A DNA stretch of 64,000 nucleotides, taken from positions 406,372 to 470,371 of the forward strand of contig JAXLZV010000001.1 of NCBI GenBank assembly GCA_046350755.1, in the 5' to 3' direction. This document shows positions 1 to 64,000 of the stretch, piece after piece; position 1 is the first letter of the stretch, and the number at the start of each line of letters is the position of its first letter. This DNA is from Candidatus Saccharimonadota bacterium. Lineage in GTDB: Bacteria; Patescibacteriota; Saccharimonadia; CAILAD01; GCA-016700035. The position numbers were made by a program, and so were the translations under genes. The notes beneath the pieces were generated by a model. That model searched no databases. It saw only the letters and a list, made by a program, of their open reading frames with translations, and had not been told where the DNA came from.

Positions 1-28
1 CCGGTTGTGATACTGCAGATACCGCTGT

Positions 29-733
29 TCAGGCCGCATCGATATGAACCTCCGTAAAGCCCCCTGCGTAATTCGGGAACTCCGCCAGAAACACATCGCC
101 ATGCGCCAGATTCGTGACCATCGGCCGCTGTTCAGCACAGAACGGGCAGTCCTCCATCGCGTAACTTGGCACATCGAGCTGCCAACAAGTGGTCAGTCGC
201 TGCACGTCGAGCACGTCGTGCGTAACGGCGCGCGTACGATTGACCATGCAGGCCACACCGATGACGATGCCACCAGCGGCCTGGACTGCAGCGATGGTCT
301 TCTTGGTCGAGCCTCCAGTCGTGATGACGTCCTCAATCACCAAGACTCGTCGGCCACGCACGGCTCGTTGAAAGCCAGCGCGCTCGAGCGCGAAATCATC
401 ACCGTGCTTGTCCGCCCAAACTGCACCAATGTTGGTGAAATTCGAATCGAACAAGAACTGTGCGAAACCACCGGCGAGATAGACTCCACCGATGGCTGGA
501 CCGGCGACCACCTCGGGCCGTGCCGTAGACGACACACCATGCAGCCAGTCACCCGCCCACTTCATGTAGAAGTGACGCATCCGCCAACTCTGGGCGAATA
601 GCGGATCACAGTCGATGTAGATCTCGGCGTGACGACCCGACTTGAGATGAAGGTGTGACCCCTCGATGATCGCATCGGTCGTCCGCAGCTCGTGGGCAAA
701 CTGATGTTCGTGAGTTGCGACGGTTAGTTCCAT
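29..733 (-). CDS. pyrE: orotate phosphoribosyltransferase
   Basis: PRTase motif VLVIEDVITTGGS; N-terminal GxFxLxSGxxSxxYxD-like motif; co-oriented with pyrF. Confidence 0.8.
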   Translation of the reverse strand: MELTVATHEHQFAHELRTTDAIIEGSHLHLKSGRHAEIYIDCDPLFAQSWRMRHFYMKWAGDWLHGVSSTARPEVVAGPAIGGVYLAGGFAQFLFDSNFTNIGAVWADKHGDDFALERAGFQRAVRGRRVLVIEDVITTGGSTKKTIAAVQAAGGIVIGVACMVNRTRAVTHDVLDVQRLTTCWQLDVPSYAMEDCPFCAEQRPMVTNLAHGDVFLAEFPNYAGGFTEVHIDAA

Positions 734-924
734 TGGCTAATGCCTTTCCGTTCGAATTCTTGGTCGGGATTCAGACCGGCCTCGATGCATTCTGCGTAGA
801 GCGCACCAAACAGGTCATCACGGTCGAGTTCGAGCTTGCTCAGCCCTTTCAACGTCTTGCGAGGCAATGTGCCGCGAAAGAGCTTCAGAAGCTCCTTGGC
901 GGTCAGATCGAGCGCATCAGTCAT
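724..924 (-). CDS. small acidic hypothetical protein (66 aa), paralog of the 917-1195 ORF
   Basis: Internal ATG at 922-924 of the 724-1170 ORF; shares the L-x-LF-x-TLP...LELD motif with its neighbour; ATGACTGA start/stop overlap with the upstream gene and 10-nt overlap with the pyrE start. Confidence 0.45.
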   Translation of the reverse strand: MTDALDLTAKELLKLFRGTLPRKTLKGLSKLELDRDDLFGALYAECIEAGLNPDQEFERKGISQWN

Positions 925-1195
925 GGCTTGGCTCGCGGGGGTTGAAACCCAGCCGTTCGACCCACTGGTCAACCGGCTCGAGCAAGTGCTTATCGGTGAA
1001 AATGGCTTCGGCATCGAGCCCACGACGTTCGAGCTCTTTCCAGACCTCGTTGTAGGTGGCGAGCGGATCGAGTTCGAGATCGCGCAAGCTGTCGAGGAAC
1101 GATTGGGGCAAGGTGTCGCTGAAGAGGGCGATGAGCTCATCCGTGGTCGGGAGCGCACTGCCTTCGTCATCGGCGAAGGATTTGTCCTGGGGCAT
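917..1195 (-). CDS. small acidic hypothetical protein (92 aa)
   Basis: ORF with GGAGAA RBS; paralogous motif ELIALFSDTLPQSFLDSLRDLELD; sits between pyrF and pyrE. Confidence 0.5.
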   Translation of the reverse strand: MPQDKSFADDEGSALPTTDELIALFSDTLPQSFLDSLRDLELDPLATYNEVWKELERRGLDAEAIFTDKHLLEPVDQWVERLGFNPREPSHD

Positions 1196-1294
1196 TTCTT
1201 CTCCAGTGTGTAAGGTACGGAAGACTATATTTTACAATAATTGAACATATTAAGCAATAATTATGGCCCTCAGTGTAAACCAAGGGCCAATGGA

Positions 1295-2077
1295 TCAGAC
1301 GTCGTTGCCGGGAGGGGGCGTGAAGCGTGTCTTTCGCTGAGCCATGCCAGCAATGATTTCATCAGCGATCGCGGTCACCGCCGCTTCCGACGAGCCATTG
1401 ATTGCCGGAGCATCCTCTGGTGGCTGCGTGATAGGGCGGCCGATCACCAAGTAATCCGCACCGGCCGCAATCGCCTGCATAGGCGTCATCATGCGCACTT
1501 GGTCGTTTGCCGGAGCCCATTCGGGACGCACACCAGGAGTGATATATTTCATAGCTGTGATGCGGCTGGGTACCGTGTAACGAAGCTCTGATGGCGCACA
1601 GACCAAGCGTCTGGCTCCGCCTGCCGATGCAATTGATTGCATATCGACGACTTGCTGCTCAATTGGCGAGGCATACAGCTGCGCGTATTCGTCCGACTCA
1701 GGATCGATGCTTGTCAACACTGTGACACAACAGGTTGTGGTATACCCTGCCTGCTCAGCTACTGCCTGAACACCGCGCTCAGTGGCCGACGCATGCATGG
1801 TTATCAGCCAGGGATCAAAGTTCTTCACAATCCCCCGCACACCCTTGGCAAGAGTGTTTGGAATGTCGTGCAGCTTTGCGTCGAACATGAGCTTCTTGCC
1901 GGACTCGTTGACCATCTCGGCAGCAACATCCCAGCCGAAGCTGAAGCCAGCCTCGTAGCCGATCTTGAACCCACCGACCAGTGGCGAGAGACGGTTGATG
2001 AGGTCGGCAGCTTTGAGACGCGAACTCGTGTCGATCGGCACGATGATCCGCTCGCGAGCTTCCTTCATGGTGAGCAT
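1295..2077 (-). CDS. pyrF: orotidine 5'-phosphate decarboxylase
   Basis: IVPID...DAKLHDIPNT...GRPI motifs. Confidence 0.85.
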   Translation of the reverse strand: MLTMKEARERIIVPIDTSSRLKAADLINRLSPLVGGFKIGYEAGFSFGWDVAAEMVNESGKKLMFDAKLHDIPNTLAKGVRGIVKNFDPWLITMHASATERGVQAVAEQAGYTTTCCVTVLTSIDPESDEYAQLYASPIEQQVVDMQSIASAGGARRLVCAPSELRYTVPSRITAMKYITPGVRPEWAPANDQVRMMTPMQAIAAGADYLVIGRPITQPPEDAPAINGSSEAAVTAIADEIIAGMAQRKTRFTPPPGNDV

Positions 2078-2142
2078 AATGCTCCCCTTTCAGTTGTAGG
2101 TGCTAAGGGTGATTATAAGATTAGCCGGTGATCACAACAAGC

Positions 2143-2883
2143 TTAAGCGGCCGCACGCTCGAGTACGTCATCGGGGATGTCAAAGTTTGCTACCACACTC
2201 GAAACATCATCGAGGTCATCAAGAAAACCAATTAGCTTCATGATGCTGCGCGCCTTCTGTTCGTCTTCGACATGCACGGTCTGATTTGGAACTAGTTCAA
2301 CATCAGCACTATCGACACTATCTTCGCCCAGCGCATCTTTGACTGACTCGAGATCTTTTGGCGCTGTATACACCACCAGCTGCTCACCCGAGTCATCGAT
2401 GTCGGCCGCGCCAGCTTCGATCGCCGCCAAGCTCAACTCGTCTTTATCGGCGCTCGCTTTACACAGAATCACGCCCTTCTTATCGAACATATATGCCACC
2501 GAGCCAGTTGAGCCAAGATTGCCGCCGTACTTTGAGAACGTACTCTTCACGTCAGATGCAGTGCGATTGCGATTATCGGTCAGCGCCTCGACCATAATGG
2601 CGACACCAGCCGGACCGTAGCCCTCGTATACCAGTTCCTCCAGTGCCGCGCCACCGGCTGTGCCGGCCCCGCGGGCGATCGAGCGCTCTATATTAGCAGC
2701 TGGCATGTTGGCTTGCTTAGCTTTTTGAACAGCCAGGCGAAGCCGGAAATTCATCTCCGGATCGGCGCCTTCCCGGGCCGCGAGTGCAATCTCATTACCA
2801 AGCTTGGTGAAAATTTTCCCACGCTTGGCGTCAGCCGCACCCTTCTTATGCTTAATGGAATGCCATTTACTATGTCCGCTCAT
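2143..2883 (-). CDS. YebC/PmpR family DNA-binding transcriptional regulator
   Basis: Highly conserved N-terminus MSGHSKWHSIKHKKGAADAKRGKIFTKL. Confidence 0.9.
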   Translation of the reverse strand: MSGHSKWHSIKHKKGAADAKRGKIFTKLGNEIALAAREGADPEMNFRLRLAVQKAKQANMPAANIERSIARGAGTAGGAALEELVYEGYGPAGVAIMVEALTDNRNRTASDVKSTFSKYGGNLGSTGSVAYMFDKKGVILCKASADKDELSLAAIEAGAADIDDSGEQLVVYTAPKDLESVKDALGEDSVDSADVELVPNQTVHVEDEQKARSIMKLIGFLDDLDDVSSVVANFDIPDDVLERAAA

Positions 2884-2892
2884 AGCTCTAAA

Positions 2893-4296
2893 TTATACCT
2901 TTTTAACCTGTAAAATAGAATGCCTGCGCAAGCCGACAGCGGCGAGGGCAAATAGCGCTGCGTAAAAGACCAGCATCACCGCCGTATCAACGTGCGTCAC
3001 AACCGCTGCCGTAGGAATCTTTGCCAGTATCTGAATGAGCGATAGCACCGCATCAATCGCCTGCCCGATCGGGAGAGCATACATAGGCGCCTGGGTCGGT
3101 AAGAAAATACCAAGCCCAGCAGCCATGAATGCACCCAACATAACGAGCGGAATCAGCGGTAACACAATCAGATTCGCGAGCGGCGCGATCAGTGAGAAGC
3201 TGCCAAACACATGGGCAATGAGTGGCGCCGTCATAAGATGCGCCGCCAGCGAGATCATGAACAATTCGATGAGCCAACTACCACGCAGTACACGGCGTGG
3301 AATCAAGGCTGGCGCAACAAACAATACCCCAACCAGCGCTAAGACGGAGAGTTGCCAACCTAGATCACCATACAAATAACGTGGATTCCAGGCAGTCATA
3401 ATGACTACCGTCGCGCCCAGGGCCACTCGCACATCGAGCTCCCGCCGCGTCCGAGCTACGAGTAAAATCAAGCCCGACATGACAGCAGCCCGGACAACCG
3501 AAGCAGTGGCTCCTGTCATCAGAACAAACAAACCGATCGCTGATAGCGCGACCATAGTTGCGAGTCGGCTACGTCGCCGCCAAAAAACCGCACATAGGGC
3601 CACTACCACGGTGAGATTATAGCCAGACACGGCCAGAATGTGCGTCAGACCCGCTACCTGAGTCGCAGTCTGAATGTCCGATGGTAATTGGCTGCGTCCG
3701 CCAAACAGCACGCCACTCGCAAAGGCCGCTGTCTCTGGGGTTAGTGCTACATCTAATCCTTGCTGCATAAGCTGCTTGACGCGAATCGGGTACGGCTGTA
3801 CCGGATCAACCACCTTCACGCTAGCATACCAGATCTGTGATTGAGCCCGGCCCAGCGCTCGACCAACCTTCCCTTCGGCCTGCACTAACTGACCTTCACG
3901 GGGGCTACCAACCATTGATTTGATCTTGAGCATACCGTCGACTGGTCGACCGTCAAGCTCGACATCATCAAGGTAGAATTCATAGAGTCGATCACTATTC
4001 CAGACTGGCTCTGCCGCCACTCTACCTACCGCCACTACCTTTGCACCATGAAAATCGCGCGTACTAAGAGCCTGCTGTGACCGAAAATACAGCTCACCGC
4101 GCCACAAACCCGCCATTAGCGCCAAGGCCAGAATTACCAGATAACCGAGTCGAGAACGAACTCGCCACAGGGCTGCCCCGGCTATTACTATAACCGCCCA
4201 GTACCACCACTCAACCTGCAGATAATATTGGGTCGCTAGACTCAACCCAACCAACCAGCCAATGACGGCGCCGACTATGAGCAGTGTTCGCTTCAT
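2893..4296 (-). CDS. ComEC/Rec2-like competence membrane protein (DUF4131 + competence domain, no metallo-beta-lactamase domain)
   Basis: Polytopic; motifs THILAVSGYNLTVV and ASVVRAAVMSGLILLV typical of the ComEC competence domain. Confidence 0.7.
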   Translation of the reverse strand: MKRTLLIVGAVIGWLVGLSLATQYYLQVEWWYWAVIVIAGAALWRVRSRLGYLVILALALMAGLWRGELYFRSQQALSTRDFHGAKVVAVGRVAAEPVWNSDRLYEFYLDDVELDGRPVDGMLKIKSMVGSPREGQLVQAEGKVGRALGRAQSQIWYASVKVVDPVQPYPIRVKQLMQQGLDVALTPETAAFASGVLFGGRSQLPSDIQTATQVAGLTHILAVSGYNLTVVVALCAVFWRRRSRLATMVALSAIGLFVLMTGATASVVRAAVMSGLILLVARTRRELDVRVALGATVVIMTAWNPRYLYGDLGWQLSVLALVGVLFVAPALIPRRVLRGSWLIELFMISLAAHLMTAPLIAHVFGSFSLIAPLANLIVLPLIPLVMLGAFMAAGLGIFLPTQAPMYALPIGQAIDAVLSLIQILAKIPTAAVVTHVDTAVMLVFYAALFALAAVGLRRHSILQVKKV

Positions 4297-4346
4297 TTCC
4301 GGCTATCGTATCGCAAGCCACGAGCCGAAGCCAAGCTTGAAGCGCT

Positions 4347-4523
4347 TTAGGAGCTAGCGGTGAGAGCTTTTAGCATTTGTGGGATCGACTCTAGCGGATT
4401 ATTGCCCACCTCAACACCCAATAATTTCAGAATCAACCAAGCAATCAATATGAGCCAAGCACCAAGGGCTATGATAGTCAGTGGCCAAAAAATCCACGGT
4501 GGAATTCGGCGATAAGGATGCAT
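4347..4523 (-). CDS. small hydrophobic protein (58 aa, below the ORF-track cutoff)
   Basis: Manual translation MHPYRRIPPWIFWPLTIIALGAWLILIAWLILKLLG...; one TM helix; upstream of comEC. Confidence 0.25.
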   Translation of the reverse strand: MHPYRRIPPWIFWPLTIIALGAWLILIAWLILKLLGVEVGNNPLESIPQMLKALTASS

Positions 4524-4786
4524 ATCATCTCTATTCTAACATGAGCGTGTTCAAGCCGGCCGCCTGCTCGGTCATCAGATTGACTTCTAGATGTTTTTCA
4601 GGTTAAATAAGACAGTTCTCTTGCCTCTCTGCGATACAAAAATCCGCCAGCCAAGCGCCTGATATATGGTCAATTACCGCAAGCGGCGAACCATACGAAG
4701 TTGTACGTAGTTTTTACACAGAGAACCCTGCATAATGATAAGAGCTTTTACCTATAAAAGCGGCTGTCATCACGCAGCGAGAACGC

Positions 4787-4860
4787 GGGCCCATAGCTCA
4801 GTTGGTTAGAGCGACAGCCTTTTAAGCTGTGCGTCCTGGGTTCGAATCCCAGTGGGCCCT
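4787..4860 (+). tRNA. tRNA-Lys (anticodon UUU)
   Basis: Cloverleaf GGGCCCA/UGGGCCC acceptor, anticodon stem ACAGC/GCUGU, loop CUUUUAA, T-loop GGTTCGAATCC, encoded CCA at 4861-4863. Confidence 0.9.
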
Positions 4861-5016
4861 CCATCGAAACAGTCGATCCTCGCGGTCGGCTTTTTCGATG
4901 GAGTAAACTCAGCTCGCCTAGCGATCAACTGATAGGCCGCCTTTCACGAACGAGATTGACAGTGCTTACGGCTCAGACTATCATCCGCTTAGTACCTTTA
5001 CGAAAGATGAGGCGCC

Positions 5017-5247
5017 ATGAGCCTGCTGCTTGACTATGCACAGATCCCCGGCCTTCGCTGCGGGCTGTGTGGGGGAGATGAATTCCGTATCAAAGCTTCG
5101 CCAGCAACCAACACGATAGTAGTGCACTGCCGCTGTGGTGGCCGCAAGCCAATGCCGCGCAACACCCAGATAATCCAGGCTGTACTCGAGCCGCTCGACC
5201 AACCCAAATCATGCCAAGCCCCAACTCAGCCACTCCAGCCTTCATAA
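5017..5247 (+). CDS. small zinc-ribbon-like protein (two CxxC/CxC pairs)
   Basis: GAGG RBS 5 nt upstream of ATG; CGLCGG...HCRCGG; no homology recognised. Confidence 0.3.
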   Translation: MSLLLDYAQIPGLRCGLCGGDEFRIKASPATNTIVVHCRCGGRKPMPRNTQIIQAVLEPLDQPKSCQAPTQPLQPS

Positions 5248-5336
5248 TGCACGTTTCCCCGCTTTCATCACCGAAGGCGGGTTTTTACGTAGAAAAATAC
5301 CCCGCAGCCAATGGCCGCGGGGCGCTAGTTTCATAG

Positions 5337-6656
5337 CTAGTGGAGGGCTGGGATGAGACCAGCTTGCGTCAGCACACGAACCTCTTCGTCGTCGGCCGGG
5401 TTGAACTTGCCAGCCGTGAAGTACTGCACGCGCTCTGGGTTACGCTCCATGAGCGCCCAGATATTCAGATTGCCAGCGGCGTAGATCAAATCTTTGCCGT
5501 AGTACACGCCGGGCGTCTGACAATCGGTGCCGCGAAAGACTCGATTGGTACGAATCCAGGCTCGCTCCTCAGGCGTCTCCAGCGATCGATCAGCCGGCAT
5601 CCTCTCCTCATCGATGAGCCGGTAGTATATCACCATGCACTCATAAATGGTTCGAAAATCACGTGGTCGACCGTCGATCAAACCGGCCGCCAAACTGGTC
5701 GCCAAGTAGGCTTCTTCACCACGGTGAAAACGAGCCTCGCCCGTGACGGCTTGCTCGGTTACCGTCGTGACACCCTCCTCGGCCCAGCGATTGCTGGCTG
5801 TGCCACTCGAGCTCAAAAGGAAATAACCGGTCTGCTCTCCCCGGTATCGCCGCTCCGCATGCAGGCGCTCATGCACCAGCGAGCTAAGAGCGGTTTTTGC
5901 CGGAACGACACGATCAGCCGGGATGAAGATGCGGCGCTTGATGCCACTCATCGACATCCGTGCCTGCTTCGTGGTAATCTCTGGCGCCCATCCTTCCAGC
6001 CCGGCGGACTTAAAGGAGCGCTCAAGTAGCCACGCGAAGTACTGTGCGTCCCAGTAGCCCTTCGTGCGAACGCGGGTCGGGATCTTCATCTGGTCTTTCA
6101 GTGCCAGCAGCGCGTCTCGCGAGCGCTCGATGAGATGATGCGAGGGCAGCATTGATGTGCCGTCGTGTTCGGGGAGGATCTCCAGCAGCAGCTCGGTCGA
6201 ACCATACGGATCGGCTTGCAGTCGACGGTACAGGCTCGTCAAGATGCTCTGGAAGATATCCTCGCTGGGCTCGAAGCGCAGGTCGCGATTAGCAGCAGCA
6301 AAGGCTGTCATGTCACGACTCTGAGCGGCTCGAGCCAGACGTAGCAAGGCACGGCGCCGTTCCAGCGACTCGCCGAATAGCCGGCTTAACGGTGAAGTAT
6401 CCAGCTCCTCAACTAACTGAGAATCTGTTTCGATCGCCCGCTCGAGGCGATCAAGCACCGGGCCCAGCCGCTTGCCCTTCAGGGCTTGGTAGGTATACCT
6501 CGGATTACGTACTTCACCAGCCATGAACTGGCGCTTTTGTTCGGCAGCTTCTGCCGGATCAGGACGGAACAACTTGATGGTGTCGATCGCAGCAGCCTCG
6601 GAGACCGCGGCGAATACTTGGTCTTTCCAAGCAGTGGCCATGACGGCCCCTCTCAC
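5337..6656 (-). CDS. HExxH-motif putative zinc metallopeptidase, RimK-associated (DUF1704/MATCAP-like by context)
   Basis: LVHERLHAERRY HExxH motif; 439 aa; immediately downstream of rimK on the same strand. Confidence 0.6.
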   Translation of the reverse strand: MRGAVMATAWKDQVFAAVSEAAAIDTIKLFRPDPAEAAEQKRQFMAGEVRNPRYTYQALKGKRLGPVLDRLERAIETDSQLVEELDTSPLSRLFGESLERRRALLRLARAAQSRDMTAFAAANRDLRFEPSEDIFQSILTSLYRRLQADPYGSTELLLEILPEHDGTSMLPSHHLIERSRDALLALKDQMKIPTRVRTKGYWDAQYFAWLLERSFKSAGLEGWAPEITTKQARMSMSGIKRRIFIPADRVVPAKTALSSLVHERLHAERRYRGEQTGYFLLSSSGTASNRWAEEGVTTVTEQAVTGEARFHRGEEAYLATSLAAGLIDGRPRDFRTIYECMVIYYRLIDEERMPADRSLETPEERAWIRTNRVFRGTDCQTPGVYYGKDLIYAAGNLNIWALMERNPERVQYFTAGKFNPADDEEVRVLTQAGLIPALH

Positions 6657-6712
6657 TAGTAGGTACGAAAACGCTATTTTACTATTTTTTTAGATAATAG
6701 TCAATATAAAAA

Positions 6713-7618
6713 CTAGGCGCCGATCTTGTCTCGACGGCGTTTGCCCTGTGCACGCTCAACGACAAAATCAATCATCTTGCCAGCAATATCTTCCTTAGTC
6801 TGCTTTTCGATACCCTCGAGTCCCGGCGAACTATTGACCTCGAGCACCAATGGCCCACGCTTCGAACGAATCAGATCAACCCCAGCGATCGACAGACCGA
6901 GTGTCGAGGCCGCCTTGAGAGCCATGTTCTGCTCTTTCTTTGACAGTTCAACGGGCACTGATTCCCCGCCGCGATGTAGGTTTGAGCGAAATTCACCCTC
7001 TTGCCCTTTACGCATCATCGCGCCAACAATCTTGTCGCCAACTACGATAACACGGATATCAGCCCCATCAGCCTCTTCTATAAACTCCTGCAGAATAACT
7101 GAGGCATTGATTGAATTAAAAGCTTCAATGACCGACTTAGCGGCTTTCTTAGTTTCGGCCAGCACTACGCCCTTGCCCTGCGTACTTTCGAGCAACTTTA
7201 CAATCACTGGAGCGCCGCCAACGAGTTCGAGTGTTTCGGCAGCCTCGGCGGTCTGTGAAGCAAAGACCGTCTTTGGGATGCCAACGCCAGCTCGAGCCAA
7301 CAGCTGCATCGAACGCAGCTTGTCACGCGACCGCACTAGGGCTAAGGAACTGGTGGCAGTGTAAGCTCGCATCATTTCAAACTGACGCAAAACCGCCGCA
7401 CCGTAGAGGGTGTAACGTGCGGCAATCCGCGGAATCACCGCCTGCACATCATCGACCGAGCGACCTTCCCAGTGTACTGATGGGTTGCGACTCTCGATCG
7501 CCATGTAGGCCTTCGTGTAGTCAACTACGACTGGTGCGTGCCCACGCTGTTTGGCAGCTTCGACCAAGCGCTGCGTGGAGTAGTTTTTGCGACCGGCTGA
7601 GAGAATGACTATTTTCAT
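6713..7618 (-). CDS. rimK: ribosomal protein S6 glutamate ligase-type ATP-grasp enzyme
   Basis: Full-length RimK-like ATP-grasp (MKIVILSAGRKNYSTQRL...EVNSSPGLEGIE). Confidence 0.9.
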   Translation of the reverse strand: MKIVILSAGRKNYSTQRLVEAAKQRGHAPVVVDYTKAYMAIESRNPSVHWEGRSVDDVQAVIPRIAARYTLYGAAVLRQFEMMRAYTATSSLALVRSRDKLRSMQLLARAGVGIPKTVFASQTAEAAETLELVGGAPVIVKLLESTQGKGVVLAETKKAAKSVIEAFNSINASVILQEFIEEADGADIRVIVVGDKIVGAMMRKGQEGEFRSNLHRGGESVPVELSKKEQNMALKAASTLGLSIAGVDLIRSKRGPLVLEVNSSPGLEGIEKQTKEDIAGKMIDFVVERAQGKRRRDKIGA

Positions 7619-7641
7619 ACTAGTATCTTACCTTATTTGAG

Positions 7642-8061
7642 TTAGTTAGCGACGTCAACAACAAAGCGATGACGCAAGAAGCGTCGGCCCAACAGGATCG
7701 GTGCTCGCATCTGGCTACGATCAGCAAGCGTGAATTCGGCTTCAAATATTTCGTCAGATTCGGCTACCCGCACTCGAGTCTTGATGACATAGCGAGTTTG
7801 CGATACACCAAAAGAATTGATCACGCGTGTCTTCGAAAAATCCTTCAGTGTAATCAGTTTAGCGGTATATTGTGCATGATCAGGATCTAATACATGGAAA
7901 GACAGATACTTTTTCTTGCCGACCGTGATCACCTCGACATTACTGCAATGCAGTGCGTTTTTGTAGGCGCCAGTATCGACTTTCGAGACAACATCAGTCA
8001 AGCCAAAATCAATCAAGTCAATGGTAGTTTTACGGCCCAGGATAGCTTTCTTATGGATCAT
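7642..8061 (-). CDS. RimK-associated retropepsin-like aspartic protease (RimB/COG4067-like)
   Basis: Aspartic protease motif VDTGA; start taken at MIHKK with GAGAGG RBS (the ORF-track start at 8163 would overlap murF by 60 nt). Confidence 0.7.
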   Translation of the reverse strand: MIHKKAILGRKTTIDLIDFGLTDVVSKVDTGAYKNALHCSNVEVITVGKKKYLSFHVLDPDHAQYTAKLITLKDFSKTRVINSFGVSQTRYVIKTRVRVAESDEIFEAEFTLADRSQMRAPILLGRRFLRHRFVVDVAN

Positions 8062-8102
8062 CGGCAAACCTCTCGTGATCAGTGTATCATTTTGCGCCGG
8101 CT

Positions 8103-9440
8103 TCACGAGGAAATCTCCTGCTGTATGGTCTCGGCGAAAAAGCCTTGCTTGCGGCGCTTCCATGAGCCATTTTGACGGATCAATATTTTATCAGCTTCGT
8201 TCGGTTGGTCCATGACGTATTTTATGGCTTCCTCGGTAAAAACACCATCTTGTGAGCCCTTAAAGAGAATGGTAGCGCCTGGCTCTACGATTGCTCGCAA
8301 GCAGGCACCCGCCTGATTCGCCCGTGCAAAGACATGTACGTGCTGTGCATCAAGACCAGCTCGAATCGCAGCCGGTGCCAGATATTTGCCCGCGGTGTCG
8401 CCAATCACCACCAGCTCATCAACCACCTCAGCCGCACGCTGACCAATCTTTTCATGGGCTGCCTGCGTAGTATCACTCAGTTCATTCATGCTGCCGAGAA
8501 CGGCGATTTTTTTCCCAGTATAGCCATTGAGCGTCTTGAGGGCTGCCAACACTGAAATTGGTGAGGCGTTAAAGGTATCATCCAAAAGCACGGTGCCCTG
8601 GCGCCCAACAACTGGATTCATCCGTCCGCGGACTGGCTCAATCATCGGTACCGCCGCTGCAATCTCGTCCAGGCTCCATCCCAGCTTATGCGCAACTGCG
8701 GCTGCTGCTGCGACCGCATAGAGCGCCTGGGTAGCCACCATATTCGTCTGAATCTTAGCCGATTTTTTATCGATGACCAAGTTGCCCGCCAACTTACCAT
8801 CTGGCTGCGTGGTAATATTACGAATCGATACCACACCATGCTGAATGCCATACGTCTTAGCTTGTGCAGCGTTCGTCTGCTTGGCGAGGTCAGGAAAATC
8901 GGCGTTATAGATTATCTGCTGACACATACTTGCCAGCTTCCAGACGGCGGCCACCAACCGGTCATAGCTGTGAAAATAACTCAAATGAGCTGGTGATACG
9001 CCAGAAATTACGCCAATATCTGGCTGCAGCTCCTTGATATAGGCGCCTAATGAGGCGTGGCGGCTCTCGGCCATTTCGAGCACCACCACATCAAACGGGA
9101 AATCCTTGGTACGGCGATGCACCGACCAGAGAACGGGCACCCAACGCACCAGCCAGCGATTATACTTCGGAAATGGTAGTCCAAAAAAGTTCAGCCGAAT
9201 TGTCCGATCAGAATTATGATTTTGATCTTCTATGTAGAGCCGATAGCGGGTCGCCAGCAGCTGGGCGATAGCAACTTTGGCTGATGTCTTACCAATCGAA
9301 CCGGTGACGGCGATAATTTTTGGCCGATGCCGAGCCAGCACCTGACGCATAGAGCGATCCAATAGCTGTGAGATCAGATTGATCTTGGCGCGACGATAGC
9401 GAAATAATAGGTTGCGCTTCGGCATAACCACCTCCAACAA
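8103..9440 (-). CDS. murF: UDP-N-acetylmuramoyl-tripeptide--D-alanyl-D-alanine ligase (Mur ligase family)
   Basis: P-loop IIAVTGSIGKTS; C-terminal LLDDTFNASP...VLGSMNELS...KGSQDG matches MurF; N-terminal domain short. Confidence 0.75.
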   Translation of the reverse strand: MLEVVMPKRNLLFRYRRAKINLISQLLDRSMRQVLARHRPKIIAVTGSIGKTSAKVAIAQLLATRYRLYIEDQNHNSDRTIRLNFFGLPFPKYNRWLVRWVPVLWSVHRRTKDFPFDVVVLEMAESRHASLGAYIKELQPDIGVISGVSPAHLSYFHSYDRLVAAVWKLASMCQQIIYNADFPDLAKQTNAAQAKTYGIQHGVVSIRNITTQPDGKLAGNLVIDKKSAKIQTNMVATQALYAVAAAAAVAHKLGWSLDEIAAAVPMIEPVRGRMNPVVGRQGTVLLDDTFNASPISVLAALKTLNGYTGKKIAVLGSMNELSDTTQAAHEKIGQRAAEVVDELVVIGDTAGKYLAPAAIRAGLDAQHVHVFARANQAGACLRAIVEPGATILFKGSQDGVFTEEAIKYVMDQPNEADKILIRQNGSWKRRKQGFFAETIQQEISS

Positions 9441-9569
9441 TTAATAGTATGTTCGAACAAAAAATGACCACCCGCAACTGGTTACATCGTGATCATTTCC
9501 GCCTCGTGTAAACTACCCTCATTCTACGATATTTTGGCGATTTTGTCTAGTCCTAACAGGTCTACAAGC

Positions 9570-10109
9570 TTACTTTTTCTTCTTGCCCTTTTTCCCCTTT
9601 TTACCTTTTGCATCGTCATCGTCTTTAATCTTACGTTTCCAAACAGTAATGATGATCAACCAGGTAATAGTTGCGGCCAGCAAATACAGACGGTTATTGG
9701 CGGCCAATGCCACCAAATTATAGTTCTCGAGCACCTTGCTGCCCACCTCTGGCTTGAGGTAACTCTGAGTATAGGCGATCAGCGTAGCGCTCGTGAGAAA
9801 GGCTAAAATAAAGCTGCGCAGGCCGAAGCGTCCACCGACCGAAACAGTTTTCCCGAGCGAGAGCGTGATGGCCACCACCGCCAGTAAGGCAAGCTGCACG
9901 GTAGCCAATTCTAGAGTCTTGAGCCCCAATTTATCGAGCTGTGTTACGACCAGCTCAGATAGCTGATCGACAGCGAACAGTCCGACCAAGACAGCTGCTG
10001 CGATCCGCTTCAGACGACCTTCGCCGAAGAGAAAGGCCATCAAGAAAAAGCCGCCGATGATCGCGAAGACGTACAGATTAGCATCGATGCTCAGAGAACC
10101 AAACTGCAT
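9570..10109 (-). CDS. membrane protein with poly-lysine C-terminus
   Basis: 4-5 predicted TM helices; tail KGKKGKKGKKKK. Confidence 0.5.
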   Translation of the reverse strand: MQFGSLSIDANLYVFAIIGGFFLMAFLFGEGRLKRIAAAVLVGLFAVDQLSELVVTQLDKLGLKTLELATVQLALLAVVAITLSLGKTVSVGGRFGLRSFILAFLTSATLIAYTQSYLKPEVGSKVLENYNLVALAANNRLYLLAATITWLIIITVWKRKIKDDDDAKGKKGKKGKKKK

Positions 10110-10214
10110 ATGCTATCATTATACACTTCTGGCTATAAAACACTTATCTTTGAAACACCCCTAGCTAAGTTTTATAATTACGTCACCGATCGCACCTCAC
10201 AGGAAGCCCACGTC

Positions 10215-10592
10215 ATGAGCGACCAACCGAAAGAGGCACCGCCACCGCAGCTGACGTACTACGTTGATGTCCAAGTACGTCACAACTCCACGTACATCGT
10301 TTTCTATCAAGAGGGCTGCCCACATATTGGCGCCGGCATGGAAGAGTTAGCCGGTGAAATGTTGCGCTTCTCACAAGCCTACACGGCCGTACCCTTTTAT
10401 GTGGACGCTAATTACCGCATGGGTGAATTCATCTTCGAGCTCAAGCCCGAATACGCACAACTCCTCACGCGCTCCATAGCGCTCCGACACCTGCTGATTG
10501 AAGATGCGATGGAGATCATCGCCTTCACCCATAAGGCACGCCCATTTTTTCTGCCGGCTGTCCGGGCACAACTGTGGCCAGACACATTCTAA
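10215..10592 (+). CDS. hypothetical cytosolic protein
   Basis: ORF; start inferred at MSDQPKE (track start 10110). Confidence 0.4.
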   Translation: MSDQPKEAPPPQLTYYVDVQVRHNSTYIVFYQEGCPHIGAGMEELAGEMLRFSQAYTAVPFYVDANYRMGEFIFELKPEYAQLLTRSIALRHLLIEDAMEIIAFTHKARPFFLPAVRAQLWPDTF

Positions 10593-10612
10593 CCCCTCAT
10601 CCCGAGGGGTTT

Positions 10613-11512
10613 TTACTTAAAGAAGCCTTTTTTCTTAGCTGACTTGTAGGCCTGCAAAGCTTCCTTTTGCTTATGTGATAGCTTATGAGGCACCTCGACC
10701 GTAACTTCTACCAGATGATCGCCATGACGATTGGTGTGTGGTAGCGGCATTCCCTTGCCGGTTAGTTTTAAGATTTTACCTGGCTGCGTGCCGGCTGGAA
10801 CTTTGATGATCACTTCACCCTCGAGCGTCGTGACTGGAATTTCCGTTCCCAGAGCCGCATCGACCATATCGACTGTGACCCGAGAAACCAGATTGGCTCC
10901 GTGACGTTCGAAATCTCGCGGCTCACGAACGTGCACCTCGATATAGAGATCTCCGCGCTGCCCGCCCTGGCCATATTCACCCTTACCCTGCATCCGAACC
11001 GACTGACCATTATCGATCCCGGCGGGTATTTTCACTTTAATGTTTTCGTTCTTTCGCTCGCCGGTCGATCGATCCATCACCCGCAGATTGAGCTCGCGAG
11101 TTGTGCCACGCACCGCGTCATCAAAATCAATCGCTATCGATACCTGTACATCGCGGGGTCGATTACGCATGCCTCCAAATATTTCCGAAAAGATATCACC
11201 AAAACCGCCGGCGCCCGAAAAATCGAACTGCACGCCATCAAAGCCAAAGCCACCAGCCTGGCCACCAAATGGATCGCCGCCGCCGGGGTTGGCGGCTCCT
11301 GCAGCGTGACCATAATTATCGTAGGCCGCACGCTTCTGATCATCCGACAGCACTTCATAGGCCTCGCTGACTTCTTTAAACTTGGCCTCGTCTCCACCTT
11401 CACGATCGGGGTGATGCTTGACCGCGGCTTTGCGAAAGGCCTTTTTGATCTCATCAGCACTGGCATCACGCGACACACCTAGAACATCATAATAATCTCG
11501 CTTATCAGCCAT
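10613..11512 (-). CDS. dnaJ: DnaJ-family co-chaperone lacking the zinc-finger domain (CbpA/type II-like)
   Basis: J domain [33 protein letters not shown]-rich region, no CxxCxGxG repeats. Confidence 0.85.
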
Positions 11513-12350
11513 TATCCGTCTCCTGCTTTTTCGCTACTCGCCGTGGTTTAGCGGCTTTTTTGGGTTCGACTTTCACCGGCATGCTCGGCAGCATACTACC
11601 AAGAGCTGAGCCAGTAAAGACGCTTGGTGGAGTGCTGCTTTTATGACGTGTAGACTGACGGTTATTTTGTTGTTTGCGCGGCTGCTTTGGCGACTCATGA
11701 TGATGCGCTGCCGCTTCAATTGGCTCATCAACAGCTTCTTTCTTCAATGCTGGACCAAGCACAGCTGCTGCGTTTTTCGAAGTGATGGTGTAACGCTTGG
11801 TGGCGATGCGTGCCAGAGCCGCATTGCTGACACCACGGAAGCCGACGTAATACAATTCCGCACCGCGTCGCTTTGCCTCCTCGACAGCCGGCATGAGATC
11901 ACCGTCTGAGCTGAGGAGCACAAGGCGAACATTATCACCAGAGCTACGAATCAGGTCAGTCGCAATCGTCACATCAACGCCTTTTTCAACCAGCACCGGC
12001 TCACGGTGACCACACTCCACACAAGGCTTACCGTCGCGCACCAAAAGATGGCCGGCTTCAATATAATCGACCTTCTGACTCTCGAGCGCTGCTCGCCAGG
12101 TCGCCGCATCGGCCGCGTAGCGCTCAGTGCGTTCTTTAAGCTCGGGAGTTTTTTCGATGATGTGGACTTTGGCAGCGTAATATTTGATGGCCGCATTACG
12201 CACAGTCGGATCCTGGAGTGTGTTTTCAAAAAGTTTGCGAATATCCACGCGCACCAGCTCATCGCGATATTTAATCAATCGAGCTTTGGCCAGGCTGTCA
12301 CGCAACTGGTAGACGAAGTTTTCGCCGTCAATAAAAAAAATTGTTTTCAT
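11505..12350 (-). CDS. NYN (LabA-like PIN-fold) domain protein with basic C-terminal tail
   Basis: FIDGENF...VDVTIATD...LSSDGDL pattern of NYN/LabA nucleases; lies between dnaK and dnaJ. Confidence 0.7.
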
Positions 12351-12571
12351 GATCTTACTTTCTTCACTATCAATGTAACACCGGTGATATACAGTACTGC
12401 ATCCAGCCCTAATAGCCCATACCGTAACGGAATATTTTCAGGAGTTAATGCGCAATTGGCATAAGGATCATCATCTGGACAGCTGGTCTGCTCACTTGTC
12501 ATGCCAATGACACGCAAACCCACAAATAGCATAATTAATGTCAGCAATATTATATAAATTGTGTTTTTCAT
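12347..12571 (-). CDS. small membrane protein
   Basis: N-terminal and C-terminal hydrophobic segments; overlaps neighbours by 4 nt. Confidence 0.4.
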   Translation of the reverse strand: MKNTIYIILLTLIMLFVGLRVIGMTSEQTSCPDDDPYANCALTPENIPLRYGLLGLDAVLYITGVTLIVKKVRS

Positions 12572-12888
12572 TTTTTCTTTCCCTTCGGCTTATCGGTTAG
12601 ACCAACATACCCCGCTATACCGGCGGCGAACAGCGCCAGAACTGCAACGTCCCAAGGATGATAGCGTAAATATGTCTTGGGCCCGATGCAAGCTACGAAG
12701 CCCTTATCGTCATCGCGATTCGGCAACCATTGCCAGACGAAGTATACGTCAGACCAAGTATTCTGATAGCTCGCATCATAGGGCGATACACACTCTTGCG
12801 ACAGCTGCTCATTCACGGTCGTAGTCGCCAGGTACCCGGCCGTGAGGAGCAAAGCTGCAGCAATAGTGAGGGCGATGATGGATTTCAA
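12568..12888 (-). CDS. small secreted/membrane protein
   Basis: Signal peptide, Cys-containing middle, C-terminal TM, lysine tail; 4 nt downstream of dnaK. Confidence 0.45.
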   Translation of the reverse strand: MKSIIALTIAAALLLTAGYLATTTVNEQLSQECVSPYDASYQNTWSDVYFVWQWLPNRDDDKGFVACIGPKTYLRYHPWDVAVLALFAAGIAGYVGLTDKPKGKKK

Positions 12889-12891
12889 AAG

Positions 12892-14811
<1,920 letters not shown>

Positions 14812-15327
14812 TTACTTGTCTCCTTCTTTACTTTCATCTGGTGATAATTGCGATTGTTTACCTTGGCTGACCCGAACGCTGGCCGGCCTGACTACGCGAT
14901 CAGCGATCATGTAGCCGGGTGTCAGCACTTCAGCCACCGTCTCAGGCGGATGGTCTGAGACTATGCGCTCCAGGGCATCCATGCGATTATGGTCAAAAAT
15001 CTCGCCTGGCTGAGGACTAAATTTCTTTACGCCCATCTCGTCAAGAATCTGTTCAAGCTGCGTGCCAACATAACTCATACCTTGTGCCCAAGGGTCATTC
15101 TGGAGGTGTTCAGGCAAGTGCATAGCGGCGCGGTCGAAGTTATCGAGTGCCGGCAAGAGATCGGCCAACACGGCTAGCTTGGCGTTATTGAGCAGGTCCT
15201 GACGCTCACTCGCCACCCGCTTTTTATAATTTTCAAAGTCAGCTTGAACGCGCTGCAGCGTAAGGGTGAGATCAGCTATCTGATCTTTCTTGAGGATTTT
15301 TTTGGTAGGTTTTTCTGATTTAGGCAT
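14812..15327 (-). CDS. grpE: nucleotide exchange factor GrpE
   Basis: GrpE motifs; position between hrcA and dnaK. Confidence 0.9.
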   Translation of the reverse strand: MPKSEKPTKKILKKDQIADLTLTLQRVQADFENYKKRVASERQDLLNNAKLAVLADLLPALDNFDRAAMHLPEHLQNDPWAQGMSYVGTQLEQILDEMGVKKFSPQPGEIFDHNRMDALERIVSDHPPETVAEVLTPGYMIADRVVRPASVRVSQGKQSQLSPDESKEGDK

Positions 15328-16018
15328 TTAACACTTCCTCCAATTTCTTACCAGTTAGCGCGACGAGACTGGTCACTTTAGGATAATCCTGGCGGGTCGG
15401 GCCAACGACACCGATGTAGCTATTCTCTGAATATGGACTTTCGAATCGGGCGACTATCATGGCCATACCACTGGTACGGGCAAAAGGATTCTCAGCACCA
15501 ATAAACACACCTAGATCGTCGTGAAAACCTGGTCCAAACACCCACTCAGACAGTGCATCGAGATAGCGGGCGGCAGCGGCAGCGCGCACTTGCTCGCCAA
15601 ACTCCGGCTGTGAGAAAAGCTGATGCAGGCCATGATAATAGATCGTATCCGACAGCGTCGCGAAAGCCATATTCCCGGTCATATCCGACAGTGTCTCAGT
15701 AGCTATCTTGATTGCCTGATCAACACGATCTTTCAACGAAGCAACTCGCTTCTCCACGGTTGCCACCGTGCGCTCTTTCGGAGCGGTCGTAGCCAGCGTA
15801 TTCACGTAGAAGCGATAACCTTTGTCGGTTGGGACGCGACCCGATGAAATATGCGGCTGATAAATGTAATCATGACGCTCAAGCGCAACCATCTCAGCCC
15901 GAATTGTTGCCGAGCTAACATCAAAAATCTCAGCTAAAGCGTGACTACCAACAGGTTCGGCAGTCGCGGCGTAGAGCCGAATGATTTCTGCGAGAATGGC
16001 GGTTTGACGTTCGGTCAT
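15320..16018 (-). CDS. hrcA: heat-inducible transcription repressor HrcA
   Basis: MTERQTAILAEIIRLYAATAEPVGSHALAE...; start placed at MTERQ (track ORF extends to 16138 through the 5'UTR). Confidence 0.9.
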   Translation of the reverse strand: MTERQTAILAEIIRLYAATAEPVGSHALAEIFDVSSATIRAEMVALERHDYIYQPHISSGRVPTDKGYRFYVNTLATTAPKERTVATVEKRVASLKDRVDQAIKIATETLSDMTGNMAFATLSDTIYYHGLHQLFSQPEFGEQVRAAAAARYLDALSEWVFGPGFHDDLGVFIGAENPFARTSGMAMIVARFESPYSENSYIGVVGPTRQDYPKVTSLVALTGKKLEEVLNA

Positions 16019-16139
16019 CAGTAATTTGCCTGGGTGTTCAGAGTCCGGAAGCCTCTTGGCTGTACATGAAAAGCTGTTGTCAGAGGGTCGCGATCCTGTA
16101 CCTACTCGGAGTGAATCCGGCTCTGCTGCTGCACCCATA

Positions 16140-16166
16140 TTAGCACTAGACTCATGTGAGTGCTAG
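16140..16166. promoter_or_regulatory. CIRCE element 1 (HrcA operator), imperfect
   Basis: TTAGCACTA-N9-GAGTGCTAG against consensus TTAGCACTC-N9-GAGTGCTAA. Confidence 0.6.
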
Positions 16167-16173
16167 TAAATCA

Positions 16174-16203
16174 ATTGTAACGAAATTGGCACTCGGACGT
16201 CAA
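16174..16203 (-). promoter_or_regulatory. candidate sigma70 promoter of the hrcA-grpE-dnaK operon
   Basis: -35 TTGACG (inside CIRCE2), 18-nt spacer, -10 TACAAT (minus strand); CIRCE1 falls at/after the predicted TSS. Confidence 0.4.
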
Positions 16204-16212
16204 GAGTGCTAA
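16186..16212. promoter_or_regulatory. CIRCE element 2 (HrcA operator)
   Basis: TTGGCACTC-GGACGTCAA-GAGTGCTAA; one mismatch to consensus. Confidence 0.75.
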
Positions 16213-16213
16213 T

Positions 16214-16636
16214 TCAACTTTTCTTTGGTTTTATGGCTCGCAAGATTAGATAGACCAACAGGCCGACTGGACCGGCTACAAACGTCAGCAGATACGGCAC
16301 AATCATTACTCGATGACGAATCCCTCGAGTTCGCGCGTCACCCGTCATCCAAATACCGGCAACTAAGTCAAAACAAACCAGATGCGCCCAACCGAGAACG
16401 AAGACCAGTGGATCTCCAGCCAACTCTGCAAAACCCATGAGCGAAGTATCGAGTAGCTCAATACCCTGAGTCGCCACGAACACCGCTAAAAACAGATAGC
16501 AGATGGCGAGAATGCCGGGTAAGACCATACTCAGGATCAGCTTCTTAGTGAGCCGACTATAAGGTGCAGCGACCAGTAGTAGCCAGCTAAAGCCCGCAAG
16601 AGCGTTGAGTAACATGAACCAGGTTTCGGTATTCAT
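16214..16636 (-). CDS. integral membrane protein (4 TM)
   Basis: Hydrophobic profile; no recognised motif. Confidence 0.5.
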   Translation of the reverse strand: MNTETWFMLLNALAGFSWLLLVAAPYSRLTKKLILSMVLPGILAICYLFLAVFVATQGIELLDTSLMGFAELAGDPLVFVLGWAHLVCFDLVAGIWMTGDARTRGIRHRVMIVPYLLTFVAGPVGLLVYLILRAIKPKKS

Positions 16637-16762
16637 GCTTATTATGGTAACACCTGGCTCGATCTGAAGGAACTAGAGACGCAAAGAGTAGCTCATAAAA
16701 ACCTTGTCAAAACTTGATTATGATGATATGATAGTCAATTCCCATCTCATTGGGACCTTATT

Positions 16763-17458
16763 ATGAATGTAGCTAACTACGAACAACGCATGGCATTTAG
16801 CGCTCACCGTCAAAAAGTACGAGTGAAGCGCTCGCCGCTTGCTCAACGGCTCAAAGCCATCCAAGAAACTCCTGCCCATGTTAAGGCGGCGGTGTTGGTT
16901 ATCGTATACTTTCTGGCTTTTGGCTTTATGTTCCAGTCGAGTCGAGCAGAGTTCGAGAGCAAGATCGCCGGCTATATCAATACCCCCAATAAGACCGCTA
17001 GTCAGGCTGGAGTCACGCAGACTAAAAACTCCGTGCTTGCTACACAAAAACCGACTCAAAAATCCCCATCGCCATCACCGAGTGCTAACCAACAGATCGG
17101 TGGCCTACCTGGTGATACTGGCATGAACGATCCCGGACCATCGCAAGCCGTACAATTTACGGCGAATGGCTACGCCTATGGGCAGTGCACGTTCTATGTC
17201 TCCCGACGCCGACCTATTCCGCAGAATTGGGGCAATGCCCGCGACTGGGTCATGCGCGCTAAAGCCGCCGGCTTCCTCACCGGCAAGTACGCCCGCGTTG
17301 GCGCTATCGCCCAAACTACCGCTGGACGCTACGGTCATGTCGCCTATGTCGAACGCATTGAAGACGGCAAAGTCTACGTCTCCGAATATAATTATGTCGG
17401 CTGGAATCGCCTGAGCTATCGCTGGGCGAACGAGTCAGACTTTACCTACATTTACTAA
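16763..17458 (+). CDS. CHAP-domain peptidoglycan hydrolase, membrane-anchored, S/P-rich linker
   Basis: GQCTFYV (Cys) ... GHVAYVE (His) CHAP signature; N-terminal TM. Confidence 0.75.
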   Translation: MNVANYEQRMAFSAHRQKVRVKRSPLAQRLKAIQETPAHVKAAVLVIVYFLAFGFMFQSSRAEFESKIAGYINTPNKTASQAGVTQTKNSVLATQKPTQKSPSPSPSANQQIGGLPGDTGMNDPGPSQAVQFTANGYAYGQCTFYVSRRRPIPQNWGNARDWVMRAKAAGFLTGKYARVGAIAQTTAGRYGHVAYVERIEDGKVYVSEYNYVGWNRLSYRWANESDFTYIY

Positions 17459-17461
17459 AAA

Positions 17462-17665
17462 CTAGCGCTGACTAACGTCGCTGCGCATGGCCGCTTCGAC
17501 CAATGGTGGGGGTGACGGCACTTTACCAGCCGCAGCCTTATCGATAACTGTCAGATAGCTGGTTTTCCAGGTATCATAAGCTGTCATGGCACGATCGCCG
17601 TTTGATCGAACATAACCATAATAAAACAGGCCTAGGGCCAAGAAGAGTGCTATCCGCCACTTCAT
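17462..17665 (-). CDS. small secreted/membrane protein
   Basis: N-terminal hydrophobic segment; 67 aa. Confidence 0.3.
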   Translation of the reverse strand: MKWRIALFLALGLFYYGYVRSNGDRAMTAYDTWKTSYLTVIDKAAAGKVPSPPPLVEAAMRSDVSQR

Positions 17666-17742
17666 AACGGCCCCTACTATGCTAGCTTGAGCGTCTTCGT
17701 GTCAAGCATGGAGCGGTTTGAAAACGCTTCATGCTTGCAAAA

Positions 17743-19515
17743 CTAGCTATCGCGCTTTATTAGCTCCATAAAGACATCGCTCGGAATTGAGACTTTACCA
17801 ATTTGCTTCATCCGGGCCTTACCCTTTTTCTGCTTTTGGAGGAGCTTTTTCTTACGGCTAACGTCGCCGCCATAGAGCTTAGCCGTGACATCTTTGCGCA
17901 CAGCCGAAATCGTCTCGCGTGCAATCACCTTGGCACCAATCGCCGCTTGCACGGCGACTTCAAAGTTCTGTCGCGGAATCAGTTCTTTCAGACGTTCACA
18001 AAGCCGTCGACCGAAGTCCTCAGCTTTCGAACGAGCCACAATACTCCCGAGAGAGTCGACGCGTTCACCAGCTAGCAAGATATCAACGCGTACCAAATCA
18101 CCTGCCTCATAGCGATCCCATTCGTAGGATAGCGACGCAAAGCCCGAGGTCTGGCTCTTCAGCGCATCATAAAAATCAGTGATAATCTCCGCTAGCGGGG
18201 CCTCAAAACCAACTACCGCCCGCGTCGGATCGAGATATTCGAGCTTCGTTTGTTTACCGCGAGCCTCGACGATGAGACCAAGCACGGCACCAATATAGGT
18301 AGACGGTACAACAATTTCTCCTCGTACCCACGGCTCGGCAATTGATTCGATCTGCGACACATCCGGCAAGGCGCTAGCCTGCTCAATCATTTCGACCTTG
18401 CCATTGGTGAGCGTTACTTCATGACTCACACTTGGACTCGTCACAATGAGATCTAGATCAAACTCACGCTCGAGTCGCTCCTTAATAATCTCCAAATGCA
18501 GTAGACCAAGAAAGCCAATGCGCACACCAAATCCTAACGCCGCCGATGTTTCGGGTGTATACGAGAGCGAAGCGTCATTCAGCGATAATTTATCAAGCGA
18601 GTCTTTCAGCTTAGAATACTCTTCTTGGCTAGTTGGATAGAAGCTGGCAAATATTAAGGGCTGGACTTTTTTGTAACCTGGAAGCGGTTCGATATCCGGT
18701 GTCGCCGCCAGTGAGACGGTATCACCGACCCGAGCAAATTGGACGGATTTAATATTAGTCGTGATGTAGCCGATCTGACCAGACGTGAGTTCCGCGTCAG
18801 CTACTCGCACCGGAGCCAGATGCCCAACCTCAAGCGCCAGCGAGCCGCTACCAGACTGCAAAAGTTGAATCTCGGCACCCGACCGAATCGACCCTTGCAT
18901 CACCCGCACGTAGAGAATCACCCCCCGATACCCATCAAACACCGAGTCAAAGATTAAGGCTTTGGTATCGCCTGGCACCATATTTGGTTCTGGCACCTTC
19001 TCGACTACCTCATCTAATAACTCGGCCACGCCCTCACCAGTTTTGGCCGAGATACGCCCTACACTACTGGGCTCGACTCCTAGTAGAGCCCCAATCTCAT
19101 GGGCCACCCGCTCCGGTTCGGCGGCCGGCAAATCAATCTTATTCATGACGGGAATAATTGTCAGCCCCGCCTCGATCGCCATATAGACATTTGCCAGCGT
19201 CTGCGCCTGAATGCCCTGACTGGCGTCGACAACTAAAATAGCCCCCTCCACCGCCTCGAGTGAACGACTGACTTCGTAACTAAAATCAACATGCCCGGGC
19301 GTATCGATAAGGTTCAGCTCTACCCCCTTCCACTGCATGCGCGCTGGCTGCAACTTGATCGTTATGCCCTTCTCGCGCTCCAACTCCATCGTATCCAAGA
19401 GTTGCGCCTTCATGTCGCGACTAGCCACTGTACCAGTAATCTCTAGTAGGCGATCAGCCAGGGTCGATTTGCCGTGGTCGATATGGGCGATAATGCAAAA
19501 ATTCCGAATTGCCAT
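17743..19515 (-). CDS. lepA: elongation factor 4
   Basis: NFCIIAHIDHGKSTLADR...; full-length LepA. Confidence 0.95.
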   Translation of the reverse strand: MAIRNFCIIAHIDHGKSTLADRLLEITGTVASRDMKAQLLDTMELEREKGITIKLQPARMQWKGVELNLIDTPGHVDFSYEVSRSLEAVEGAILVVDASQGIQAQTLANVYMAIEAGLTIIPVMNKIDLPAAEPERVAHEIGALLGVEPSSVGRISAKTGEGVAELLDEVVEKVPEPNMVPGDTKALIFDSVFDGYRGVILYVRVMQGSIRSGAEIQLLQSGSGSLALEVGHLAPVRVADAELTSGQIGYITTNIKSVQFARVGDTVSLAATPDIEPLPGYKKVQPLIFASFYPTSQEEYSKLKDSLDKLSLNDASLSYTPETSAALGFGVRIGFLGLLHLEIIKERLEREFDLDLIVTSPSVSHEVTLTNGKVEMIEQASALPDVSQIESIAEPWVRGEIVVPSTYIGAVLGLIVEARGKQTKLEYLDPTRAVVGFEAPLAEIITDFYDALKSQTSGFASLSYEWDRYEAGDLVRVDILLAGERVDSLGSIVARSKAEDFGRRLCERLKELIPRQNFEVAVQAAIGAKVIARETISAVRKDVTAKLYGGDVSRKKKLLQKQKKGKARMKQIGKVSIPSDVFMELIKRDS

Positions 19516-19516
19516 A

Positions 19517-21121
19517 CTAGGCTCCGATTTGCTTTCGCAGTCGCTTGCGATAACGGGCTTGTACGAGCCTGGTTACCAGATCAAGCTCATGGATACGTAA
19601 GATCTTCGACACCAAAAGATACACTACCATGCCAACACTCGATACGATGAGGAATTTCGGTGCCAAGGTGCGCCAGCCCAAATCATCTCGATAAAGCGGG
19701 AAAACAGTTGAGATCAAAGCGTACATCGTACCAGCCGCCGCTAAGGACGCGAGTAAGATTCTTCCCCCGGTTTTGGTGATGCCGCGCAATCCGTAGGGAC
19801 CAATCTTGCGTCGCAAGAGCAACATCAAGATGGCTAGCTCGAGCATGGTGACAAGTGACAAAGCCATCGCCAAGCCAGGCACCCCAAACTCTTTGGCGAA
19901 CAGGTAGCTGAGCCCAATATTCAGCACGAGGGTAAAAATACTCGTAAACAGCGGGGTCTTCGTGTCTTCCAGCGCATAAAATACCCGACAAATAATAAAG
20001 AACACACTCTGCGCCACAATCACGCCTGCGAACCAACCTAGCGCATCGGCAGTTGTTTGATCTCCAAAACCTAAGAGTAAACGGACGATATAACCGCGCA
20101 TGACGATCGCTACCATCGCAGCCGGAATCACCAAGAATAATACGAGCTGAACAGTTCGGACAATCTGCGCCGGCAGTCGATGCTGATCCTTTGAATTAGC
20201 AGCTTTAATAAGGGTTGGGAAAATAGCCGTGGCAATCGCCCCGCCGAATAAACCAAGCGGCACATTTTTTAGATTATTTGCAAAATAAAAGCTGGTCAGC
20301 GAACCGGCAGCCAGTTGTGAACCAATCGCCGTTTCTACAATCGTATTGATTTGCTCAATACCCATATCAAGTGACCGTGGGATCATTAATTTAATCACCT
20401 TGAGTACTGCCGGGTCCCAAATTTTAATTCGGAAGGAATACTTCCAGCCAAGCCCTATGATACCGAAGGCCTGCATAAAGGCTTGTAATGCGACGCCGGC
20501 CACGACACCTAGAGCTACACCATAAATCGGCACCGAAAAGTACTGCTCAAAGAATAATATCCCGGCGATAATCCCAAGATTGTAGAACACGCTTGCTAAG
20601 GCAAACATGACAAACCGCTGAAAGGCCTGCTGTACCGCTCCAAAAACTGAGGAGATACCGAACAGCAATGGCGTAATCAGCATGATGCGCGTCAAGGTGA
20701 CGGTCATCTCGAGTCGAGCCGCATCAAACCCAGGTGCAATAATTTTTACCAACGGCTCAGCGAAAATAAATGAAAAAATACCAAATGCCACCGTGAAGAC
20801 CACGATAATATTGAGTAATGTGCTGGCGACCTCCCAGGCTTCTTTCTGCTTCTTCTTTTCCAACAAGCCAACAAAGACCGGAATAAATGAGACTGCAAAG
20901 GCTCCAGAAACGAGTAGCGTAAAGAGCAGATCCGGGATGCGAAAAGCAGCCGCATAAGCATCGGCCTGTGGCGACAAACCGAAGTTTGAGGCCAGTAAGC
21001 GATCTCGTACGAGTCCGAGCAAGCGGCTCAATAAATACGATAGCGAAATCAGCGCCGCCGATACCGAGATGGATCGACGCTTATTGATTCTGCCGAGAAT
21101 GTTTTTCATTGAACGCTGCAT
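19517..21121 (-). CDS. murJ: lipid II flippase MurJ (MviN)
   Basis: 14-TM MOP-family sequence with typical MurJ N-terminus. Confidence 0.85.
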   Translation of the reverse strand: MQRSMKNILGRINKRRSISVSAALISLSYLLSRLLGLVRDRLLASNFGLSPQADAYAAAFRIPDLLFTLLVSGAFAVSFIPVFVGLLEKKKQKEAWEVASTLLNIIVVFTVAFGIFSFIFAEPLVKIIAPGFDAARLEMTVTLTRIMLITPLLFGISSVFGAVQQAFQRFVMFALASVFYNLGIIAGILFFEQYFSVPIYGVALGVVAGVALQAFMQAFGIIGLGWKYSFRIKIWDPAVLKVIKLMIPRSLDMGIEQINTIVETAIGSQLAAGSLTSFYFANNLKNVPLGLFGGAIATAIFPTLIKAANSKDQHRLPAQIVRTVQLVLFLVIPAAMVAIVMRGYIVRLLLGFGDQTTADALGWFAGVIVAQSVFFIICRVFYALEDTKTPLFTSIFTLVLNIGLSYLFAKEFGVPGLAMALSLVTMLELAILMLLLRRKIGPYGLRGITKTGGRILLASLAAAGTMYALISTVFPLYRDDLGWRTLAPKFLIVSSVGMVVYLLVSKILRIHELDLVTRLVQARYRKRLRKQIGA

Positions 21122-21231
21122 AGTTTTTTACGGTAAATGTACCGACATAACGAAGGTGGCCGCTGGAGCAGATGTCCTAAGACTCATGCTCGCGGCGACC
21201 ATCCTCAACACGTACGATACTAACTCTGATA

Positions 21232-23070
21232 TTATTCTACCGGTTTTTTGCTTTTGGCGGGAGCTTTTTTCGCATCAATCTCCTCAAACAGGGCTGCAAA
21301 GGCCTTACCCTCAATTGTCTCTTCTTTGATGAGTTTTTCAGCGATCTCGTCCAGCTTGGCGCGATTTTTCAGGATGGTAGCCTCAGCCTTCTTCGAAGCA
21401 TCGGCAATAATCCGAGCCACTTCCTCATCGATCTTATCAGCCGTCTGGTCTGAATAGTTTCGACCCTCTCCAAGGCTGCGACCAAGGAAGGTTGAGCTTT
21501 CACCGCCACCAAAGACCTGGTTCGACAGTTCTTTACCCATACCGTACTCGGTGATCATCCGACGCGCCAGGCTATTAGCGTGCTTGAGATCGGACTCAGC
21601 ACCAGTCGTGATATCGCCAAAGACAACCTTTTCCGCCGTGCGACCACCTAAGCTCATCGCAATATCGTCAAGAAAGTCTGATACCGAATGAAGATGCTTA
21701 TCCTCTAGTGGCAAACTCCAGGTAACGCCACCGGCCATACCGCGCGAAACGATTGACACCTTATGCACTGGGTTACAGTTTGGCAAAAGATGCGACAAGA
21801 GGGCGTGACCTGCCTCATGATAGGCGGTGATCTTTTTCTCTTTTTCGTTCAAGACATGACTCTTACGTTCTGGCCCAAGGGCAATTTTCTCAACTGCCTC
21901 ATGAAAGTCGGCTTGTATGATCTTTTTGCGATCCTTACGGGCTGCAAAAATCGCAGCCTCATTCGCGATATTCGCCAGATCAGCGCCAGACACGCCAGGT
22001 GTCTTACGAGCGACTTCGCCCAGCTCAACGTCTTTATCGAGTGGTTTCTTCTTGGTGTGCACACCAAGAATTTCTTCACGCTGATTCATATCAGGCAGAT
22101 CAATGGTGACGCGGCGGTCGAAACGGCCTGGACGCAGAAGTGCCGGATCGAGTACGTCAGGCCGGTTGGTAGCAGCCATCACAATCACATTCGTGCCCTG
22201 CTCAAAACCATCCATCTCAACCAGAATTTGATTCAGAGTCTGCTCTCGTTCGTCGTGTCCACCGCCGAGACCAGTGCCACGCTGACGACCAACTGCATCA
22301 ATCTCATCAATGAAGATAATGCATGGGGCATTCTTCTTCGCGCGGGCAAACAAATCACGCACTCGACTTGCACCAACACCCACGAACATCTCGACAAACT
22401 CCGAGCCAGAAATCGAGAAGAATGGCACTTCAGCCTCGCCGGCCACCGCACGCGCCATCAACGTCTTACCCGTTCCCGGCGATCCAAAGAGCAGCACACC
22501 CTTCGGAATTTTTGCCCCTAAAGCTTCAAACTTACGCGGGTACTTGAGAAATTCAACCACTTCACGCAGCTCTTGCTTGGCCTCAGTCGCACCGGCCACA
22601 TCCGCAAAAGTAACTTTCTCCTGCTCGCCACCCGCCACGCGAGCTTTCGAACGACCAAAGCTCATAGCTTGGTTATTCTGGCCTTGTGCCTGGCGCATAA
22701 TGAAGTAGAAGAAACCGATAATAAACACCACCGGCAGGAAAGCAAAGAGCGCATCAACCCAACGGCCCGATCCATCATCCGGATTCTTTGGCTCGACTCG
22801 GATCTTAGAATAATCGACGCCATAATCGGTCAGTGAAGCTGTCCGCTCCTTAAATGCTTCTTGCTTCGTGCCATCCTTGAGAATAATGGTCATTTGATCA
22901 TTATTCAGCTCGATAGCTTCGACTTTATCTTGCTTGATTTCCTCAAGCACCTTTGACAACGACACCGATTGCGGCTTTGTCTGGCTCTCTTGACCAATCA
23001 GTAAAAGGCCAACTAGCAATAGTAAGCCAATCGCAACATATATTACATTCCGCGGAATTTTTTTCATCAT
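21232..23070 (-). CDS. ftsH: ATP-dependent zinc metalloprotease FtsH
   Basis: Walker A GPPGTGKT, SRH, HEAGH zinc motif. Confidence 0.95.
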
Positions 23071-24396
23071 CTATACCACCTTTACATGCAGCGCGTGGGC
23101 CGGAGCGTCTACGCCCTCAGGAGCAAAGCGACGATCGCGAGCTAGCTGGGGCACAAGCGCAATCTCATTGCGCGACGTCACAACGATCGGCCACATCAAG
23201 CGTTCACTGCGAGGAATTTTACGATCTACAAACAGGTCCTGAAGCTTCTTCGACCCCACCATGCCGACCGGCTTAAGGCGATCGCCAGGCTGCCAAGTGC
23301 GGACGTAATAGGTTTGCGGCACCAGCAATTCACCTCTTGCCGCCTCCTCACCACGTTCACCAAGAGTCAGTTCAAAACGACCGATCCGCATGGGTGTGTC
23401 GAAGTGTATCTGCTGCGTGGCGGTCGGCAGCTCCGAAGCTACCGTCGCCGAACGCAAGACGAACTTTACTGTATCATATTCTCGAAGGAGCAACAACCCT
23501 GGAATCGCTTCCGAATAGCTCCCACTCGACGCACTGGCAAACCATTTCAAAGCCGAATCGAGATTTTTTTCGGTCATGCCAGCGCCACCCGTTAAACCAC
23601 GCGCCAGGTGTGCCAAAAGATTGAGCTGCACGATGGGATTGAGCCGTAAGAAAGGCTGCCGCATGATTTCCCAACCACCCGTGACTGGCGCAGCGATCTG
23701 TTGAGCCAGCAGATCAAGCTTCGTATCAATCCGGTCATTGACGGCTTCGAGATGATCGAACCAACTGGAGAAATTATTATGATAGTGCGCGTCGACAGTC
23801 GGTGCGTGATGAATCAGCTCGTGACGGATAGTATTGCGCGTGTACCGGCGGTCAGCATTACTCGGATCTTCGCGCCACTGAAGATTGCGGCTCGCCGCAT
23901 AGGTGATAATATCGCCACGCCCAAAGCCAATCAATGGTCGAACTAAATAGCCGCGCCGCGCGCGCAAACTCGTCAGACCAATCCGATCACTCCCCCGAAT
24001 CGCGTGCCAAACCGCCGTCTCCATGCGGTCACCCCGATGATGGGCAGTGACGATCGCCGCGGCTTGTGACTCACGACGCACATCCTCGAGCCAATTATGC
24101 CGAGCTTGGCGCATAGCTGTCTCAGTCATTGGCTCGCGAGGTAAAACCCCCATCACGAACGGCAGATCATACTGCTCGGCGAGTTGACTTACAAAGGTCG
24201 CGTCATCAAATGAATCCTCTCGCTGTGCATGGTCAAGATGGGCAACCACCATATCCCACCCAGTTTGCGATTGTAGGCGGTGCAGCAGATCGAGCAACAC
24301 AACCGAATCGATCCCCCCAGAAACCGCCAGGATAAGCTTAGTATCATCAGGTAGTAAATCCTGAGACGCGATAGATGCATGAAAGCGCTTGAGCAT
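23071..24396 (-). CDS. tilS: tRNA(Ile)-lysidine synthetase
   Basis: PP-loop SGGIDS; tilS-ftsH arrangement. Confidence 0.85.
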   Translation of the reverse strand: MLKRFHASIASQDLLPDDTKLILAVSGGIDSVVLLDLLHRLQSQTGWDMVVAHLDHAQREDSFDDATFVSQLAEQYDLPFVMGVLPREPMTETAMRQARHNWLEDVRRESQAAAIVTAHHRGDRMETAVWHAIRGSDRIGLTSLRARRGYLVRPLIGFGRGDIITYAASRNLQWREDPSNADRRYTRNTIRHELIHHAPTVDAHYHNNFSSWFDHLEAVNDRIDTKLDLLAQQIAAPVTGGWEIMRQPFLRLNPIVQLNLLAHLARGLTGGAGMTEKNLDSALKWFASASSGSYSEAIPGLLLLREYDTVKFVLRSATVASELPTATQQIHFDTPMRIGRFELTLGERGEEAARGELLVPQTYYVRTWQPGDRLKPVGMVGSKKLQDLFVDRKIPRSERLMWPIVVTSRNEIALVPQLARDRRFAPEGVDAPAHALHVKVV

Positions 24397-24423
24397 GTGT
24401 TTCTATTGTACGTTTTCTCTGGG

Positions 24424-26807
24424 TTAGCGTAAACGCCAGGCTCGGATAGACGAGAGCCCCACCCAGATACCGGCGACCGCTAGCGTGATCACGCCGGCCA
24501 ACCACTGAAGGATCGACTGACCCGTATCCGCCAGACCAGACACACTGGTGACGGTGATGTTGGTGGCTAGACTGAATTCACTTGTCGCACCGAAGCCAGA
24601 GGTGGTCGTATTGTTGACGGCTGTAGCAGTAGCGGTGATAGATTTACCGGTGAGATCAGTACCATTTGCTAGGGTTAGAGTAGTTTCTTGGCCACTGCCG
24701 CTATTCACGGTTGCTGATCCCAGGTAGGTTTGTCCCTCACCGTAGCCGGAAGGATCGGCTGAGTCGTTGGCGAAGAACTCCACGCGGTAATTACCATCAG
24801 TACTGTCAGCAGCATCGAGATCAAAGTTAACAGCCAAGGTCGAGTTAGTTTGCGTAGCCGCGTTGATGACCGGGAAGTTTAGGTAGTTGTTGGGGCCGGT
24901 GTCGGGGTCGGCAAAATCGTTAGGGTTTGGTCCCTCGTTGGTAACCGAGAGTGGTAAAAATGTATTTGGATCGAGAACGAAATGCATATCATCAATTCCT
25001 AAGCCAGGCAAAGGCAGTCCGAATGTGTTGCCAATCTGGTTATTGAAGATTTTGTTACCCAATATAGAGTTTCGGGCTGGGGTACCGGTATAGACAGTTG
25101 GGAGTTCGAACTCAGCCGTAATAACGCCTGCCCCCACATTACCAGCAATAATATTTGCCTCTGCTGAATTTACTCCCCCGATGAGATTGTCGTTTGAATC
25201 ACCGTAAATGACGATACCAGAGAACTGCGTAATGGCCGGGTCATAGCTACCACTATCGTTGGTGCCGATATAGTTGCCTTGAATAGTATTATCGTCCGAG
25301 GCAGATCCGAACGGGACTGCCCCATAAATGAGGATGTTCGCATAGCCCGTGTTACCAGAAATGATATTCCGCTGCCCAGCCAAACTGCCGCCAACCGTAT
25401 TGCCAGATGAGAGGAGTAAAGAGATCCCGCTTCCAGTATTATTTTTGATAGTGTTACCACGGATAATCGTGCCAGTTCCACCAATCTGCATGCCGTCTCC
25501 GCCGTTACCCGTAATCGTATTGGAGGTAATCACACCGCCCGTAACACTTCCCTGATTTATGCCGTGCTGCTGGTTATCGCGTATTTGATTCAGGCTGAGA
25601 GTAATATTACTTACACCAGTAGAGCCCAACCCTATGCCGCTATTCAGATTATCGTGAACGATGTTCCCCTCGACAGTTACGTTGGTAACATTCTGGTTGA
25701 GCGAGATCCCGCCTGTTTTCCAGCCAGCCACAAGATTATTTTTGATTGTCGAATTCGTAAGGTTCGAAACTGAGAAACCACTTCCGTTACTGCCGCCTGT
25801 TACGTTCCCCAGTACAGTCGTCCCATCGTAGCCCAGACCGATATAGTTCCCTTCCATAGTCACGTTCGTTGCCTGGTCAGGCGCCAGTCCGTGCCCCAAG
25901 CTAGCTCCGATCACATTTATGGCTCCTGGTTGACTCCCGCCAACGACCACGTCGCTACAATTATCTATTGAAAGCGCCCCGCTTCCAGCATTCGTACTAT
26001 TTGATATCGCCGTGAGTCCATCAGCGGCGACACCAATATAATTACCTTGAAATACCCACCCTGTACTCGGATAACTAGCCGTCGCCGACGACCCCGAAGT
26101 GTTGCCGGAAATTAAATTACGATCAGCCGGATTCAAGCCGCCAACCAAAACATTCTGTGCAATATTGGGGTTCCCAACATAAGTATTAACGCCGACAGTA
26201 TTCGGTCGCGCTGTCGTCCCCGCCGGATTGGTGCCGATATAATTCCCCTGCACCTGTATGTCGTCGGCGAGCAAGCTCAGTGCATCACCTGAACCGTAAT
26301 TATTGATCACCAGACCACGAACCGTACTCCCATCGCTGTTGTTCCGAAAATTCAGACCGTTCGCTGCACCTGCATTAGTTCCATCCAATTCGATCAACAA
26401 GATACCATTCATAGGTAGTGGTGCTGCGGCAGTATTGGCCTGTGCACCAGTCTGCGAATAGCCATTGATGACAACTGGTTCAGTGATGTCTGGAAGTGCT
26501 GAAGTTGGAGCGATGGTATGGCCGTTCTGTCCACCATTCGTGAAGTCAGCTGGACCAGTGATTGCAAAGTTGATCGTGTCTGTGCCCGAGCCAGCCGCAC
26601 ATTCACCAACTGCCGCACCGGAGACAGCATCAGTATTCGCTGAAATGATTGCTTCGCGTAGTGTGCAAGCTCCATCGTTGGCAGCGATATCACCGTTACT
26701 GTTGACCGATAGCGTTGCAGCTGAAGCCCGTCAGCGAATAACACCAACCCAACTGTGGTCATCGCCACCAGCGCCAGCAGGCGCAAGCTAATATTTTTCA
26801 CCCTCAT
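24424..26807 (-). pseudogene. sortase-anchored right-handed beta-helix surface protein with CSLREA-like N-terminal motif; -1 frameshift right after the signal peptide (or sequencing error)
   Basis: Signal peptide MRVKNISLRLLALVAMTTVGLVLFADG in frame A (ATG 26807). Frame B, open from 26730, reads RASAATLSVNSNGDIAANDGACTLREAIISAN... into the 24424-26412 ORF. The switch sits at the CCC/GGG run at 26727-26729. C-terminus LADTG + TM + RLR. Confidence 0.6.
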
Positions 26808-26889
26808 AGTTACTTCTTATTCTACCGAAGCGTAAGCGATAAAAGAAGGGGGCTACTGTAGCTTCACCTCAATCACGATCTATAAAATA

Positions 26890-29193
26890 TCAAGAAACAT
26901 AACGACTATGCATCGAAAGTATTTTCAAGCCAAGCCATAATCCAGACAAAGTGAGCATAATTATGGTAATCACATACCGCCACACACTCTCCCCCGTCGG
27001 CGCCAAACTCGTCGTCGCCAGTCCCACGGGATCTATCACCGTGCCATTGACGAGTCCATCTTGGTCGAGTGGTCCACCGTCAGTGATTTGGTACGTGAGC
27101 TTGAGCATAGACTTACCGTTGTAGTCTTCTCGGGTAATGGTAGCGCCTGGGATGTCGGAGTAGGTTTTGGAGTCTGTCTTGTACTTTCGAGCCGTGTAGT
27201 CAGAAGGGTTACCGGGGAGATCGTAGTAGAGAGTGACGGTCTTAGTAGCTCCGGGGGTGGTGGTGAATTGGAAGGATGTGAGACCAGCCGGATAGCTACC
27301 AGCAGAATCTTTGGGGAGAGACTTGGGATCGATGGCTGAGACGGTAGGACTGGTCACATCACCGGGGAGGACGAGAGTGACGGTCGAACCTTTGACGGGG
27401 TCGGGGTAGGTTAAGGGTTGGCCGGTATTGCCGCCACCATCAGTAGACTGACAGTTGTCGGTAGAGACGTCGTGGTCGCAGAGGATGTCGATAGACCCTG
27501 ATGCCGGCAGGGCAACATAGAGCCTACCATTAGGTCCAACATCCATGCCATAAGGATAATACCGATTTCCTGAAATATCCCTCGCTTCATTACTGTACAC
27601 AGTCTGGTAGATCCCATTTCTATCAAATTTTTGAATACGACCACCTCCGTCTTGCAAAACATCAGAGGCATATATATCTCCACTATTACTTACTGCAATG
27701 CCAAGTAAATAATTAAATTCTCCAGCCGTCGACCCTTCTACACCAAGCTTCATTAAGAAATTGCCGGAGCTATCAAATTTTTGAATGCGGTGATTGCTAG
27801 TATCTCCAACGTACAAATTATCTTGGTTGTCTACCGAAAGGTAAGCCGGTCCATCAGTAGCATCAAATTGACCATTACCGGAACCTTTTGAGCCAAACTG
27901 ATTGAGTAATGTACCCGAACTAGAATACTTATATATTTGACTCGCCGCTTGATTAAACCAGTAAACGTTATCTTGCGAATCGGCAGCAATACCAAAACCC
28001 TCCTCTGGTAGATTCCACGCATCTAGTGTTTGGCCACCATAATTCAACTTTTTCAGCTTTAACAAACCTCCGTCTGCCGCTGCAACTGTATATATATAAT
28101 TTGGTGAAGTCGTGACCATGTAATCAATTTCGGTATTTGATGTCCACGTATCTAGGAACTGACCAGTAAGGCTATACGACACTAATCCTACATCGCCTTC
28201 AAGAAATGGTATATATAATTTATTTCCATGAACTTTAAGAGTATATGCAGTAATAAGATCTTGATTCGTAACGCCGCCAATAATGCTTACAAAATTGCCT
28301 AATGCATCGAACTTTTGAATTCTATTATTATAGGTATCTGCAACATAAATATTGGCACTTGAATCAATCGCTATTCCCCTTGGAGTATCAAACAGGCCCT
28401 CAACTTCACCAATTGAGCCGAACTGCGATTGATATACTCCAGAGCTGTTGAATTTTTGGACACGCGTATTATCTAAAACAAATATATTACCTGTACCGTC
28501 AATTGAAATGCCCGTGGCACCAGAAAATTGCCCATCGCCAGAGCCCTCGGACCCAAATTGCGATTGATATACTCCAGAGCTGTTGAATTTTTGGATGTCG
28601 CTGCTGGTTACAACATAAATGTCGCCATTCAAATCTAGATCTAAGCTATCGGCAGATGCCTCAAATTGTGATTGGTACACACCAGAACTATCAAATATTT
28701 GGACACGATTATTGCCCGTGTCGGCAACGAGCATACTTCCATCGGATTTAATGACTAAGTCACGTGGTAAATTTAACTCACCATTACCGCTACCATAAGA
28801 ACCAAACTGACTCAGATAATTACCCTGACTATCAAACTTTTGAATGCGATGATTATTTGTATCAGCCACATATAGATTGTCTGCAGAATCGGTTGCAATA
28901 CCGTAAGAATATCCAAACTGCCCATCACCAGTGCCGGCAGCTCCAAACATCAGCAGATAATTACCAGAGCTGTCATATTTAATAACACGCCTATGGTTAC
29001 CATCAAACACGTAAATATTATCTTGAGTATCAAGAGCTACATCTTGAGCTTCACTGATTGGGGGTGAGCTATACCCCCCAATATGCCCGATATTAGTAAT
29101 GCCAGTCGCAGCGTGAGCATGACTTGAGAGTGCGAGCATAGCTACTGCAGCAATAGTCAGGGCTGAAAAAGCTTTGGTGAGCTTGGTAATCAT
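26890..29193 (-). CDS. NHL-repeat beta-propeller surface protein, shared C-terminal module + LAPTG sorting signal
   Basis: Signal peptide; repeated YVADTNNHRIQKFD NHL repeats; C-terminal YPAGLTSFQFTTTPGATKTVTLYYDLPG...LAPTG-TM. Confidence 0.8.
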   Translation of the reverse strand: MITKLTKAFSALTIAAVAMLALSSHAHAATGITNIGHIGGYSSPPISEAQDVALDTQDNIYVFDGNHRRVIKYDSSGNYLLMFGAAGTGDGQFGYSYGIATDSADNLYVADTNNHRIQKFDSQGNYLSQFGSYGSGNGELNLPRDLVIKSDGSMLVADTGNNRVQIFDSSGVYQSQFEASADSLDLDLNGDIYVVTSSDIQKFNSSGVYQSQFGSEGSGDGQFSGATGISIDGTGNIFVLDNTRVQKFNSSGVYQSQFGSIGEVEGLFDTPRGIAIDSSANIYVADTYNNRIQKFDALGNFVSIIGGVTNQDLITAYTLKVHGNKLYIPFLEGDVGLVSYSLTGQFLDTWTSNTEIDYMVTTSPNYIYTVAAADGGLLKLKKLNYGGQTLDAWNLPEEGFGIAADSQDNVYWFNQAASQIYKYSSSGTLLNQFGSKGSGNGQFDATDGPAYLSVDNQDNLYVGDTSNHRIQKFDSSGNFLMKLGVEGSTAGEFNYLLGIAVSNSGDIYASDVLQDGGGRIQKFDRNGIYQTVYSNEARDISGNRYYPYGMDVGPNGRLYVALPASGSIDILCDHDVSTDNCQSTDGGGNTGQPLTYPDPVKGSTVTLVLPGDVTSPTVSAIDPKSLPKDSAGSYPAGLTSFQFTTTPGATKTVTLYYDLPGNPSDYTARKYKTDSKTYSDIPGATITREDYNGKSMLKLTYQITDGGPLDQDGLVNGTVIDPVGLATTSLAPTGESVWRYVITIIMLTLSGLWLGLKILSMHSRYVS

Positions 29194-30401
29194 TTCTGCA
29201 AGGCCTTTCGACTCACCCAGACACCACCGGCAATGAGAGTAATTACGCCAAGCATATACGCGGAGAGATTAGTGCCGGTGTTGGCCAAACTGGTAGTCGC
29301 TAGTCCCACGGGATCAATCACGGTGCCATTGGCGAGTCCGTCTTGGTCGAGTGGTCCACCGTCAGTGATGTTGTAGGTCAGTTTAAGCATAGATTTGCCG
29401 TTGTAGTCTTCACGGGTGATGGTAGCGCCTGGGATGTCGGAGTAGGTGCGAGTTGCAGAGTTATACTTCCGAGCGGTGTAGTCAGAAGGGTTACCGGGGA
29501 GATCGTAGTAGAGGGTAACGGTCTTGGTAGCACCGGGGGTGGTGGTGAATTGGAAGGATGTGAGACCAGCGGGATAACTGTAGGCAGAGTCTGCCGAGAT
29601 AGCACTAGCAGCAATAGGGATAATTTGGGGATTGGTGACATCACTGGGGAGGATGAGAGAGACCGGTTTATTGTTAGAAGTACTACCAGTAAGGGGCTGG
29701 GGCGAGCAGTTAGCGTCATCATACGTCAGTTGGACCGACTGTATGGTTGTTTGTGCAATTGTAGTTGATCCGTTAAACCAGTGCTGCACGTAGATCCCTA
29801 GCGTATCTCCTGGAATATACGTGCTCAAATCCCAGGTAGCATCAAGCTGACCGGCTAATCCAAGTGCAGCCGGGAATTCACCGTTATGACCTACTCCACG
29901 ATCAACTGCTGGAGTAGCAAATGGTGCTGGAAACCAAGTATCTAGATCTTCGCCTTTACCATCATTAATTGTGTAATTACTCCTAAATACTAGGCCATCT
30001 GAGCCGCCATATAGTGCAAGAAAAAGCCCGCTCAAAGGTGTTTCATTTTGAGTTTGCGTATCGGTAATAAGCCTCATTGATTGTATTTGCGCACCGTTAC
30101 AGAGAGTCGGCATCGTTATGTGCCACGTATAGACCCAGGGACCGGGTGTATTATTCGAATCAAGACTGTCAGATTGTGTGGTCGTAGTATTTAAGGGTTC
30201 TTTTAACTCCACACCTGTATCGGTTGCCCTTATACCGCCTGCGGTAATATATGGATCGTCATTTGCAATTGTAGTATTGAGCTGAATTGTTTGAGATGCG
30301 GCATGGGTAGGAGCAGCCGCTACTAACATGCCGGTACCGCAGAGTATGGCAAACAATCCAACAGCCGCAATGCGGCGGAAAGCCCTCTGCTTACTTCTCA
30401 T
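29190..30401 (-). CDS. secreted surface protein, shared C-terminal module + LANTG sorting signal
   Basis: Signal peptide; C-terminal module and LANTGTNLSAYMLGVITLIAGGVWVSRKALQK tail; 4-nt overlap with the downstream gene. Confidence 0.7.
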   Translation of the reverse strand: MRSKQRAFRRIAAVGLFAILCGTGMLVAAAPTHAASQTIQLNTTIANDDPYITAGGIRATDTGVELKEPLNTTTTQSDSLDSNNTPGPWVYTWHITMPTLCNGAQIQSMRLITDTQTQNETPLSGLFLALYGGSDGLVFRSNYTINDGKGEDLDTWFPAPFATPAVDRGVGHNGEFPAALGLAGQLDATWDLSTYIPGDTLGIYVQHWFNGSTTIAQTTIQSVQLTYDDANCSPQPLTGSTSNNKPVSLILPSDVTNPQIIPIAASAISADSAYSYPAGLTSFQFTTTPGATKTVTLYYDLPGNPSDYTARKYNSATRTYSDIPGATITREDYNGKSMLKLTYNITDGGPLDQDGLANGTVIDPVGLATTSLANTGTNLSAYMLGVITLIAGGVWVSRKALQK

Positions 30402-30499
30402 GCTTCTATCTTAACAAAGCTGGAGATCTGCGACAATAAAACAACAAGTCAATTCTACAGTCAAGCTGTTGTCTCATCATCCCTTTGAGCCAGCTACAG

Positions 30500-31447
30500 T
30501 TAAGGGCTGGGTGTTGACTGCGGGGAGACATCCGGCGATTCGGTCGGTGAAGGCGTGGATGGTGACGCCGTGGGCGATGGTGACGACGGCACAGGCTTCG
30601 GGCTCGGCTTAGGTACTTTCGGAGACTGAGATGGCGAAAAGTTTGGCAACTTAAAGAGTAGCTTACGAAGCTGCTCGGCTTGTGCTGGTGTCAGCGGCTT
30701 AGACGGTGTAGTCCCCTTAGCTATCGGTGCATTTGGAGCTTGTTGTGACTTACCCGACGTTGACTGTTGCCATTTCTCTGGGCCATCCTTGGTGGTAGCC
30801 TCGATCACAATCCGCCCATCAGCCGAGCCACCCAGCGAGCAGCTATAAAGTGTTAGCTTCGAGGTTTCGCTGGGCGCCTCGATTTCCGTCGCATTCGGCT
30901 TCACACTATACTTCTTTGTCACCGTGTAGGTATACCATTTACCCTTGAAGAATATCCGCATCGTATCACCCTCTTTGAGCTTGTCCAGGTTATAAAATGG
31001 TGAACGTTTCTTCGTCTCGGCTGGCGTGGTACCAATACTAAAACGATGGGCTGAGAGGATGAAGTTACCTCCCTGCTCTGGATCGCCACGATCCGGATAA
31101 CGGTGCCACGAGCCCTTATCAAGCTCCTCTGGACCGCCGGTGAAGAATGGTACCTCAAGATTAATTTTCTCGATTTGGATGCGATCGCGATTATCAGTTG
31201 CATCGTCGGCTGTATTCAGATCGATCTCCGACTTACCAGCCAGTATCGGCAGCTGTGGGGTAAGCAACAAGTACGCCATATAGAGACCAGCTGCAATTAA
31301 GCCGATCGAAAGGGCTAACAGGAGTCCTCGCTTGCGCTTGGATACTTTTCTGGCAGGTCGATGTGGCAGTCCTGCGCCGGATTGATCATTTGGCAGTATG
31401 TGCCTGCGTTTGCGCGAACGAAAAAGCTGCGGTTTCTTTACTTTCAT
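30500..31447 (-). CDS. sortase (class E-like) with Pro/Ser-rich C-terminal tail
   Basis: N-terminal TM, catalytic His in ILSAHR, TLxTC-type Cys motif LTLYSCS, C-terminal (SP/TP)n tail. Confidence 0.85.
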   Translation of the reverse strand: MKVKKPQLFRSRKRRHILPNDQSGAGLPHRPARKVSKRKRGLLLALSIGLIAAGLYMAYLLLTPQLPILAGKSEIDLNTADDATDNRDRIQIEKINLEVPFFTGGPEELDKGSWHRYPDRGDPEQGGNFILSAHRFSIGTTPAETKKRSPFYNLDKLKEGDTMRIFFKGKWYTYTVTKKYSVKPNATEIEAPSETSKLTLYSCSLGGSADGRIVIEATTKDGPEKWQQSTSGKSQQAPNAPIAKGTTPSKPLTPAQAEQLRKLLFKLPNFSPSQSPKVPKPSPKPVPSSPSPTASPSTPSPTESPDVSPQSTPSP

Positions 31448-31634
31448 AAGCTTTTATTATAACCGATTTTTCTGAGATCGAACTGTGCACAGTAGCCCCG
31501 GTCCAATGGTACTAAGCACGATCATCGCGGTCAGATAGCCAAGCGTCTACTCTACTGTACCATCAGCTTTACCAGCCTCAGCCGTTCGATACAACATATA
31601 TATCAGGCATGCTGCATTATGCTACAGTTTCTAT

Positions 31635-33044
31635 ATGGCTACACCTGCACCGAAAACTGTTTTATTAGTGCCATTTAGCTCGAATGATCAATCACGGATC
31701 CTGATTTGGCAGCATGTCCATAGTTGGCTCACGCAAACTTTGGATTACCCACTCTACCTAGGTGAACATTTTCCTGAAACTCCAGGCACCTATAACCTCA
31801 GTCTCGCCCGCAACCTCGCAGCCCAGAAAGCTGGTGACTGGGAAGTGGCGGTTATCCATGATGCTGACACGGTCATTAACCCACAGCAGATTACCGCCGG
31901 TGTGGCCGCCGCCTATGAAACGGGTGCCGTCACCTACCCCTACACTGAGCGCTGGGAACTAGACTTTACCGGCACGAAAATGTTGCTCAGCGACGAAACC
32001 AGCAAATGGCAGCAATATATGACACCATATGCACACAATCAACCGCTTGGTGGTTGTATCATTGTGCGTCGGGACTTATGGGAGCTAGTACGTGGTTTTG
32101 ACACTGGCTTTGTGGGCTGGGGCCACGAAGACGGCGCGTTTGCGATTGCCTGTCAGGTTTTGAGCGGCAAACTGTTGCAGCGCATCCCCGGCAAATCATT
32201 GCATCTCGAACACGTCTTGGCACCGGCCAAGCGACCAGACAATCCTATCTATCGTGCTAATAAGGCACGCATCGACCAATATATACAGGCTGGCGACCAG
32301 CCGAATGGGTATGAGCTCATCCGGAAACTGCGTGATGCGTCCATTGCAACCGATCAAGCAAGCGGTATTCACTGGTCACCAAATGAATCTGAAAACAAGG
32401 GCATGAATACCACCACTGCCCTCATGCTCTTGCGCGATGTAGCGGCAGTACTCGAGAAGTATCAGTGTACTCATTGGCTGAGTGATGGCACCTTGCTTGG
32501 TACGATGCGCGAGAATGATTTCATCGCCCATGATGATGATGTCGACCTCGGTGTATGGGCGGCGGACTTTGATATCCGCGTCATCCACGAACTCATCAAT
32601 AGATATGGTTGCAGAATAGTCAGGCTACAAGGCACGCCAGATGACGGTATGATCATCTCCGTACAACGACTTACCGTTCATCTGGATATGTTTTTCTATT
32701 ATCCCCTAGCAAAGTCAGAGAAAGGACATCCGTCAGCAAAAATCTACCACAGCATCTATTTTCTCGAAAAACCTTACAATACATCGAATAAAGCCAGACG
32801 ATACAATTGCGTGTACCCAGATTTCAAACCACTAGTGCGGCGTAGCTTTAAAGGCCATGAGTTTTGGGTACCCGAAAATGCCAAGCAGCATTTGGTCGCT
32901 GCCTATGGTAAGGACTGGAGAAAACCACAGCCAAATTGGGATACCGAGAAAGATCAGCCTAATCTCGTGCGGCATGGCACCGCCAGTGATATGGCAGCCG
33001 ACCGACAGCAGGTTGAACAGTTTCTCAAAATACGTCGACTATGA
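31635..33044 (+). CDS. bifunctional GT-A glycosyltransferase / LicD-family phosphotransferase fusion (copy 1)
   Basis: N-terminal GT-A: HDADTV (DxD), GGCIIVRRDLWELVRGFDTGFVGWGHEDG. C-terminal LicD: WLSDGTLLGTMRENDFIAHDDDVDLGVWAADFD. Confidence 0.75.
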   Translation: MATPAPKTVLLVPFSSNDQSRILIWQHVHSWLTQTLDYPLYLGEHFPETPGTYNLSLARNLAAQKAGDWEVAVIHDADTVINPQQITAGVAAAYETGAVTYPYTERWELDFTGTKMLLSDETSKWQQYMTPYAHNQPLGGCIIVRRDLWELVRGFDTGFVGWGHEDGAFAIACQVLSGKLLQRIPGKSLHLEHVLAPAKRPDNPIYRANKARIDQYIQAGDQPNGYELIRKLRDASIATDQASGIHWSPNESENKGMNTTTALMLLRDVAAVLEKYQCTHWLSDGTLLGTMRENDFIAHDDDVDLGVWAADFDIRVIHELINRYGCRIVRLQGTPDDGMIISVQRLTVHLDMFFYYPLAKSEKGHPSAKIYHSIYFLEKPYNTSNKARRYNCVYPDFKPLVRRSFKGHEFWVPENAKQHLVAAYGKDWRKPQPNWDTEKDQPNLVRHGTASDMAADRQQVEQFLKIRRL

Positions 33045-33973
33045 TCCTTGCGTCATCGCCCAACCCACTATCTTTTGTAGAGTTTGAGGTTTTGCGACAG
33101 CTCACGAGTCAGAATGAATATACAGTATCAAGCCTGCCTGACTCACTCATCTTTCTTAATGCACAGGAAATACAGCATGCCGTTCAAGATTTACTCCAAA
33201 AAAAACTTGTGCAGCAGTCACGCCACACACTCCTAGCTACCCCCGCAGCACAGTCTGCCCTCGAGCCATACCGAGTTAAGCGCGCCGTAATTTTAGCAGC
33301 TGGACGGGGTGAACGCTTGCGACCAGAAACAGACACTACCCCAAAACCGATGGTACGAGTACACCACAAGCGACTGATCGAAACACAGCTCGATGCCCTC
33401 GCTGCGGCTGGCATACATGATGTCACGATTGTGCGCGGGTATAAGGGCGAGCTATTCGATGAGCTACTGGAGACATATCCGCACATCAAATTTATCGATA
33501 ACCCTCGTTGGGACAGTACTGGCGGGATTGTTTCAGCCGCACTGGCAGTCGATAAACTAGCTGGAGCCTACCTGATAGAAGGCGATTTTTTCGTAAAAAA
33601 CCCGGCCGTACTCCGACCATACGAATACCGCAGTTCGTATTGTGGTACTCTGGGCGCGACCCACAATGACTGGTACTTTTCGGTCGACCAAGCGCAAAAA
33701 ATTCATGCCCTCGCCTTCGGAGACTCACAACCGAATGACTATAAATTTATCGGTATCATGTACTGGGCGCCACCAGAAGCCGAGCAGCTCAAGCTTGATC
33801 TGCCGACAGTATTACAAACTCCTGCTGGCAAGCAGGGTTTTATTGAGGGTGTCCCATTTAATGCTCAGGCTGGCACCTACAATATCTATGCCAGGCGGCT
33901 ACTGAATGGTGATGTGACAGAAATTGACACACATGCAGAGCTGCTGGCATTGCGAGCTCGTGAGCATCGATAA
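33041..33973 (+). CDS. LicC-like sugar/phospho-alcohol nucleotidyltransferase with ~85-aa N-terminal extension (copy 1)
   Basis: AVILAAGRGERLRPETDTTPKPMV...IVRGYKG (compare LicC AIILAAGLGTRLRP..TENTPKALV); 4-nt overlap with the upstream gene. Confidence 0.75.
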   Translation: MILASSPNPLSFVEFEVLRQLTSQNEYTVSSLPDSLIFLNAQEIQHAVQDLLQKKLVQQSRHTLLATPAAQSALEPYRVKRAVILAAGRGERLRPETDTTPKPMVRVHHKRLIETQLDALAAAGIHDVTIVRGYKGELFDELLETYPHIKFIDNPRWDSTGGIVSAALAVDKLAGAYLIEGDFFVKNPAVLRPYEYRSSYCGTLGATHNDWYFSVDQAQKIHALAFGDSQPNDYKFIGIMYWAPPEAEQLKLDLPTVLQTPAGKQGFIEGVPFNAQAGTYNIYARRLLNGDVTEIDTHAELLALRAREHR

Positions 33974-34160
33974 TTATCCCGAGAGCTACGACCCAGTTTG
34001 GCAATTCCTGCTTATAGATTGATGCAAGGAAAAAATTGACGATGCTTATGGTTAGACGATACTATGAACAGAGTATCAACATACGTGGTTCTACTCCAAA
34101 GCACACGGAGAGATATGAAAAGTAGGTACCGACATAATTAAGTCAGTAAAAAGGGTCTAG

Positions 34161-36050
34161 ATGGCAATCAACACGCATGCGCTGCAGGCGAAATTAACCT
34201 CAAAAGAATTTGCCTTTCTGTGTTTCCTCTTGGTAGTGGTGTTTGTGTATCGACCCGGCCATGCTCACGCCGCGACCATTGATGTCGCGGCTGGCTCAAG
34301 CCTGGCTAATCCTGGCGACAACATCTGTCAAATTAATGAAGCCATCGAAAACGTTAATAGCGGCACACGAACCTATGCTGACTGTATCGAGACTGGCAGC
34401 TATGGAAGCAACGACACTATCAACCTGCCCATCGGTACGATCACAGGTCCTGGCTCTTCTCTAACTAGTGTATACAAGTATAATAATGAGAGCTTAAAAT
34501 TTGTTGGCCAAGGCCGCGGCCAATCAATTCTCGATGGCGCTGGGCTCTACCTGGTCGGTGACGGAAACTACACCGTGCAAGATCTCACCATGACAGGCTA
34601 TGGGGTTGAAGCGCACAACAGCTCCAACCTCACAATTAAGAACGTCGAAATTGATTTATTAAGCGGCAGTGGCCCAGCCATTTTGGCCGATGCCAGCAAT
34701 GTCGACATCCAGGACAGCTACTTCCATAGTATGCTCCCCAATGGTTCAGGCTATGCGCTTGTTAACTTTGAGGCCTTCAATAACAACACTTTCACGATGA
34801 ACCGCACCACCCTGAGCGATGCCGGTCAAGGTTTGCTGCTACTGCTTTCAGGCAGTGGCTTGGAGGATGCGGCTAGTGCAACTATTACTAATAGCACTTT
34901 CACCGACCTGACCGGCTTGGGCGGCCTCGATGGCAGTGGCTTTTTCTCTACTGCAACCGGTATATCTGCTGGGGCTATAACCTACGGCAGTGGCAGTGTT
35001 ACCCTCAACTACACCACCACCAATAACACCTTTAGTAACATCACCAACAGCGATAACGGCTTCGTTAAGGCCGCGGCAATTCGGGAAGCTTCGTATTTTG
35101 AGGGCAGCGGAGCCGCCACCGTTAATCACACTGCACACAACGATCTGTATGCAGTGGGTAATGGCAGTAGTGCAGTCAATTACAATCGCTTCGACATATC
35201 CGCTTTACTTGGTTCAGGCTCCGGCTCCAACGGCAGCTATACTACCACCAGTAACGGTGGGAATGTCTCGAGTGACAATTCGTTCGCAAGCTACCTGACC
35301 AACCCCATGGACAAGCACAATGAGACCTCGCTGGCATCATTCTTGGGTGTCTTGACTGACAATGGTGGCTCAGCGCCTACCCTCGCACTGACTGAAGGCT
35401 CACCCGCCATTGATGCTGGGACCAATGTTGGTGGTATGACGACTGACCAGCGGGGTGCCACGCGACCACAAGGGAATGCCTTCGATGCCGGTGCCTATGA
35501 GTCAGCTTTCTCGGTTGCCTTTCCGACCCTGACCTACCCCGACCCCATCAAAGGCTCGACCGTCACCCTCGTCCTCCCCGGTGGTGTGACCAATCCAACG
35601 GTTGGAGCGGTAAATTACACGACACTTCCCAAAGACGGAGATAACAAGTATCCGGCTGGTCTGACGACCTTCACCTTCACCACCACTCCTGGTGCGACCA
35701 AGGCCGTCACCCTCTACTACGATCTCCCCGGTAGTCCAGCTGACTACACAGCTCGGAAGTACAACACTACGACCAAGCTGTATAGCGATATCCCGGGAGC
35801 TACCATCACCCGCGAAGACTACAACGGTAAGAGTATGCTGAAGCTCACTTACTCCATCACTGATGGTGGCATCCTCGACCAAGACGGTACGGTCAATGGC
35901 ACGATTGTGGACCCCGTGGGGCTGGCCACCACCAACCTGGCGGATACCGGGATGAATGCGAAGCTGTTGTCTGTCCTGGCAGCTGGCCTGCTGGCACTGG
36001 CCACATCCATCATGGTGCTGGCAAGTCGACTTGATCGTCGCTTGAGGTAG
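34161..36050 (+). CDS. sortase-anchored beta-helix surface protein with CSLREA-like motif, shared C-terminal module + LADTG
   Basis: Signal peptide; ICQINEAIENVN; N-x-T/S-rich beta-helix repeats; C-terminal module; LADTG-TM-RRLR. Confidence 0.75.
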   Translation: MAINTHALQAKLTSKEFAFLCFLLVVVFVYRPGHAHAATIDVAAGSSLANPGDNICQINEAIENVNSGTRTYADCIETGSYGSNDTINLPIGTITGPGSSLTSVYKYNNESLKFVGQGRGQSILDGAGLYLVGDGNYTVQDLTMTGYGVEAHNSSNLTIKNVEIDLLSGSGPAILADASNVDIQDSYFHSMLPNGSGYALVNFEAFNNNTFTMNRTTLSDAGQGLLLLLSGSGLEDAASATITNSTFTDLTGLGGLDGSGFFSTATGISAGAITYGSGSVTLNYTTTNNTFSNITNSDNGFVKAAAIREASYFEGSGAATVNHTAHNDLYAVGNGSSAVNYNRFDISALLGSGSGSNGSYTTTSNGGNVSSDNSFASYLTNPMDKHNETSLASFLGVLTDNGGSAPTLALTEGSPAIDAGTNVGGMTTDQRGATRPQGNAFDAGAYESAFSVAFPTLTYPDPIKGSTVTLVLPGGVTNPTVGAVNYTTLPKDGDNKYPAGLTTFTFTTTPGATKAVTLYYDLPGSPADYTARKYNTTTKLYSDIPGATITREDYNGKSMLKLTYSITDGGILDQDGTVNGTIVDPVGLATTNLADTGMNAKLLSVLAAGLLALATSIMVLASRLDRRLR

Positions 36051-36092
36051 GCGCGCCGTACATAGGGGTGGGATGTGTGATACAGTTTCTCT

Positions 36093-37499
36093 ATGACTCC
36101 TACATCACCAAAAACAGTCCTTTTGGTGCCATTCAGCTCACCTGAGCCGTCGCGAGTTCTCATCTGGCAACATGTCCGGAAGTGGCTCGAGCAAACTTTG
36201 GATTACCCGCTCTACGTCGGAGAGCATTTTCCCGAATCGACTGAGACCTACAACCATAGCCTAGCTCGTAACCTTGCGGCCCAGAAAGCTGGCGACTGGG
36301 AAGTAGCGGTTATCCATGATGCTGACACAGTGATTAACCCAAAGCAAATTACCGTTGGTGTAGCCGCCGCCTATGAAACTGGCGCTATTACCTATCCCTA
36401 CGACGAACGCTGGGAGCTCGACACCACTGGCACCAAGATGTTCCTCACTGATACAACCAGCAACTGGCAACAACACATGACGCAATATACTCGTGATGTT
36501 CCACTCGGTGGCTGCATGATCATCCGACGAGATCTTTGGGAACTAGTACGTGGTTTTGACACTGGCTTTGTGGGCTGGGGCCACGAAGACGGTGCGTTTG
36601 CGACTGCCTGTCAGGCGTTGGATGGCTGGAGGCTCTTACGCATTCCCGGCAAATCATTTCATCTCGAGCACGTCTATGCACCGGCAAAAAACCCAGACAA
36701 TCCAATCTATCGCGCTAATAAGGTGCGGATCGACCGATACATGCAGGCTGGCGACCAGCCCAATGCTCACGTGCTCATCCAAAAACTACGCGATGAATCA
36801 ATTCCTACCGACCTAGAGCATGGCATCATGTGGTCAATACCCCAATCCGACGATAAGAAAATGCACCAAGCGCTCGCCTTCATGCTCCTACGCGACATTG
36901 CTAGCGTGCTCGAGAAATATCAGTGCACCTATTGGCTGAGTGATGGCACCTTGCTTGGTGCGATTCGAGAAAATGATTTCATCGCCCACGATAACGACGT
37001 TGACCTCGGGGTGTGGGCGGCCGACTTTGATGTCCGGGTTATTCACGAACTGCTACATAGATTTGGTTGTAGATTTGGCAGACTCCAGGGTAAGCCTGAT
37101 GACGGCATGCTGATCACGCTCCAACGAGCGGGCGTACATCTCGATCTGTTTTTTTATTATCCTCTCAAAAATTCAACTATTTCTGAAAAATCAGCAATCT
37201 ATTGCAGTAGTTATATGCTGCTAAAGCCCTACGACTCGTCAAATAAAGCCAAGCGTTATGACTATCTCTACCCAGATTTCAAACCACTAGTGCGTCGCAG
37301 CTTGAAAGGTCATAATTTTTGGGTACCCAAAAATGCCAAGCAACATTTAATTGCTGCCTATGGTAAGAACTGGCGCACACCACAGCCAAACTGGGACACC
37401 ATGAAAGACCAGTGCAACATTAAGTCTCACGGTATTGTGAAAGATATGGCGGCCGAGCGACAGGCAATCGAAGAGTATTTACAGTTACGTCGCGCATGA
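36093..37499 (+). CDS. bifunctional GT-A glycosyltransferase / LicD-family phosphotransferase fusion (copy 2)
   Basis: Paralog of 31635-33044 with identical motifs and stretches of near-identical nucleotide sequence. Confidence 0.75.
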   Translation: MTPTSPKTVLLVPFSSPEPSRVLIWQHVRKWLEQTLDYPLYVGEHFPESTETYNHSLARNLAAQKAGDWEVAVIHDADTVINPKQITVGVAAAYETGAITYPYDERWELDTTGTKMFLTDTTSNWQQHMTQYTRDVPLGGCMIIRRDLWELVRGFDTGFVGWGHEDGAFATACQALDGWRLLRIPGKSFHLEHVYAPAKNPDNPIYRANKVRIDRYMQAGDQPNAHVLIQKLRDESIPTDLEHGIMWSIPQSDDKKMHQALAFMLLRDIASVLEKYQCTYWLSDGTLLGAIRENDFIAHDNDVDLGVWAADFDVRVIHELLHRFGCRFGRLQGKPDDGMLITLQRAGVHLDLFFYYPLKNSTISEKSAIYCSSYMLLKPYDSSNKAKRYDYLYPDFKPLVRRSLKGHNFWVPKNAKQHLIAAYGKNWRTPQPNWDTMKDQCNIKSHGIVKDMAAERQAIEEYLQLRRA

Positions 37500-38449
37500 A
37501 TGCCGCCACAACAGATCAAAACCTATCGTATGCTACATTCGAAGTGTTACAGTATGCCGTCACCCAAGACGGAGTAGATCCGGCCGATAGTAGCCATGAG
37601 ACCTTGGGTCTAAGTAAAACCGATAGAGATTTCGCCATCAAACAGCTTATTCATAAAGGATTGTTGCGTAAGACCGGCCGCATCCTCCGAGCCACCGCCG
37701 CCGCACAGTCGGCCCTCGAGCCATACCGAGTAAAGCGCGCCGTAATTTTAGCAGCCGGACGTGGTGAACGTCTGCGACCAGAAACCGACACTACCCCAAA
37801 ACCAATGGTACACGTACACAGTAGACGTCTCATCGAAACGCAGCTTGATGCTCTGGCCGCCGCTGGCATCCGTGACATCACAATTGTACGTGGGTATAAG
37901 GGCGAGCTGTTTGATGTGTTGTTGGAGACATATCCGCACATCAAGTTTATCGATAATCCTCGTTGGGACAGTACTGGAGAGATTATCTCGGCATCGTTAG
38001 TTATCGACTATCTCGCTGGCGCCTACCTCATCGAAGGTGATTTGTATATTCGCAACCCGGCCGTGCTGCGACCATACGAGTATCGCAGTTCATGGTGCGG
38101 AAAGCCCGGCGCGACCCACAATGACTGGTACTTTTCGGTCGACCAGAAGCAAAAAATTCACGCCCTCGCTTTTGGAAATACACAAGGTCAGCACGACTAC
38201 ACGTATGTTGGTATTGAATACTGGGCACCCCCAGAAGCCCGCCAGCTCAAGTTTGATCTGCAGACAGTATTACAAACTCCAGCTAACCAGCAAGGCTTTA
38301 TTGAATCTATCCCGTTTGATCCCATATATGGTACCTACAATATCTATGCCAGGCGATTGCTAGATGGTGATGTTACAGAAATCGACACACATGCAGAGCT
38401 GCTGGCATTGCGGGATCGTGAGCATCGCGAACCAGCTTTTCGGCCATAA
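37496..38449 (+). CDS. LicC-like nucleotidyltransferase with N-terminal extension (copy 2)
   Basis: Paralog of 33041-33973; AVILAAGRGERLRPETDTTPKPMV; divergent N-terminus FEVLQYAV...LSKTDRDFAIKQLIHKGLL (wHTH-like). Confidence 0.75.
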   Translation: MNAATTDQNLSYATFEVLQYAVTQDGVDPADSSHETLGLSKTDRDFAIKQLIHKGLLRKTGRILRATAAAQSALEPYRVKRAVILAAGRGERLRPETDTTPKPMVHVHSRRLIETQLDALAAAGIRDITIVRGYKGELFDVLLETYPHIKFIDNPRWDSTGEIISASLVIDYLAGAYLIEGDLYIRNPAVLRPYEYRSSWCGKPGATHNDWYFSVDQKQKIHALAFGNTQGQHDYTYVGIEYWAPPEARQLKFDLQTVLQTPANQQGFIESIPFDPIYGTYNIYARRLLDGDVTEIDTHAELLALRDREHREPAFRP

Positions 38450-38471
38450 CCTTTTCCCAGCACATATCTAT

Positions 38472-41400
38472 CTACAAAACTGATAGTTTTGTAGACGCGA
38501 GAGTGAGGCCAAGGCCTGCGAGGATGAGAGAGCCCATGGCGCAGAGATACGCCCAAGTACTCTCCCCCGTCCCCGCCAAACTCGTCGTCGCCAGTCCCAC
38601 GGGGTCCACAATCGTGCCATTAGCAGTGCCGTCTTGGTCAAGTGCTCCACCGTCAGTGATGGAATAAGTGAGTTTGACGGCGTGTTGGCCACCGATCGTG
38701 ACGTCGGTGAGGGCGGCTCCGGGAATATCTGAGTAGGTGCGACTGGTCGCATTGTACTTGCGAGCTGTGAATGAGTTTGCTCGCGCATCGGTATAGAAGT
38801 AGAGTTCTACGGGGATAGTAGCTCCTGGAGTCGTGGTAGCGGTGAAAGAGACGAAGCCTAGAGGATAGTCTTTCCCCTTATCTTGGGTTGAGAAGGAGCG
38901 AGCTTGTTCAATGATAGTGGCATCAATGGTGACACCATTCGGAACTACGAGGGTAATGTAGCGCCCGTCGGCATTGGGGAGTGACGTGACGTTAGATTGC
39001 TGAGCGTCTGGGGTGCCATCATTGTTACCGTCTCCATTGTTGGGAGCTGCGTTTTCGATGGTGTCGGGGATGGTGTCGGTGTCGGAGGAAGTAGGGGCAG
39101 CACCGTATATCAGATTAAAAATATTGTTAGAAGCTATTGAGTAAAGTGGCGTCCCAGTCTGAACAGCCTCAAATAAAGCCTGAATGTCCGGCTCTTGGTC
39201 AAAACTATCATGTATCAGCGCACCACGAAGAGTATTATTGCCTACTGCAAAGTCTGAGGTAGCAATCAGGCTTAAGCTTAAGGTCAGCTCAGTGGTGCTT
39301 GGGAGGACAGCATTACTAAATCGTACCTCGCAGATTACCAGATCTTCAGAGTAAGGAGCGAAGGCAGGAATGGAGTCTACTTGATTCATAGGACCAACAT
39401 CTGCACACCCAGTGGTATATAAATCATTGGGAGAAATAGAAACACTATCATATGTTGTATTGGTGGGAAGGTTGAAGTAAATAATTACTCCATCACCGGC
39501 AAAGTAACCAGGGCCAAGGTTCTTGAGATTCACTTCGTAGTTGGCAGTATCGCCGGATGTAATTGGTTGAGCATTGAGGAGTTTGGCGGTAAGACTGAGG
39601 TCGGTTTGCTCGGGACACGGCAGAGTGAAAGTTCGGTCTTCGCCATAGGCACGACCAGCTGAGTTTTCGGCATAAGCACGGTAATGATATGTGGTGCCAC
39701 ATGTAAGATCGTAAAGGTATGCATTACTATCCGTGTTAACCCCATAATAACTACCAGTACTCGTGGCGCCATAACTATTATCGAGGCCGTACTCGACACC
39801 AGTGCTGGGAATCTCATTACCTTCATCTGTGACCATATACTTAATTCTGGCAGAAGTACCTTGCGAGTTCTCGCGAGTGGCTGAGCCGGTATTGATAACT
39901 GGAAGGCTCGGGCAGGCGGATGTCGTAAAAGTTGCGTCATCCCCATAAGTTACAGCCTCATTGTTTATGGCGTAGGCGTGGTAATGATAAGTAGCGTTAC
40001 AATCCAAATCTGCAATATTAGCGCTGAAATCACCTGAGTTAGTTGTCTGGGTAAATATTTGGATTCGATTATATGTAGTATCGGACAGAATGAGTTGTCC
40101 TTGATTATTCATCGTTAGTCCAACAACGAAATCAAACCCACCAGCGCTCATTGTTTGCTGACCCCATTTGGTGATAAAAGTCCCACTTTCATCAAATATC
40201 TTCATGCGTCGGTTCTCCGTATCAGAAACAAACACATATCCTTGCGGACTTGTAGCCAAGCTTACGGGCAGAATAAACTGACTATCGCCTGAGCCCTGCG
40301 ATCCCCACTTGAGCATAAAGGCTCCATTGTTATCGAACTTTTGAACGCGATTATTGTTGCGATCAGCTACATAGAGATTATTTGAGGTATCAACAGCTAT
40401 CCCATACGGCAGATTAAACTGTCCATCATTACTCCCGAGAGTACCCCATTGGCTAACATATGATCCTGAGCTATTAAACTTCTGGATACGATTATTTTGA
40501 GTGTCGGCGACAAACATATTCCCATTTGAATCCACGGCAATGCCATAGGGGCTTGAGAGCTGTCCATTCCCAGACCCCGACGTGCCAAATTTGCTGATAA
40601 ACATTCCTGAGCTATTAAACTTCTGGATACGATTATTCGCGGTATCAACAACGTATATATTATTTGAAGAGTCGATTGCTAGACCTGTTGGGTTATCGAA
40701 CTGACCATCGCCCGAACCAGACGATCCCCATTGGGTTATATATGAGCCATTGCTATCAAACTTCTGGATACGATTATTATTACGATCAGCTACATAAATA
40801 TTATTTGAGGTGTCAGTGACGACTCCATAGGGGTGACTAAACTGACCATTAAGAGATGGATTGTGACCCCATTGCAAGAGATAGTTACCGCTGTTATCAA
40901 ACTTCTGAATGCGACCATTCTCATTATCACCAACGTATACATTGCCAGAAGAGTCTACCGTAATGCCGCGGGGCCCGGAGGCGAACTGATTATTACCTGT
41001 TCCGACAGACCCCCACTTGAGAATGAAGCTCCCGCTACTATCAAATTTTTGCACATTCGTACCATAAAGATCGAGCACAAAGATATTGCCCGAAGAATCT
41101 ACAACAAGGTTTATAGGTGCAATAAACTGACCATCGCCCGAACCAAAAGATCCCCATTTCAGAATAAAGGCACCATTGCTGGTAAATTTTTGGATACGTC
41201 GATTATCAATATCAACTACATACACGTTATTAGATGAGTCGATAGCTAGGTCAACAATGCTTCCAAATTGCCCATCACCACTGCCCTGCGACCCCCATTG
41301 GGTAAGTAAATTATCATTTGCATCATATTTCTTGATAGTGTGATTATTCGAATCGGCAACATAGATATTATTGGCAGAGTCCACTGTAATACAGCCGGTG

Positions 41401-41951
41401 GCAATATTCAGCTGACGAATAAATGAACCTGATGAATCGTATTTATAGATATGCTGTGAATAACCATCAACAACATACACATTATCCAGCGAGTCCACGG
41501 CTATACAGTTGATAGTGCTAAAGACATTAATGTCTCCCCATGCGGTAATAAAATTCCCAGAAGAATCAAATTTTTGGATACGCCGGTTGTAACTGTCAGC
41601 TGTATAGACATTACCGTTACTGTCGGTTGCAACATCGGTAGCAAACATAAACTGCCCTTGAGCACTTGGGTCATTGCCCCACTGCTTCAAGTATGGATAA
41701 TTTACTGGTACATCTTCATCGGCACTATTGGTATATGTGTTAGTCAAGCCATACTCAAACCCGCGCTTCGTAATCGGACTCGTACCGGCACTGGGTGCTG
41801 AGCCATTGAGAGTTCCCGAGTTCGCGCTTAGATTAGTAGCATTGTTGGTAGTGACGGTCGGAGCCGCGGCATGAGCATGACTTGCGAGTGCGAGTGTGGC
41901 GATGGCTGCAAAGGTTAGCACTGAGAAGGCTTTGGTGAGTTTGGTCATCAT
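38472..41951 (-). CDS. giant NHL-repeat beta-propeller surface protein (1159 aa), variant C-terminal module + LAGTG sorting signal
   Basis: Signal peptide near-identical to that of 26890-29193; many YVADRNNNRIQKFD repeats; LAGTG-TM. Confidence 0.8.
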   Translation of the reverse strand: MMTKLTKAFSVLTFAAIATLALASHAHAAAPTVTTNNATNLSANSGTLNGSAPSAGTSPITKRGFEYGLTNTYTNSADEDVPVNYPYLKQWGNDPSAQGQFMFATDVATDSNGNVYTADSYNRRIQKFDSSGNFITAWGDINVFSTINCIAVDSLDNVYVVDGYSQHIYKYDSSGSFIRQLNIATGCITVDSANNIYVADSNNHTIKKYDANDNLLTQWGSQGSGDGQFGSIVDLAIDSSNNVYVVDIDNRRIQKFTSNGAFILKWGSFGSGDGQFIAPINLVVDSSGNIFVLDLYGTNVQKFDSSGSFILKWGSVGTGNNQFASGPRGITVDSSGNVYVGDNENGRIQKFDNSGNYLLQWGHNPSLNGQFSHPYGVVTDTSNNIYVADRNNNRIQKFDSNGSYITQWGSSGSGDGQFDNPTGLAIDSSNNIYVVDTANNRIQKFNSSGMFISKFGTSGSGNGQLSSPYGIAVDSNGNMFVADTQNNRIQKFNSSGSYVSQWGTLGSNDGQFNLPYGIAVDTSNNLYVADRNNNRVQKFDNNGAFMLKWGSQGSGDSQFILPVSLATSPQGYVFVSDTENRRMKIFDESGTFITKWGQQTMSAGGFDFVVGLTMNNQGQLILSDTTYNRIQIFTQTTNSGDFSANIADLDCNATYHYHAYAINNEAVTYGDDATFTTSACPSLPVINTGSATRENSQGTSARIKYMVTDEGNEIPSTGVEYGLDNSYGATSTGSYYGVNTDSNAYLYDLTCGTTYHYRAYAENSAGRAYGEDRTFTLPCPEQTDLSLTAKLLNAQPITSGDTANYEVNLKNLGPGYFAGDGVIIYFNLPTNTTYDSVSISPNDLYTTGCADVGPMNQVDSIPAFAPYSEDLVICEVRFSNAVLPSTTELTLSLSLIATSDFAVGNNTLRGALIHDSFDQEPDIQALFEAVQTGTPLYSIASNNIFNLIYGAAPTSSDTDTIPDTIENAAPNNGDGNNDGTPDAQQSNVTSLPNADGRYITLVVPNGVTIDATIIEQARSFSTQDKGKDYPLGFVSFTATTTPGATIPVELYFYTDARANSFTARKYNATSRTYSDIPGAALTDVTIGGQHAVKLTYSITDGGALDQDGTANGTIVDPVGLATTSLAGTGESTWAYLCAMGSLILAGLGLTLASTKLSVL

Positions 41952-44221
41952 GTCTGCAGCGCCTTTCGGCTGAGCCAGACACCACCGGCAATGAGAGTAA
42001 TTACGCCAAGCATATACGCGGAGAGATTAGTGCCGGTGTTGGCCAAACTGGTAGTCGCTAGCCCGACGGGATCGACGATCACGCCATTATCAGCACCGTC
42101 ATCATCGAGTTCGCCACCATCGGTGATTGAATACGTCGCGACCAAGGCCTGAGCGGAGCCAACTGTCTGCGAGGCAATGTTCGAGCCAGGCACATCACGA
42201 TACTGGCCGGTGATGTCATTGTATTTACGGAGCGTGAAGGCAGATGGCACGTCTGACACAAACACATACTTCGTAATGTTGACGGTATCACCGCGTGAAC
42301 AGTTGAGACTAAAATCAGTTAGACCATAGGGATAGGCTTTACCAGCATCTTTATTGGTAATAGTCGAAGCGTCAATCGAGGCGACTGTGCCGTTCTCGGA
42401 GCGGCCTTCGGTCACAAACGTCTCCCACTTGCCGGTCGAGTCGATCTCGAAACTGGTGACAGTCGGCTGCAGCCGATCGGCAGTGCCATCATTATTGCCG
42501 TCTCCATTATTAGGGGCGCCATTTTCAACTGAGTCAGCGATACCATCCGAATCAAAGTCACTAGCCGAACCGACAGAGATGTTTTGCGAGAGCTCGCTGG
42601 TTGAGCCGTAGCCAGAGAGTGTCGAGTCGTCGATAGCGGTCGTCGTAGCCGAGAGTGCCTTATTCGTATAGTCTCCTGAGACGGTGAAGGTTGCCGTCTT
42701 ATCTGTACCATTCCCGGTTGAGGCGACGGCACCAAGATATTCCTGTGCCGGCCCGGCACCAAAGACCGTACTCTCGTCGTTGACGAAGAACTCCACGCGG
42801 TACGTATTACTGGGTGAATCAGCTGCATCAAGATCATAGTGAATGGTCAGTTGATTGCCGATCTGCTGAACGGACTTGAGGACTGGTTTATTCATGAGAT
42901 TATTGGGGCCGGTATCGGCATCACCGGTGTCATTGGGTGTGGGGCCTTGACCAGTGAATGAGTCTGGACCATTTTGATTTGGTGCTCCAACATACACCGA
43001 TGTACTGAGATCGATAGCGAGATTACTGTTGCCAAAATTTGGATAATTAAACACCAGCATATCGCTTACTTTGTTACCGAGTATTGAGATATTGGTCGGT
43101 TTTAAAACCATTTGAAAAGCTTGTATATTCATCCCTAAAACCGATATGCCAAGACCACCAACTGCTCGGACTGTATTGCCCTCACCTGATCCAACGCCAC
43201 CAATAAGCACATCGTGAGCCATATAGGTCACAACAATCCCACCACCATTTGTAATGCCGCTATTCTTCTCCCCCGTATAGTCAGTGCCGATGTAGTTACC
43301 TTGGACTTTCGTATCCGATCCGCCGGTAATAGTGATCTGAGCAGTTGTTGAGCCAGAAAGAACATTCATTTGCCCCTGCAATGGCCCACCAACAGTATTA
43401 TTACTACCCGTGTTATCTAGGCTAAAAGTCGTATCAAGGTCAGTTACACCATCTTTGGCGATCCCAAAATAGTTCCCGTACACAAAAGTATTAGTTCCCC
43501 CGATTTGACTGCCAGGACCATAGCTAGTTTTGCTGGCGATGACGTTGCGCTGAGCCGCTGTTGCACCACCGATATACAAATCACTACCACTACTATATGC
43601 AGCAATTGCTTCAGTTTCTTCTCCGTTTGAATTGTAGCGCGATTGCATGCCCGTTATATCAGTGTTGATATAAAGCCCTTCGATCCTAACGTCAGAGGCG
43701 CCATTTACTTCGATCTGCGAATGACCAAAGCCATGGATTGCAATGCCGCGGACCATGCTAGCCCCAGCACCACTGTTAAATAGCAGCCCTTTTTCGCTCC
43801 GATCCATACCCGAGCCATCGAGCTCAATGGTTAGATTGGAGTTGAGCGGAGCTGGTGCAGCCGCGGTATTCGCGCTCGAACCAGGCTGCGAGAAGCCATT
43901 AATATCCACCTGATCATCAACCTTTGGCCAATTACTAGCTGTAGGCGAAATCGTGTGTACCCCACTGCCGGGGATATTGAAATTAACCGTGTCAGCGCCA
44001 ACATTGGCGTTAGCTTCTTCGATCGCCGCACGAAATGTACACTCTCCGGTATTGACCGTCTCACAAATTCCATCCCCTGGATTCGCATCGGCTTCATCAG
44101 TCGTGACGTTGACGACGAACGTGGCTGGTGCGGCATGCGCCGAGTGCGCAAACAAGAAAATCGATGCCAAACTCGTAAGCACCAAATAGACAATTTTTTT
44201 CGGTATCTGTTTAGAGGTCAC
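41948..44221 (-). CDS. sortase-anchored beta-helix surface protein with CSLREA-like motif, shared C-terminal module + LANTG
   Basis: Signal peptide; GICETVNTGECTFRAAIEEANA; 3' end near-identical (DNA level) to 29190-30401. Confidence 0.75.
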   Translation of the reverse strand: MTSKQIPKKIVYLVLTSLASIFLFAHSAHAAPATFVVNVTTDEADANPGDGICETVNTGECTFRAAIEEANANVGADTVNFNIPGSGVHTISPTASNWPKVDDQVDINGFSQPGSSANTAAAPAPLNSNLTIELDGSGMDRSEKGLLFNSGAGASMVRGIAIHGFGHSQIEVNGASDVRIEGLYINTDITGMQSRYNSNGEETEAIAAYSSGSDLYIGGATAAQRNVIASKTSYGPGSQIGGTNTFVYGNYFGIAKDGVTDLDTTFSLDNTGSNNTVGGPLQGQMNVLSGSTTAQITITGGSDTKVQGNYIGTDYTGEKNSGITNGGGIVVTYMAHDVLIGGVGSGEGNTVRAVGGLGISVLGMNIQAFQMVLKPTNISILGNKVSDMLVFNYPNFGNSNLAIDLSTSVYVGAPNQNGPDSFTGQGPTPNDTGDADTGPNNLMNKPVLKSVQQIGNQLTIHYDLDAADSPSNTYRVEFFVNDESTVFGAGPAQEYLGAVASTGNGTDKTATFTVSGDYTNKALSATTTAIDDSTLSGYGSTSELSQNISVGSASDFDSDGIADSVENGAPNNGDGNNDGTADRLQPTVTSFEIDSTGKWETFVTEGRSENGTVASIDASTITNKDAGKAYPYGLTDFSLNCSRGDTVNITKYVFVSDVPSAFTLRKYNDITGQYRDVPGSNIASQTVGSAQALVATYSITDGGELDDDGADNGVIVDPVGLATTSLANTGTNLSAYMLGVITLIAGGVWLSRKALQT

Positions 44222-44227
44222 AAACCT

Positions 44228-44261
44228 ACCCGCTTATGTTGTAATAATAACATAAGCGGGT
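44228..44261. other. perfect 13-bp stem-loop in the intergenic region (possible terminator or processing signal)
   Basis: ACCCGCTTATGTT-gtaataat-AACATAAGCGGGT. Confidence 0.3.
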
Positions 44262-44287
44262 TTAGAATTCTACTTCTTAACTAGAGG

Positions 44288-45715
44288 CTACAATCCAAGA
44301 GATTCGTTGAGAGCTTGCTGGGTCGTAACGACCGTGATGCCGGAGTTTTTCACCAGCTGGAGCTGACGCTGCAGAGTAGCTGGGCTGACACTCCAAGCGT
44401 TCTTATTGTCACCGGCGAGCTCATGCCACACGAGGGTCAACCAGCCATTCGAAGCTTTTGCAGCATTGAGCTGCGCGACCAGCTCGGCGTCAGTCGTCGT
44501 ATTCAGGACAATGAAGCTATTGAGGTTATAACGATCAAAGTTAGCTTTCGTATTGGCGACCGCCTCACAGTTGCGTGATGCCTGATAGAGGGTCTTAGCG
44601 ACACTGACAACCGTGGCATTACTCTCGCAGTACGGTGTAGCCAGCAAACGAGTTGGCTCCCCCAGCAATCCATCGAGATAGCTCTTGCTGGCCGTCAGCT
44701 CATTGGTCATCTGCGTAAGCGACAGACTAGGCAGGCTGGGATGCGAGATAGTATGGCTTCCGATATCACCGCGCAGATTCCAATCCTTGATCTGGGCCGG
44801 GGTCATATAAGTACCCGTACCATAGTTGGCATTATTGATGGCTGTATCAGTAATGATGTACTGCGTTGGTCGCCAGCCGAAGCTCTCGACAAGTGGCAAG
44901 CCATTCTGATAAGCAGTCGTCCAGCCGTCGTCAAACTCAATCGAGACTAATGGTCGCGAGAATGGCTGATTGGTAGCTGGCGGTGCGGGTGTCGTTGGCA
45001 CCGGTGATGGTGGTGGTGTGGTTGGTACTGGTGTAGTTGGGGCCGGTGAAGTTGGCACCGGGGTCGTCGGTACTGGGCTGGTAGGCACTGGAGTGGTTGG
45101 TGCAGGGGTCGTTGGAGCCGGAGTTGTGGGCACCGGGGTCGTTGGAACTACGCTACCCTGTTTTTCGAGATTAAATTCGTCGGTCTGCAGCCAGCCATTG
45201 CGAGCAATCAGATGATAAGCTGTCATCGATTTTGCACCCTGCGGAATGGTGATAGTGTATTTGACCTGTTTCCACGTAACAACACTAGCGGCCACGTCAC
45301 CTAGCCAGAGATACTTTGTCGATCCATCTGCCATCACAACCTCAACATCAACTTCAGTCTTGACATTCGATTTATACCAGTTGGAGTAGCTTAACGTCTC
45401 ACCGCCCTGGACAGCAACTGGAGCTGACTGCCAACGAGCGTCCCCTGATCGTCGATTAGATACGGTGACTTTAGCCGACTTTGTGCCAGTCTGCGCGTCG
45501 CCAGATACAATCGAGTAACTCTTCGTCATATTGCCCCAGCTTTCCGTGGTCCAATTAGTCGCCGTGTTACCGCTAGTGGTTTCAAATGAATTATTCGTTA
45601 TAAGATTGCTAGCCGCCTGTGCGTTTGAGATAAAGATCGCAAATGTAGCGATAGCCAGCACAATGACACCGAGTAGTTTAGCTTTCATAATGTTACTCCA
45701 AATCGTAAGTTTCAA
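44288..45715 (-). CDS. secreted polysaccharide deacetylase (CE4/NodB) with N-terminal carbohydrate-binding-like domain and PT-rich linker
   Basis: Signal peptide; (PTTPxPT)n linker; NodB motifs SIEFDDGW and GSHTISHP. Confidence 0.75.
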   Translation of the reverse strand: MKLTIWSNIMKAKLLGVIVLAIATFAIFISNAQAASNLITNNSFETTSGNTATNWTTESWGNMTKSYSIVSGDAQTGTKSAKVTVSNRRSGDARWQSAPVAVQGGETLSYSNWYKSNVKTEVDVEVVMADGSTKYLWLGDVAASVVTWKQVKYTITIPQGAKSMTAYHLIARNGWLQTDEFNLEKQGSVVPTTPVPTTPAPTTPAPTTPVPTSPVPTTPVPTSPAPTTPVPTTPPPSPVPTTPAPPATNQPFSRPLVSIEFDDGWTTAYQNGLPLVESFGWRPTQYIITDTAINNANYGTGTYMTPAQIKDWNLRGDIGSHTISHPSLPSLSLTQMTNELTASKSYLDGLLGEPTRLLATPYCESNATVVSVAKTLYQASRNCEAVANTKANFDRYNLNSFIVLNTTTDAELVAQLNAAKASNGWLTLVWHELAGDNKNAWSVSPATLQRQLQLVKNSGITVVTTQQALNESLGL

Positions 45716-45840
45716 TGCTAATTTCTACAATTAGTATAAATTTAATGAGAATATATAACCATACGACAAATACCGAATATTGTCAAGTAAAAGCGTACAG
45801 GCGTTTGCTTATGCTTGGAGCAGAATTGCCTAAATAAACG

Positions 45841-45862
45841 AAAAGCCCGCATATTAGCGGGC
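45841..45862 (-). terminator. intrinsic terminator downstream of tRNA-Met
   Basis: Minus-strand GCCCGC-UAAUAU-GCGGGC followed by UUUU. Confidence 0.5.
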
Positions 45863-45873
45863 GCTTCGTCTGG

Positions 45874-45946
45874 TGGCTGCGGGTGGAATCGAACCACCGA
45901 CCTTTGGCTTATGAGTCCACTGCTCTAACCCCTGAGCTACGCAGCC
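45874..45946 (-). tRNA. tRNA-Met-like (anticodon CAU, elongator type) with non-canonical anticodon stem
   Basis: GGCUGCG acceptor, D and T arms intact, loop CUCAUAA; anticodon stem GUGGA/GCCAA has only 3 central pairs; encoded CCA. Confidence 0.6.
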
Positions 45947-46037
45947 ATGTACTGTATTATATAACGCTCAAGAGCCTTATGATGTGTTTTTCTACCTATA
46001 TGCAAATGCCCCAGACTAGCTGAGGCGCTTGCTTTGG

Positions 46038-46110
46038 TAGCGGGGGTAGGACTCGAACCTACGACCTTCAGGTTATGAGCCTGACGAGCTGCCAACTGCT
46101 CCACCCCGCG
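46038..46110 (-). tRNA. initiator tRNA-fMet (CAU)
   Basis: CGCGGGGUGGAGCAG...CUCAUAA...CCCCCGCUACCA; near-identical to E. coli tRNA-fMet, with 1-72 mismatch (C-U). Confidence 0.85.
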
Positions 46111-46168
46111 TCACAGAGGATATGTTACGTTTTTTTGAGCTTTTTGTCAATCGAAGCAGCCTCCCTGA

Positions 46169-46570
46169 CTACTGCGCTCCAAAAAGAAACTCCCCCCACT
46201 CTTCTAGGTGTGACTTCGGCTGCAGGGCAACTGCCTGCGGCTGAGCTGAATCTTTATTCACAGCCCGCTCGGCATCTCCTCGACCAACTATGACTACTGA
46301 CTCGCCGGGCGCCTGCAAGCCCAGCTTTTCACGCGCAAATCGTTCTTTATAGGCATCGGTCTTGTAGTAATCGACTTGGGCCTGCAGGTTAGCAACATCG
46401 TTTTCGAGCGTAATCATCTCTTCTTCGGCCCGATCGGCTTTTTGTCGCAAGGCCGTATTTTTCGCACTCAGATTTATCAATGCCGCCAGCACATACATGG
46501 TGGCAATCAAGCCAACCCAAAAAGCTATTCGGGTGTAGTCAAAGATTTTATTCTTGAGATCAGGTCGCAT
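46169..46570 (-). CDS. septum formation initiator (FtsB/DivIC-like)
   Basis: N-terminal TM followed by coiled coil (LENDVANLQAQVDYYKTD). Confidence 0.55.
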   Translation of the reverse strand: MRPDLKNKIFDYTRIAFWVGLIATMYVLAALINLSAKNTALRQKADRAEEEMITLENDVANLQAQVDYYKTDAYKERFAREKLGLQAPGESVVIVGRGDAERAVNKDSAQPQAVALQPKSHLEEWGEFLFGAQ

Positions 46571-46611
46571 ACGGATATTTTAGCATGACCGGCTTGGTCA
46601 AAGCTGAGAGC

Positions 46612-48213
46612 CTACCAGCTCCCGCCGCCGCCACCGCCACCGCCACCGCCGGAGAATCCGCCACCGGCGCCGCCGCTCGAGGATGGTGGCGAGAAATTTG
46701 AACTCACACTCGTAGCGAAGGAGTCTGACAGCATGCTCGTGAGCAATAAGGAGTTGCCGAGATTGTTACCGACATACCAATTCTCCGTCGCCGGAGTGAT
46801 ATCGATGCCTTCAAATTGCTTGGCCCATTGCTTTTCGACCCCAAGCGCAATCGCATAGGGCAAGAGCATCGTAAACCGCTCTGGCGTTTTCGCTGGCGCT
46901 TCGGCAAACGCCATTCGATCTTTCTCGACCACTTCCAGATAAAGCTTGAGACCTTCAACTTTTGCCCATTCTTTATAGCCGGCGGATGACAAATGATCGA
47001 CGTCGAGTAACTTTATATCCGGTCGATACCAACCCCGCTCTTTCATGCGAGTCTCAAGCTCTTTGCGGATATGCTCCACTACTGTAGACATCGTCGCAGG
47101 CTGAAGCTGATCGACATAAATACTCGGAGTAGTCGCAAATATGCCATCAAGTAGCAGCCGCTCATAATTGACCAGCTTATCAGCCGTATCAAGCTTGGTC
47201 AGCAAGAAGCGCTGCTTCGTACCAATCAACTGCTTTTTCTCTTCATAGGCAATCTTCAAATGGCCACGTCGCGCCAAATCAATCAATGTAGCTGTGATCT
47301 CCGTAGTACTACTGACTTCGTCGTGAATAAGCCCGACTTCGCCTGGCAGCATTTTTTCTGGCGGCTCGTACTGAGCCACAATAGTTTGTTCCTTCTGCTG
47401 TCTCTTTCTTCGGATTGAGCTCCGGATGATGCGAAAGAGCACAAATATGGCAGCCAAACTTGCCGCGGTCCAGCCAGCAATCATCAGACCAAGAGCACCC
47501 CAATCAATCGGTGTCTCAACAGTCTTAGCCGTATCGCTCGGCGTGATATAGGCCGCTTCACTAAAGCTGTTAGCTGGCACAATCAGATCGACCGTCAAGC
47601 CGCTATTAGGTGGCAAGGCGTCATTGGCCCTTACATCAACCGCATTCTCGCCTTTCGGCGTAATCGTACAATTCGATTCGCGTGAGCCTTGTGGGCCGGT
47701 GTAGCATTTTTGATCCTCGATTTTCACGCCGTCCGGTAACGTCACCGAGCCGGTAGCTTGCTGGGCGGAGAAATCCCAATTCGTCCCATGCAAATTGACT
47801 GACAGGTAATCGCCGGCTGGATCCTTGCGCACAAAGGGAGACAGCGTGTAGTCGATGACATACGTCTGGACGCCACTCAGCGTCTTGCTCGCACTACCAA
47901 TCTTAAGCCGCTGATAAGCTCCTTGTCCGATGAGCTGATACGGCTCATTAGCCCCAGCGCGAGTGATGGCATTAATCAGCAGATCATAATTCAGGTATTT
48001 ACCCTCTGAGATCTGTGTCGAGATAGGAATATCCCGGTAGATACCATGTCGTCCCGATGGCAGATCATAGCTGATCGATTCCTGAAAGCGAGCTTGACCC
48101 TGCTGATTAATCACTACATCAGTCGTTATCGACTGAATTGACTCAGCTTGAGCTCCAAGTGGCAGTAGGCTGAACCCAAGCGATAGGGCAAGAGCGGCTA
48201 GAAAGCGTTTCAT
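46612..48213 (-). CDS. DUF2207-like membrane protein with Gly-rich C-terminus
   Basis: Signal peptide, large extracytoplasmic domain, TM near the C-terminus, terminal GGAGGGFSGGGGGGGGGGSW. Confidence 0.7.
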   Translation of the reverse strand: MKRFLAALALSLGFSLLPLGAQAESIQSITTDVVINQQGQARFQESISYDLPSGRHGIYRDIPISTQISEGKYLNYDLLINAITRAGANEPYQLIGQGAYQRLKIGSASKTLSGVQTYVIDYTLSPFVRKDPAGDYLSVNLHGTNWDFSAQQATGSVTLPDGVKIEDQKCYTGPQGSRESNCTITPKGENAVDVRANDALPPNSGLTVDLIVPANSFSEAAYITPSDTAKTVETPIDWGALGLMIAGWTAASLAAIFVLFRIIRSSIRRKRQQKEQTIVAQYEPPEKMLPGEVGLIHDEVSSTTEITATLIDLARRGHLKIAYEEKKQLIGTKQRFLLTKLDTADKLVNYERLLLDGIFATTPSIYVDQLQPATMSTVVEHIRKELETRMKERGWYRPDIKLLDVDHLSSAGYKEWAKVEGLKLYLEVVEKDRMAFAEAPAKTPERFTMLLPYAIALGVEKQWAKQFEGIDITPATENWYVGNNLGNSLLLTSMLSDSFATSVSSNFSPPSSSGGAGGGFSGGGGGGGGGGSW

Positions 48214-48222
48214 GCTATCTGA

Positions 48223-49359
48223 TTATTCCCACCGGAAAATGCGGACGGCAATGATGGAAACGATAATTCCCCACACGACGAGCCCAATAATATCGCCGCG
48301 CAACACCCATAGACTCGCTCCCTCAGTGGCGATTTTGCGCAAACCATCGACCAAATATGTCAGTGGCAAATAGTCAGTCACCTTTTGCAGCCAGGCAGGG
48401 AAGCCTTCACGTGGGAAAAATACCCCCGAGAGGAAAAGCATCGGAAACTGTATCAATTGAGCAACTGGCGTGGCTTGGTTCTCGTCCTTGGCCCAACCAG
48501 CGATCGCAAAACCAATCGTCAAAAACACCGCCGATCCAAGGGTCGCCATAGCCATAAACGCAAAAATATTACCGATCATCTTCACTTGAAACAGTAGAAT
48601 CCCTAGGCCGAGTAACAGCAGCACTTGGGCTATTGCCACAATCAGTCGAGTAATCCCCTGGCCAACCACAAAATACATCGGCCGAGTCGGCGTCGCCTGA
48701 ATGCGTCGCAGCTGACCGGTTGTCTTATACGTAACAAACACAAAGGCCACCGAGAATATACCGAGCTGCATGATACTCATAGCGATCACGCCAGGCAAAT
48801 AGAAATCAATCGGGCTGAGATTATTCGTCTTTACTCCCACAGCCTTGATCGTATAGACGGCTGGGGTCTGCGTTGCGGCCGAGTTTACCCCTTGCACAAT
48901 CTGACCGACGATGAGATTGGCGGTCTGGCCATTCCCAGGGTTTGATTCATTGTAATAGGTTTGCACTTGCGCTGCCTTGAGCGCTGGCTGCTCGGTAGGC
49001 GAAGTTGGCTGTGTAACCGCTCCAAAGCTGTCCGGGATGATCACCTGTAAATCAACTTTACCGCGACCTAAAAGATCAGCCGCTTCACTCTCTGGCACCA
49101 CCTTGACGTTCAATGCGTCAATCTTCTCCATGCCGGTAATCACCTGTTTTGAGAGTTCGGACTGGCTATAATTCGTAACTGCAATGTCGGTCGTGAAGTT
49201 GTTTTCTTTAAATAAAAAGCCAAAGACGAGAATCAATATCACTGGGATGAATAATGTGAAGAATACCCCCGTATAATTACGGAAATACATCTTCATGCTG
49301 GCGATGGTTAAGGCGTGAAGAGCATCGTAGGAGCGCTTGAGGCGTGATACGTGTTTCAT
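48223..49359 (-). CDS. ABC-2 type transporter permease
   Basis: 6 TM with large first extracytoplasmic loop; follows the ATPase gene with 1-nt spacing. Confidence 0.75.
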   Translation of the reverse strand: MKHVSRLKRSYDALHALTIASMKMYFRNYTGVFFTLFIPVILILVFGFLFKENNFTTDIAVTNYSQSELSKQVITGMEKIDALNVKVVPESEAADLLGRGKVDLQVIIPDSFGAVTQPTSPTEQPALKAAQVQTYYNESNPGNGQTANLIVGQIVQGVNSAATQTPAVYTIKAVGVKTNNLSPIDFYLPGVIAMSIMQLGIFSVAFVFVTYKTTGQLRRIQATPTRPMYFVVGQGITRLIVAIAQVLLLLGLGILLFQVKMIGNIFAFMAMATLGSAVFLTIGFAIAGWAKDENQATPVAQLIQFPMLFLSGVFFPREGFPAWLQKVTDYLPLTYLVDGLRKIATEGASLWVLRGDIIGLVVWGIIVSIIAVRIFRWE

Positions 49360-49360
49360 A

Positions 49361-50113
49361 TTAATCCCTCAATTCCTTGCCGGTGAGATCGATAAACACA
49401 TCCTCGAGCGTGGCGGGGACCACCTTGCGATGCGGCTTGAAGCCTTTCTTCAGGAGATTCTCGATCAGTTTCTTAGGAGTATCCAGCGCGACTATCTTGC
49501 CCTCATCCATAATCGCAATCCGGTCGCACAGATACTCAGCCTCATCCATGTAGTGGGTGGTTAAAATCACCGTCTTACCGGAGGCTTGGATCTGCTTGAC
49601 GAGCTCCCAAAGATTACGTCGTGCCTGTGGGTCGAGACCGGTCGTTGGCTCATCAAGAAAAATTACGATCGGGTCATTCACCAAAGCCGCAGCAATGGAA
49701 AAACGCTGTTTCTGGCCGCCCGACAGCTCCTTGACCATATTCTTTGACTTCTCAACCAAATCAACTTCCTCTAGGAGTAGCTTGGGATCTTTATTCAAAG
49801 AATACAGATTTGAAAACAGATGCAGGATTTCGACCAGGGTCAGCTTGTCAAAGAAACTCGAGCTCTGGAGCTGCACGCCAATCATTTCTTTGACGGCATA
49901 CGGATCCTTGGCAACGTCGACATCATTAATCATGACCGAGCCGCTACTGAGCTCACGCAAACCTTCCATAATCTCGAGCGTGGTTGTCTTACCCGCACCA
50001 TTCGGTCCGAGAATCCCAAACACCTCACCCTTTTTTACCGCAAACGAGACACCCTTAACTGCCTGAAAGTCGCCATAGTTTTTCTTGAGATTTTTAACCG
50101 TGATCAGTGTCAT
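49361..50113 (-). CDS. ABC transporter ATP-binding protein
   Basis: Walker A GPNGAGKTT, signature LSGGQKQR, Walker B ILDEPT. Confidence 0.9.
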   Translation of the reverse strand: MTLITVKNLKKNYGDFQAVKGVSFAVKKGEVFGILGPNGAGKTTTLEIMEGLRELSSGSVMINDVDVAKDPYAVKEMIGVQLQSSSFFDKLTLVEILHLFSNLYSLNKDPKLLLEEVDLVEKSKNMVKELSGGQKQRFSIAAALVNDPIVIFLDEPTTGLDPQARRNLWELVKQIQASGKTVILTTHYMDEAEYLCDRIAIMDEGKIVALDTPKKLIENLLKKGFKPHRKVVPATLEDVFIDLTGKELRD

Positions 50114-50231
50114 TACCTCATAATTATATCACTCCTTAAATGCCCAAGCGAGATAGATTTATCAGAATATTCTATAATGGCAAAGCACGCAAAACGCGCG
50201 AGGAGGCTTACCAAGCTTAAACGCCGCAACG

Positions 50232-50304
50232 TGGGCCCGTAGCTCAGTGGTTAGAGCAGTCGGCTCATAACCGATTGGCCGCTGGTTCAAATCCAGCCGG
50301 GCCC
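50232..50304 (+). tRNA. tRNA-Ile2 (CAU, lysidine-modified) or tRNA-Met
   Basis: GGGCCCGUAGCUCAGUGGUUAGAGCAGUCGGCUCAUAACCGAUUGGCCGCUGGUUCAA.UCCAGC; closely resembles E. coli tRNA-Ile2; tilS present in window. Confidence 0.8.
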
Positions 50305-50322
50305 ACCACTTCACTGAATCAT

Positions 50323-51189
50323 ATGAAAATTACCAAAGCCATCATTCCGGCCGCTGGATTGGGTACGAGATTTCTCCCCCAGACCAAGGCTATGCCTAAA
50401 GAAATGCTGCCGATTATCGACAAGCCGGTGATCCAGTACGTCGTTGAAGAAGCGGTCGCCGCTGGCATCACCGATATTATTATTGTTACCGGCCAGCATA
50501 AGCGAGCCATCGAAGACCACTTTGACCACCAATACGCGCTAGAGGCCGAACTACGCCAAAAAGGTAAGACGGCAGTCGCTGACGAACTCGAGCGGATTGC
50601 CGACATGGCAAACTTTATCTATATCCGTCAGAAGGGCAACTACGGCAATGGCACGCCCATCCTCAATGCCGCCCACCTGGTTGATGACGAGCCTTTCTTA
50701 GTGCTGTGGGCGGATGACTTCGTCCGGGCGGCAAAACCACGGGCTCTGCAGCTGGTTGAAGCGTATGCGAAGCTTCAAAGCCCAGTCATATCGCTTATCC
50801 CCATCCAATCAGCTGATGCCGATAAATATGGCGTACCAGCGATCAAGCAGGAGCTTGCACCGGACTTATTTGAGATAGATAAGCTGATCGAGAAGCCTGG
50901 CAGCGCAGCCGCGCCTTCCAGTTATGGTTCGGTTGGAGGCTACATTCTCACACCCGACATCATTCCTCTGCTCGAGGCACAGAAGCCGGATAAGACTGGT
51001 GAGATCTATCTCTCGACCGCTATCGACCAGCTCGCTGCGCAACGTTCAGTCTACGGTAAAGTGATTGCTGGAGAATGGCATGATACCGGTAGTAAGATGA
51101 GCTATCTGGAAGCTATCATTGACGTGGCGCTTGAAGACGAGACGATTGGCCCTGAGCTGCGCAGCTTCCTCAAGAAAAAGCTCAGCTAG
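50323..51189 (+). CDS. galU: UTP--glucose-1-phosphate uridylyltransferase
   Basis: KAIIPAAGLGTRFLPQTKAMPKEMLP...; start at MKITKA. Confidence 0.85.
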   Translation: MKITKAIIPAAGLGTRFLPQTKAMPKEMLPIIDKPVIQYVVEEAVAAGITDIIIVTGQHKRAIEDHFDHQYALEAELRQKGKTAVADELERIADMANFIYIRQKGNYGNGTPILNAAHLVDDEPFLVLWADDFVRAAKPRALQLVEAYAKLQSPVISLIPIQSADADKYGVPAIKQELAPDLFEIDKLIEKPGSAAAPSSYGSVGGYILTPDIIPLLEAQKPDKTGEIYLSTAIDQLAAQRSVYGKVIAGEWHDTGSKMSYLEAIIDVALEDETIGPELRSFLKKKLS

Positions 51190-51202
51190 ACCGCCTAATA
51201 TA

Positions 51203-51232
51203 TTGACATTGTAGCTTTAATATGTTTATAAT
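51203..51232 (+). promoter_or_regulatory. near-consensus sigma70 promoter
   Basis: TTGACA-N18-TATAAT. Confidence 0.5.
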
Positions 51233-51239
51233 AACCCGT

Positions 51240-51670
51240 CGTCGAATGTATTCGACGTGTACCTGGAGACATCTACTGCCACGGACCTTCGCACCCGCGA
51301 AGATTACGTCCGCCTTCAAACGAAATGCCATTCACTGGCTCTCGTTCTCGCAAGTGAGAACCCGATCGCTATCCGCCCTCGGACCCCTCTCACTCGCAAT
51401 TTTGCACACTTGATCTGACGCTCTACACTAGTCGGTCACGTGCCGGCAGTATGAGCGCTCCAGAGAGTGCAAACTACGTCCAGCTGGACTGAAGCTCGCT
51501 TTTGCTACCACTTTGCCACTCGGCAGACGTGAGCGCATCAGCACTCGTCCATTCTCTGCGTGACACTGTCCCGCCCTCCAGGCCTCGGCTTGGAAACACG
51601 AGAATAGCCTGGGCACGACCCACGGAAAAGACCCTCACGGTCTCGTTTCCGTGGGTCTTTCCATTTATAT
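51240..51670 (+). ncRNA. candidate structured ncRNA (~430 nt, identity unresolved; RNase P RNA is the most length-compatible guess)
   Basis: No credible ORF on either strand; bounded by a consensus promoter and a strong terminator; multiple nested hairpins (GTTCTC-gcaagt-GAGAAC, CCAGGC..CTCG..CGAG..GCCTGG). Confidence 0.35.
51617..51666 (+). terminator. intrinsic terminator (12-bp stem with nested inner hairpin)
   Basis: GACCCACGGAAA-(AGACC-ctcac-GGTCT)-cg-TTTCCGTGGGTC then TTTCCATTTATATT. Confidence 0.5.
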
Positions 51671-51698
51671 TGACTTATACAGATAAAATACGCATAAT
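51670..51698 (+). promoter_or_regulatory. candidate sigma70 promoter for the 51730 gene
   Basis: TTGACT-N17-CATAAT; GAGGAG RBS before ATG 51730. Confidence 0.4.
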
Positions 51699-51729
51699 AT
51701 CAGCACCTTTCGTACCTTGAGGAGTCAGA

Positions 51730-52263
51730 ATGACACTGGAACGAATTGACGCCGTCTGTGGACGACCTTTTCGGGCGTTCCTCCATGGCCTGTGCTACGT
51801 AACTGGCCGGTCGAATTTCTTCTTTGCCCGACTTGCACTCCTGAGTGGGTTCATCAGCTTTGCAAGCTATGCAGCTGTCACTCGATCATGGCCATTTGGT
51901 ATTTTTACCGCAATGTTCGCGGTCATTGTCGCTGCAGAACTCATCAACTACGCGCTTGCCGAACAGCAGCTCAAGCAAAGCTCCGGTGACATTTTGCCAA
52001 GCTTCTTGGCAAATAAGATCAATTTTCGTCGTATCAGTCGCGTCGGCGCCCTGGGTGTTGTCTGCTTGAATATCGGAATTTCCCTAGTAGATAGAAGAAA
52101 TATTCTGCTCATAATCGCCTGGTTGTCAGACGCGGCGATGTTGTATTTTTCCGAATATATCACGCCCCGCGGTAAAAGCCTCTTCCGTCGCGCAGTCGAT
52201 TGGGCAAAGTCACACGCACCGAGCTTCAATCTGAACCCTGCCCCTCGACCCGAAATCGCCTAG
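51730..52263 (+). CDS. integral membrane protein
   Basis: 4 predicted TM helices; no recognised motifs. Confidence 0.5.
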   Translation: MTLERIDAVCGRPFRAFLHGLCYVTGRSNFFFARLALLSGFISFASYAAVTRSWPFGIFTAMFAVIVAAELINYALAEQQLKQSSGDILPSFLANKINFRRISRVGALGVVCLNIGISLVDRRNILLIIAWLSDAAMLYFSEYITPRGKSLFRRAVDWAKSHAPSFNLNPAPRPEIA

Positions 52264-52268
52264 TGCGT

Positions 52269-52301
52269 CACCCCATCCTTACCGATGGGGTGTAATTTTT
52301 T
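52269..52301 (+). terminator. intrinsic terminator of the 51730-52263 gene
   Basis: CACCCCATC-cttacc-GATGGGGTG-TAATTTTTT. Confidence 0.5.
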
Positions 52302-52305
52302 GAAC

Positions 52306-52338
52306 ACAAAAAAGCCTCGCATGAACGAGGCCCTTTTG
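52306..52338 (-). terminator. intrinsic terminator of the PA-rich gene (possibly bidirectional)
   Basis: Minus strand GGGCCUCG-uucau-GCGAGGC-UUUUUU. Confidence 0.5.
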
Positions 52339-52352
52339 CTTGAGTACAAAAT

Positions 52353-52577
52353 TTACGCGGCTGGGGTAGCAGGATCAGCTGGGGCTGGTGCTGGAGTGCC
52401 TTCGACAGCTTGCTCAGTAGTAGGCTCAGCAGCTGGGGCTGGAGCATCAGGCGCTGGGGCAGCTGGCGTAGTTGGTGCAGTTGGTGCAGCTGGTGCAGCT
52501 GGGGCTGGAGCATCAGGCTGAGTAACCGTTCCTGGGGTTGGTGCAGCTGGTGCTGGCTGGTTTATTGCATCATCCAT
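52353..52577 (-). CDS. small Pro/Ala-rich low-complexity protein
   Basis: TATAAT and AAAGGAGA RBS upstream of ATG; (PAPAAP)n composition. Confidence 0.4.
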
Positions 52578-52652
52578 AATCTATCTCCTTTAAGTATTGT
52601 TGATTATAAGCTTAGTATATCAGCTTGCGTACAGATATTGCTACCTAATACC

Positions 52653-52676
52653 AAAAACCCGCCTGACGGCGGGCTT
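52653..52676 (-). terminator. intrinsic terminator of the 52696-52908 gene
   Basis: Minus strand AGCCCGCC-GUCA-GGCGGGUU-UUUGG. Confidence 0.5.
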
Positions 52677-52695
52677 GGTGATTTCAAGTGAGGGT

Positions 52696-52908
52696 CTAGC
52701 CCTTCTTGAGAATTGGCAAACCGGTGCGAGTGTTCTCTACAACGATGTAACCTTCTGGAAGCGCATCAATTACGCCTTCCTTCTCTTCACGGGCAAAAAA
52801 GTAAATCCGCTGCTGCCGACCACCCTTGAGGGTCACGTCGCGCTGGTGCAGAAAATACTTTTGACCTTTTGAATTCGTGTGCTCGTAAGCCATATTCTTG
52901 TTCCTCAC
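52696..52908 (-). CDS. small hypothetical protein (70 aa)
   Basis: ORF flanked by its own terminator; MAYEHTNSKGQKYFLHQRDVTLKGG. Confidence 0.45.
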   Translation of the reverse strand: MRNKNMAYEHTNSKGQKYFLHQRDVTLKGGRQQRIYFFAREEKEGVIDALPEGYIVVENTRTGLPILKKG

Positions 52909-53073
52909 TCCTTATTAATAGTTATGGTTCCAGGTTAGGCCAGGTTGGCTCACCTGTCAACACCTTCGGCAGATTTTTTTTAATTTTCTCGGAGGAATAA
53001 CCTGGGTTTGATAGTCCTCGCCAAACCCCTTACAATAGATGAGATACTAGTGAAGAACTTAAACGGAGGCTCC

Positions 53074-53589
53074 ATGGAACAACCCCCTCGCCGCCCTGCG
53101 GCGCCCCAAGCACGACCAGCTAATCAGGCACCAGCGGCAGCTCACCAGCCAGCTCCCAAGAAGTCACGCAGCCAACTACTCGGCTGGTTTGCGCTGGTCA
53201 TCGCGATTTTTGTCATCACTGGACTGGTTTTTCTGGCAACTTCGATGTTTAGTAAGGCCCAGTCTGGCAGCCAGATCGATGTCAAGAAGAGTCAGTATCA
53301 GGCCGTATTCCTGAATAATAACCAGGTTTACTTCGGACGCATCACCAGCATCACTGATAAGGGCATTACTCTCAAAGACGTCTACTACCTACAAGTTCAG
53401 CAAAATGCCCAGGGCAGCACCGATCCAAAGGCTCAAAACCAGCAGCAGAACCTGTCTCTGGCCAAGCTCGGTGGCGAGCTCCATGGCCCAGAAGATCAGA
53501 TGTTCATCAATCGGGACCAAGTACTCTTCTGGGAAAACCTCAAGGATGACGGGAAAGTCGTTCAAGCGATTAAGAGCAATCAAAAATAG
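53074..53589 (+). CDS. membrane-anchored hypothetical protein with Pro/Ala/Gln-rich N-terminus
   Basis: GGAGGC RBS before ATG 53074; single TM then soluble domain. Confidence 0.5.
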   Translation: MEQPPRRPAAPQARPANQAPAAAHQPAPKKSRSQLLGWFALVIAIFVITGLVFLATSMFSKAQSGSQIDVKKSQYQAVFLNNNQVYFGRITSITDKGITLKDVYYLQVQQNAQGSTDPKAQNQQQNLSLAKLGGELHGPEDQMFINRDQVLFWENLKDDGKVVQAIKSNQK

Positions 53590-53667
53590 TCTCTAAAACC
53601 CAGCTCAGCAAGACTTTAAAGCCGGCCTCAAGCCGGTTTTAAAGTTGGCAGCCGTTCATCGGTCAGG

Positions 53668-54846
53668 CTAGGTCGATTTCTTCTTCGTGCGTAATGCCGT
53701 CTGACCACCGAGCGGCGTAAGCCCTCGGCTCATCAATATACCCAAACCTACCAAGAAGAGAGCCAAGCTCACCAGGCCACCAACAAATGGTACTAGTCCG
53801 ATAATGGCAGCGATCAGAAAGCCAACGCCAGCGGCGGCAACTTCTTGACCATAGCTCAATCGCATGTGCCGGGTAGCTTCAGTACCCTTTGCCTGCAAGC
53901 GCCACACCAAGCGGCCAAGCCAGTGGGCGGCAGCGGTTGGCGCCAATACTAATGTCAGAATATAGATTAGACCCAAAATTAGCATCAGAGGAATCCCAAT
54001 GATTGTAAACAGACCCAACACGATACCAATCGGCACCAAGAAGAGGAAAGCCGAAGCTTTAAGAATATTGTTCAATGGCTGCTGAGCAAATGCATCTTCC
54101 GCGGGGAGTAAGAGCTTAGGCGCAAATCGCAGTACCACCGCCGCCAGCAAGATATTGGCAACTAGCCAATAAAAAGTTTCTGCCAGACGCGCCATAAAGC
54201 GATCAGCTGCGCTGGGTTGTGGTGTTGAAACCCGCGAAATCGAACCGGCTACGGCTCGGTCGTTGGCGACCGTTGCTGGTTGATCTGAGGCGTATTTCAA
54301 GTTACCGTCAATTTGCGCTTTGTCGGTGATCCTAATTTGGCCACCAGCAAGGCTGGCATTTTGCTGAATTTTCGCCGAGACCTCTACCTGTGAGCCAGCC
54401 GCGTACAAACCACCAGAGTATTCGCCGGCGGCAGAGACCGTACTGCCCGCCATAAAGGCATTGTTGGCGCGAGCTGAAGCCTCAGTCGTCACTTTCATGC
54501 CAGCCAAGAAAAGCGTGCCCTCTGTCCGGCCTGAATATATAACTTCGGAGGCCGCCGCATGAATATTGCCTTTGACAGGACCATTGATACGAACGGTGTC
54601 CCCCACAGCATACACACTGCCGTTCACGGTGCCATTAATAGTCACGTCACTGCCGGCCACGATCACATCACCATCTACCGTTCCATCGATATTGATAGAT
54701 TCAGCCGAACGCATGAATAGCCCGCTAAAGGTGGAATCCTTAGCCACTTCAGCTTTAGAGTCAAGCTTGGCAGCACGAGCGACACCAAAACCTGCGAGCG
54801 CGCACACAACCAATACTATCAGCAGCACTATCGAGAAACGCTTCAT
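53668..54846 (-). CDS. membrane protein with N-terminal beta-helical repeat domain (bactofilin/DUF4097-like) and C-terminal polytopic domain
   Basis: Repeats VDGDVIVAGSDVTINGTVNGSVYAVGDTVRINGPVKGNI; C-terminal half hydrophobic; start assumed at MKRFSIV. Confidence 0.5.
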   Translation of the reverse strand: MKRFSIVLLIVLVVCALAGFGVARAAKLDSKAEVAKDSTFSGLFMRSAESINIDGTVDGDVIVAGSDVTINGTVNGSVYAVGDTVRINGPVKGNIHAAASEVIYSGRTEGTLFLAGMKVTTEASARANNAFMAGSTVSAAGEYSGGLYAAGSQVEVSAKIQQNASLAGGQIRITDKAQIDGNLKYASDQPATVANDRAVAGSISRVSTPQPSAADRFMARLAETFYWLVANILLAAVVLRFAPKLLLPAEDAFAQQPLNNILKASAFLFLVPIGIVLGLFTIIGIPLMLILGLIYILTLVLAPTAAAHWLGRLVWRLQAKGTEATRHMRLSYGQEVAAAGVGFLIAAIIGLVPFVGGLVSLALFLVGLGILMSRGLTPLGGQTALRTKKKST

Positions 54847-54885
54847 ATTTCTTATTAAACGCCGAAACTCTACAAAACACAAGCC

Positions 54886-54915
54886 TTGACACGTTCGTAC
54901 GCTGTTCGTTATTAT
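54886..54915 (+). promoter_or_regulatory. lexA promoter with embedded direct-repeat operator candidate
   Basis: -35 TTGACA, -10 TATTAT; GTTC-gtacgct-GTTC (54893-54907) between them; AAGGAGGG RBS. Confidence 0.45.
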
Positions 54916-54946
54916 GGTAGCAAAGCAGGATATTTAAGGAGGGATC

Positions 54947-55579
54947 ATGATACGCAAGCCACTCACGAAGAAACAAAAGCGAACACTCGACTATGTGTCG
55001 TCGTTTATTGAGCAGCACGGCTACTCACCAAGTTATCGCGAGATTGCTAATGGCCTCAAGCTTAACTCTGTAGCTACCGTAGCTCAACACATCGATTCAC
55101 TCGTCTCTAAAGGACTACTTACAAAGGGCAATAATTCTGCCCGCTCCTTATTACCAGTTGGCGAAGTTGAATCTTCAACAATTATTGAAAGTGGCATGCG
55201 ACTACCAATTCTTGGCTTGATCGCTGCCGGAACACCGATTGAAACTGTTTCCGGACATCCCGATACCCTTGAAGTCCCCCCTTTCATGGTCGGCAAGCGC
55301 AATAGCTATGTACTACAAGTCAAAGGTCAATCGATGATTAACGACGGCATTCATAATGGTGACTTTGTGGTAGTGCAAGAAAAAGAGACCCCATCGAATG
55401 GCGAAGTCGTTGTAGCACTGATCAATGGCTCCGAAGCTACCCTCAAACGCTACTATAAAGAAGCCGGCCGCATTCGACTGCAGCCCGCTAATGATTCTAT
55501 GGACCCGATCTACATTACACCCGACATGGATTTACAGATTCAGGGTGTAGTCATCGGCCTGATTCGCAAATATAGCTAA
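54947..55579 (+). CDS. lexA: LexA repressor
   Basis: N-terminal wHTH; S24 peptidase with GQSM (Ser) and LKRY (Lys) catalytic dyad. Confidence 0.9.
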   Translation: MIRKPLTKKQKRTLDYVSSFIEQHGYSPSYREIANGLKLNSVATVAQHIDSLVSKGLLTKGNNSARSLLPVGEVESSTIIESGMRLPILGLIAAGTPIETVSGHPDTLEVPPFMVGKRNSYVLQVKGQSMINDGIHNGDFVVVQEKETPSNGEVVVALINGSEATLKRYYKEAGRIRLQPANDSMDPIYITPDMDLQIQGVVIGLIRKYS

Positions 55580-55600
55580 GTATTTCAAGCCTTATTGGTT

Positions 55601-56290
55601 CTAGAAAATGCCGTCGGCGTGACGGATGTATTGGAAAATTGTCCTCAGCAAATAGAAAGCTACCATTAAGCCTGCAATAGCGACTACTATCTGCAGTATG
55701 GCCAGCGGTAGACTTTGCCGAATATCATACGCACCGGCCAAAAATAATTCTGAACAAAACGGAGCCACGTAACGAATCGTGAGCCCAACGGCTGCAATCA
55801 GAGCACCACTCAAGATCAGGCGAATGAGCGGAACTCTCACTCGCTCTTGAAAATGCCCGCGATTTGAAAACGCCGTCTCAACAATCAGCTCATTACGCGC
55901 GGCAGTAAAGAATGCCATCGCCAGCCAAAACAGCGTGTAAACACCAAGACCTACGGTGCCCCAAAACAAGATAATGGTAATCCACGACACGAGCTGCAAA
56001 CTGCCGTAGATTGCCAGCTGCTCTGATACCTTATTCAGAAACGACCCAGCAGTCTGTGATTCAGATTGTGTGACCACAGCCAGCAGCGTTTGCCAGTTGG
56101 CTGCGACCAGCATAGCCAGAGCGATAAAAAAATAGGCGATGACCGCTAGGAGTCGGGGCCGAGCAATGCTTTCAGCGCGCTGCACCTGCAACAGCTCCAA
56201 ACTCTCCTGCGCCTCTTCAGCCTTCGCCTGCTGAGCTTGCTGCAAGATTTGCGCCGAAGTCTTGGGAGTAACCAAATAATGCTCGTTCAT
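55601..56290 (-). CDS. integral membrane protein
   Basis: About 5 TM helices; acidic N-terminus. Confidence 0.5.
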   Translation of the reverse strand: MNEHYLVTPKTSAQILQQAQQAKAEEAQESLELLQVQRAESIARPRLLAVIAYFFIALAMLVAANWQTLLAVVTQSESQTAGSFLNKVSEQLAIYGSLQLVSWITIILFWGTVGLGVYTLFWLAMAFFTAARNELIVETAFSNRGHFQERVRVPLIRLILSGALIAAVGLTIRYVAPFCSELFLAGAYDIRQSLPLAILQIVVAIAGLMVAFYLLRTIFQYIRHADGIF

Positions 56291-56348
56291 ATGAGTGTCT
56301 ACTCCTTCACATGCTTACCAATAAGGCAATTATGCTTATCCTTGAGCT

Positions 56349-57482
56349 CTATTGTACACCAGACACAGCACTGGCAACCGCATCCACAACCCGCTTATCA
56401 AAAACACTCGGTATAATCTCATCGGCCTGGGGTGCTTTCACCAGGTCTGCCAAAGCTTTGGCGACCCTAACTTTATCATCGTTGGTGAGTTGTAATTTGC
56501 CAGCCTCAATAAGGCCCTTAAAAAGCCCCGGAAAAACCAAGACATTATTAATCTGGTTGGCAAAATCCGAGCGCCCGGAAGCGACTACCGCAGCGCCCGC
56601 GGTCAATGCTAATTCGGGGAGAATCTCGGGATTTGGATTAGCCAAGGCAAAGACAATTGGTCGCTCGGCCATAGACTGCACCATTGCAGGCGTGAAGGCA
56701 CCACCGACTGACACGCCGATCAAGACATCAGCGGCCCGTACGGCGGTAGTTAGATCAAGAGCTTGTGATAGACCAGTCAGCTCAGCGATTGCTCGTTTTT
56801 CCCCCTTGAGATCATGCCGGTCCAGTGACAAACCACCCTGAGAATCAAGCACCATAACATTGACAGCGCCGGCAGCTCGCAACAAGCGAGCTATGGCAGA
56901 GCCGGCTGCGCCTGCCCCGTTGATCACGACCCTTACCGTCTCGAGGGACTTATCCACGATCTTGAGCGCATTGATCAGTCCTGCCAGAACGACGATCGCC
57001 GTCGCGTGCTGATCATCGTGCACAACGGGAATATTCAGCTCCGCCTGCAAGCGACGCTCTATATCAAAACACTGGGGCGCGGCTATATCTTCTAAGTTGA
57101 TGCCACCAAAGCCCGGAGCTATAGCCTTCACAGCCGCAACAATTTCGTCAGGGTCTTGAGTCGACAGCACAATTGGCCAAGCATCAACGCCAGCTAGGTC
57201 GGCAAACAACATTGCTTTACCCTCCATCACGGGTAGTGCCGCTGCCGGCCCAACATTACCAAGCCCCAGTACGGCCGACCCATCCGATACAACCGCAACA
57301 GCTCGGCTCGCCGCCACATACCGCGGGGCCTCATCGGGGTGAGCGCTAAGCCAACGCGAGACTGACGCTACGCCAGGAGTGTAAAACACCTGCAAGCTGT
57401 CTGGCGTAACGGCGGCGCGTCCAGACACGCGTATTTTTCCGCCCAGTTGCTCATGCGCCTTAAGTGGATCAACCCCACTCAT
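56349..57482 (-). CDS. NAD(P)-dependent malic enzyme (short form)
   Basis: FYTPGVA, Rossmann GAGAAG, overall malic-enzyme layout at about 380 aa. Confidence 0.85.
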   Translation of the reverse strand: MSGVDPLKAHEQLGGKIRVSGRAAVTPDSLQVFYTPGVASVSRWLSAHPDEAPRYVAASRAVAVVSDGSAVLGLGNVGPAAALPVMEGKAMLFADLAGVDAWPIVLSTQDPDEIVAAVKAIAPGFGGINLEDIAAPQCFDIERRLQAELNIPVVHDDQHATAIVVLAGLINALKIVDKSLETVRVVINGAGAAGSAIARLLRAAGAVNVMVLDSQGGLSLDRHDLKGEKRAIAELTGLSQALDLTTAVRAADVLIGVSVGGAFTPAMVQSMAERPIVFALANPNPEILPELALTAGAAVVASGRSDFANQINNVLVFPGLFKGLIEAGKLQLTNDDKVRVAKALADLVKAPQADEIIPSVFDKRVVDAVASAVSGVQ

Positions 57483-57904
57483 GCTTTACCGATATGGCTT
57501 TTTATCCACTTAGATTGCATCGCAATCAAGGTGATAGCCGTGGTTGTGACTGTCAAAACAGTGCCCCAGATAATATCAATGATAGTAATGCTCAAAGGCC
57601 AATCTCGCAGAGTCGCAAAATTTGTCAGATTATATGTCGCGTAACAAATACCGCCCAGAACCGCAGCGCGGATGAGGGCGGTTGGTAAATCATCCTTCTT
57701 GAGAGCTGGCGCAATCACAAAATATATCAGCACCGCGATAAACGTGACATAAAACAACATTGCCGGCGCAACATTATACTGAGCTGCCAAGAGTGGCTGA
57801 AGCGCACGACGGTAGAGCTCCTTGGCGGCAATATTCAGCCAGACCAAGTCGACAATCACGAAAGTCGCTAAAGCGATACAATAACTAGTCAGTATTTGCA
57901 GCAT
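57479..57904 (-). CDS. small integral membrane protein (DUF2177-like)
   Basis: 4 TM helices; 4-nt overlap with the malic enzyme gene. Confidence 0.45.
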   Translation of the reverse strand: MLQILTSYCIALATFVIVDLVWLNIAAKELYRRALQPLLAAQYNVAPAMLFYVTFIAVLIYFVIAPALKKDDLPTALIRAAVLGGICYATYNLTNFATLRDWPLSITIIDIIWGTVLTVTTTAITLIAMQSKWIKSHIGKA

Positions 57905-58021
57905 CGCATTTCATCGTATCAAGTATTCAGCCCGAATAACAGGTTTACCATAAGCTTTTCTGCAGGCGTTGCACACATTTTCGACTCTGCAACTTTCCGA
58001 GCCGCAGAGCGAATACACATG

Positions 58022-58576
58022 CTACTCATTTTCGACAGTCGCTGGACGGACCAAGGTTTGCAGCTCACTCACTATTTGCGCAAGCTGCTTGGCTGCGCGC
58101 TCACGCTCAACCGCGGGGACCTCACCACGCACACCGCCCATGGCAACGTGATGCTGCACGATGAGCACGCCAACTTCATTGACCGCTAGCTTGAGTTGCT
58201 CGGCACCTCGCGCTCCACCAACCGATCCCCCGGAATAACTCACGATCGCCGCTGGCTTGCCTGCCCACTCCGACCAGAGCCAATCAATCGCGTTCTTCAA
58301 TACGGCCGAGATACCGTGATTATACTCAGGCGAAATAAAGATAAAAGCGTCTGCTTCGGCCACCGCCTGTGACCAACGCCTAACCGCATCATGCTCGTAG
58401 TTGCCTGCCAGTGCGGCTGGCGGCATTGGCGCGTCAAAAAACGGCATGGGATAATCAACTAAATCCAATATTTTCACATCCGATTCTATTTTTTTCACTT
58501 CAGCCGCCACATACTCAGCCACTTGCGGTCCAACGCGACCTTGGCGCGTCGAGCCAATAATAACTCTGATTTTCAT
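58022..58576 (-). CDS. NADPH-dependent FMN reductase family oxidoreductase
   Basis: MKIRVIIGSTRQGR...FISPEYNHGISAVLKNAIDWL flavodoxin-like reductase signature. Confidence 0.8.
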   Translation of the reverse strand: MKIRVIIGSTRQGRVGPQVAEYVAAEVKKIESDVKILDLVDYPMPFFDAPMPPAALAGNYEHDAVRRWSQAVAEADAFIFISPEYNHGISAVLKNAIDWLWSEWAGKPAAIVSYSGGSVGGARGAEQLKLAVNEVGVLIVQHHVAMGGVRGEVPAVERERAAKQLAQIVSELQTLVRPATVENE

Positions 58577-58603
58577 CGAAAACCCTCCTCTAAAAACAAT
58601 TAT

Positions 58604-59071
58604 TTACTTATTTTCGCAACCAAAGCAGTCCATTAGTCGATTGAGCGATCGACTAATCTCAGCTTTCTCACGAGCTGAGAGCTGAGAGTATTTTTCGGTA
58701 AAGAATGCATTGAGCGAAGTCTCTGCATCTCGAAAAGCCGTGCGGCCAGCTGGTGTTATCGCAACGTAACCGTAGCGGCGATCTGATTCATGAGGCAAGC
58801 GCTGCAAATAGCCACGCTTCATGAGCACCGCTACATGGCGCGAAATCGCGGCCGGCGTGACGCTCAGCGCATCAGCCAACTCGCGCTGACATGCCCGCTG
58901 TTCAGTCATCTGCATCAACAGAAAAAACTGCGACAATGTCAGGCTATGCTTGTCTTGCAAGACTCGCTCGCCGAGCTTGTCCATCATGTAGGTCACTCGA
59001 TGCAAATGAACAGCCGTGGCATGAGCAAAATCCTTTGTGGTCGGTGCCGCTTCGTGAATCGCCGGCTTCAT
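58604..59071 (-). CDS. MarR family transcriptional regulator
   Basis: wHTH LSVTPAAISRHVAVLMKRGYLQRLPHESDRRY. Confidence 0.85.
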   Translation of the reverse strand: MKPAIHEAAPTTKDFAHATAVHLHRVTYMMDKLGERVLQDKHSLTLSQFFLLMQMTEQRACQRELADALSVTPAAISRHVAVLMKRGYLQRLPHESDRRYGYVAITPAGRTAFRDAETSLNAFFTEKYSQLSAREKAEISRSLNRLMDCFGCENK

Positions 59072-60420
59072 CGCTTCACCAAACTAAACTGCTCATAGTG
59101 GATCAGCTCACGAGCGACGCCAGCGTCGACTAATTGGCTTCGCAGCGCGGTCATCAGCGACGGCGGTCCGCAAATATAGAAATCAGTCTGCTCCAGCGTA
59201 CCCACTTCGTGCTGCAAGATTTCAGCTGTCAGCAATTCCTGTGTCATGCCCCTCCCCTTTGCTTCACCCTCAGTAATGACATAACGAAGTTTCAACTTCA
59301 CATCTTTAGTCAGCGACTCAATCTCCCGCTTGAGCGCCAAATCGTCGACGCTGCGGGCAGTATAAAACAGCCACAACTCACGCTTATCGCCGGACTGCGC
59401 CAACTCACCCAACATAGCTCTGATCGGTGTAATACCGATGCCACCGGCCACGAATACCAGCCGCGGCTGGGAGGCTAACTCAGATGTAAAACGACCGTAT
59501 GGCCCATCGACAACGACTGGTGTTTCGATCGGAATGCGGTCGAGCTTAGCCGTAAAATCGCCAACGATCTTATAGGTGATCCGAAGCTCTTGGCCATTTG
59601 GCTCGACCGAAAAACTAAACGGATGTTCTTCAAGCCAGTAGCCTTTGGCAACAAACCAGTACTTCGCGAATTGACCAGCTTCGTAACGAAAATTTTGAAG
59701 GTTTTGGCCGCGTAGATAGATACTCGATACCCCTTTGGTTTCGTGATCGACACGAGCCACCCGAAACTTATGCTTATTCCATTTCCAGAAAGGCAGAAAG
59801 AAACGGTAGTACAAGACACTCGCCGCAGTAATCACATAAAGGCCCATCCAGTAGGCCTTAAACCACGGCAAAGCCAAAATTTCTTTACCGTTGGATAACT
59901 GATGACCAACTGCCAACAAGATAATGAGATAGGTTGCAAGGTGGACATAATACCACCATTCATACTTGAGTCGACGACGAGCGATCACCAGCGAACTACC
60001 AGCCACAATAAACAGTAAGATTTCAGCAATAAGTGCCTTGGTAATATCTTCGAAGTTCCCCATGAGAATGGGCAGTACCTGGGGAATTTGAACATTATAT
60101 ACTGGCGCATAAGCTAGCAGAATCGTCGGCACATGGACGAGCACCAAGAGGACGGCGGCAAAGCCATTCCACCGGTGAATGCGAGTCAGCTTATCCAGGC
60201 CAAAATCAGCCTCCAGCCACTTACCACGACCGATCAGCCACAGTTGCACGAGCAAAGTGTAGCCGGCGAGTAAAGCAGCCAATCGCGAGAATCCCAGCAT
60301 CAGCGCAGTATAGCCAGTCGACATCAACGGCAAACTGACAGCCGACCAAACAGCGAATATAATGACCAGATTGATTCCCCAGAGCAAAATCCAACGCCAT
60401 TGTCGCCATGTATATTTCAT
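59068..60420 (-). CDS. ferric reductase-like transmembrane protein with FAD/NAD(P)-binding domain
   Basis: 6 TM with conserved His residues, HPFS FAD motif, C-terminal GGIGITP NAD-binding motif. Confidence 0.75.
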   Translation of the reverse strand: MKYTWRQWRWILLWGINLVIIFAVWSAVSLPLMSTGYTALMLGFSRLAALLAGYTLLVQLWLIGRGKWLEADFGLDKLTRIHRWNGFAAVLLVLVHVPTILLAYAPVYNVQIPQVLPILMGNFEDITKALIAEILLFIVAGSSLVIARRRLKYEWWYYVHLATYLIILLAVGHQLSNGKEILALPWFKAYWMGLYVITAASVLYYRFFLPFWKWNKHKFRVARVDHETKGVSSIYLRGQNLQNFRYEAGQFAKYWFVAKGYWLEEHPFSFSVEPNGQELRITYKIVGDFTAKLDRIPIETPVVVDGPYGRFTSELASQPRLVFVAGGIGITPIRAMLGELAQSGDKRELWLFYTARSVDDLALKREIESLTKDVKLKLRYVITEGEAKGRGMTQELLTAEILQHEVGTLEQTDFYICGPPSLMTALRSQLVDAGVARELIHYEQFSLVKR

Positions 60421-60452
60421 GACTTCATCGTACTCGTGAATTAGTTAACGCG

Positions 60453-61988
60453 TCAACTTTTTATTGGCCGCGCGAGTAAAACTACACCATTTTGCCAATA
60501 AATAACCCTGTATCCAAATGTAATTAAAGATTGCCTGTATTTATATAATTCCTTTATACCAATAAAAGGCGGCACTTCATTTTCATCCATTGTAATCACG
60601 AAATCAGGCTGAGTATTTTCAATATCGAAGGGAATATTATAAACATTCTTCCTACTAGTTAATGGGACAAATTGCGACTGGATTGCTACTGAAGAGTCTG
60701 GAGGAATCATATCAATCGCTTGATATGCAGATTTTATTTTGGGTGATAAGCTCTGCACACTTCGCCAACGCAACCATAATATTTGATCATTGTGTGTTCG
60801 TATACTAATACCTATGGAGAGAACCACTACAAGAACACTAATCACAAGTGTACCTGTATGTAATCTACTCTCCGTCAGCCGAAACGTGTACCGTAAAGAC
60901 ATTGCCAACCAAGCTAGGCCGACAATAGCGCTTATCGTAAGAAATGGCGCCTGACTAGCAGTGTAGTGCATATTCGTACTCCAACGCCAAGGCTCAACAG
61001 TCAGTGTCCGACCCAGCCACAAAGGTGCTGCCAAGAGTAGAATCTGGGGGGCGAGGAGCGGTAGCCCACCAAACGATACCAGCATAGCAACCAATGTTGC
61101 GAACTTCTCTCGTGGACTCAAGAAAATCTGCTTAAGGACCTCCAGTGGACGCGTAATACTAGTCTTAAATATGTCAAGAATACTATTCCCAAATGGATTT
61201 TGCACATATGAATAGCCCGGACCAAGTCGATCCATCACAACGCCAATCAACAATGCCATATATGTCAGACTAGCACCAATAATTACTAGGCCAAATTTCC
61301 AGCGCTTATCAAACAGCGCTAAGTAGACACCAAACATTGCTACGACCAGTGGCATATCTTCACGGACCAAGCAAAGTATCACTAGCCAAATGATAAGAGC
61401 TCGAGATTTTTTACTAATCAGTAAATGATAAAGCGCCCAGGCGATCGGCAAGACCGCGACTGGAGAATCATGAAATGGCGATGCTAAAGCGGCCCAAATA
61501 CCAAAGAATGCCAGATATGCCGCCACCCACAATAGGCTTACGGCACGCGATCTGAGATAGTAACGACCAATGTAATAAATTGGGAAGATACTCGCCGTAA
61601 CTGCAGTGACCTGAATAAAAAGCAACGTTCGCGGATCGGGCCAAATTGCATAAAATGGCGTAAGCAAGATAAGAAAGATATGTGCATGATCGCCGAGTAA
61701 ATTAAAGCCCTTAAGTGGATTGGCAGACAGATCAAAATGCACAAGTGAATACATATGCCGATTAAAAAGCCCTAGGTCTAAAACAGAGAACATCAGTGCT
61801 CTGTAAGCCAAGAACATGAACAACAGCATAACCCCCGTAGATACTCCGAAGACCATCCAGATCGGCCGATCAGTAATGAAGCTTGCGCGCAATGAACGCA
61901 GGATCCTACTCGCAACCCTCGGAACGAATGGAGCCTGCTTTCGCACTTGTGCGATGCTACTTTTTGCGATGACTTTGGGCTTTTTCAC
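60453..61988 (-). CDS. polytopic membrane protein, DUF2079/GT-C-like putative glycosyltransferase
   Basis: At least 10 TM; DLGLFNRHMY motif near the first loop. Confidence 0.5.
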   Translation of the reverse strand: MKKPKVIAKSSIAQVRKQAPFVPRVASRILRSLRASFITDRPIWMVFGVSTGVMLLFMFLAYRALMFSVLDLGLFNRHMYSLVHFDLSANPLKGFNLLGDHAHIFLILLTPFYAIWPDPRTLLFIQVTAVTASIFPIYYIGRYYLRSRAVSLLWVAAYLAFFGIWAALASPFHDSPVAVLPIAWALYHLLISKKSRALIIWLVILCLVREDMPLVVAMFGVYLALFDKRWKFGLVIIGASLTYMALLIGVVMDRLGPGYSYVQNPFGNSILDIFKTSITRPLEVLKQIFLSPREKFATLVAMLVSFGGLPLLAPQILLLAAPLWLGRTLTVEPWRWSTNMHYTASQAPFLTISAIVGLAWLAMSLRYTFRLTESRLHTGTLVISVLVVVLSIGISIRTHNDQILWLRWRSVQSLSPKIKSAYQAIDMIPPDSSVAIQSQFVPLTSRKNVYNIPFDIENTQPDFVITMDENEVPPFIGIKELYKYRQSLITFGYRVIYWQNGVVLLARPIKS

Positions 61989-63324
61989 GTGGTTGAGCCG
62001 CTATGCCCCACAATAATCCTATCGCCACCCAGACATGCATGATGTAGAGGGTTGAATATGTCTGGCCTTGAATGATTTGTGTGCCGAAATATCCAAGCAG
62101 GCCAATTATCAGCCCCAGGCTCAATCCACGGGCAGTTTGCGAATAGCGAACTGCCTGCCAAGCCAACCAGCCAAGGAAAGAACCCAATAATAGTAAACCA
62201 ATCAGACCTGTCTCGAGCCATATTTCTAAGGGAAGATTATTTACTATGGCCCAGCCACCCTCACCTTGATTATCCTGGAGATATGGGCCAAATTGACCAG
62301 GGCCAATCCCAAAAAGCATGACCGTCGGCTTATCGCGTAAGTATTTCAGCGCCGCTGTTCTAAAGCGCGCCCGATCATCACCGCTCCCCTCTGTTCCGGT
62401 AGTTTTGAGTTGATTAACGTATGCATCAGCCGCCTTTTTCCCCTCGGCAGGACCCTGGACGGGTCGATTAAATATTTGTACCGCGCCGAGCGCGATCAGT
62501 AGCCCTAAGAGCACACTGACAGTCAACTTTTTCAACATTCCTGGCACAATCTGCTTTCGATAAATCCAGCCCATAAGAGCTAGCACAATCAACCCAGCCA
62601 CAAAGCCATATATTGCCCCGCGAGATAGCGTTAACATCAGGGTCGTGACAAATACTAGGATAATTTGCGGGGTACGCCGCAACAACTTTTTTTCAAATAA
62701 GCCAATACCTAGTCCTGCCATCAATGGAATAAGTAGGTATGAAGCAAAGTACAACGGCTCCAGGCTCGTTGATTGCACCCGGGCGAACCCGAAGACCCTC
62801 CAGCTATAACGTGCCGAAAGTCCAGTTACATACGCTGGGAGACCAAAAAAATCACCAAGATACTGCAATAATCCAAAAAGACTGACGATAACTGCCGCAT
62901 ATATTAATCCAGCCACTACAATACGACGTTGGCTTGTATGAATCTGCTGCCAAAGATACCATACCGAAATTCCAACGGCAGCTGTAAAGCCGGTAAAGAC
63001 AGTCACCTGAACGGCCCGGGCTTGATTGACCGCTGTCGGTATGAGTAATCCGAGCCAAAGCACATAGAGGGCGATGAATGCTACCCCCATTTTCTTGCGT
63101 ACGGCAGGCTTTTTCTGCATTGCTACATAGCCAGCTCGCAAGATGAGCAGCCCTCCCACCAACAGACTTGGACGCAGCGTAATAAAGGCCACATCAAAAG
63201 ACGGAATCCGCTCAAAGGGTAACGCAACAACAATTGCCACTAGCAGCCAGGTATCAATCTCGCTGCGCCAATTTTGTATAAGCTGATTAAGAGTTTCTTT
63301 CATGCATCCTCGCCAAATATACAT
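61957..63324 (-). CDS. O-antigen ligase/polymerase-like (Wzy_C) membrane protein
   Basis: About 10 TM; LTLSRGAIYGFVAG motif followed by large periplasmic loop. Confidence 0.55.
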   Translation of the reverse strand: MYIWRGCMKETLNQLIQNWRSEIDTWLLVAIVVALPFERIPSFDVAFITLRPSLLVGGLLILRAGYVAMQKKPAVRKKMGVAFIALYVLWLGLLIPTAVNQARAVQVTVFTGFTAAVGISVWYLWQQIHTSQRRIVVAGLIYAAVIVSLFGLLQYLGDFFGLPAYVTGLSARYSWRVFGFARVQSTSLEPLYFASYLLIPLMAGLGIGLFEKKLLRRTPQIILVFVTTLMLTLSRGAIYGFVAGLIVLALMGWIYRKQIVPGMLKKLTVSVLLGLLIALGAVQIFNRPVQGPAEGKKAADAYVNQLKTTGTEGSGDDRARFRTAALKYLRDKPTVMLFGIGPGQFGPYLQDNQGEGGWAIVNNLPLEIWLETGLIGLLLLGSFLGWLAWQAVRYSQTARGLSLGLIIGLLGYFGTQIIQGQTYSTLYIMHVWVAIGLLWGIAAQPREKAQSHRKK

Positions 63325-64000
63325 TCTTCACTACTTTTGGAAAGCGAACAAGGGCTAGCCAAGCTGTCGCTGTAAGTCCATGCCACTTTCTAAAATATTT
63401 GAGCTGCGATCGATAGTAATATTGTTTTCTGTCAGCGCTCGACTTTATGCTGCCGCCCCAAAGATGAATGATGTGACTTTCGCGTGCAAAATATATTTTC
63501 TTACCCGCTACTTTAAGCGCCTTACATAGGTCTGTGTCTTCGTAATACATAAAATATCGACTATCAAAACCACCGACCTGCTGGTAGTCGGTTCGCCGAA
63601 CAATCAATGCTGCCGCGACAGCAACCTCTACCGTCCCCGAGGACTCCGGCGGCATATCATCATCCGCCACCTTCCTGCGGAGTGTATCGAGTGGTTTTCT
63701 GACAGTCAGATCAAATACGGTAGGTAAATCATCAACTTGTGCCGGTTGAATTCTCATCTCATTATCGGTTAAAAGAGGCAGGGCAGCAGCATACTCCGGA
63801 TGGCCGTCAAGAAAGCTAATGAGTTCATCAATTTTATTATCTTTTGGAATAAGCGTATCGGTATTGAGAAGCCAGACATACTCACCTTTGGCGGCCTGAA
63901 CACCGATATTATTGCCGCCACCAAAACCGAGGTTAGTTGGCTGCTGTAAAATTTGCACTCGTGGGTATAGCTTACTCAACTTGTCGCTAGCAAAATCCCG
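63287..64000 (-). CDS. family 2 glycosyltransferase (5' end beyond window edge)
   Basis: LGFGGGNNIG, YEDTDLC (DxD-like); ORF still open at position 64000. Confidence 0.7.
   Translation of the reverse strand, partial: RDFASDKLSKLYPRVQILQQPTNLGFGGGNNIGVQAAKGEYVWLLNTDTLIPKDNKIDELISFLDGHPEYAAALPLLTDNEMRIQPAQVDDLPTVFDLTVRKPLDTLRRKVADDDMPPESSGTVEVAVAAALIVRRTDYQQVGGFDSRYFMYYEDTDLCKALKVAGKKIYFARESHIIHLWGGSIKSSADRKQYYYRSQLKYFRKWHGLTATAWLALVRFPKVVKNVYLARMHERNS

Follow-up and report, generated by a model that had tools for sequence, protein, structure and literature searches.

Why should two neighbouring nucleotidyltransferases with closely similar catalytic cores begin with N-terminal regions that differ so widely? 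The question is raised by a pair of genes in a 64-kb stretch of a Candidatus Saccharimonadota genome (64,000 nucleotides, hereafter the window). A preliminary description of this stretch regarded both products as LicC-like nucleotidyltransferases with a divergent N-terminal extension, and saw the contrast as fitting diversifying selection on duplicated catalytic cores of a surface-modification pathway. The reading favoured here, to which we assign a probability of about 0.65, is that both are functional genes of a subfamily joining a winged helix-turn-helix (wHTH) to a LicC-type core, that they act in head-group transfer together with fusion proteins of a glycosyltransferase and a LicD-type phosphotransferase (GT-LicD), that their N-termini are mosaic, and that the wHTH has a role other than DNA binding.

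Two paralogous genes and their GT-LicD partners

Both reported open reading frames, 33041-33973 (copy 1, C1) and 37496-38449 (copy 2, C2), are present at exactly those coordinates on the + strand (Table 1). Their products share 70% identity (BLASTP, E 2e-163), which rules out a chance match and makes them true paralogues; the C2 protein is identical to NCBI P0003, which belongs to a Candidatus Saccharibacteria MAG. N-terminus and core do indeed contrast: over residues 1-66 the copies agree at 16 of 66 positions (24% for protein, 42% for DNA), whereas residues 67-310 reach 83% for protein and 81% for DNA, and sliding windows show identity rising at the junction, from 40% or lower to at least 75-100%. 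The statement that the copies are near-identical from SALEPYRV onward holds for residues 67-106 (38 of 40 identical, 95%), the sole stretch to reach 95%, but is overstated for the rest of the catalytic domain, where identity is 60-95% by 20-residue window.

Table 1. Features of the two modules and their surroundings (positions in the window)
Feature	Coordinates	Strand	Evidence
Sortase, class E/D-like, below subfamily cut-offs, divergent from module 1	30500..31447	-	
G1: 469-aa fusion of GT-A glycosyltransferase (N-terminal) and LicD-type phosphotransferase (C-terminal)	31635..33044	+	Pfam
C1: wHTH-LicC-type cytidylyltransferase, 310 aa	33041..33973	+	ORF, BLASTP, Pfam, fold
C1 winged-helix domain, residues 1-66	33041..33238	+	AF2 model, residue conservation
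C1 region equivalent to the C2 mosaic junction	~33218-33280		
C1 linker helix, residues 67-80 (TPAAQSALEPYRVK)	33239..33280	+	Conservation
C1 catalytic NTP-transferase domain, residues 81-310	33281..33970	+	Pfam, LicC alignment, fold
Surface protein between the modules: signal peptide, choice-of-anchor Q and U domains, LADTG sorting signal	34161..36050	+	
G2: 468-aa GT-LicD fusion, G1 paralogue	36093..37499	+	Pfam, identity
C2: wHTH-LicC-type cytidylyltransferase, 317 aa	37496..38449	+	ORF, BLASTP, Pfam
C2 winged-helix domain, residues 1-66	37496..37693	+	Model, fold matches, trees
C2 approximate putative mosaic junction, codons ~60-66 through linker helix	37673..37735	+	Sliding windows, pS profile

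Each cytidylyltransferase gene is preceded by a GT-LicD gene whose stop codon overlaps its start (ATGA in both cases, G1 with C1 and G2 with C2), an overlap that does not figure in the preliminary description. Since the overlapping GT-LicD genes are themselves duplicated (74% amino acid identity, dS ~1.26), the duplicated unit is a two-gene module. G1 carries a DAD motif (...VIHDADTV...) in its GT half and DGTLLG...HDDDVD in its LicD half; the pattern by which LicD was recognized, DGTLLG...R...(F/I)...DDD(V/I)D, is found as WLSDGTLLGTMRENDFIAHDDDVDLGVW in G1 and in equivalent form in G2. Pfam LicD is matched at E 9e-9 (G1) and 1e-8 (the other copy) and Glyco_transf_7C at E 8.6e-6 (G1), and a match of GT-LicD to the NCBIfam Mf1 cholinephosphotransferase falls below the cut-off.

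A GT-LicD gene precedes the wHTH-nucleotidyltransferase (wHTH-NT) gene in every Saccharibacteria locus examined, and in most of them wHTH-NT adjoins a sortase and/or large surface-type proteins. In the island studied here a sortase accompanies proteins with choice-of-anchor U domains and LAxTG signals, and the combination of sortase and GT-LicD is also found in L007/L008. This constant pairing and these neighbours point to the decoration of cell-surface glycoconjugates. The phospho-N-methyl-threonine modification of Clostridium difficile flagellin (PMC4441256) was considered as a surface-protein-glycan analogue and retained as an analogy only.

Related genes occur in Lactobacillus (L. johnsonii, L. 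reuteri), where a wHTH-NT homologue (38-41% identity) lies beside a LicD or TagF-like transferase and a second wHTH-NT is fused to a choline/APH-type kinase, as in LicCA-type fusions; P0121 joins both in one chain. In contrast to this cassette, the Saccharibacteria modules contain neither kinase, permease nor OCD/mu-crystallin gene, have their LicD fused to a GT, and have sortase substrates for neighbours, not the genes of a Wzx/Wzy polysaccharide locus. The Lactobacillus OCD/mu-crystallin gene, kinase and NT might conceivably correspond to the pneumococcal CDP-2-glycerol pathway (Gtp1-3). For a comparison with that pathway, Bentley 2006 gives no families.

The LicC-type catalytic core

The assignment to LicC-like nucleotidyltransferases is borne out by both sequence and fold. 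Among PDB sequences the closest match is pneumococcal LicC (1jyk; phmmer E 4e-22; family profile E 2.4e-40, with the profile spanning the whole LicC chain), which Foldseek also ranks first (E 5e-21, target TM 0.89, rmsd 2.3 Å over 235 columns). PntC is the second-best fold and profile match (profile E 1.6e-20), so that the family lies nearer to LicC. Both copies exceed the gathering thresholds of Pfam NTP_transferase (PF00483) and NTP_transf_3 (PF12804). The superfamily signature, sought as L-A-A-G-x-G-x-R-[LM]-x-P followed by (T)PK, is present in both as a glycine-rich loop and PK motif (AAGRGERLRP...TPKPMV), and this stretch aligns to the glycine-rich loop of LicC. Each of 68 homologues has G88, R92, P95, P101, K102, D182, W211, E294 and D296. 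Besides the loop and TPKPM motifs, the C1 catalytic domain carries D182, W211, E180, E269, E294 and D296, among which D182, W211, E294 and D296 align to LicC D107, W136, E216 and D218. In the LicC structure, D107 and D218 are Mg-binding acidic residues; the metal-binding acids thus have their counterparts here. LicC E216 coordinates metal (Rice et al., 2019, PMC6697681). Active-site residues at odds with NTP-transferase chemistry had been named in advance as grounds for rejecting the assignment, and the residues found fit that chemistry. By sequence, C1 and C2 are intact LicC-type nucleotidyltransferases with their catalytic residues kept.

The likeness to LicC of Streptococcus pneumoniae (PDB 1JYK/1JYL) thus extends to the glycine-rich loop, the lysine, D107/E216/D218 and Trp136 of the choline pocket. 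The differences are that LicC has no N-terminal domain, its chain beginning at the family '...RVK' motif, that LicC D105 and D192 are replaced by Glu and Y190 by Phe, and that identity is only ~28%. As in the pneumococcal Lic-1 pathway, a cytidylyltransferase gene is paired with a LicD-family phosphotransferase, but here LicD is fused to a glycosyltransferase and neither licA nor licB lies inside the 64-kb window.

Substrate pocket and head group

In the C1/C2 family, the positions of LicC D105 and D192 are both occupied by Glu (C1 E180 and E269, kept in at least 90% of sequences), so that the phosphocholine-type Asp/Asp pocket, in which the small Asp residues leave space for the trimethylammonium group alongside an aromatic box, is absent; W211 corresponds to Trp136, and Tyr190 is replaced by Phe. 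In PntC of Treponema denticola (Tde1415, PDB 6PD1/6PD2), Glu104 and Glu196 contact the AEP amine where LicC has Asp; Glu/Glu has been linked to AEP and Asp/Asp to phosphocholine, and E196 equated with LicC D192 (Rice et al., 2019, PMC6697681). The Glu/Glu pair of PntC is shared by the C1/C2 family, E104 aligning directly with the first family Glu and LicC D192, the E196 equivalent, with the second. Although the LicC Trp is kept, Glu at both LicC-Asp positions, as in AEP-specific PntC, makes a head group with a smaller amine, such as phosphoethanolamine or an AEP-like group, at least as likely as phosphocholine.

The gene content of the locus bears on this point. The LicD domain is present, fused to GT, but within the 64-kb window no kinase, permease, LicB, Ppm or head-group transporter was found, nor any PEP mutase, phosphonate biosynthesis or uptake gene. 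If the substrate were a phosphonate, a kinase would be dispensable, in agreement with its absence from the Saccharibacteria loci. The setting nevertheless differs from that of PntC, which has no wHTH, in that Ppm, Ppd and AEP transaminase are all missing nearby. A further parallel to PntC is the PhnU2-like ABC permease to which some distant relatives are joined, albeit with a match below the NCBIfam cut-off; these relatives carry Asp in place of Glu as their second pocket residue, and on both counts the case for AEP as substrate drawn from the fusions is weakened. The Glu/Glu pocket, together with the absence of a kinase, makes the head-group substrate a cheaply testable question.

A winged helix at the N-terminus

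As modelled with high confidence, the N-terminal extension is a genuine winged helix-turn-helix. Fold prediction of this region, which had been proposed as a check, gave for C1 an AF2 model (pLDDT 95.4, pTM 0.92) in which residues 11-80 are folded (pLDDT ~84-97) as H-H-H-beta-beta (helices 12-23, 29-35 and 41-53, strands 57-60 and 63-66) followed by a linker helix. The C2 N-terminus modelled alone (pLDDT 80) has the same topology despite 23-24% identity, and matches MarR-type, MotA and CggR wHTH folds (TMq ~0.7, rmsd ~2 Å); the DSSP topology of a wHTH is thus found in two independent models. The helix-turn-helix-like stretch noticed earlier corresponds to the recognition helix and wing of this fold. 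Likewise, the FEVL segment said to be common to both copies proves to be family-wide, with F15, E16 and L18 nearly invariant in 68 homologues; these three residues, L51 and L56 are the conserved wHTH positions, and all are also kept in C2. The linker helix (consensus ...ALEPYRVK) is the most conserved family stretch outside the active site, with L74 and V79 invariant and P76, Y77 and K80 in at least 90% of sequences.

A mis-called start or an unstructured leader, which would have undone the preliminary description, is rejected: the wHTH is present in 116 of 122 sequences (120 top homologues plus both window copies), so that the start codon is not mis-called, and the model is well folded. Neither copy matches a Pfam HTH family at E <= 0.1, and membership of the HTH clan is thus not apparent for them; when 68 homologues were scanned individually (E <= 0.01), HTH_45 was matched by 11, MarR_2 by 10, HTH_24 by seven, MarR by five and TrmB by four. 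The combination of wHTH and LicC-type core is widespread, comprising 561 clusters at 50% identity that span at least Saccharibacteria and Lactobacillaceae. Full-text searches found no description of such a subfamily, nor any relevant paper in which 'LicC' and 'winged helix' occur together, and a 2023 survey of phosphorylcholine genes makes no mention of Lactobacillus, Saccharibacteria or an N-terminal domain (PMC10434233). A scan of genome contigs with back-translated C2 motifs turned up no close relative; its sole matches, in Proteobacteria and Bacteroidota, were to the N-terminal motif common to NTP-transferases in general.

Origin of the divergent N-termini

The difference between the two N-termini most likely reflects evolutionary mosaicism rather than diversifying selection. 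According to the latter explanation, C2 is a recent duplicate of C1 whose wHTH diverged fast under positive or diversifying selection for surface modification while the core remained constrained. An N-terminal dN of 0.886 set against the core dS of 0.77 would indeed imply an omega of ~1.15, but synonymous sites of the N-terminus, unlike those of the core, are saturated (pS >= 0.75) and the alignment is weak, so that the C1/C2 N-terminal dN/dS is uninterpretable. When C1 is compared with its orthologue P0002 (dS ~0.43, unsaturated), the wHTH has an omega of 0.32, against 0.13 in the core; it is therefore under purifying selection, weaker than that on the core. The divergence does sit in the exposed H2-H3-wing (10-20% identity, windows starting at 21-41), the genes stand among variable surface proteins and a close orthologue of the C2 wHTH was not found, all of which diversification would explain. 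Yet the C2 wHTH does not form a long branch off C1: it shares 31-35% identity with outgroup wHTHs, no further from them than the C1 wHTH is, and 23% with C1.

The two domains also give conflicting trees. For the core, NJ bootstrapping places C2 as sister to the C1 clade (292 of 300 replicates), in line with 83% identity between C1 and C2 against 66% between C1 and P0008. For the wHTH (NJ only, 66 fast-evolving columns), the C1 clade groups with the P0004-8 clade and leaves C2 outside in 231 of 300 (77%). At core sites that distinguish C1 from P0002, C2 agrees with C1 at 56 and with P0002 at 23 (p = 2.6e-4), while the outgroup P0008, used as a control, splits 36:28 (gene-conversion test against control, Fisher p = 0.08); at the corresponding wHTH sites C2 is split 9:11. 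Taken as sequence evidence, this suggests that the C2 wHTH is phylogenetically older than, or foreign to, its own catalytic core. With synonymous divergence saturated and the alignment weak, an 'older' N-terminus is not fully separable from a 'faster' one.

The neighbouring genes bear on the timing. From GT-LicD identities (G1-L007_Ga 81%, G2-L007_Gb 74%, G1-G2 74%, Ga-Gb 62%) one obtains the tree ((G1,Ga),(G2,Gb)); the GT-LicD neighbours were thus duplicated before the lineage split, and the catalytic cores, of which the L007 lineage has a single NT, appear younger than that split. Conflicting domain trees and an older GT-LicD duplication together suggest homogenisation of the cores or a swap of the wHTH, the break lying around codons 60-66. 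Diversifying selection, at variance with the purifying omega between true orthologues, with the wHTH tree and with the age of the flanking duplication, is in our judgement unlikely.

Much less likely still is that C2 is a redundant duplicate in decay, whose N-terminus drifts neutrally since it is no longer needed. The L007/L008 lineage has kept the second GT-LicD without a second NT, and no close C2 orthologue appeared in the databases searched, as decay would predict. C2, however, is a full-length ORF that retains the ATGA overlap with its upstream gene, its core has an omega of 0.14 with every catalytic residue intact, and its N-terminus keeps F15, E16, L18, L51 and L56 in a predicted wHTH (pLDDT 80).

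What the winged helix may do

The preliminary description offered substrate specificity, partner interaction or regulation as roles of the extension. Substrate specificity finds no support, since the conserved wHTH positions are residues of the hydrophobic core, E16 and the linker; partner interaction or regulation is possible. With lower confidence, we infer that the wHTH is a structural, oligomerisation or partner-docking module and not a classical DNA-binding regulator.

A working DNA-binding domain would make these proteins bifunctional enzymes and transcription factors like BirA or NadR, autoregulating the module, with the paralogues recognizing different operators. The fold does match MarR-family DNA-binding domains, MotA and the CggR DNA-binding domain, with a common H1-H2-H3-wing topology (TM ~0.7, rmsd ~2 Å), but the same search returns the wHTHs of enzymes, namely O-methyltransferases and the C1 component of HPAH reductase. 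Some homologues have weak Pfam MarR, TrmB or HTH_24 matches, and one bears the NCBI name 'winged helix-turn-helix transcriptional regulator'. Unlike MarR, the C1/C2 wHTH has no dimerisation helix pair, and unlike MarR and TrmB it has no conserved basic recognition residues and is covalently joined to an enzyme. Neither the recognition helix (41-53) nor the wing (58-65) has a conserved Lys or Arg. The C1 recognition helix, AQEIQHAVQDLLQ, contains no basic residue and its domain has a net charge of -2 with just four K/R in 73 residues; the C2 helix contains three basic residues. Firmicute members have semi-conserved basic residues at 12, 23 and 30 and net charges of up to +7, and variable recognition helices could follow variable operators; the mean net charge of the wHTH is ~ -0.2, and a near-neutral domain does not in itself exclude DNA binding.

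Operator-like sequences give no encouragement either, as the sequence upstream of either GT-LicD gene contains no inverted repeat or palindrome. Sites resembling promoters or terminators occur about as often as expected from shuffled sequence. Small palindromes occur at 34058-34077 and 34122-34148, upstream of the surface-protein gene. In natural fusions the wHTH is internal, lying behind a 12-TM-type ABC permease (P0147, P0173, P0200) or midway along an 892-aa enzyme (P0121, a single wHTH-NT-kinase-wHTH-NT polypeptide), positions that sit poorly with a DNA-binding role. On balance we regard that role as improbable.

A more specific, and speculative, proposal is that the wHTH is a pairing or insulation device through which each cytidylyltransferase docks its cognate GT-LicD, or a specific acceptor or oligomer, creating two insulated CDP-head-group channels. 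We give it only a small chance. If true, the two channels would give different decorations to the sortase-anchored glycoproteins on the surface of an episymbiotic Saccharibacterium, and selection keeping the wHTHs distinct would explain why homogenisation halted exactly at the domain boundary, as well as the paired and fused Lactobacillus wHTH-NT paralogues and the permease-wHTH-NT fusions.

A model for the modules

In the mosaic reading that we prefer, GT-LicD and cytidylyltransferase would be translationally coupled, as the ATGA overlap suggests. The cytidylyltransferase would make a CDP- or CMP-activated small head group, which the LicD half of its partner would pass as a phosphodiester onto a sugar placed by the GT half. 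The acceptor would belong to the cell surface; glycans on the LAxTG surface proteins encoded nearby and a wall polymer are both plausible. The GT-LicD/NT module would have been duplicated long ago, and the catalytic cores of both NT genes later homogenised by gene conversion or replacement, with a 5' boundary near codons 60-66; alternatively, C2 may have gained a foreign wHTH. By either route, an old and divergent wHTH would sit on a young core.

Concluding remarks

The enzymology is expected to be conventional, and current understanding is not overturned. Domain-level mosaicism can mimic diversifying selection, a useful caution for scans of this kind. A large LicC-like subfamily with a built-in winged helix is brought to light, and the decoration of surface glycoconjugates is indicated for Saccharibacteria, episymbionts with minimal genomes. 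LicC/LicD-type head groups, such as phosphocholine, AEP and related groups, are a major determinant of how bacterial surfaces are perceived by hosts and partners.

The duplicated unit and its surroundings

Both open reading frames of the preliminary description, hereafter copy 1 (C1) and copy 2 (C2), were confirmed on the forward strand (see table) and are unambiguous paralogues (BLASTP identity 70%, E 2e-163); C2 is identical to an NCBI protein of a Saccharibacteria MAG. Each start codon overlaps, in an ATGA, the stop codon of an upstream gene. These upstream genes, G1 and G2, are 74% identical and encode fusions of a GT-A glycosyltransferase (GT) with a LicD-type phosphotransferase (Pfam LicD, E about 1e-8; Glyco_transf_7C, E about 1e-5). 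The duplicated unit thus exceeds the nucleotidyltransferase (NT) gene alone and includes the GT-LicD gene that precedes it. Homology reaches about 15 nt 5' of both GT-LicD start codons (31620-31637, ACAGTTTCTaTATG; 36078-36095, ACAGTTTCTcTATG). No obvious Shine-Dalgarno-like purine run is found in this stretch, which may be conserved as a leader or as an element of translation initiation.

The two modules are embedded in a cell-surface island encoding six large secreted proteins with N-terminal beta-helix/NosD-like, NHL-propeller (ScyF-like) or CSLREA regions, five of which end in a choice-of-anchor U domain, an LAxTG-type signal (SLAPTG, SLANTG, NLADTG, SLAGTG), a hydrophobic helix and a basic tail. 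The 187-bp gap between C1 and the following surface-protein gene holds small imperfect palindromes at 34058-34077 (GATACTATG..CAGAGTATC) and 34122-34148 (TACCGACATAATTAAGTCAGTA), the latter also scoring as a terminator-like hairpin on the minus strand. Elsewhere in the window, a second, unrelated NTP_transferase, probably of the sugar-1-phosphate type, adjoins an ABC-2 exporter pair (48223-50113) and a DUF2207 membrane protein, and the genes grouped around RimK (5337-8163) could form a system adding and trimming peptide tails.

Features of the two modules, their surroundings and a related Lactobacillus locus
Feature	Coordinates	Strand	Remarks
MATCAP-like protein	5337-6656	-	carboxypeptidase-like C-terminal region; flanks RimK
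RimK ATP-grasp ligase	6713-7618	-
Putative ATP-dependent zinc protease	7642-8163	-	flanks RimK
Cell-surface island	24424-44221		20 kb
Sortase	30500-31447	-	among island surface proteins
G1, GT-LicD fusion	31635-33044	+	469 aa
C1, NT	33041-33973	+	310 aa
Surface-protein gene	34161-36050		between the two modules
G2, GT-LicD fusion	36093-37499	+	468 aa
C2, NT	37496-38449	+	317 aa
Polysaccharide deacetylase	44288-45715	-	adjoins the island
Second NTP_transferase	50275-51189	+	full-length (241/245 Pfam positions); no winged helix
Envelope genes	59068-63979	-	ferric-reductase-like membrane flavoprotein, DUF2079, Wzy_C/O-antigen-ligase-like protein, GT2 (window edge)
Lactobacillus-type cassette	7069-13218		on contig L001

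A LicC-like catalytic core

From about residue 82 onward, C1 and C2 match Pfam NTP_transferase and NTP_transf_3, and no NCBIfam equivalog comes near its cut-off against either protein. The proposed likeness to LicC was borne out: pneumococcal LicC is the closest solved protein (E 4e-22 in a single-sequence search), and a profile of 68 family members covers the entire LicC chain with an E-value of 2.4e-40, followed by the phosphonate enzyme PntC (1.6e-20). The AlphaFold2 model of C1, built on the 68-sequence alignment, is very confident (pLDDT 95.4, pTM 0.92), and its best PDB match is again LicC (TM 0.89 on the target, rmsd 2.3 A), with PntC in second place. The family shows no variation in the nucleotide-binding loop AAGRGERLRP, a PK motif, D182, W211, E294 and D296; the loop and the last four residues align to the LicC loop, D107, W136, E216 and D218. 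Both copies therefore look catalytically competent, with the residues expected for NTP-transferase chemistry intact.

A folded winged helix at the N-terminus

The N-terminal extension (residues 1-66) is predicted to be a folded winged helix-turn-helix (wHTH) domain, as had been suspected, since the modelled N-termini of C1 and C2 share this topology. In C1, residues 12-66 form helices H1 (12-23), H2 (29-35) and H3 (41-53) and a beta-hairpin wing (57-60 and 63-66), and a further helix (68-77) connects the wing with the first core strand. The C2 N-terminus, modelled alone from 42 aligned sequences, adopts the same topology (pLDDT 80) and superposes on MarR-family regulators, the MotA activation domain and the CggR DNA-binding domain (TM about 0.7, rmsd about 2 A), with E-values (5e-3 to 4e-2) that are weak, as expected for a domain of only 66 residues. 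A mis-called start codon was considered and rejected: among 122 sequences (120 homologues and the two window copies), 116 have at least 45 residues before the conserved linker, and the top homologues, about 300 aa long, cover some 95% of the query.

Small subsets of the 68 members weakly match HTH families in Pfam (HTH_45, 11; MarR_2, 10; HTH_24, 7; MarR, 5; TrmB, 4). A profile of the wHTH only recovers 561 clusters at 50% identity among 1.84 billion representatives, the named wHTH-NT members coming from Candidatus Saccharibacteria and Lactobacillaceae. The architecture is already visible in database annotations, one homologue being named by NCBI a 'winged helix-turn-helix transcriptional regulator' and others a 'phosphocholine cytidylyltransferase family protein'; no description of it was found in the literature searched.

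Origin of the divergent N-termini

The preliminary description contrasted divergent N-termini with near-identical cores. The contrast is real, with protein identity of about 23-24% (DNA 42%) over residues 1-66 and 83% (DNA 81%) over residues 67-310, but 'near-identical' holds for residues 67-106 only (38/40), with 20-residue windows elsewhere in the core ranging from 60% to 95%. The step up in identity falls at about codons 60-66, where the wing ends and the linker helix starts.

Diversifying selection, to which this contrast had been attributed, is not borne out. Between C1 and its orthologue P0002, omega is 0.32 in the wHTH and 0.13 in the core, with dS of 0.41-0.45, and hence unsaturated, in both domains; family-wide, the wHTH is the faster-evolving domain, yet it is under purifying selection. 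We instead favour a mosaic history at the level of domains as the most likely explanation. Core identity is 83% between C1 and C2 and 66% between C1 and P0008, an NT homologue of the related Saccharibacteria lineage L007/L008. The order is opposite in the wHTH, at about 23% and 36-41%, respectively, although the C1-C2 N-termini are saturated and weakly aligned, so that 'older' and 'faster' can be separated with limited firmness. In neighbour-joining trees of each domain (300 bootstrap replicates, firmicute outgroups), core sequences place C2 as sister to the C1/P0002 clade in 292/300 replicates. With the wHTH, a grouping of the C1 clade and the P0004-8 clade that leaves C2 out appears in 231/300, and one of C2 with C1 in only 65/300. 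The C2 wHTH is as similar to those of the outgroups (31-35% identity) as is the C1 wHTH, and therefore does not behave as a fast-evolved derivative of C1.

The GT-LicD genes add a relative date. Identities between G1, G2 and the two paralogues of L007 (Ga, Gb) are 81% for G1-Ga, 74% for G2-Gb, 74% for G1-G2 and 62% for Ga-Gb, and the four-point condition favours ((G1,Ga),(G2,Gb)), that is, a duplication that would predate the split from the L007/L008 lineage. This relative has a single wHTH-NT, after its first GT-LicD gene, and one cytidylyltransferase may serve two transferases there; its second GT-LicD gene (L007 13110-14513, L008 13105-14508) is followed by a GDSL lipase gene.

Two scenarios fit these data: gene conversion may have overwritten the core of an ancient paralogue up to the domain boundary, or a younger copy may have acquired a foreign or old wHTH. 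Of the core sites that distinguish C1 from P0002, C2 shares the C1 state at 56 and the P0002 state at 23 (p = 2.6e-4); in controls, the outgroup P0008 splits 36:28 and C2 at N-terminal sites 9:11. This pattern suggests concerted evolution of the two cores, but is not decisive (Fisher's test against the P0008 control, p = 0.08).

A proposed structural or docking role for the winged helix

Conserved positions of the domain (F15, E16 and L18 in H1, L51, L56, T67, G70 and the linker L74-E75-P76-Y77-R78-V79-K80) belong to the hydrophobic core or connect the domain with the catalytic core. No basic residue is conserved in the family alignment on the outward-facing sides of H2, H3 and the wing, which are hypervariable. 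Net charge averages -0.2 across the family and is -2 in C1, which has four K/R and no basic residue in its recognition helix AQEIQHAVQDLLQ; no palindromes were found upstream of either GT-LicD/NT module. The domain also occurs inside larger enzymes. Among the proteins matched by the wHTH profile, P0121 is a single 892-aa chain ordered wHTH-NT-choline kinase-wHTH-NT, and P0147, P0173 and P0200 place a two-domain PhnU2-like ABC permease before wHTH-NT, in a fusion of 858 aa; a kinase-fused Lactobacillus johnsonii neighbour likewise starts with a wHTH and an 'ALKPYKV' linker. A further protein, P0127 (wHTH-NT start, CPSase ATP-grasp, SecY), has the appearance of a chimera produced by assembly or gene calling. 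Fold searches with the C2 wHTH also returned wHTH domains that belong to enzymes, not transcription factors, namely O-methyltransferases and the C1 component of HPAH reductase, and the high pTM of the C1 model suggests that the wHTH is docked on the core in a fixed manner. Because of these conserved positions, charges, fusions and enzyme-borne matches, the lack of palindromes and the pTM, we favour a structural, oligomerization or partner-docking role. A module-specific interaction would be consistent with the phylogeny of the wHTH, which follows that of the GT-LicD gene next to it. Some wHTH domains, particularly those of basic firmicute members, may nonetheless bind DNA.

A proposed head-group decoration pathway

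In every Saccharibacteria locus examined, the wHTH-NT gene lies directly 3' of a GT-LicD fusion, and in most a sortase and/or large surface-type proteins stand beside it. In the simplest mechanism, the NT would supply the head group in CDP- or CMP-activated form, the partner's GT half would add a sugar, and its LicD half would join the head group to that sugar by a phosphodiester, on a surface glycoconjugate. Functionally, the sequences point to a LicC/LicD-type decoration system, which departs from textbook Lic-1 in that the NT has a built-in winged helix and a PntC-like pocket, LicD is fused to a GT, licA and licB are absent nearby, and the modules lie among sortase substrates in a Saccharibacterium.

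Both pocket positions occupied by Asp in LicC (D105, D192) are Glu in the family, which retains Trp136 and has Phe in place of Tyr190. In Tde-PntC the corresponding Glu residues contact the primary amine of AEP, and the smaller Asp residues of LicC are argued to make room for choline (Rice et al., 2019, PMC6697681). Permease-fused relatives have Asp at the second position, and their permease best matches, below cut-off, the putative AEP permease PhnU2. The 64-kb window was found to contain neither a kinase nor a LicB-type permease nor a PEP mutase. Phosphocholine, phosphoethanolamine and AEP are all plausible head groups on these sequence grounds, and an annotation of the gene as a LicC specific for phosphocholine should be avoided.

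In Lactobacillus johnsonii and Limosilactobacillus reuteri-type contigs (L001-L006), a conserved cassette ends Wzx-type polysaccharide loci. It comprises a LicD (or TagF-like Glyphos_transf), a wHTH-NT, a wHTH-NT fused to a choline/APH-type kinase, an APC amino-acid/ethanolamine-type permease and an enzyme of the ornithine cyclodeaminase (OCD)/mu-crystallin family, and may conceivably be linked to the pneumococcal CDP-2-glycerol (Gtp1-3) pathway.

A useful outcome of this analysis is that the reading of diversifying selection is corrected to one of probable domain-level mosaicism. It also flags a widespread, uncharacterized LicC subfamily, whose substrate and winged-helix role are open to simple experiments.

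Follow-up and report, generated by a model that had tools for sequence, protein, structure and literature searches.

A probable new family of structured noncoding RNA encoded upstream of a hypervariable membrane protein gene in a small clade of Saccharibacteria

The DNA analyzed here is a stretch of 64,000 nt from a Candidatus Saccharimonadota genome, called the window below. On its + strand, positions 51238 to about 51666 probably constitute an independent gene whose product is a structured noncoding RNA about 425 nt long, belonging to a family outside Rfam and selected in a small clade of Saccharibacteria. As we picture it, a consensus sigma-70-type promoter would read the gene, a 5' hairpin would protect the start of the RNA, two closed multi-helix domains would follow and a long, sequence-conserved 3' hairpin would end the molecule while doubling as an intrinsic terminator. 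Selection would maintain both sequence and fold, and the RNA together with the hypervariable gene ORF177 would form a conserved two-gene arrangement. Promoter, start and 3' end are consensus predictions; transcription, the ends of the transcript and any function are what we infer.

The unit lies in a 540-nt intergenic gap of the window sequence between galU (50323-51189, + strand) and ORF177 (51730-52263, + strand). Its 5' neighbour galU encodes UTP-glucose-1-phosphate uridylyltransferase (Pfam NTP_transferase, E 8e-32) and has no terminator of its own ahead of the RNA promoter; further upstream, Rfam and ARAGORN place a tRNA-Met gene with anticodon CAU (50233-50308, + strand). The same locus is present in the NCBI metagenome-assembled genome (MAG) GCA_041910075.1, and the closest GalU proteins all belong to Saccharibacteria or Patescibacteria MAGs. 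The predicted promoter P1 (51203-51232, + strand) is composed of the -35 hexamer TTGACA (51203-51208), an 18-nt spacer and the -10 hexamer TATAAT (51227-51232). It scores 12/12, ranks at the top of the scan and is the sole perfect match in 64 kb, compared with 0.03 expected from shuffled sequences. Both hexamers are invariant in all 10 haplotypes compared and the spacer is variable. Transcription would start at a G at position 51238, 6 nt past the -10 hexamer. At the opposite end of the unit, scan and fold agree on a hairpin (51617-51657, 12 + 5 bp) and a U-rich tail that form an intrinsic-terminator-like RNA end (51617-51666, + strand), with a 12-bp stem (51617-51628 / 51646-51657), an inner 5-bp stem (51629-51633 / 51639-51643) and then UUUCCAUUU. 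The sequence of the stem is near-invariant (92-100%) across the three lineages in which the RNA was found (the window clade, L126 and L135, see below); the terminator is weaker than the neighbouring ones because its U-tract is interrupted. The distance from the RNA tail to the ATG of ORF177 is 64 nt, and a consensus scan assigns to that gene a promoter-like site, P2 (TTGACT-17-CATAAT, 10/12; 51670-51698, + strand). At the position of P2, L126 (10/12, by eye) and L135 (9/12) carry promoter-like sites that are not homologous to it and are to be read as consensus matches only. A 9-nt direct repeat, TATATTGAC, flanks the whole unit on both sides. These signals had largely been anticipated in a preliminary description made from the letters of the window, which named the best promoter of the window about 14 nt past the galU stop (it lies 13-14 nt after the TAG at 51187-51189), a GC-rich 12-bp hairpin with a U-rich tail (the stem extends to 17 bp) and a second promoter ahead of the next gene; all of them were recovered.

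The interval is noncoding. The same description had seen no ORF of 60 aa or more on either strand, a statement that holds under the ribosome-binding site condition attached to it and fails without that condition, since mechanical ORFs of 53-72 aa exist on both strands. We consider the region noncoding because natural 1-nt deletions, at 51361 or 51519, break every ORF of at least 50 aa of the interval in some strain, because its small ORFs have no match in Pfam, PHROGs or PADLOC and because no ORF common to the window RNA and the L135 RNA was found.

Population data reveal strong constraint on the RNA sequence. Using the flanking proteins as handles, 20 full-length copies were retrieved from public assemblies, and one more came from a metagenome scan; they collapse to nine distinct haplotypes in three sub-lineages, whose representatives are the window, L104 and L091. 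Between the window and L091, the RNA differs at 9/427 positions (2.1%) and the four-fold degenerate sites of the flanking genes at 153/674 (22.7%, range 21.6-22.7%), a disparity with a Fisher p of 1e-22 to 2e-25, and the six differences found in the 49-nt promoter block all fall outside both hexamers. The two other pairwise comparisons give 0.5% in the RNA vs 17.8% at four-fold sites, and 1.9% vs 9.4%. The dip in divergence starts and stops at the predicted transcript boundaries, and of 12 polymorphic sites nine occupy unpaired positions of the + strand structure (binomial p 0.005). The strains are mosaic: L104 resembles the window left of about 52400 and L091 right of it. A recombination tract could therefore account for part of the low divergence; a second low-divergence block is located close by (52523-53122). 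Some contigs start inside the element, and a repeat or strain variability was considered as the cause; both were rejected, as the contig ends match the sequence and are thus ordinary low-coverage ends.

The interval had also been called hairpin-dense, and its folding indeed goes well beyond chance. Its minimum free energy is -169.3 kcal/mol; relative to shuffles, z reaches -7.67 for the + strand and -6.23 for the - strand, and at the 429-nt scale it is the top folding outlier for both strands among 148 windows sampled over the 64 kb, the next best reaching z -4.7. At the 200-nt scale the + strand signal is modest to weak, and the structure must therefore rely on long-range pairs. Mean pair probability is 0.8-1.0 in nearly every predicted helix, 65% of the RNA bases are paired in the + strand fold and the composition is skewed in favour of C over G (33% and 23% in the window, 32% and 23.5% in L135).

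The predicted molecule, all on the + strand, opens with a 5' terminal hairpin of 7 bp and loop UGUA (51240-51257). Domain I (51258-51471), delineated by the fold, pair probabilities, the topology of L135, the covariance model R2 and covariation, is held together by two long-range stems, P1 (51258-51268 / 51458-51471) and P2 (51274-51280 / 51445-51451), closing a junction from which emerge the hairpins P3 (51282-51312), P4 (51319-51346), P5 (51350-51397) and P6 (51404-51443). The apical loop of P5, GCUAUCCGC (51368-51376), closed by CCGA/UCGG, is a candidate functional site for ligand or protein contact because it is the longest mostly unpaired block identical in the window and L135. The same comparison delimits the segment GGCAGUAU.AGCGCUC (51445-51460), which spans the conserved 3' strands of stems P2 and P1 and the junction between them. 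Domain II (51478-51614) consists of a closing stem (51478-51483 / 51609-51614) and two arms (51486-51550 and 51551-51605).

Because the + strand structure contains so few G.U pairs (5/140), the - strand folds well too. The RNA is assigned to the + strand because promoter and terminator are found only there, in the window as in L135, and because changes that create G.U pairs are tolerated on that strand. Two changes in domain II of L126 make G.U on the + strand, where the - strand would have an A.C mismatch, vs one change of the opposite kind, and a C-to-U change in the 3' hairpin of L126 gives U.G on the + strand (by eye). In the same sense, the L135 fold displays, at the base of P6, a register with an A-U, G.U, G-C series.

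The RNA was found in three lineages only: the window clade, L126 and L135. Searching the candidate by blastn and nhmmer against 80 galU loci from GTDB species returned no homolog. Relatives whose galU is 78-82% identical (L092-L103) lack the RNA: the syntenic gap of L092 (GalU 82%) contains instead a Thr/Pro-rich ORF on the other strand, and the RNA was not found in the rearranged relatives L093-L103. Models R1 and R2 gave no match over 0.82-0.88 Mb of other Patescibacteria loci, blastn against phage and plasmid records did not match the RNA and three pattern scans of viral contigs yielded 0 matches. A metagenome scan with 20-mers returned one true copy (L123) and six chance matches in GC-rich coding DNA; CACGGTCTCNTTTCCGTGGGTCTTTCC and GCTATCCGCC can serve as sequence seeds for finding further members of the family. 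It was the remote homologs of ORF177, revealed by a full HMMER search, that opened the two additional lineages, so that the conservation in related genomes put forward as a check of the candidate was observed outside the window clade. In L126, identity to the window reaches 90.5% over the 3' 210 nt of the RNA (model R1, 111 bits) despite an ORF177 homolog that is 35% identical as protein and unalignable as DNA. The L135 locus was located through an exactly conserved 65-aa neighbour, orf70, and its flanks are about 74% identical to the window. There, tRNA-Met with its own terminator stands directly 5' of the RNA unit, galU not lying between, and is followed by TTGACT-18-TATAAT (11/12, at a position equivalent to that of promoter P1), a 395-nt RNA, a near-identical 3' hairpin, the promoter-like site (9/12) and a 174-aa ORF177 homolog; the start-site sequence ACCC-GUCG is identical in the window and L135.

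Folded alone, the L135 RNA adopts the topology of the window RNA (z -4.76), with a 5' hairpin, stems P1/P2 closing a four-hairpin junction, a closed two-arm second domain and a terminator. The covariance model R2, which comprises the 5' hairpin and domain I and was built from the window clade only, recovers L135 full-length with 32.5 bits (E 2e-8) and has no other match in 876 kb. This made possible the covariation analysis with homologs that had been proposed for the candidate. Standard pairs fill 97.6% of the cells of the R2-guided alignment and 13/74 pairs, distributed over 7/12 helices, are changed on both sides, compared with a mean of 3.2 in shuffles (0/500 reach 13) and 0-2 in slid registers; the count leans towards the structure, coming from essentially one divergent sequence, L135, aligned with the guidance of a model derived from the window's fold, although the fold obtained from L135 alone is in agreement. 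Three of the pairs of the 5' hairpin are changed on both sides in L135 (U-A to C-G, C-G to U-A and G-C to U-G). The window and L135 share 64.6% identity in domain I, whose structure is kept by compensatory changes. The blocks conserved between these two sequences are GAGACAU, ACUGCC, GUUCUC, the P5 apical loop, GUCGGUC, the 3' strands of P2 and P1 with their junction and the entire 3' hairpin. For domain II the support is weaker and comes from the placement of substitutions only. It is 90% identical in L126, where the changes affect 5/98 paired vs 11/42 unpaired columns (Fisher p 8e-4) and include no double changes. In L135, domain II is beyond recognition by model R1, even with filters off; a closed two-arm domain is still present at its place.

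The downstream partner, ORF177, encodes a 177-aa orphan protein predicted from sequence and an AlphaFold model to be a helical membrane protein, whose N- and C-terminal motifs are conserved and whose core is hypervariable. A co-oriented gene of this family is found directly 3' of the RNA in 3/3 RNA-bearing lineages, and this linkage holds despite different upstream neighbours (galU in the window, tRNA-Met in L135). The remote homologs detected by HMMER share 22-39% identity. Codon positions 1+2 differ by 6.5% in ORF177 vs 0.7% in galU, and the core of the protein is unalignable in L126; an N-terminal motif, LCxxTG(R/K)SNFFFA, and a C-terminal motif are kept. The AlphaFold model is an all-helical bundle (pLDDT 87), with hydrophobicity highest at residues 53-77 and 102-120, and neither Pfam, NCBIfam, PADLOC nor the PDB, by sequence or by fold, offers a match. 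The gene sits in a variable islet beside a tRNA gene, and homologs without the RNA exist in L125 and, as tandem paralogs, in L137.

Several other explanations of the interval have to be weighed. From its length, the preliminary description had proposed RNase P RNA, and a divergent copy of a housekeeping RNA (RNase P RNA, tmRNA, 6S or SRP RNA) could be argued from the approximately 430 nt, from the strong promoter and from the fact that no other such RNA was found in the window, although a 64-kb window is expected to lack most of them anyway. At gathering score, Rfam 15 reports four tRNAs only in the whole window, in keeping with the earlier remark that RNase P RNA was not recognized elsewhere in it; at E<=10 it reports no match on 51100-51800 and, on the L135 copy, the upstream tRNA and sub-threshold noise only. 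ARAGORN finds four tRNAs and no tmRNA over the window. RNase P RNA (RF00010/RF00011) was rejected in the absence of a covariance-model match on two divergent copies, and is unsupported also because the RNA occurs in three narrow lineages, unlike a universal housekeeping RNA: the syntenic site of L092 does not carry it, searches of about 0.88 Mb of loci from other Patescibacteria did not find it, and its domain II is not conserved between lineages with 74% identical flanks. The earlier doubt about tmRNA was justified, RF00023 and its relatives being excluded by Rfam and by ARAGORN. No match at E<=10 was obtained for 6S RNA (RF00013), from whose rod the fold of two multi-branched domains also departs, nor, on either copy, for SRP RNA (RF00169, RF01854). 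The housekeeping reading is thus effectively refuted and scarcely credible. OLE, GOLLD, ROOL, raiA, HEARO and the other large ncRNA classes of Rfam 15 gave no family-model match either, so that known classes are excluded as far as covariance models can tell. Judged from its sequence, the RNA belongs to a new, lineage-restricted family absent from Rfam; the novel RNA that had been mentioned as a fallback is the reading that survives.

The preliminary description had also left room for a long leader or riboswitch, and this stays as a minority view that we regard as unlikely. The RNA would be a cis-acting, riboswitch- or attenuator-like leader of ORF177, in which a sensor of about 380 nt decides between a stop at the hairpin and read-through. 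Such a leader would explain why the RNA is always directly upstream of a co-oriented ORF177-family gene, with a gap of merely 64 nt, and why conservation of the terminator exceeds the needs of a simple one; read-through, and hence a leader role, is made possible by the imperfect U-tract. The L135 leader can moreover pair with the conserved 3' strands of P2 and P1 (P 0.02), but the corresponding pairing in the window is not above chance (P 0.31, 28/40 other leaders being equally good). Against a leader also stand the promoter-like site between terminator and ORF in all three lineages (L126 by eye), the ORF177 homologs of L125 and L137 that lack the RNA and the fact that the RNA is much more constrained than the gene it would regulate. 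No known aptamer family in Rfam matches the window or L135 copies and no conserved antiterminator alternative was found; the alternative pairings of the window (51591-51599 with 51655-51663, and CCACGGA at 51278) have no L135 counterpart by eye. As the preliminary description had held, the interval is better seen as an independent structured RNA unit than as a mere 5'UTR, given its conservation, the substitution pattern, the separate unit of L135 and the compensatory changes. Alternatively, this independent unit might act in trans by base pairing, as a regulator or sponge whose loops, free of G and rich in C (ACCCC, UAUCCGCC, CUCAC, CCUUCA), pair with G-rich Shine-Dalgarno regions as the C-rich motifs of RsaE/RoxS-type sRNAs do. 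The RNA is C-rich and G-poor, and its predicted accessible segments are G-free and contain CCCUC four times, but G-free loops arise automatically when a G-poor sequence is folded. Selection spans the whole 425 nt and the helices rather than a short seed, the P5 apical loop is the only one of the loop motifs kept in L135, no target stands out in the 41 translation-initiation regions of the window and seed-type sRNAs do not typically reach 425 nt or comprise two closed domains; we consider this possibility quite improbable. The interval might even hold no functional RNA, being either the remnant of a decayed gene, such as a tandem ORF177 paralog that died, or an element acting at the DNA level; its low divergence would then reflect a recent recombination tract. 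Tandem paralogs do occur in L137, the strains are mosaic, a direct repeat is found on both sides of the unit and similarity to the ORF177 leader is seen where the RNA begins. A dead paralog was nonetheless rejected, as the ORF177-family HMM is empty in all frames (E > 0.6) and tblastn matches are scattered over both strands. Constraint is seen whichever two sub-lineages are compared and stops at the transcript ends, compensatory changes keep helices across lineages about 35% diverged in domain I, and promoter hexamers and terminator are kept in all lineages, all of which leaves a nonfunctional origin most improbable. Even less probable is a type III-like toxin-antitoxin or abortive-infection pair in which the RNA would be the antitoxin and ORF177 the toxin. 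ToxIN-type loci are built from a promoter, an RNA, a terminator and then the toxin gene, an order reproduced here down to the terminator between RNA and ORF, and the partner gene is hypervariable and lies in a variable islet beside a tRNA. The RNA, however, has no tandem repeats (Tandem Repeats Finder, 0 rows at score 30; only scattered 9-12-nt pairs), on which ground a repeat-type antitoxin was rejected; ORF177 is a helical membrane protein and not a ToxN/AbiQ-type endoribonuclease, and its homologs exist alone, which an unneutralized toxin should not tolerate.

Returning to the stand-alone structured RNA, its mode of action can be approached tentatively. It may act through its fold, binding protein or serving as a stable scaffold, instead of pairing by a short antisense seed or working as a riboswitch. 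We favour this reading, while giving it somewhat less than an even chance, because selection covers the whole length, the helices, one apical loop and the 3' hairpin. The RNA is probably abundant and its role is probably tied to ORF177; as the family is confined to three lineages, context statistics cannot yield its function. More speculatively, and on balance doubtfully, RNA and ORF177 would constitute an unrecognized two-component module of Saccharibacteria, in which a conserved, abundant, folded RNA cooperates with, or controls, a rapidly diversifying surface or membrane protein. Were this true, the module could take part, for example, in phage exclusion or in the interaction between episymbiont and host cells, and the large ncRNAs of genome-reduced CPR bacteria would gain a new functional class.

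Saccharibacteria genomes measure about 1 Mb and contain little spare DNA. Maintaining about 425 noncoding nt, conserved tenfold better than silent codon positions, in such a minimal genome therefore argues for a real function. Large structured ncRNAs of unknown role are rare and have repeatedly led to new biology, several large ncRNAs being multimeric, and none was described in CPR bacteria in the literature searched. Having defined predicted ends, a testable secondary structure, conserved loop motifs and a fixed protein-gene partner, the family lends itself to direct tests through metatranscriptomics, biochemistry and searches of Patescibacteria genomes with covariance models.

How the RNA relates to known systems can be summarized from its likenesses and differences. 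Bacterial RNase P RNA resembles it in being about 400 nt long, in its two domains and in its strong promoter; the present RNA, however, does not match the covariance model of that family, is not universal, as close relatives lack it at the syntenic site, and diverges between lineages over half of its length. Leaders of the T-box and riboswitch type share the sequence of promoter, structured RNA, conserved terminator and co-oriented gene (64 nt downstream in the present case); the RNA is about twice their usual length, precedes a promoter-like site placed before the gene, is dispensed with by homologs of that gene and shows neither known aptamer or specifier features nor a conserved antiterminator. 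The type III loci ToxIN, CptIN and TenpIN likewise combine promoter, noncoding RNA, terminator and an ORF of about 170 aa, but their RNA is a tandem repeat array and their protein has a ToxN-like fold, unlike the membrane protein ORF177. The closest parallels are offered by OLE, GOLLD, ROOL, raiA and HEARO: like them, the RNA is several hundred nucleotides long and multi-domain, with compensatory changes and conserved loop and junction sequences, and would be a stand-alone gene. GOLLD and ROOL are often reported near tRNA genes and in variable regions, and the present RNA, near a tRNA gene in a variable region, is no exception. It is set apart from these five classes by the lack of an Rfam match (E<=10), by a far narrower range, limited to three Saccharibacteria lineages, by its absence from the viral contigs and phage and plasmid records searched and by its fixed partnership with one protein-gene family. 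The RNA described here is thus a new family within the large orphan structured ncRNAs of bacteria.

The site downstream of galU is a variable islet, since in L092, a relative whose GalU is 82% identical, the RNA and the adjacent 177-aa ORF (ORF177) are replaced by a different ORF on the - strand (L092:2881-3629), which encodes a Thr/Pro-rich product of about 115 aa that looks secreted. The RNA unit is flanked in the window by an exact 9-nt direct repeat, TATATTGAC (51199-51207 and 51666-51674), each copy of which contains a -35 element; this repeat could be a duplicated promoter, an insertion target-site duplication or the product of chance. Three tRNA-Met (CAU) genes are encountered within 4.5 kb (45871-45946, 46035-46110 and 50233-50308), and the counterpart of the third in the divergent lineage L135 lies directly upstream of the RNA.

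ORF177 (51730-52263, + strand) and its relatives constitute a small orphan family (18 representatives at E<1e-3), whose members are helical membrane proteins, each about 165-185 aa long. Family genes accompany the RNA in the divergent lineages L126 (L126:282-803) and L135 (L135:4337-4861, - strand) and are also found in two lineages devoid of it (L125:3843-4367 and L137:10001-11141), with tandem paralogs in L137. The conserved N-terminal motif LCxxTG(R/K)SNFFFA and C-terminal motif YF..P(R/P)xKS..RRA..W..H enclose a hypervariable core, whose DNA is unalignable between the window and L126 whereas the flanks are 84-90% identical. The AlphaFold model of ORF177 reached a pLDDT of 87, and a fold search of the PDB with this model returned no match.

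The leaders of these genes (window 51704-51729; L135, reverse complement of about 4862-4945; L126:240-281; L125:3800-3842) have in common the motif (U)UCG(C/U)ACCU a short distance 5' of the RBS, including in L125, where the RNA is missing. The 5' strand of P1, a long-range stem of the RNA, is similar to the ORF177-family leader of the same lineage. Complementarity exists between the L135 leader and the conserved 3' strands of P2 and P1, whether these strands are taken from L135 itself (P 0.02) or from the window (P <0.001); in the window, pairing of the ORF177 leader with the P2/P1 3' strands was not above chance.

Comparison of window positions 50323-55300 with the sub-lineages L091 and L104 revealed a clear mosaic, indicating that these strains have recombined: L104 resembles the window up to about 52400 and matches L091 almost exactly from about 52500. 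Divergence is also very low in a second block (52523-53122), where all strain comparisons gave 0-2 differences per 100 nt; this block comprises the 5' end of orf74 (- strand), two intergenic regions and orf70 (- strand), whose 65-aa protein, without family assignment, is identical even in L135 despite flanks about 74% identical. The orf74 gene (52353-52577, - strand) encodes a low-complexity, Pro/Ala-rich protein of 74 aa and contains a hypervariable, indel-rich stretch (52423-52522) in which strains differ 47-52 times per 100 nt; the product varies in length from 74 to 80 aa.

After the RNA unit, the strongest folding outliers along the window, at z about -4.5 to -4.7, are 52238-52437 (- strand), spanning the convergent terminators that separate ORF177 from orf74, and 39226-39654 (+ strand) and 38368-38796 (- strand), both overlapping a 1159-aa ORF (38472-41951). 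PycTM models of PADLOC gave weak matches to orf171 (53074-53589; E 0.002-0.017), a resemblance probably due to transmembrane helices only.
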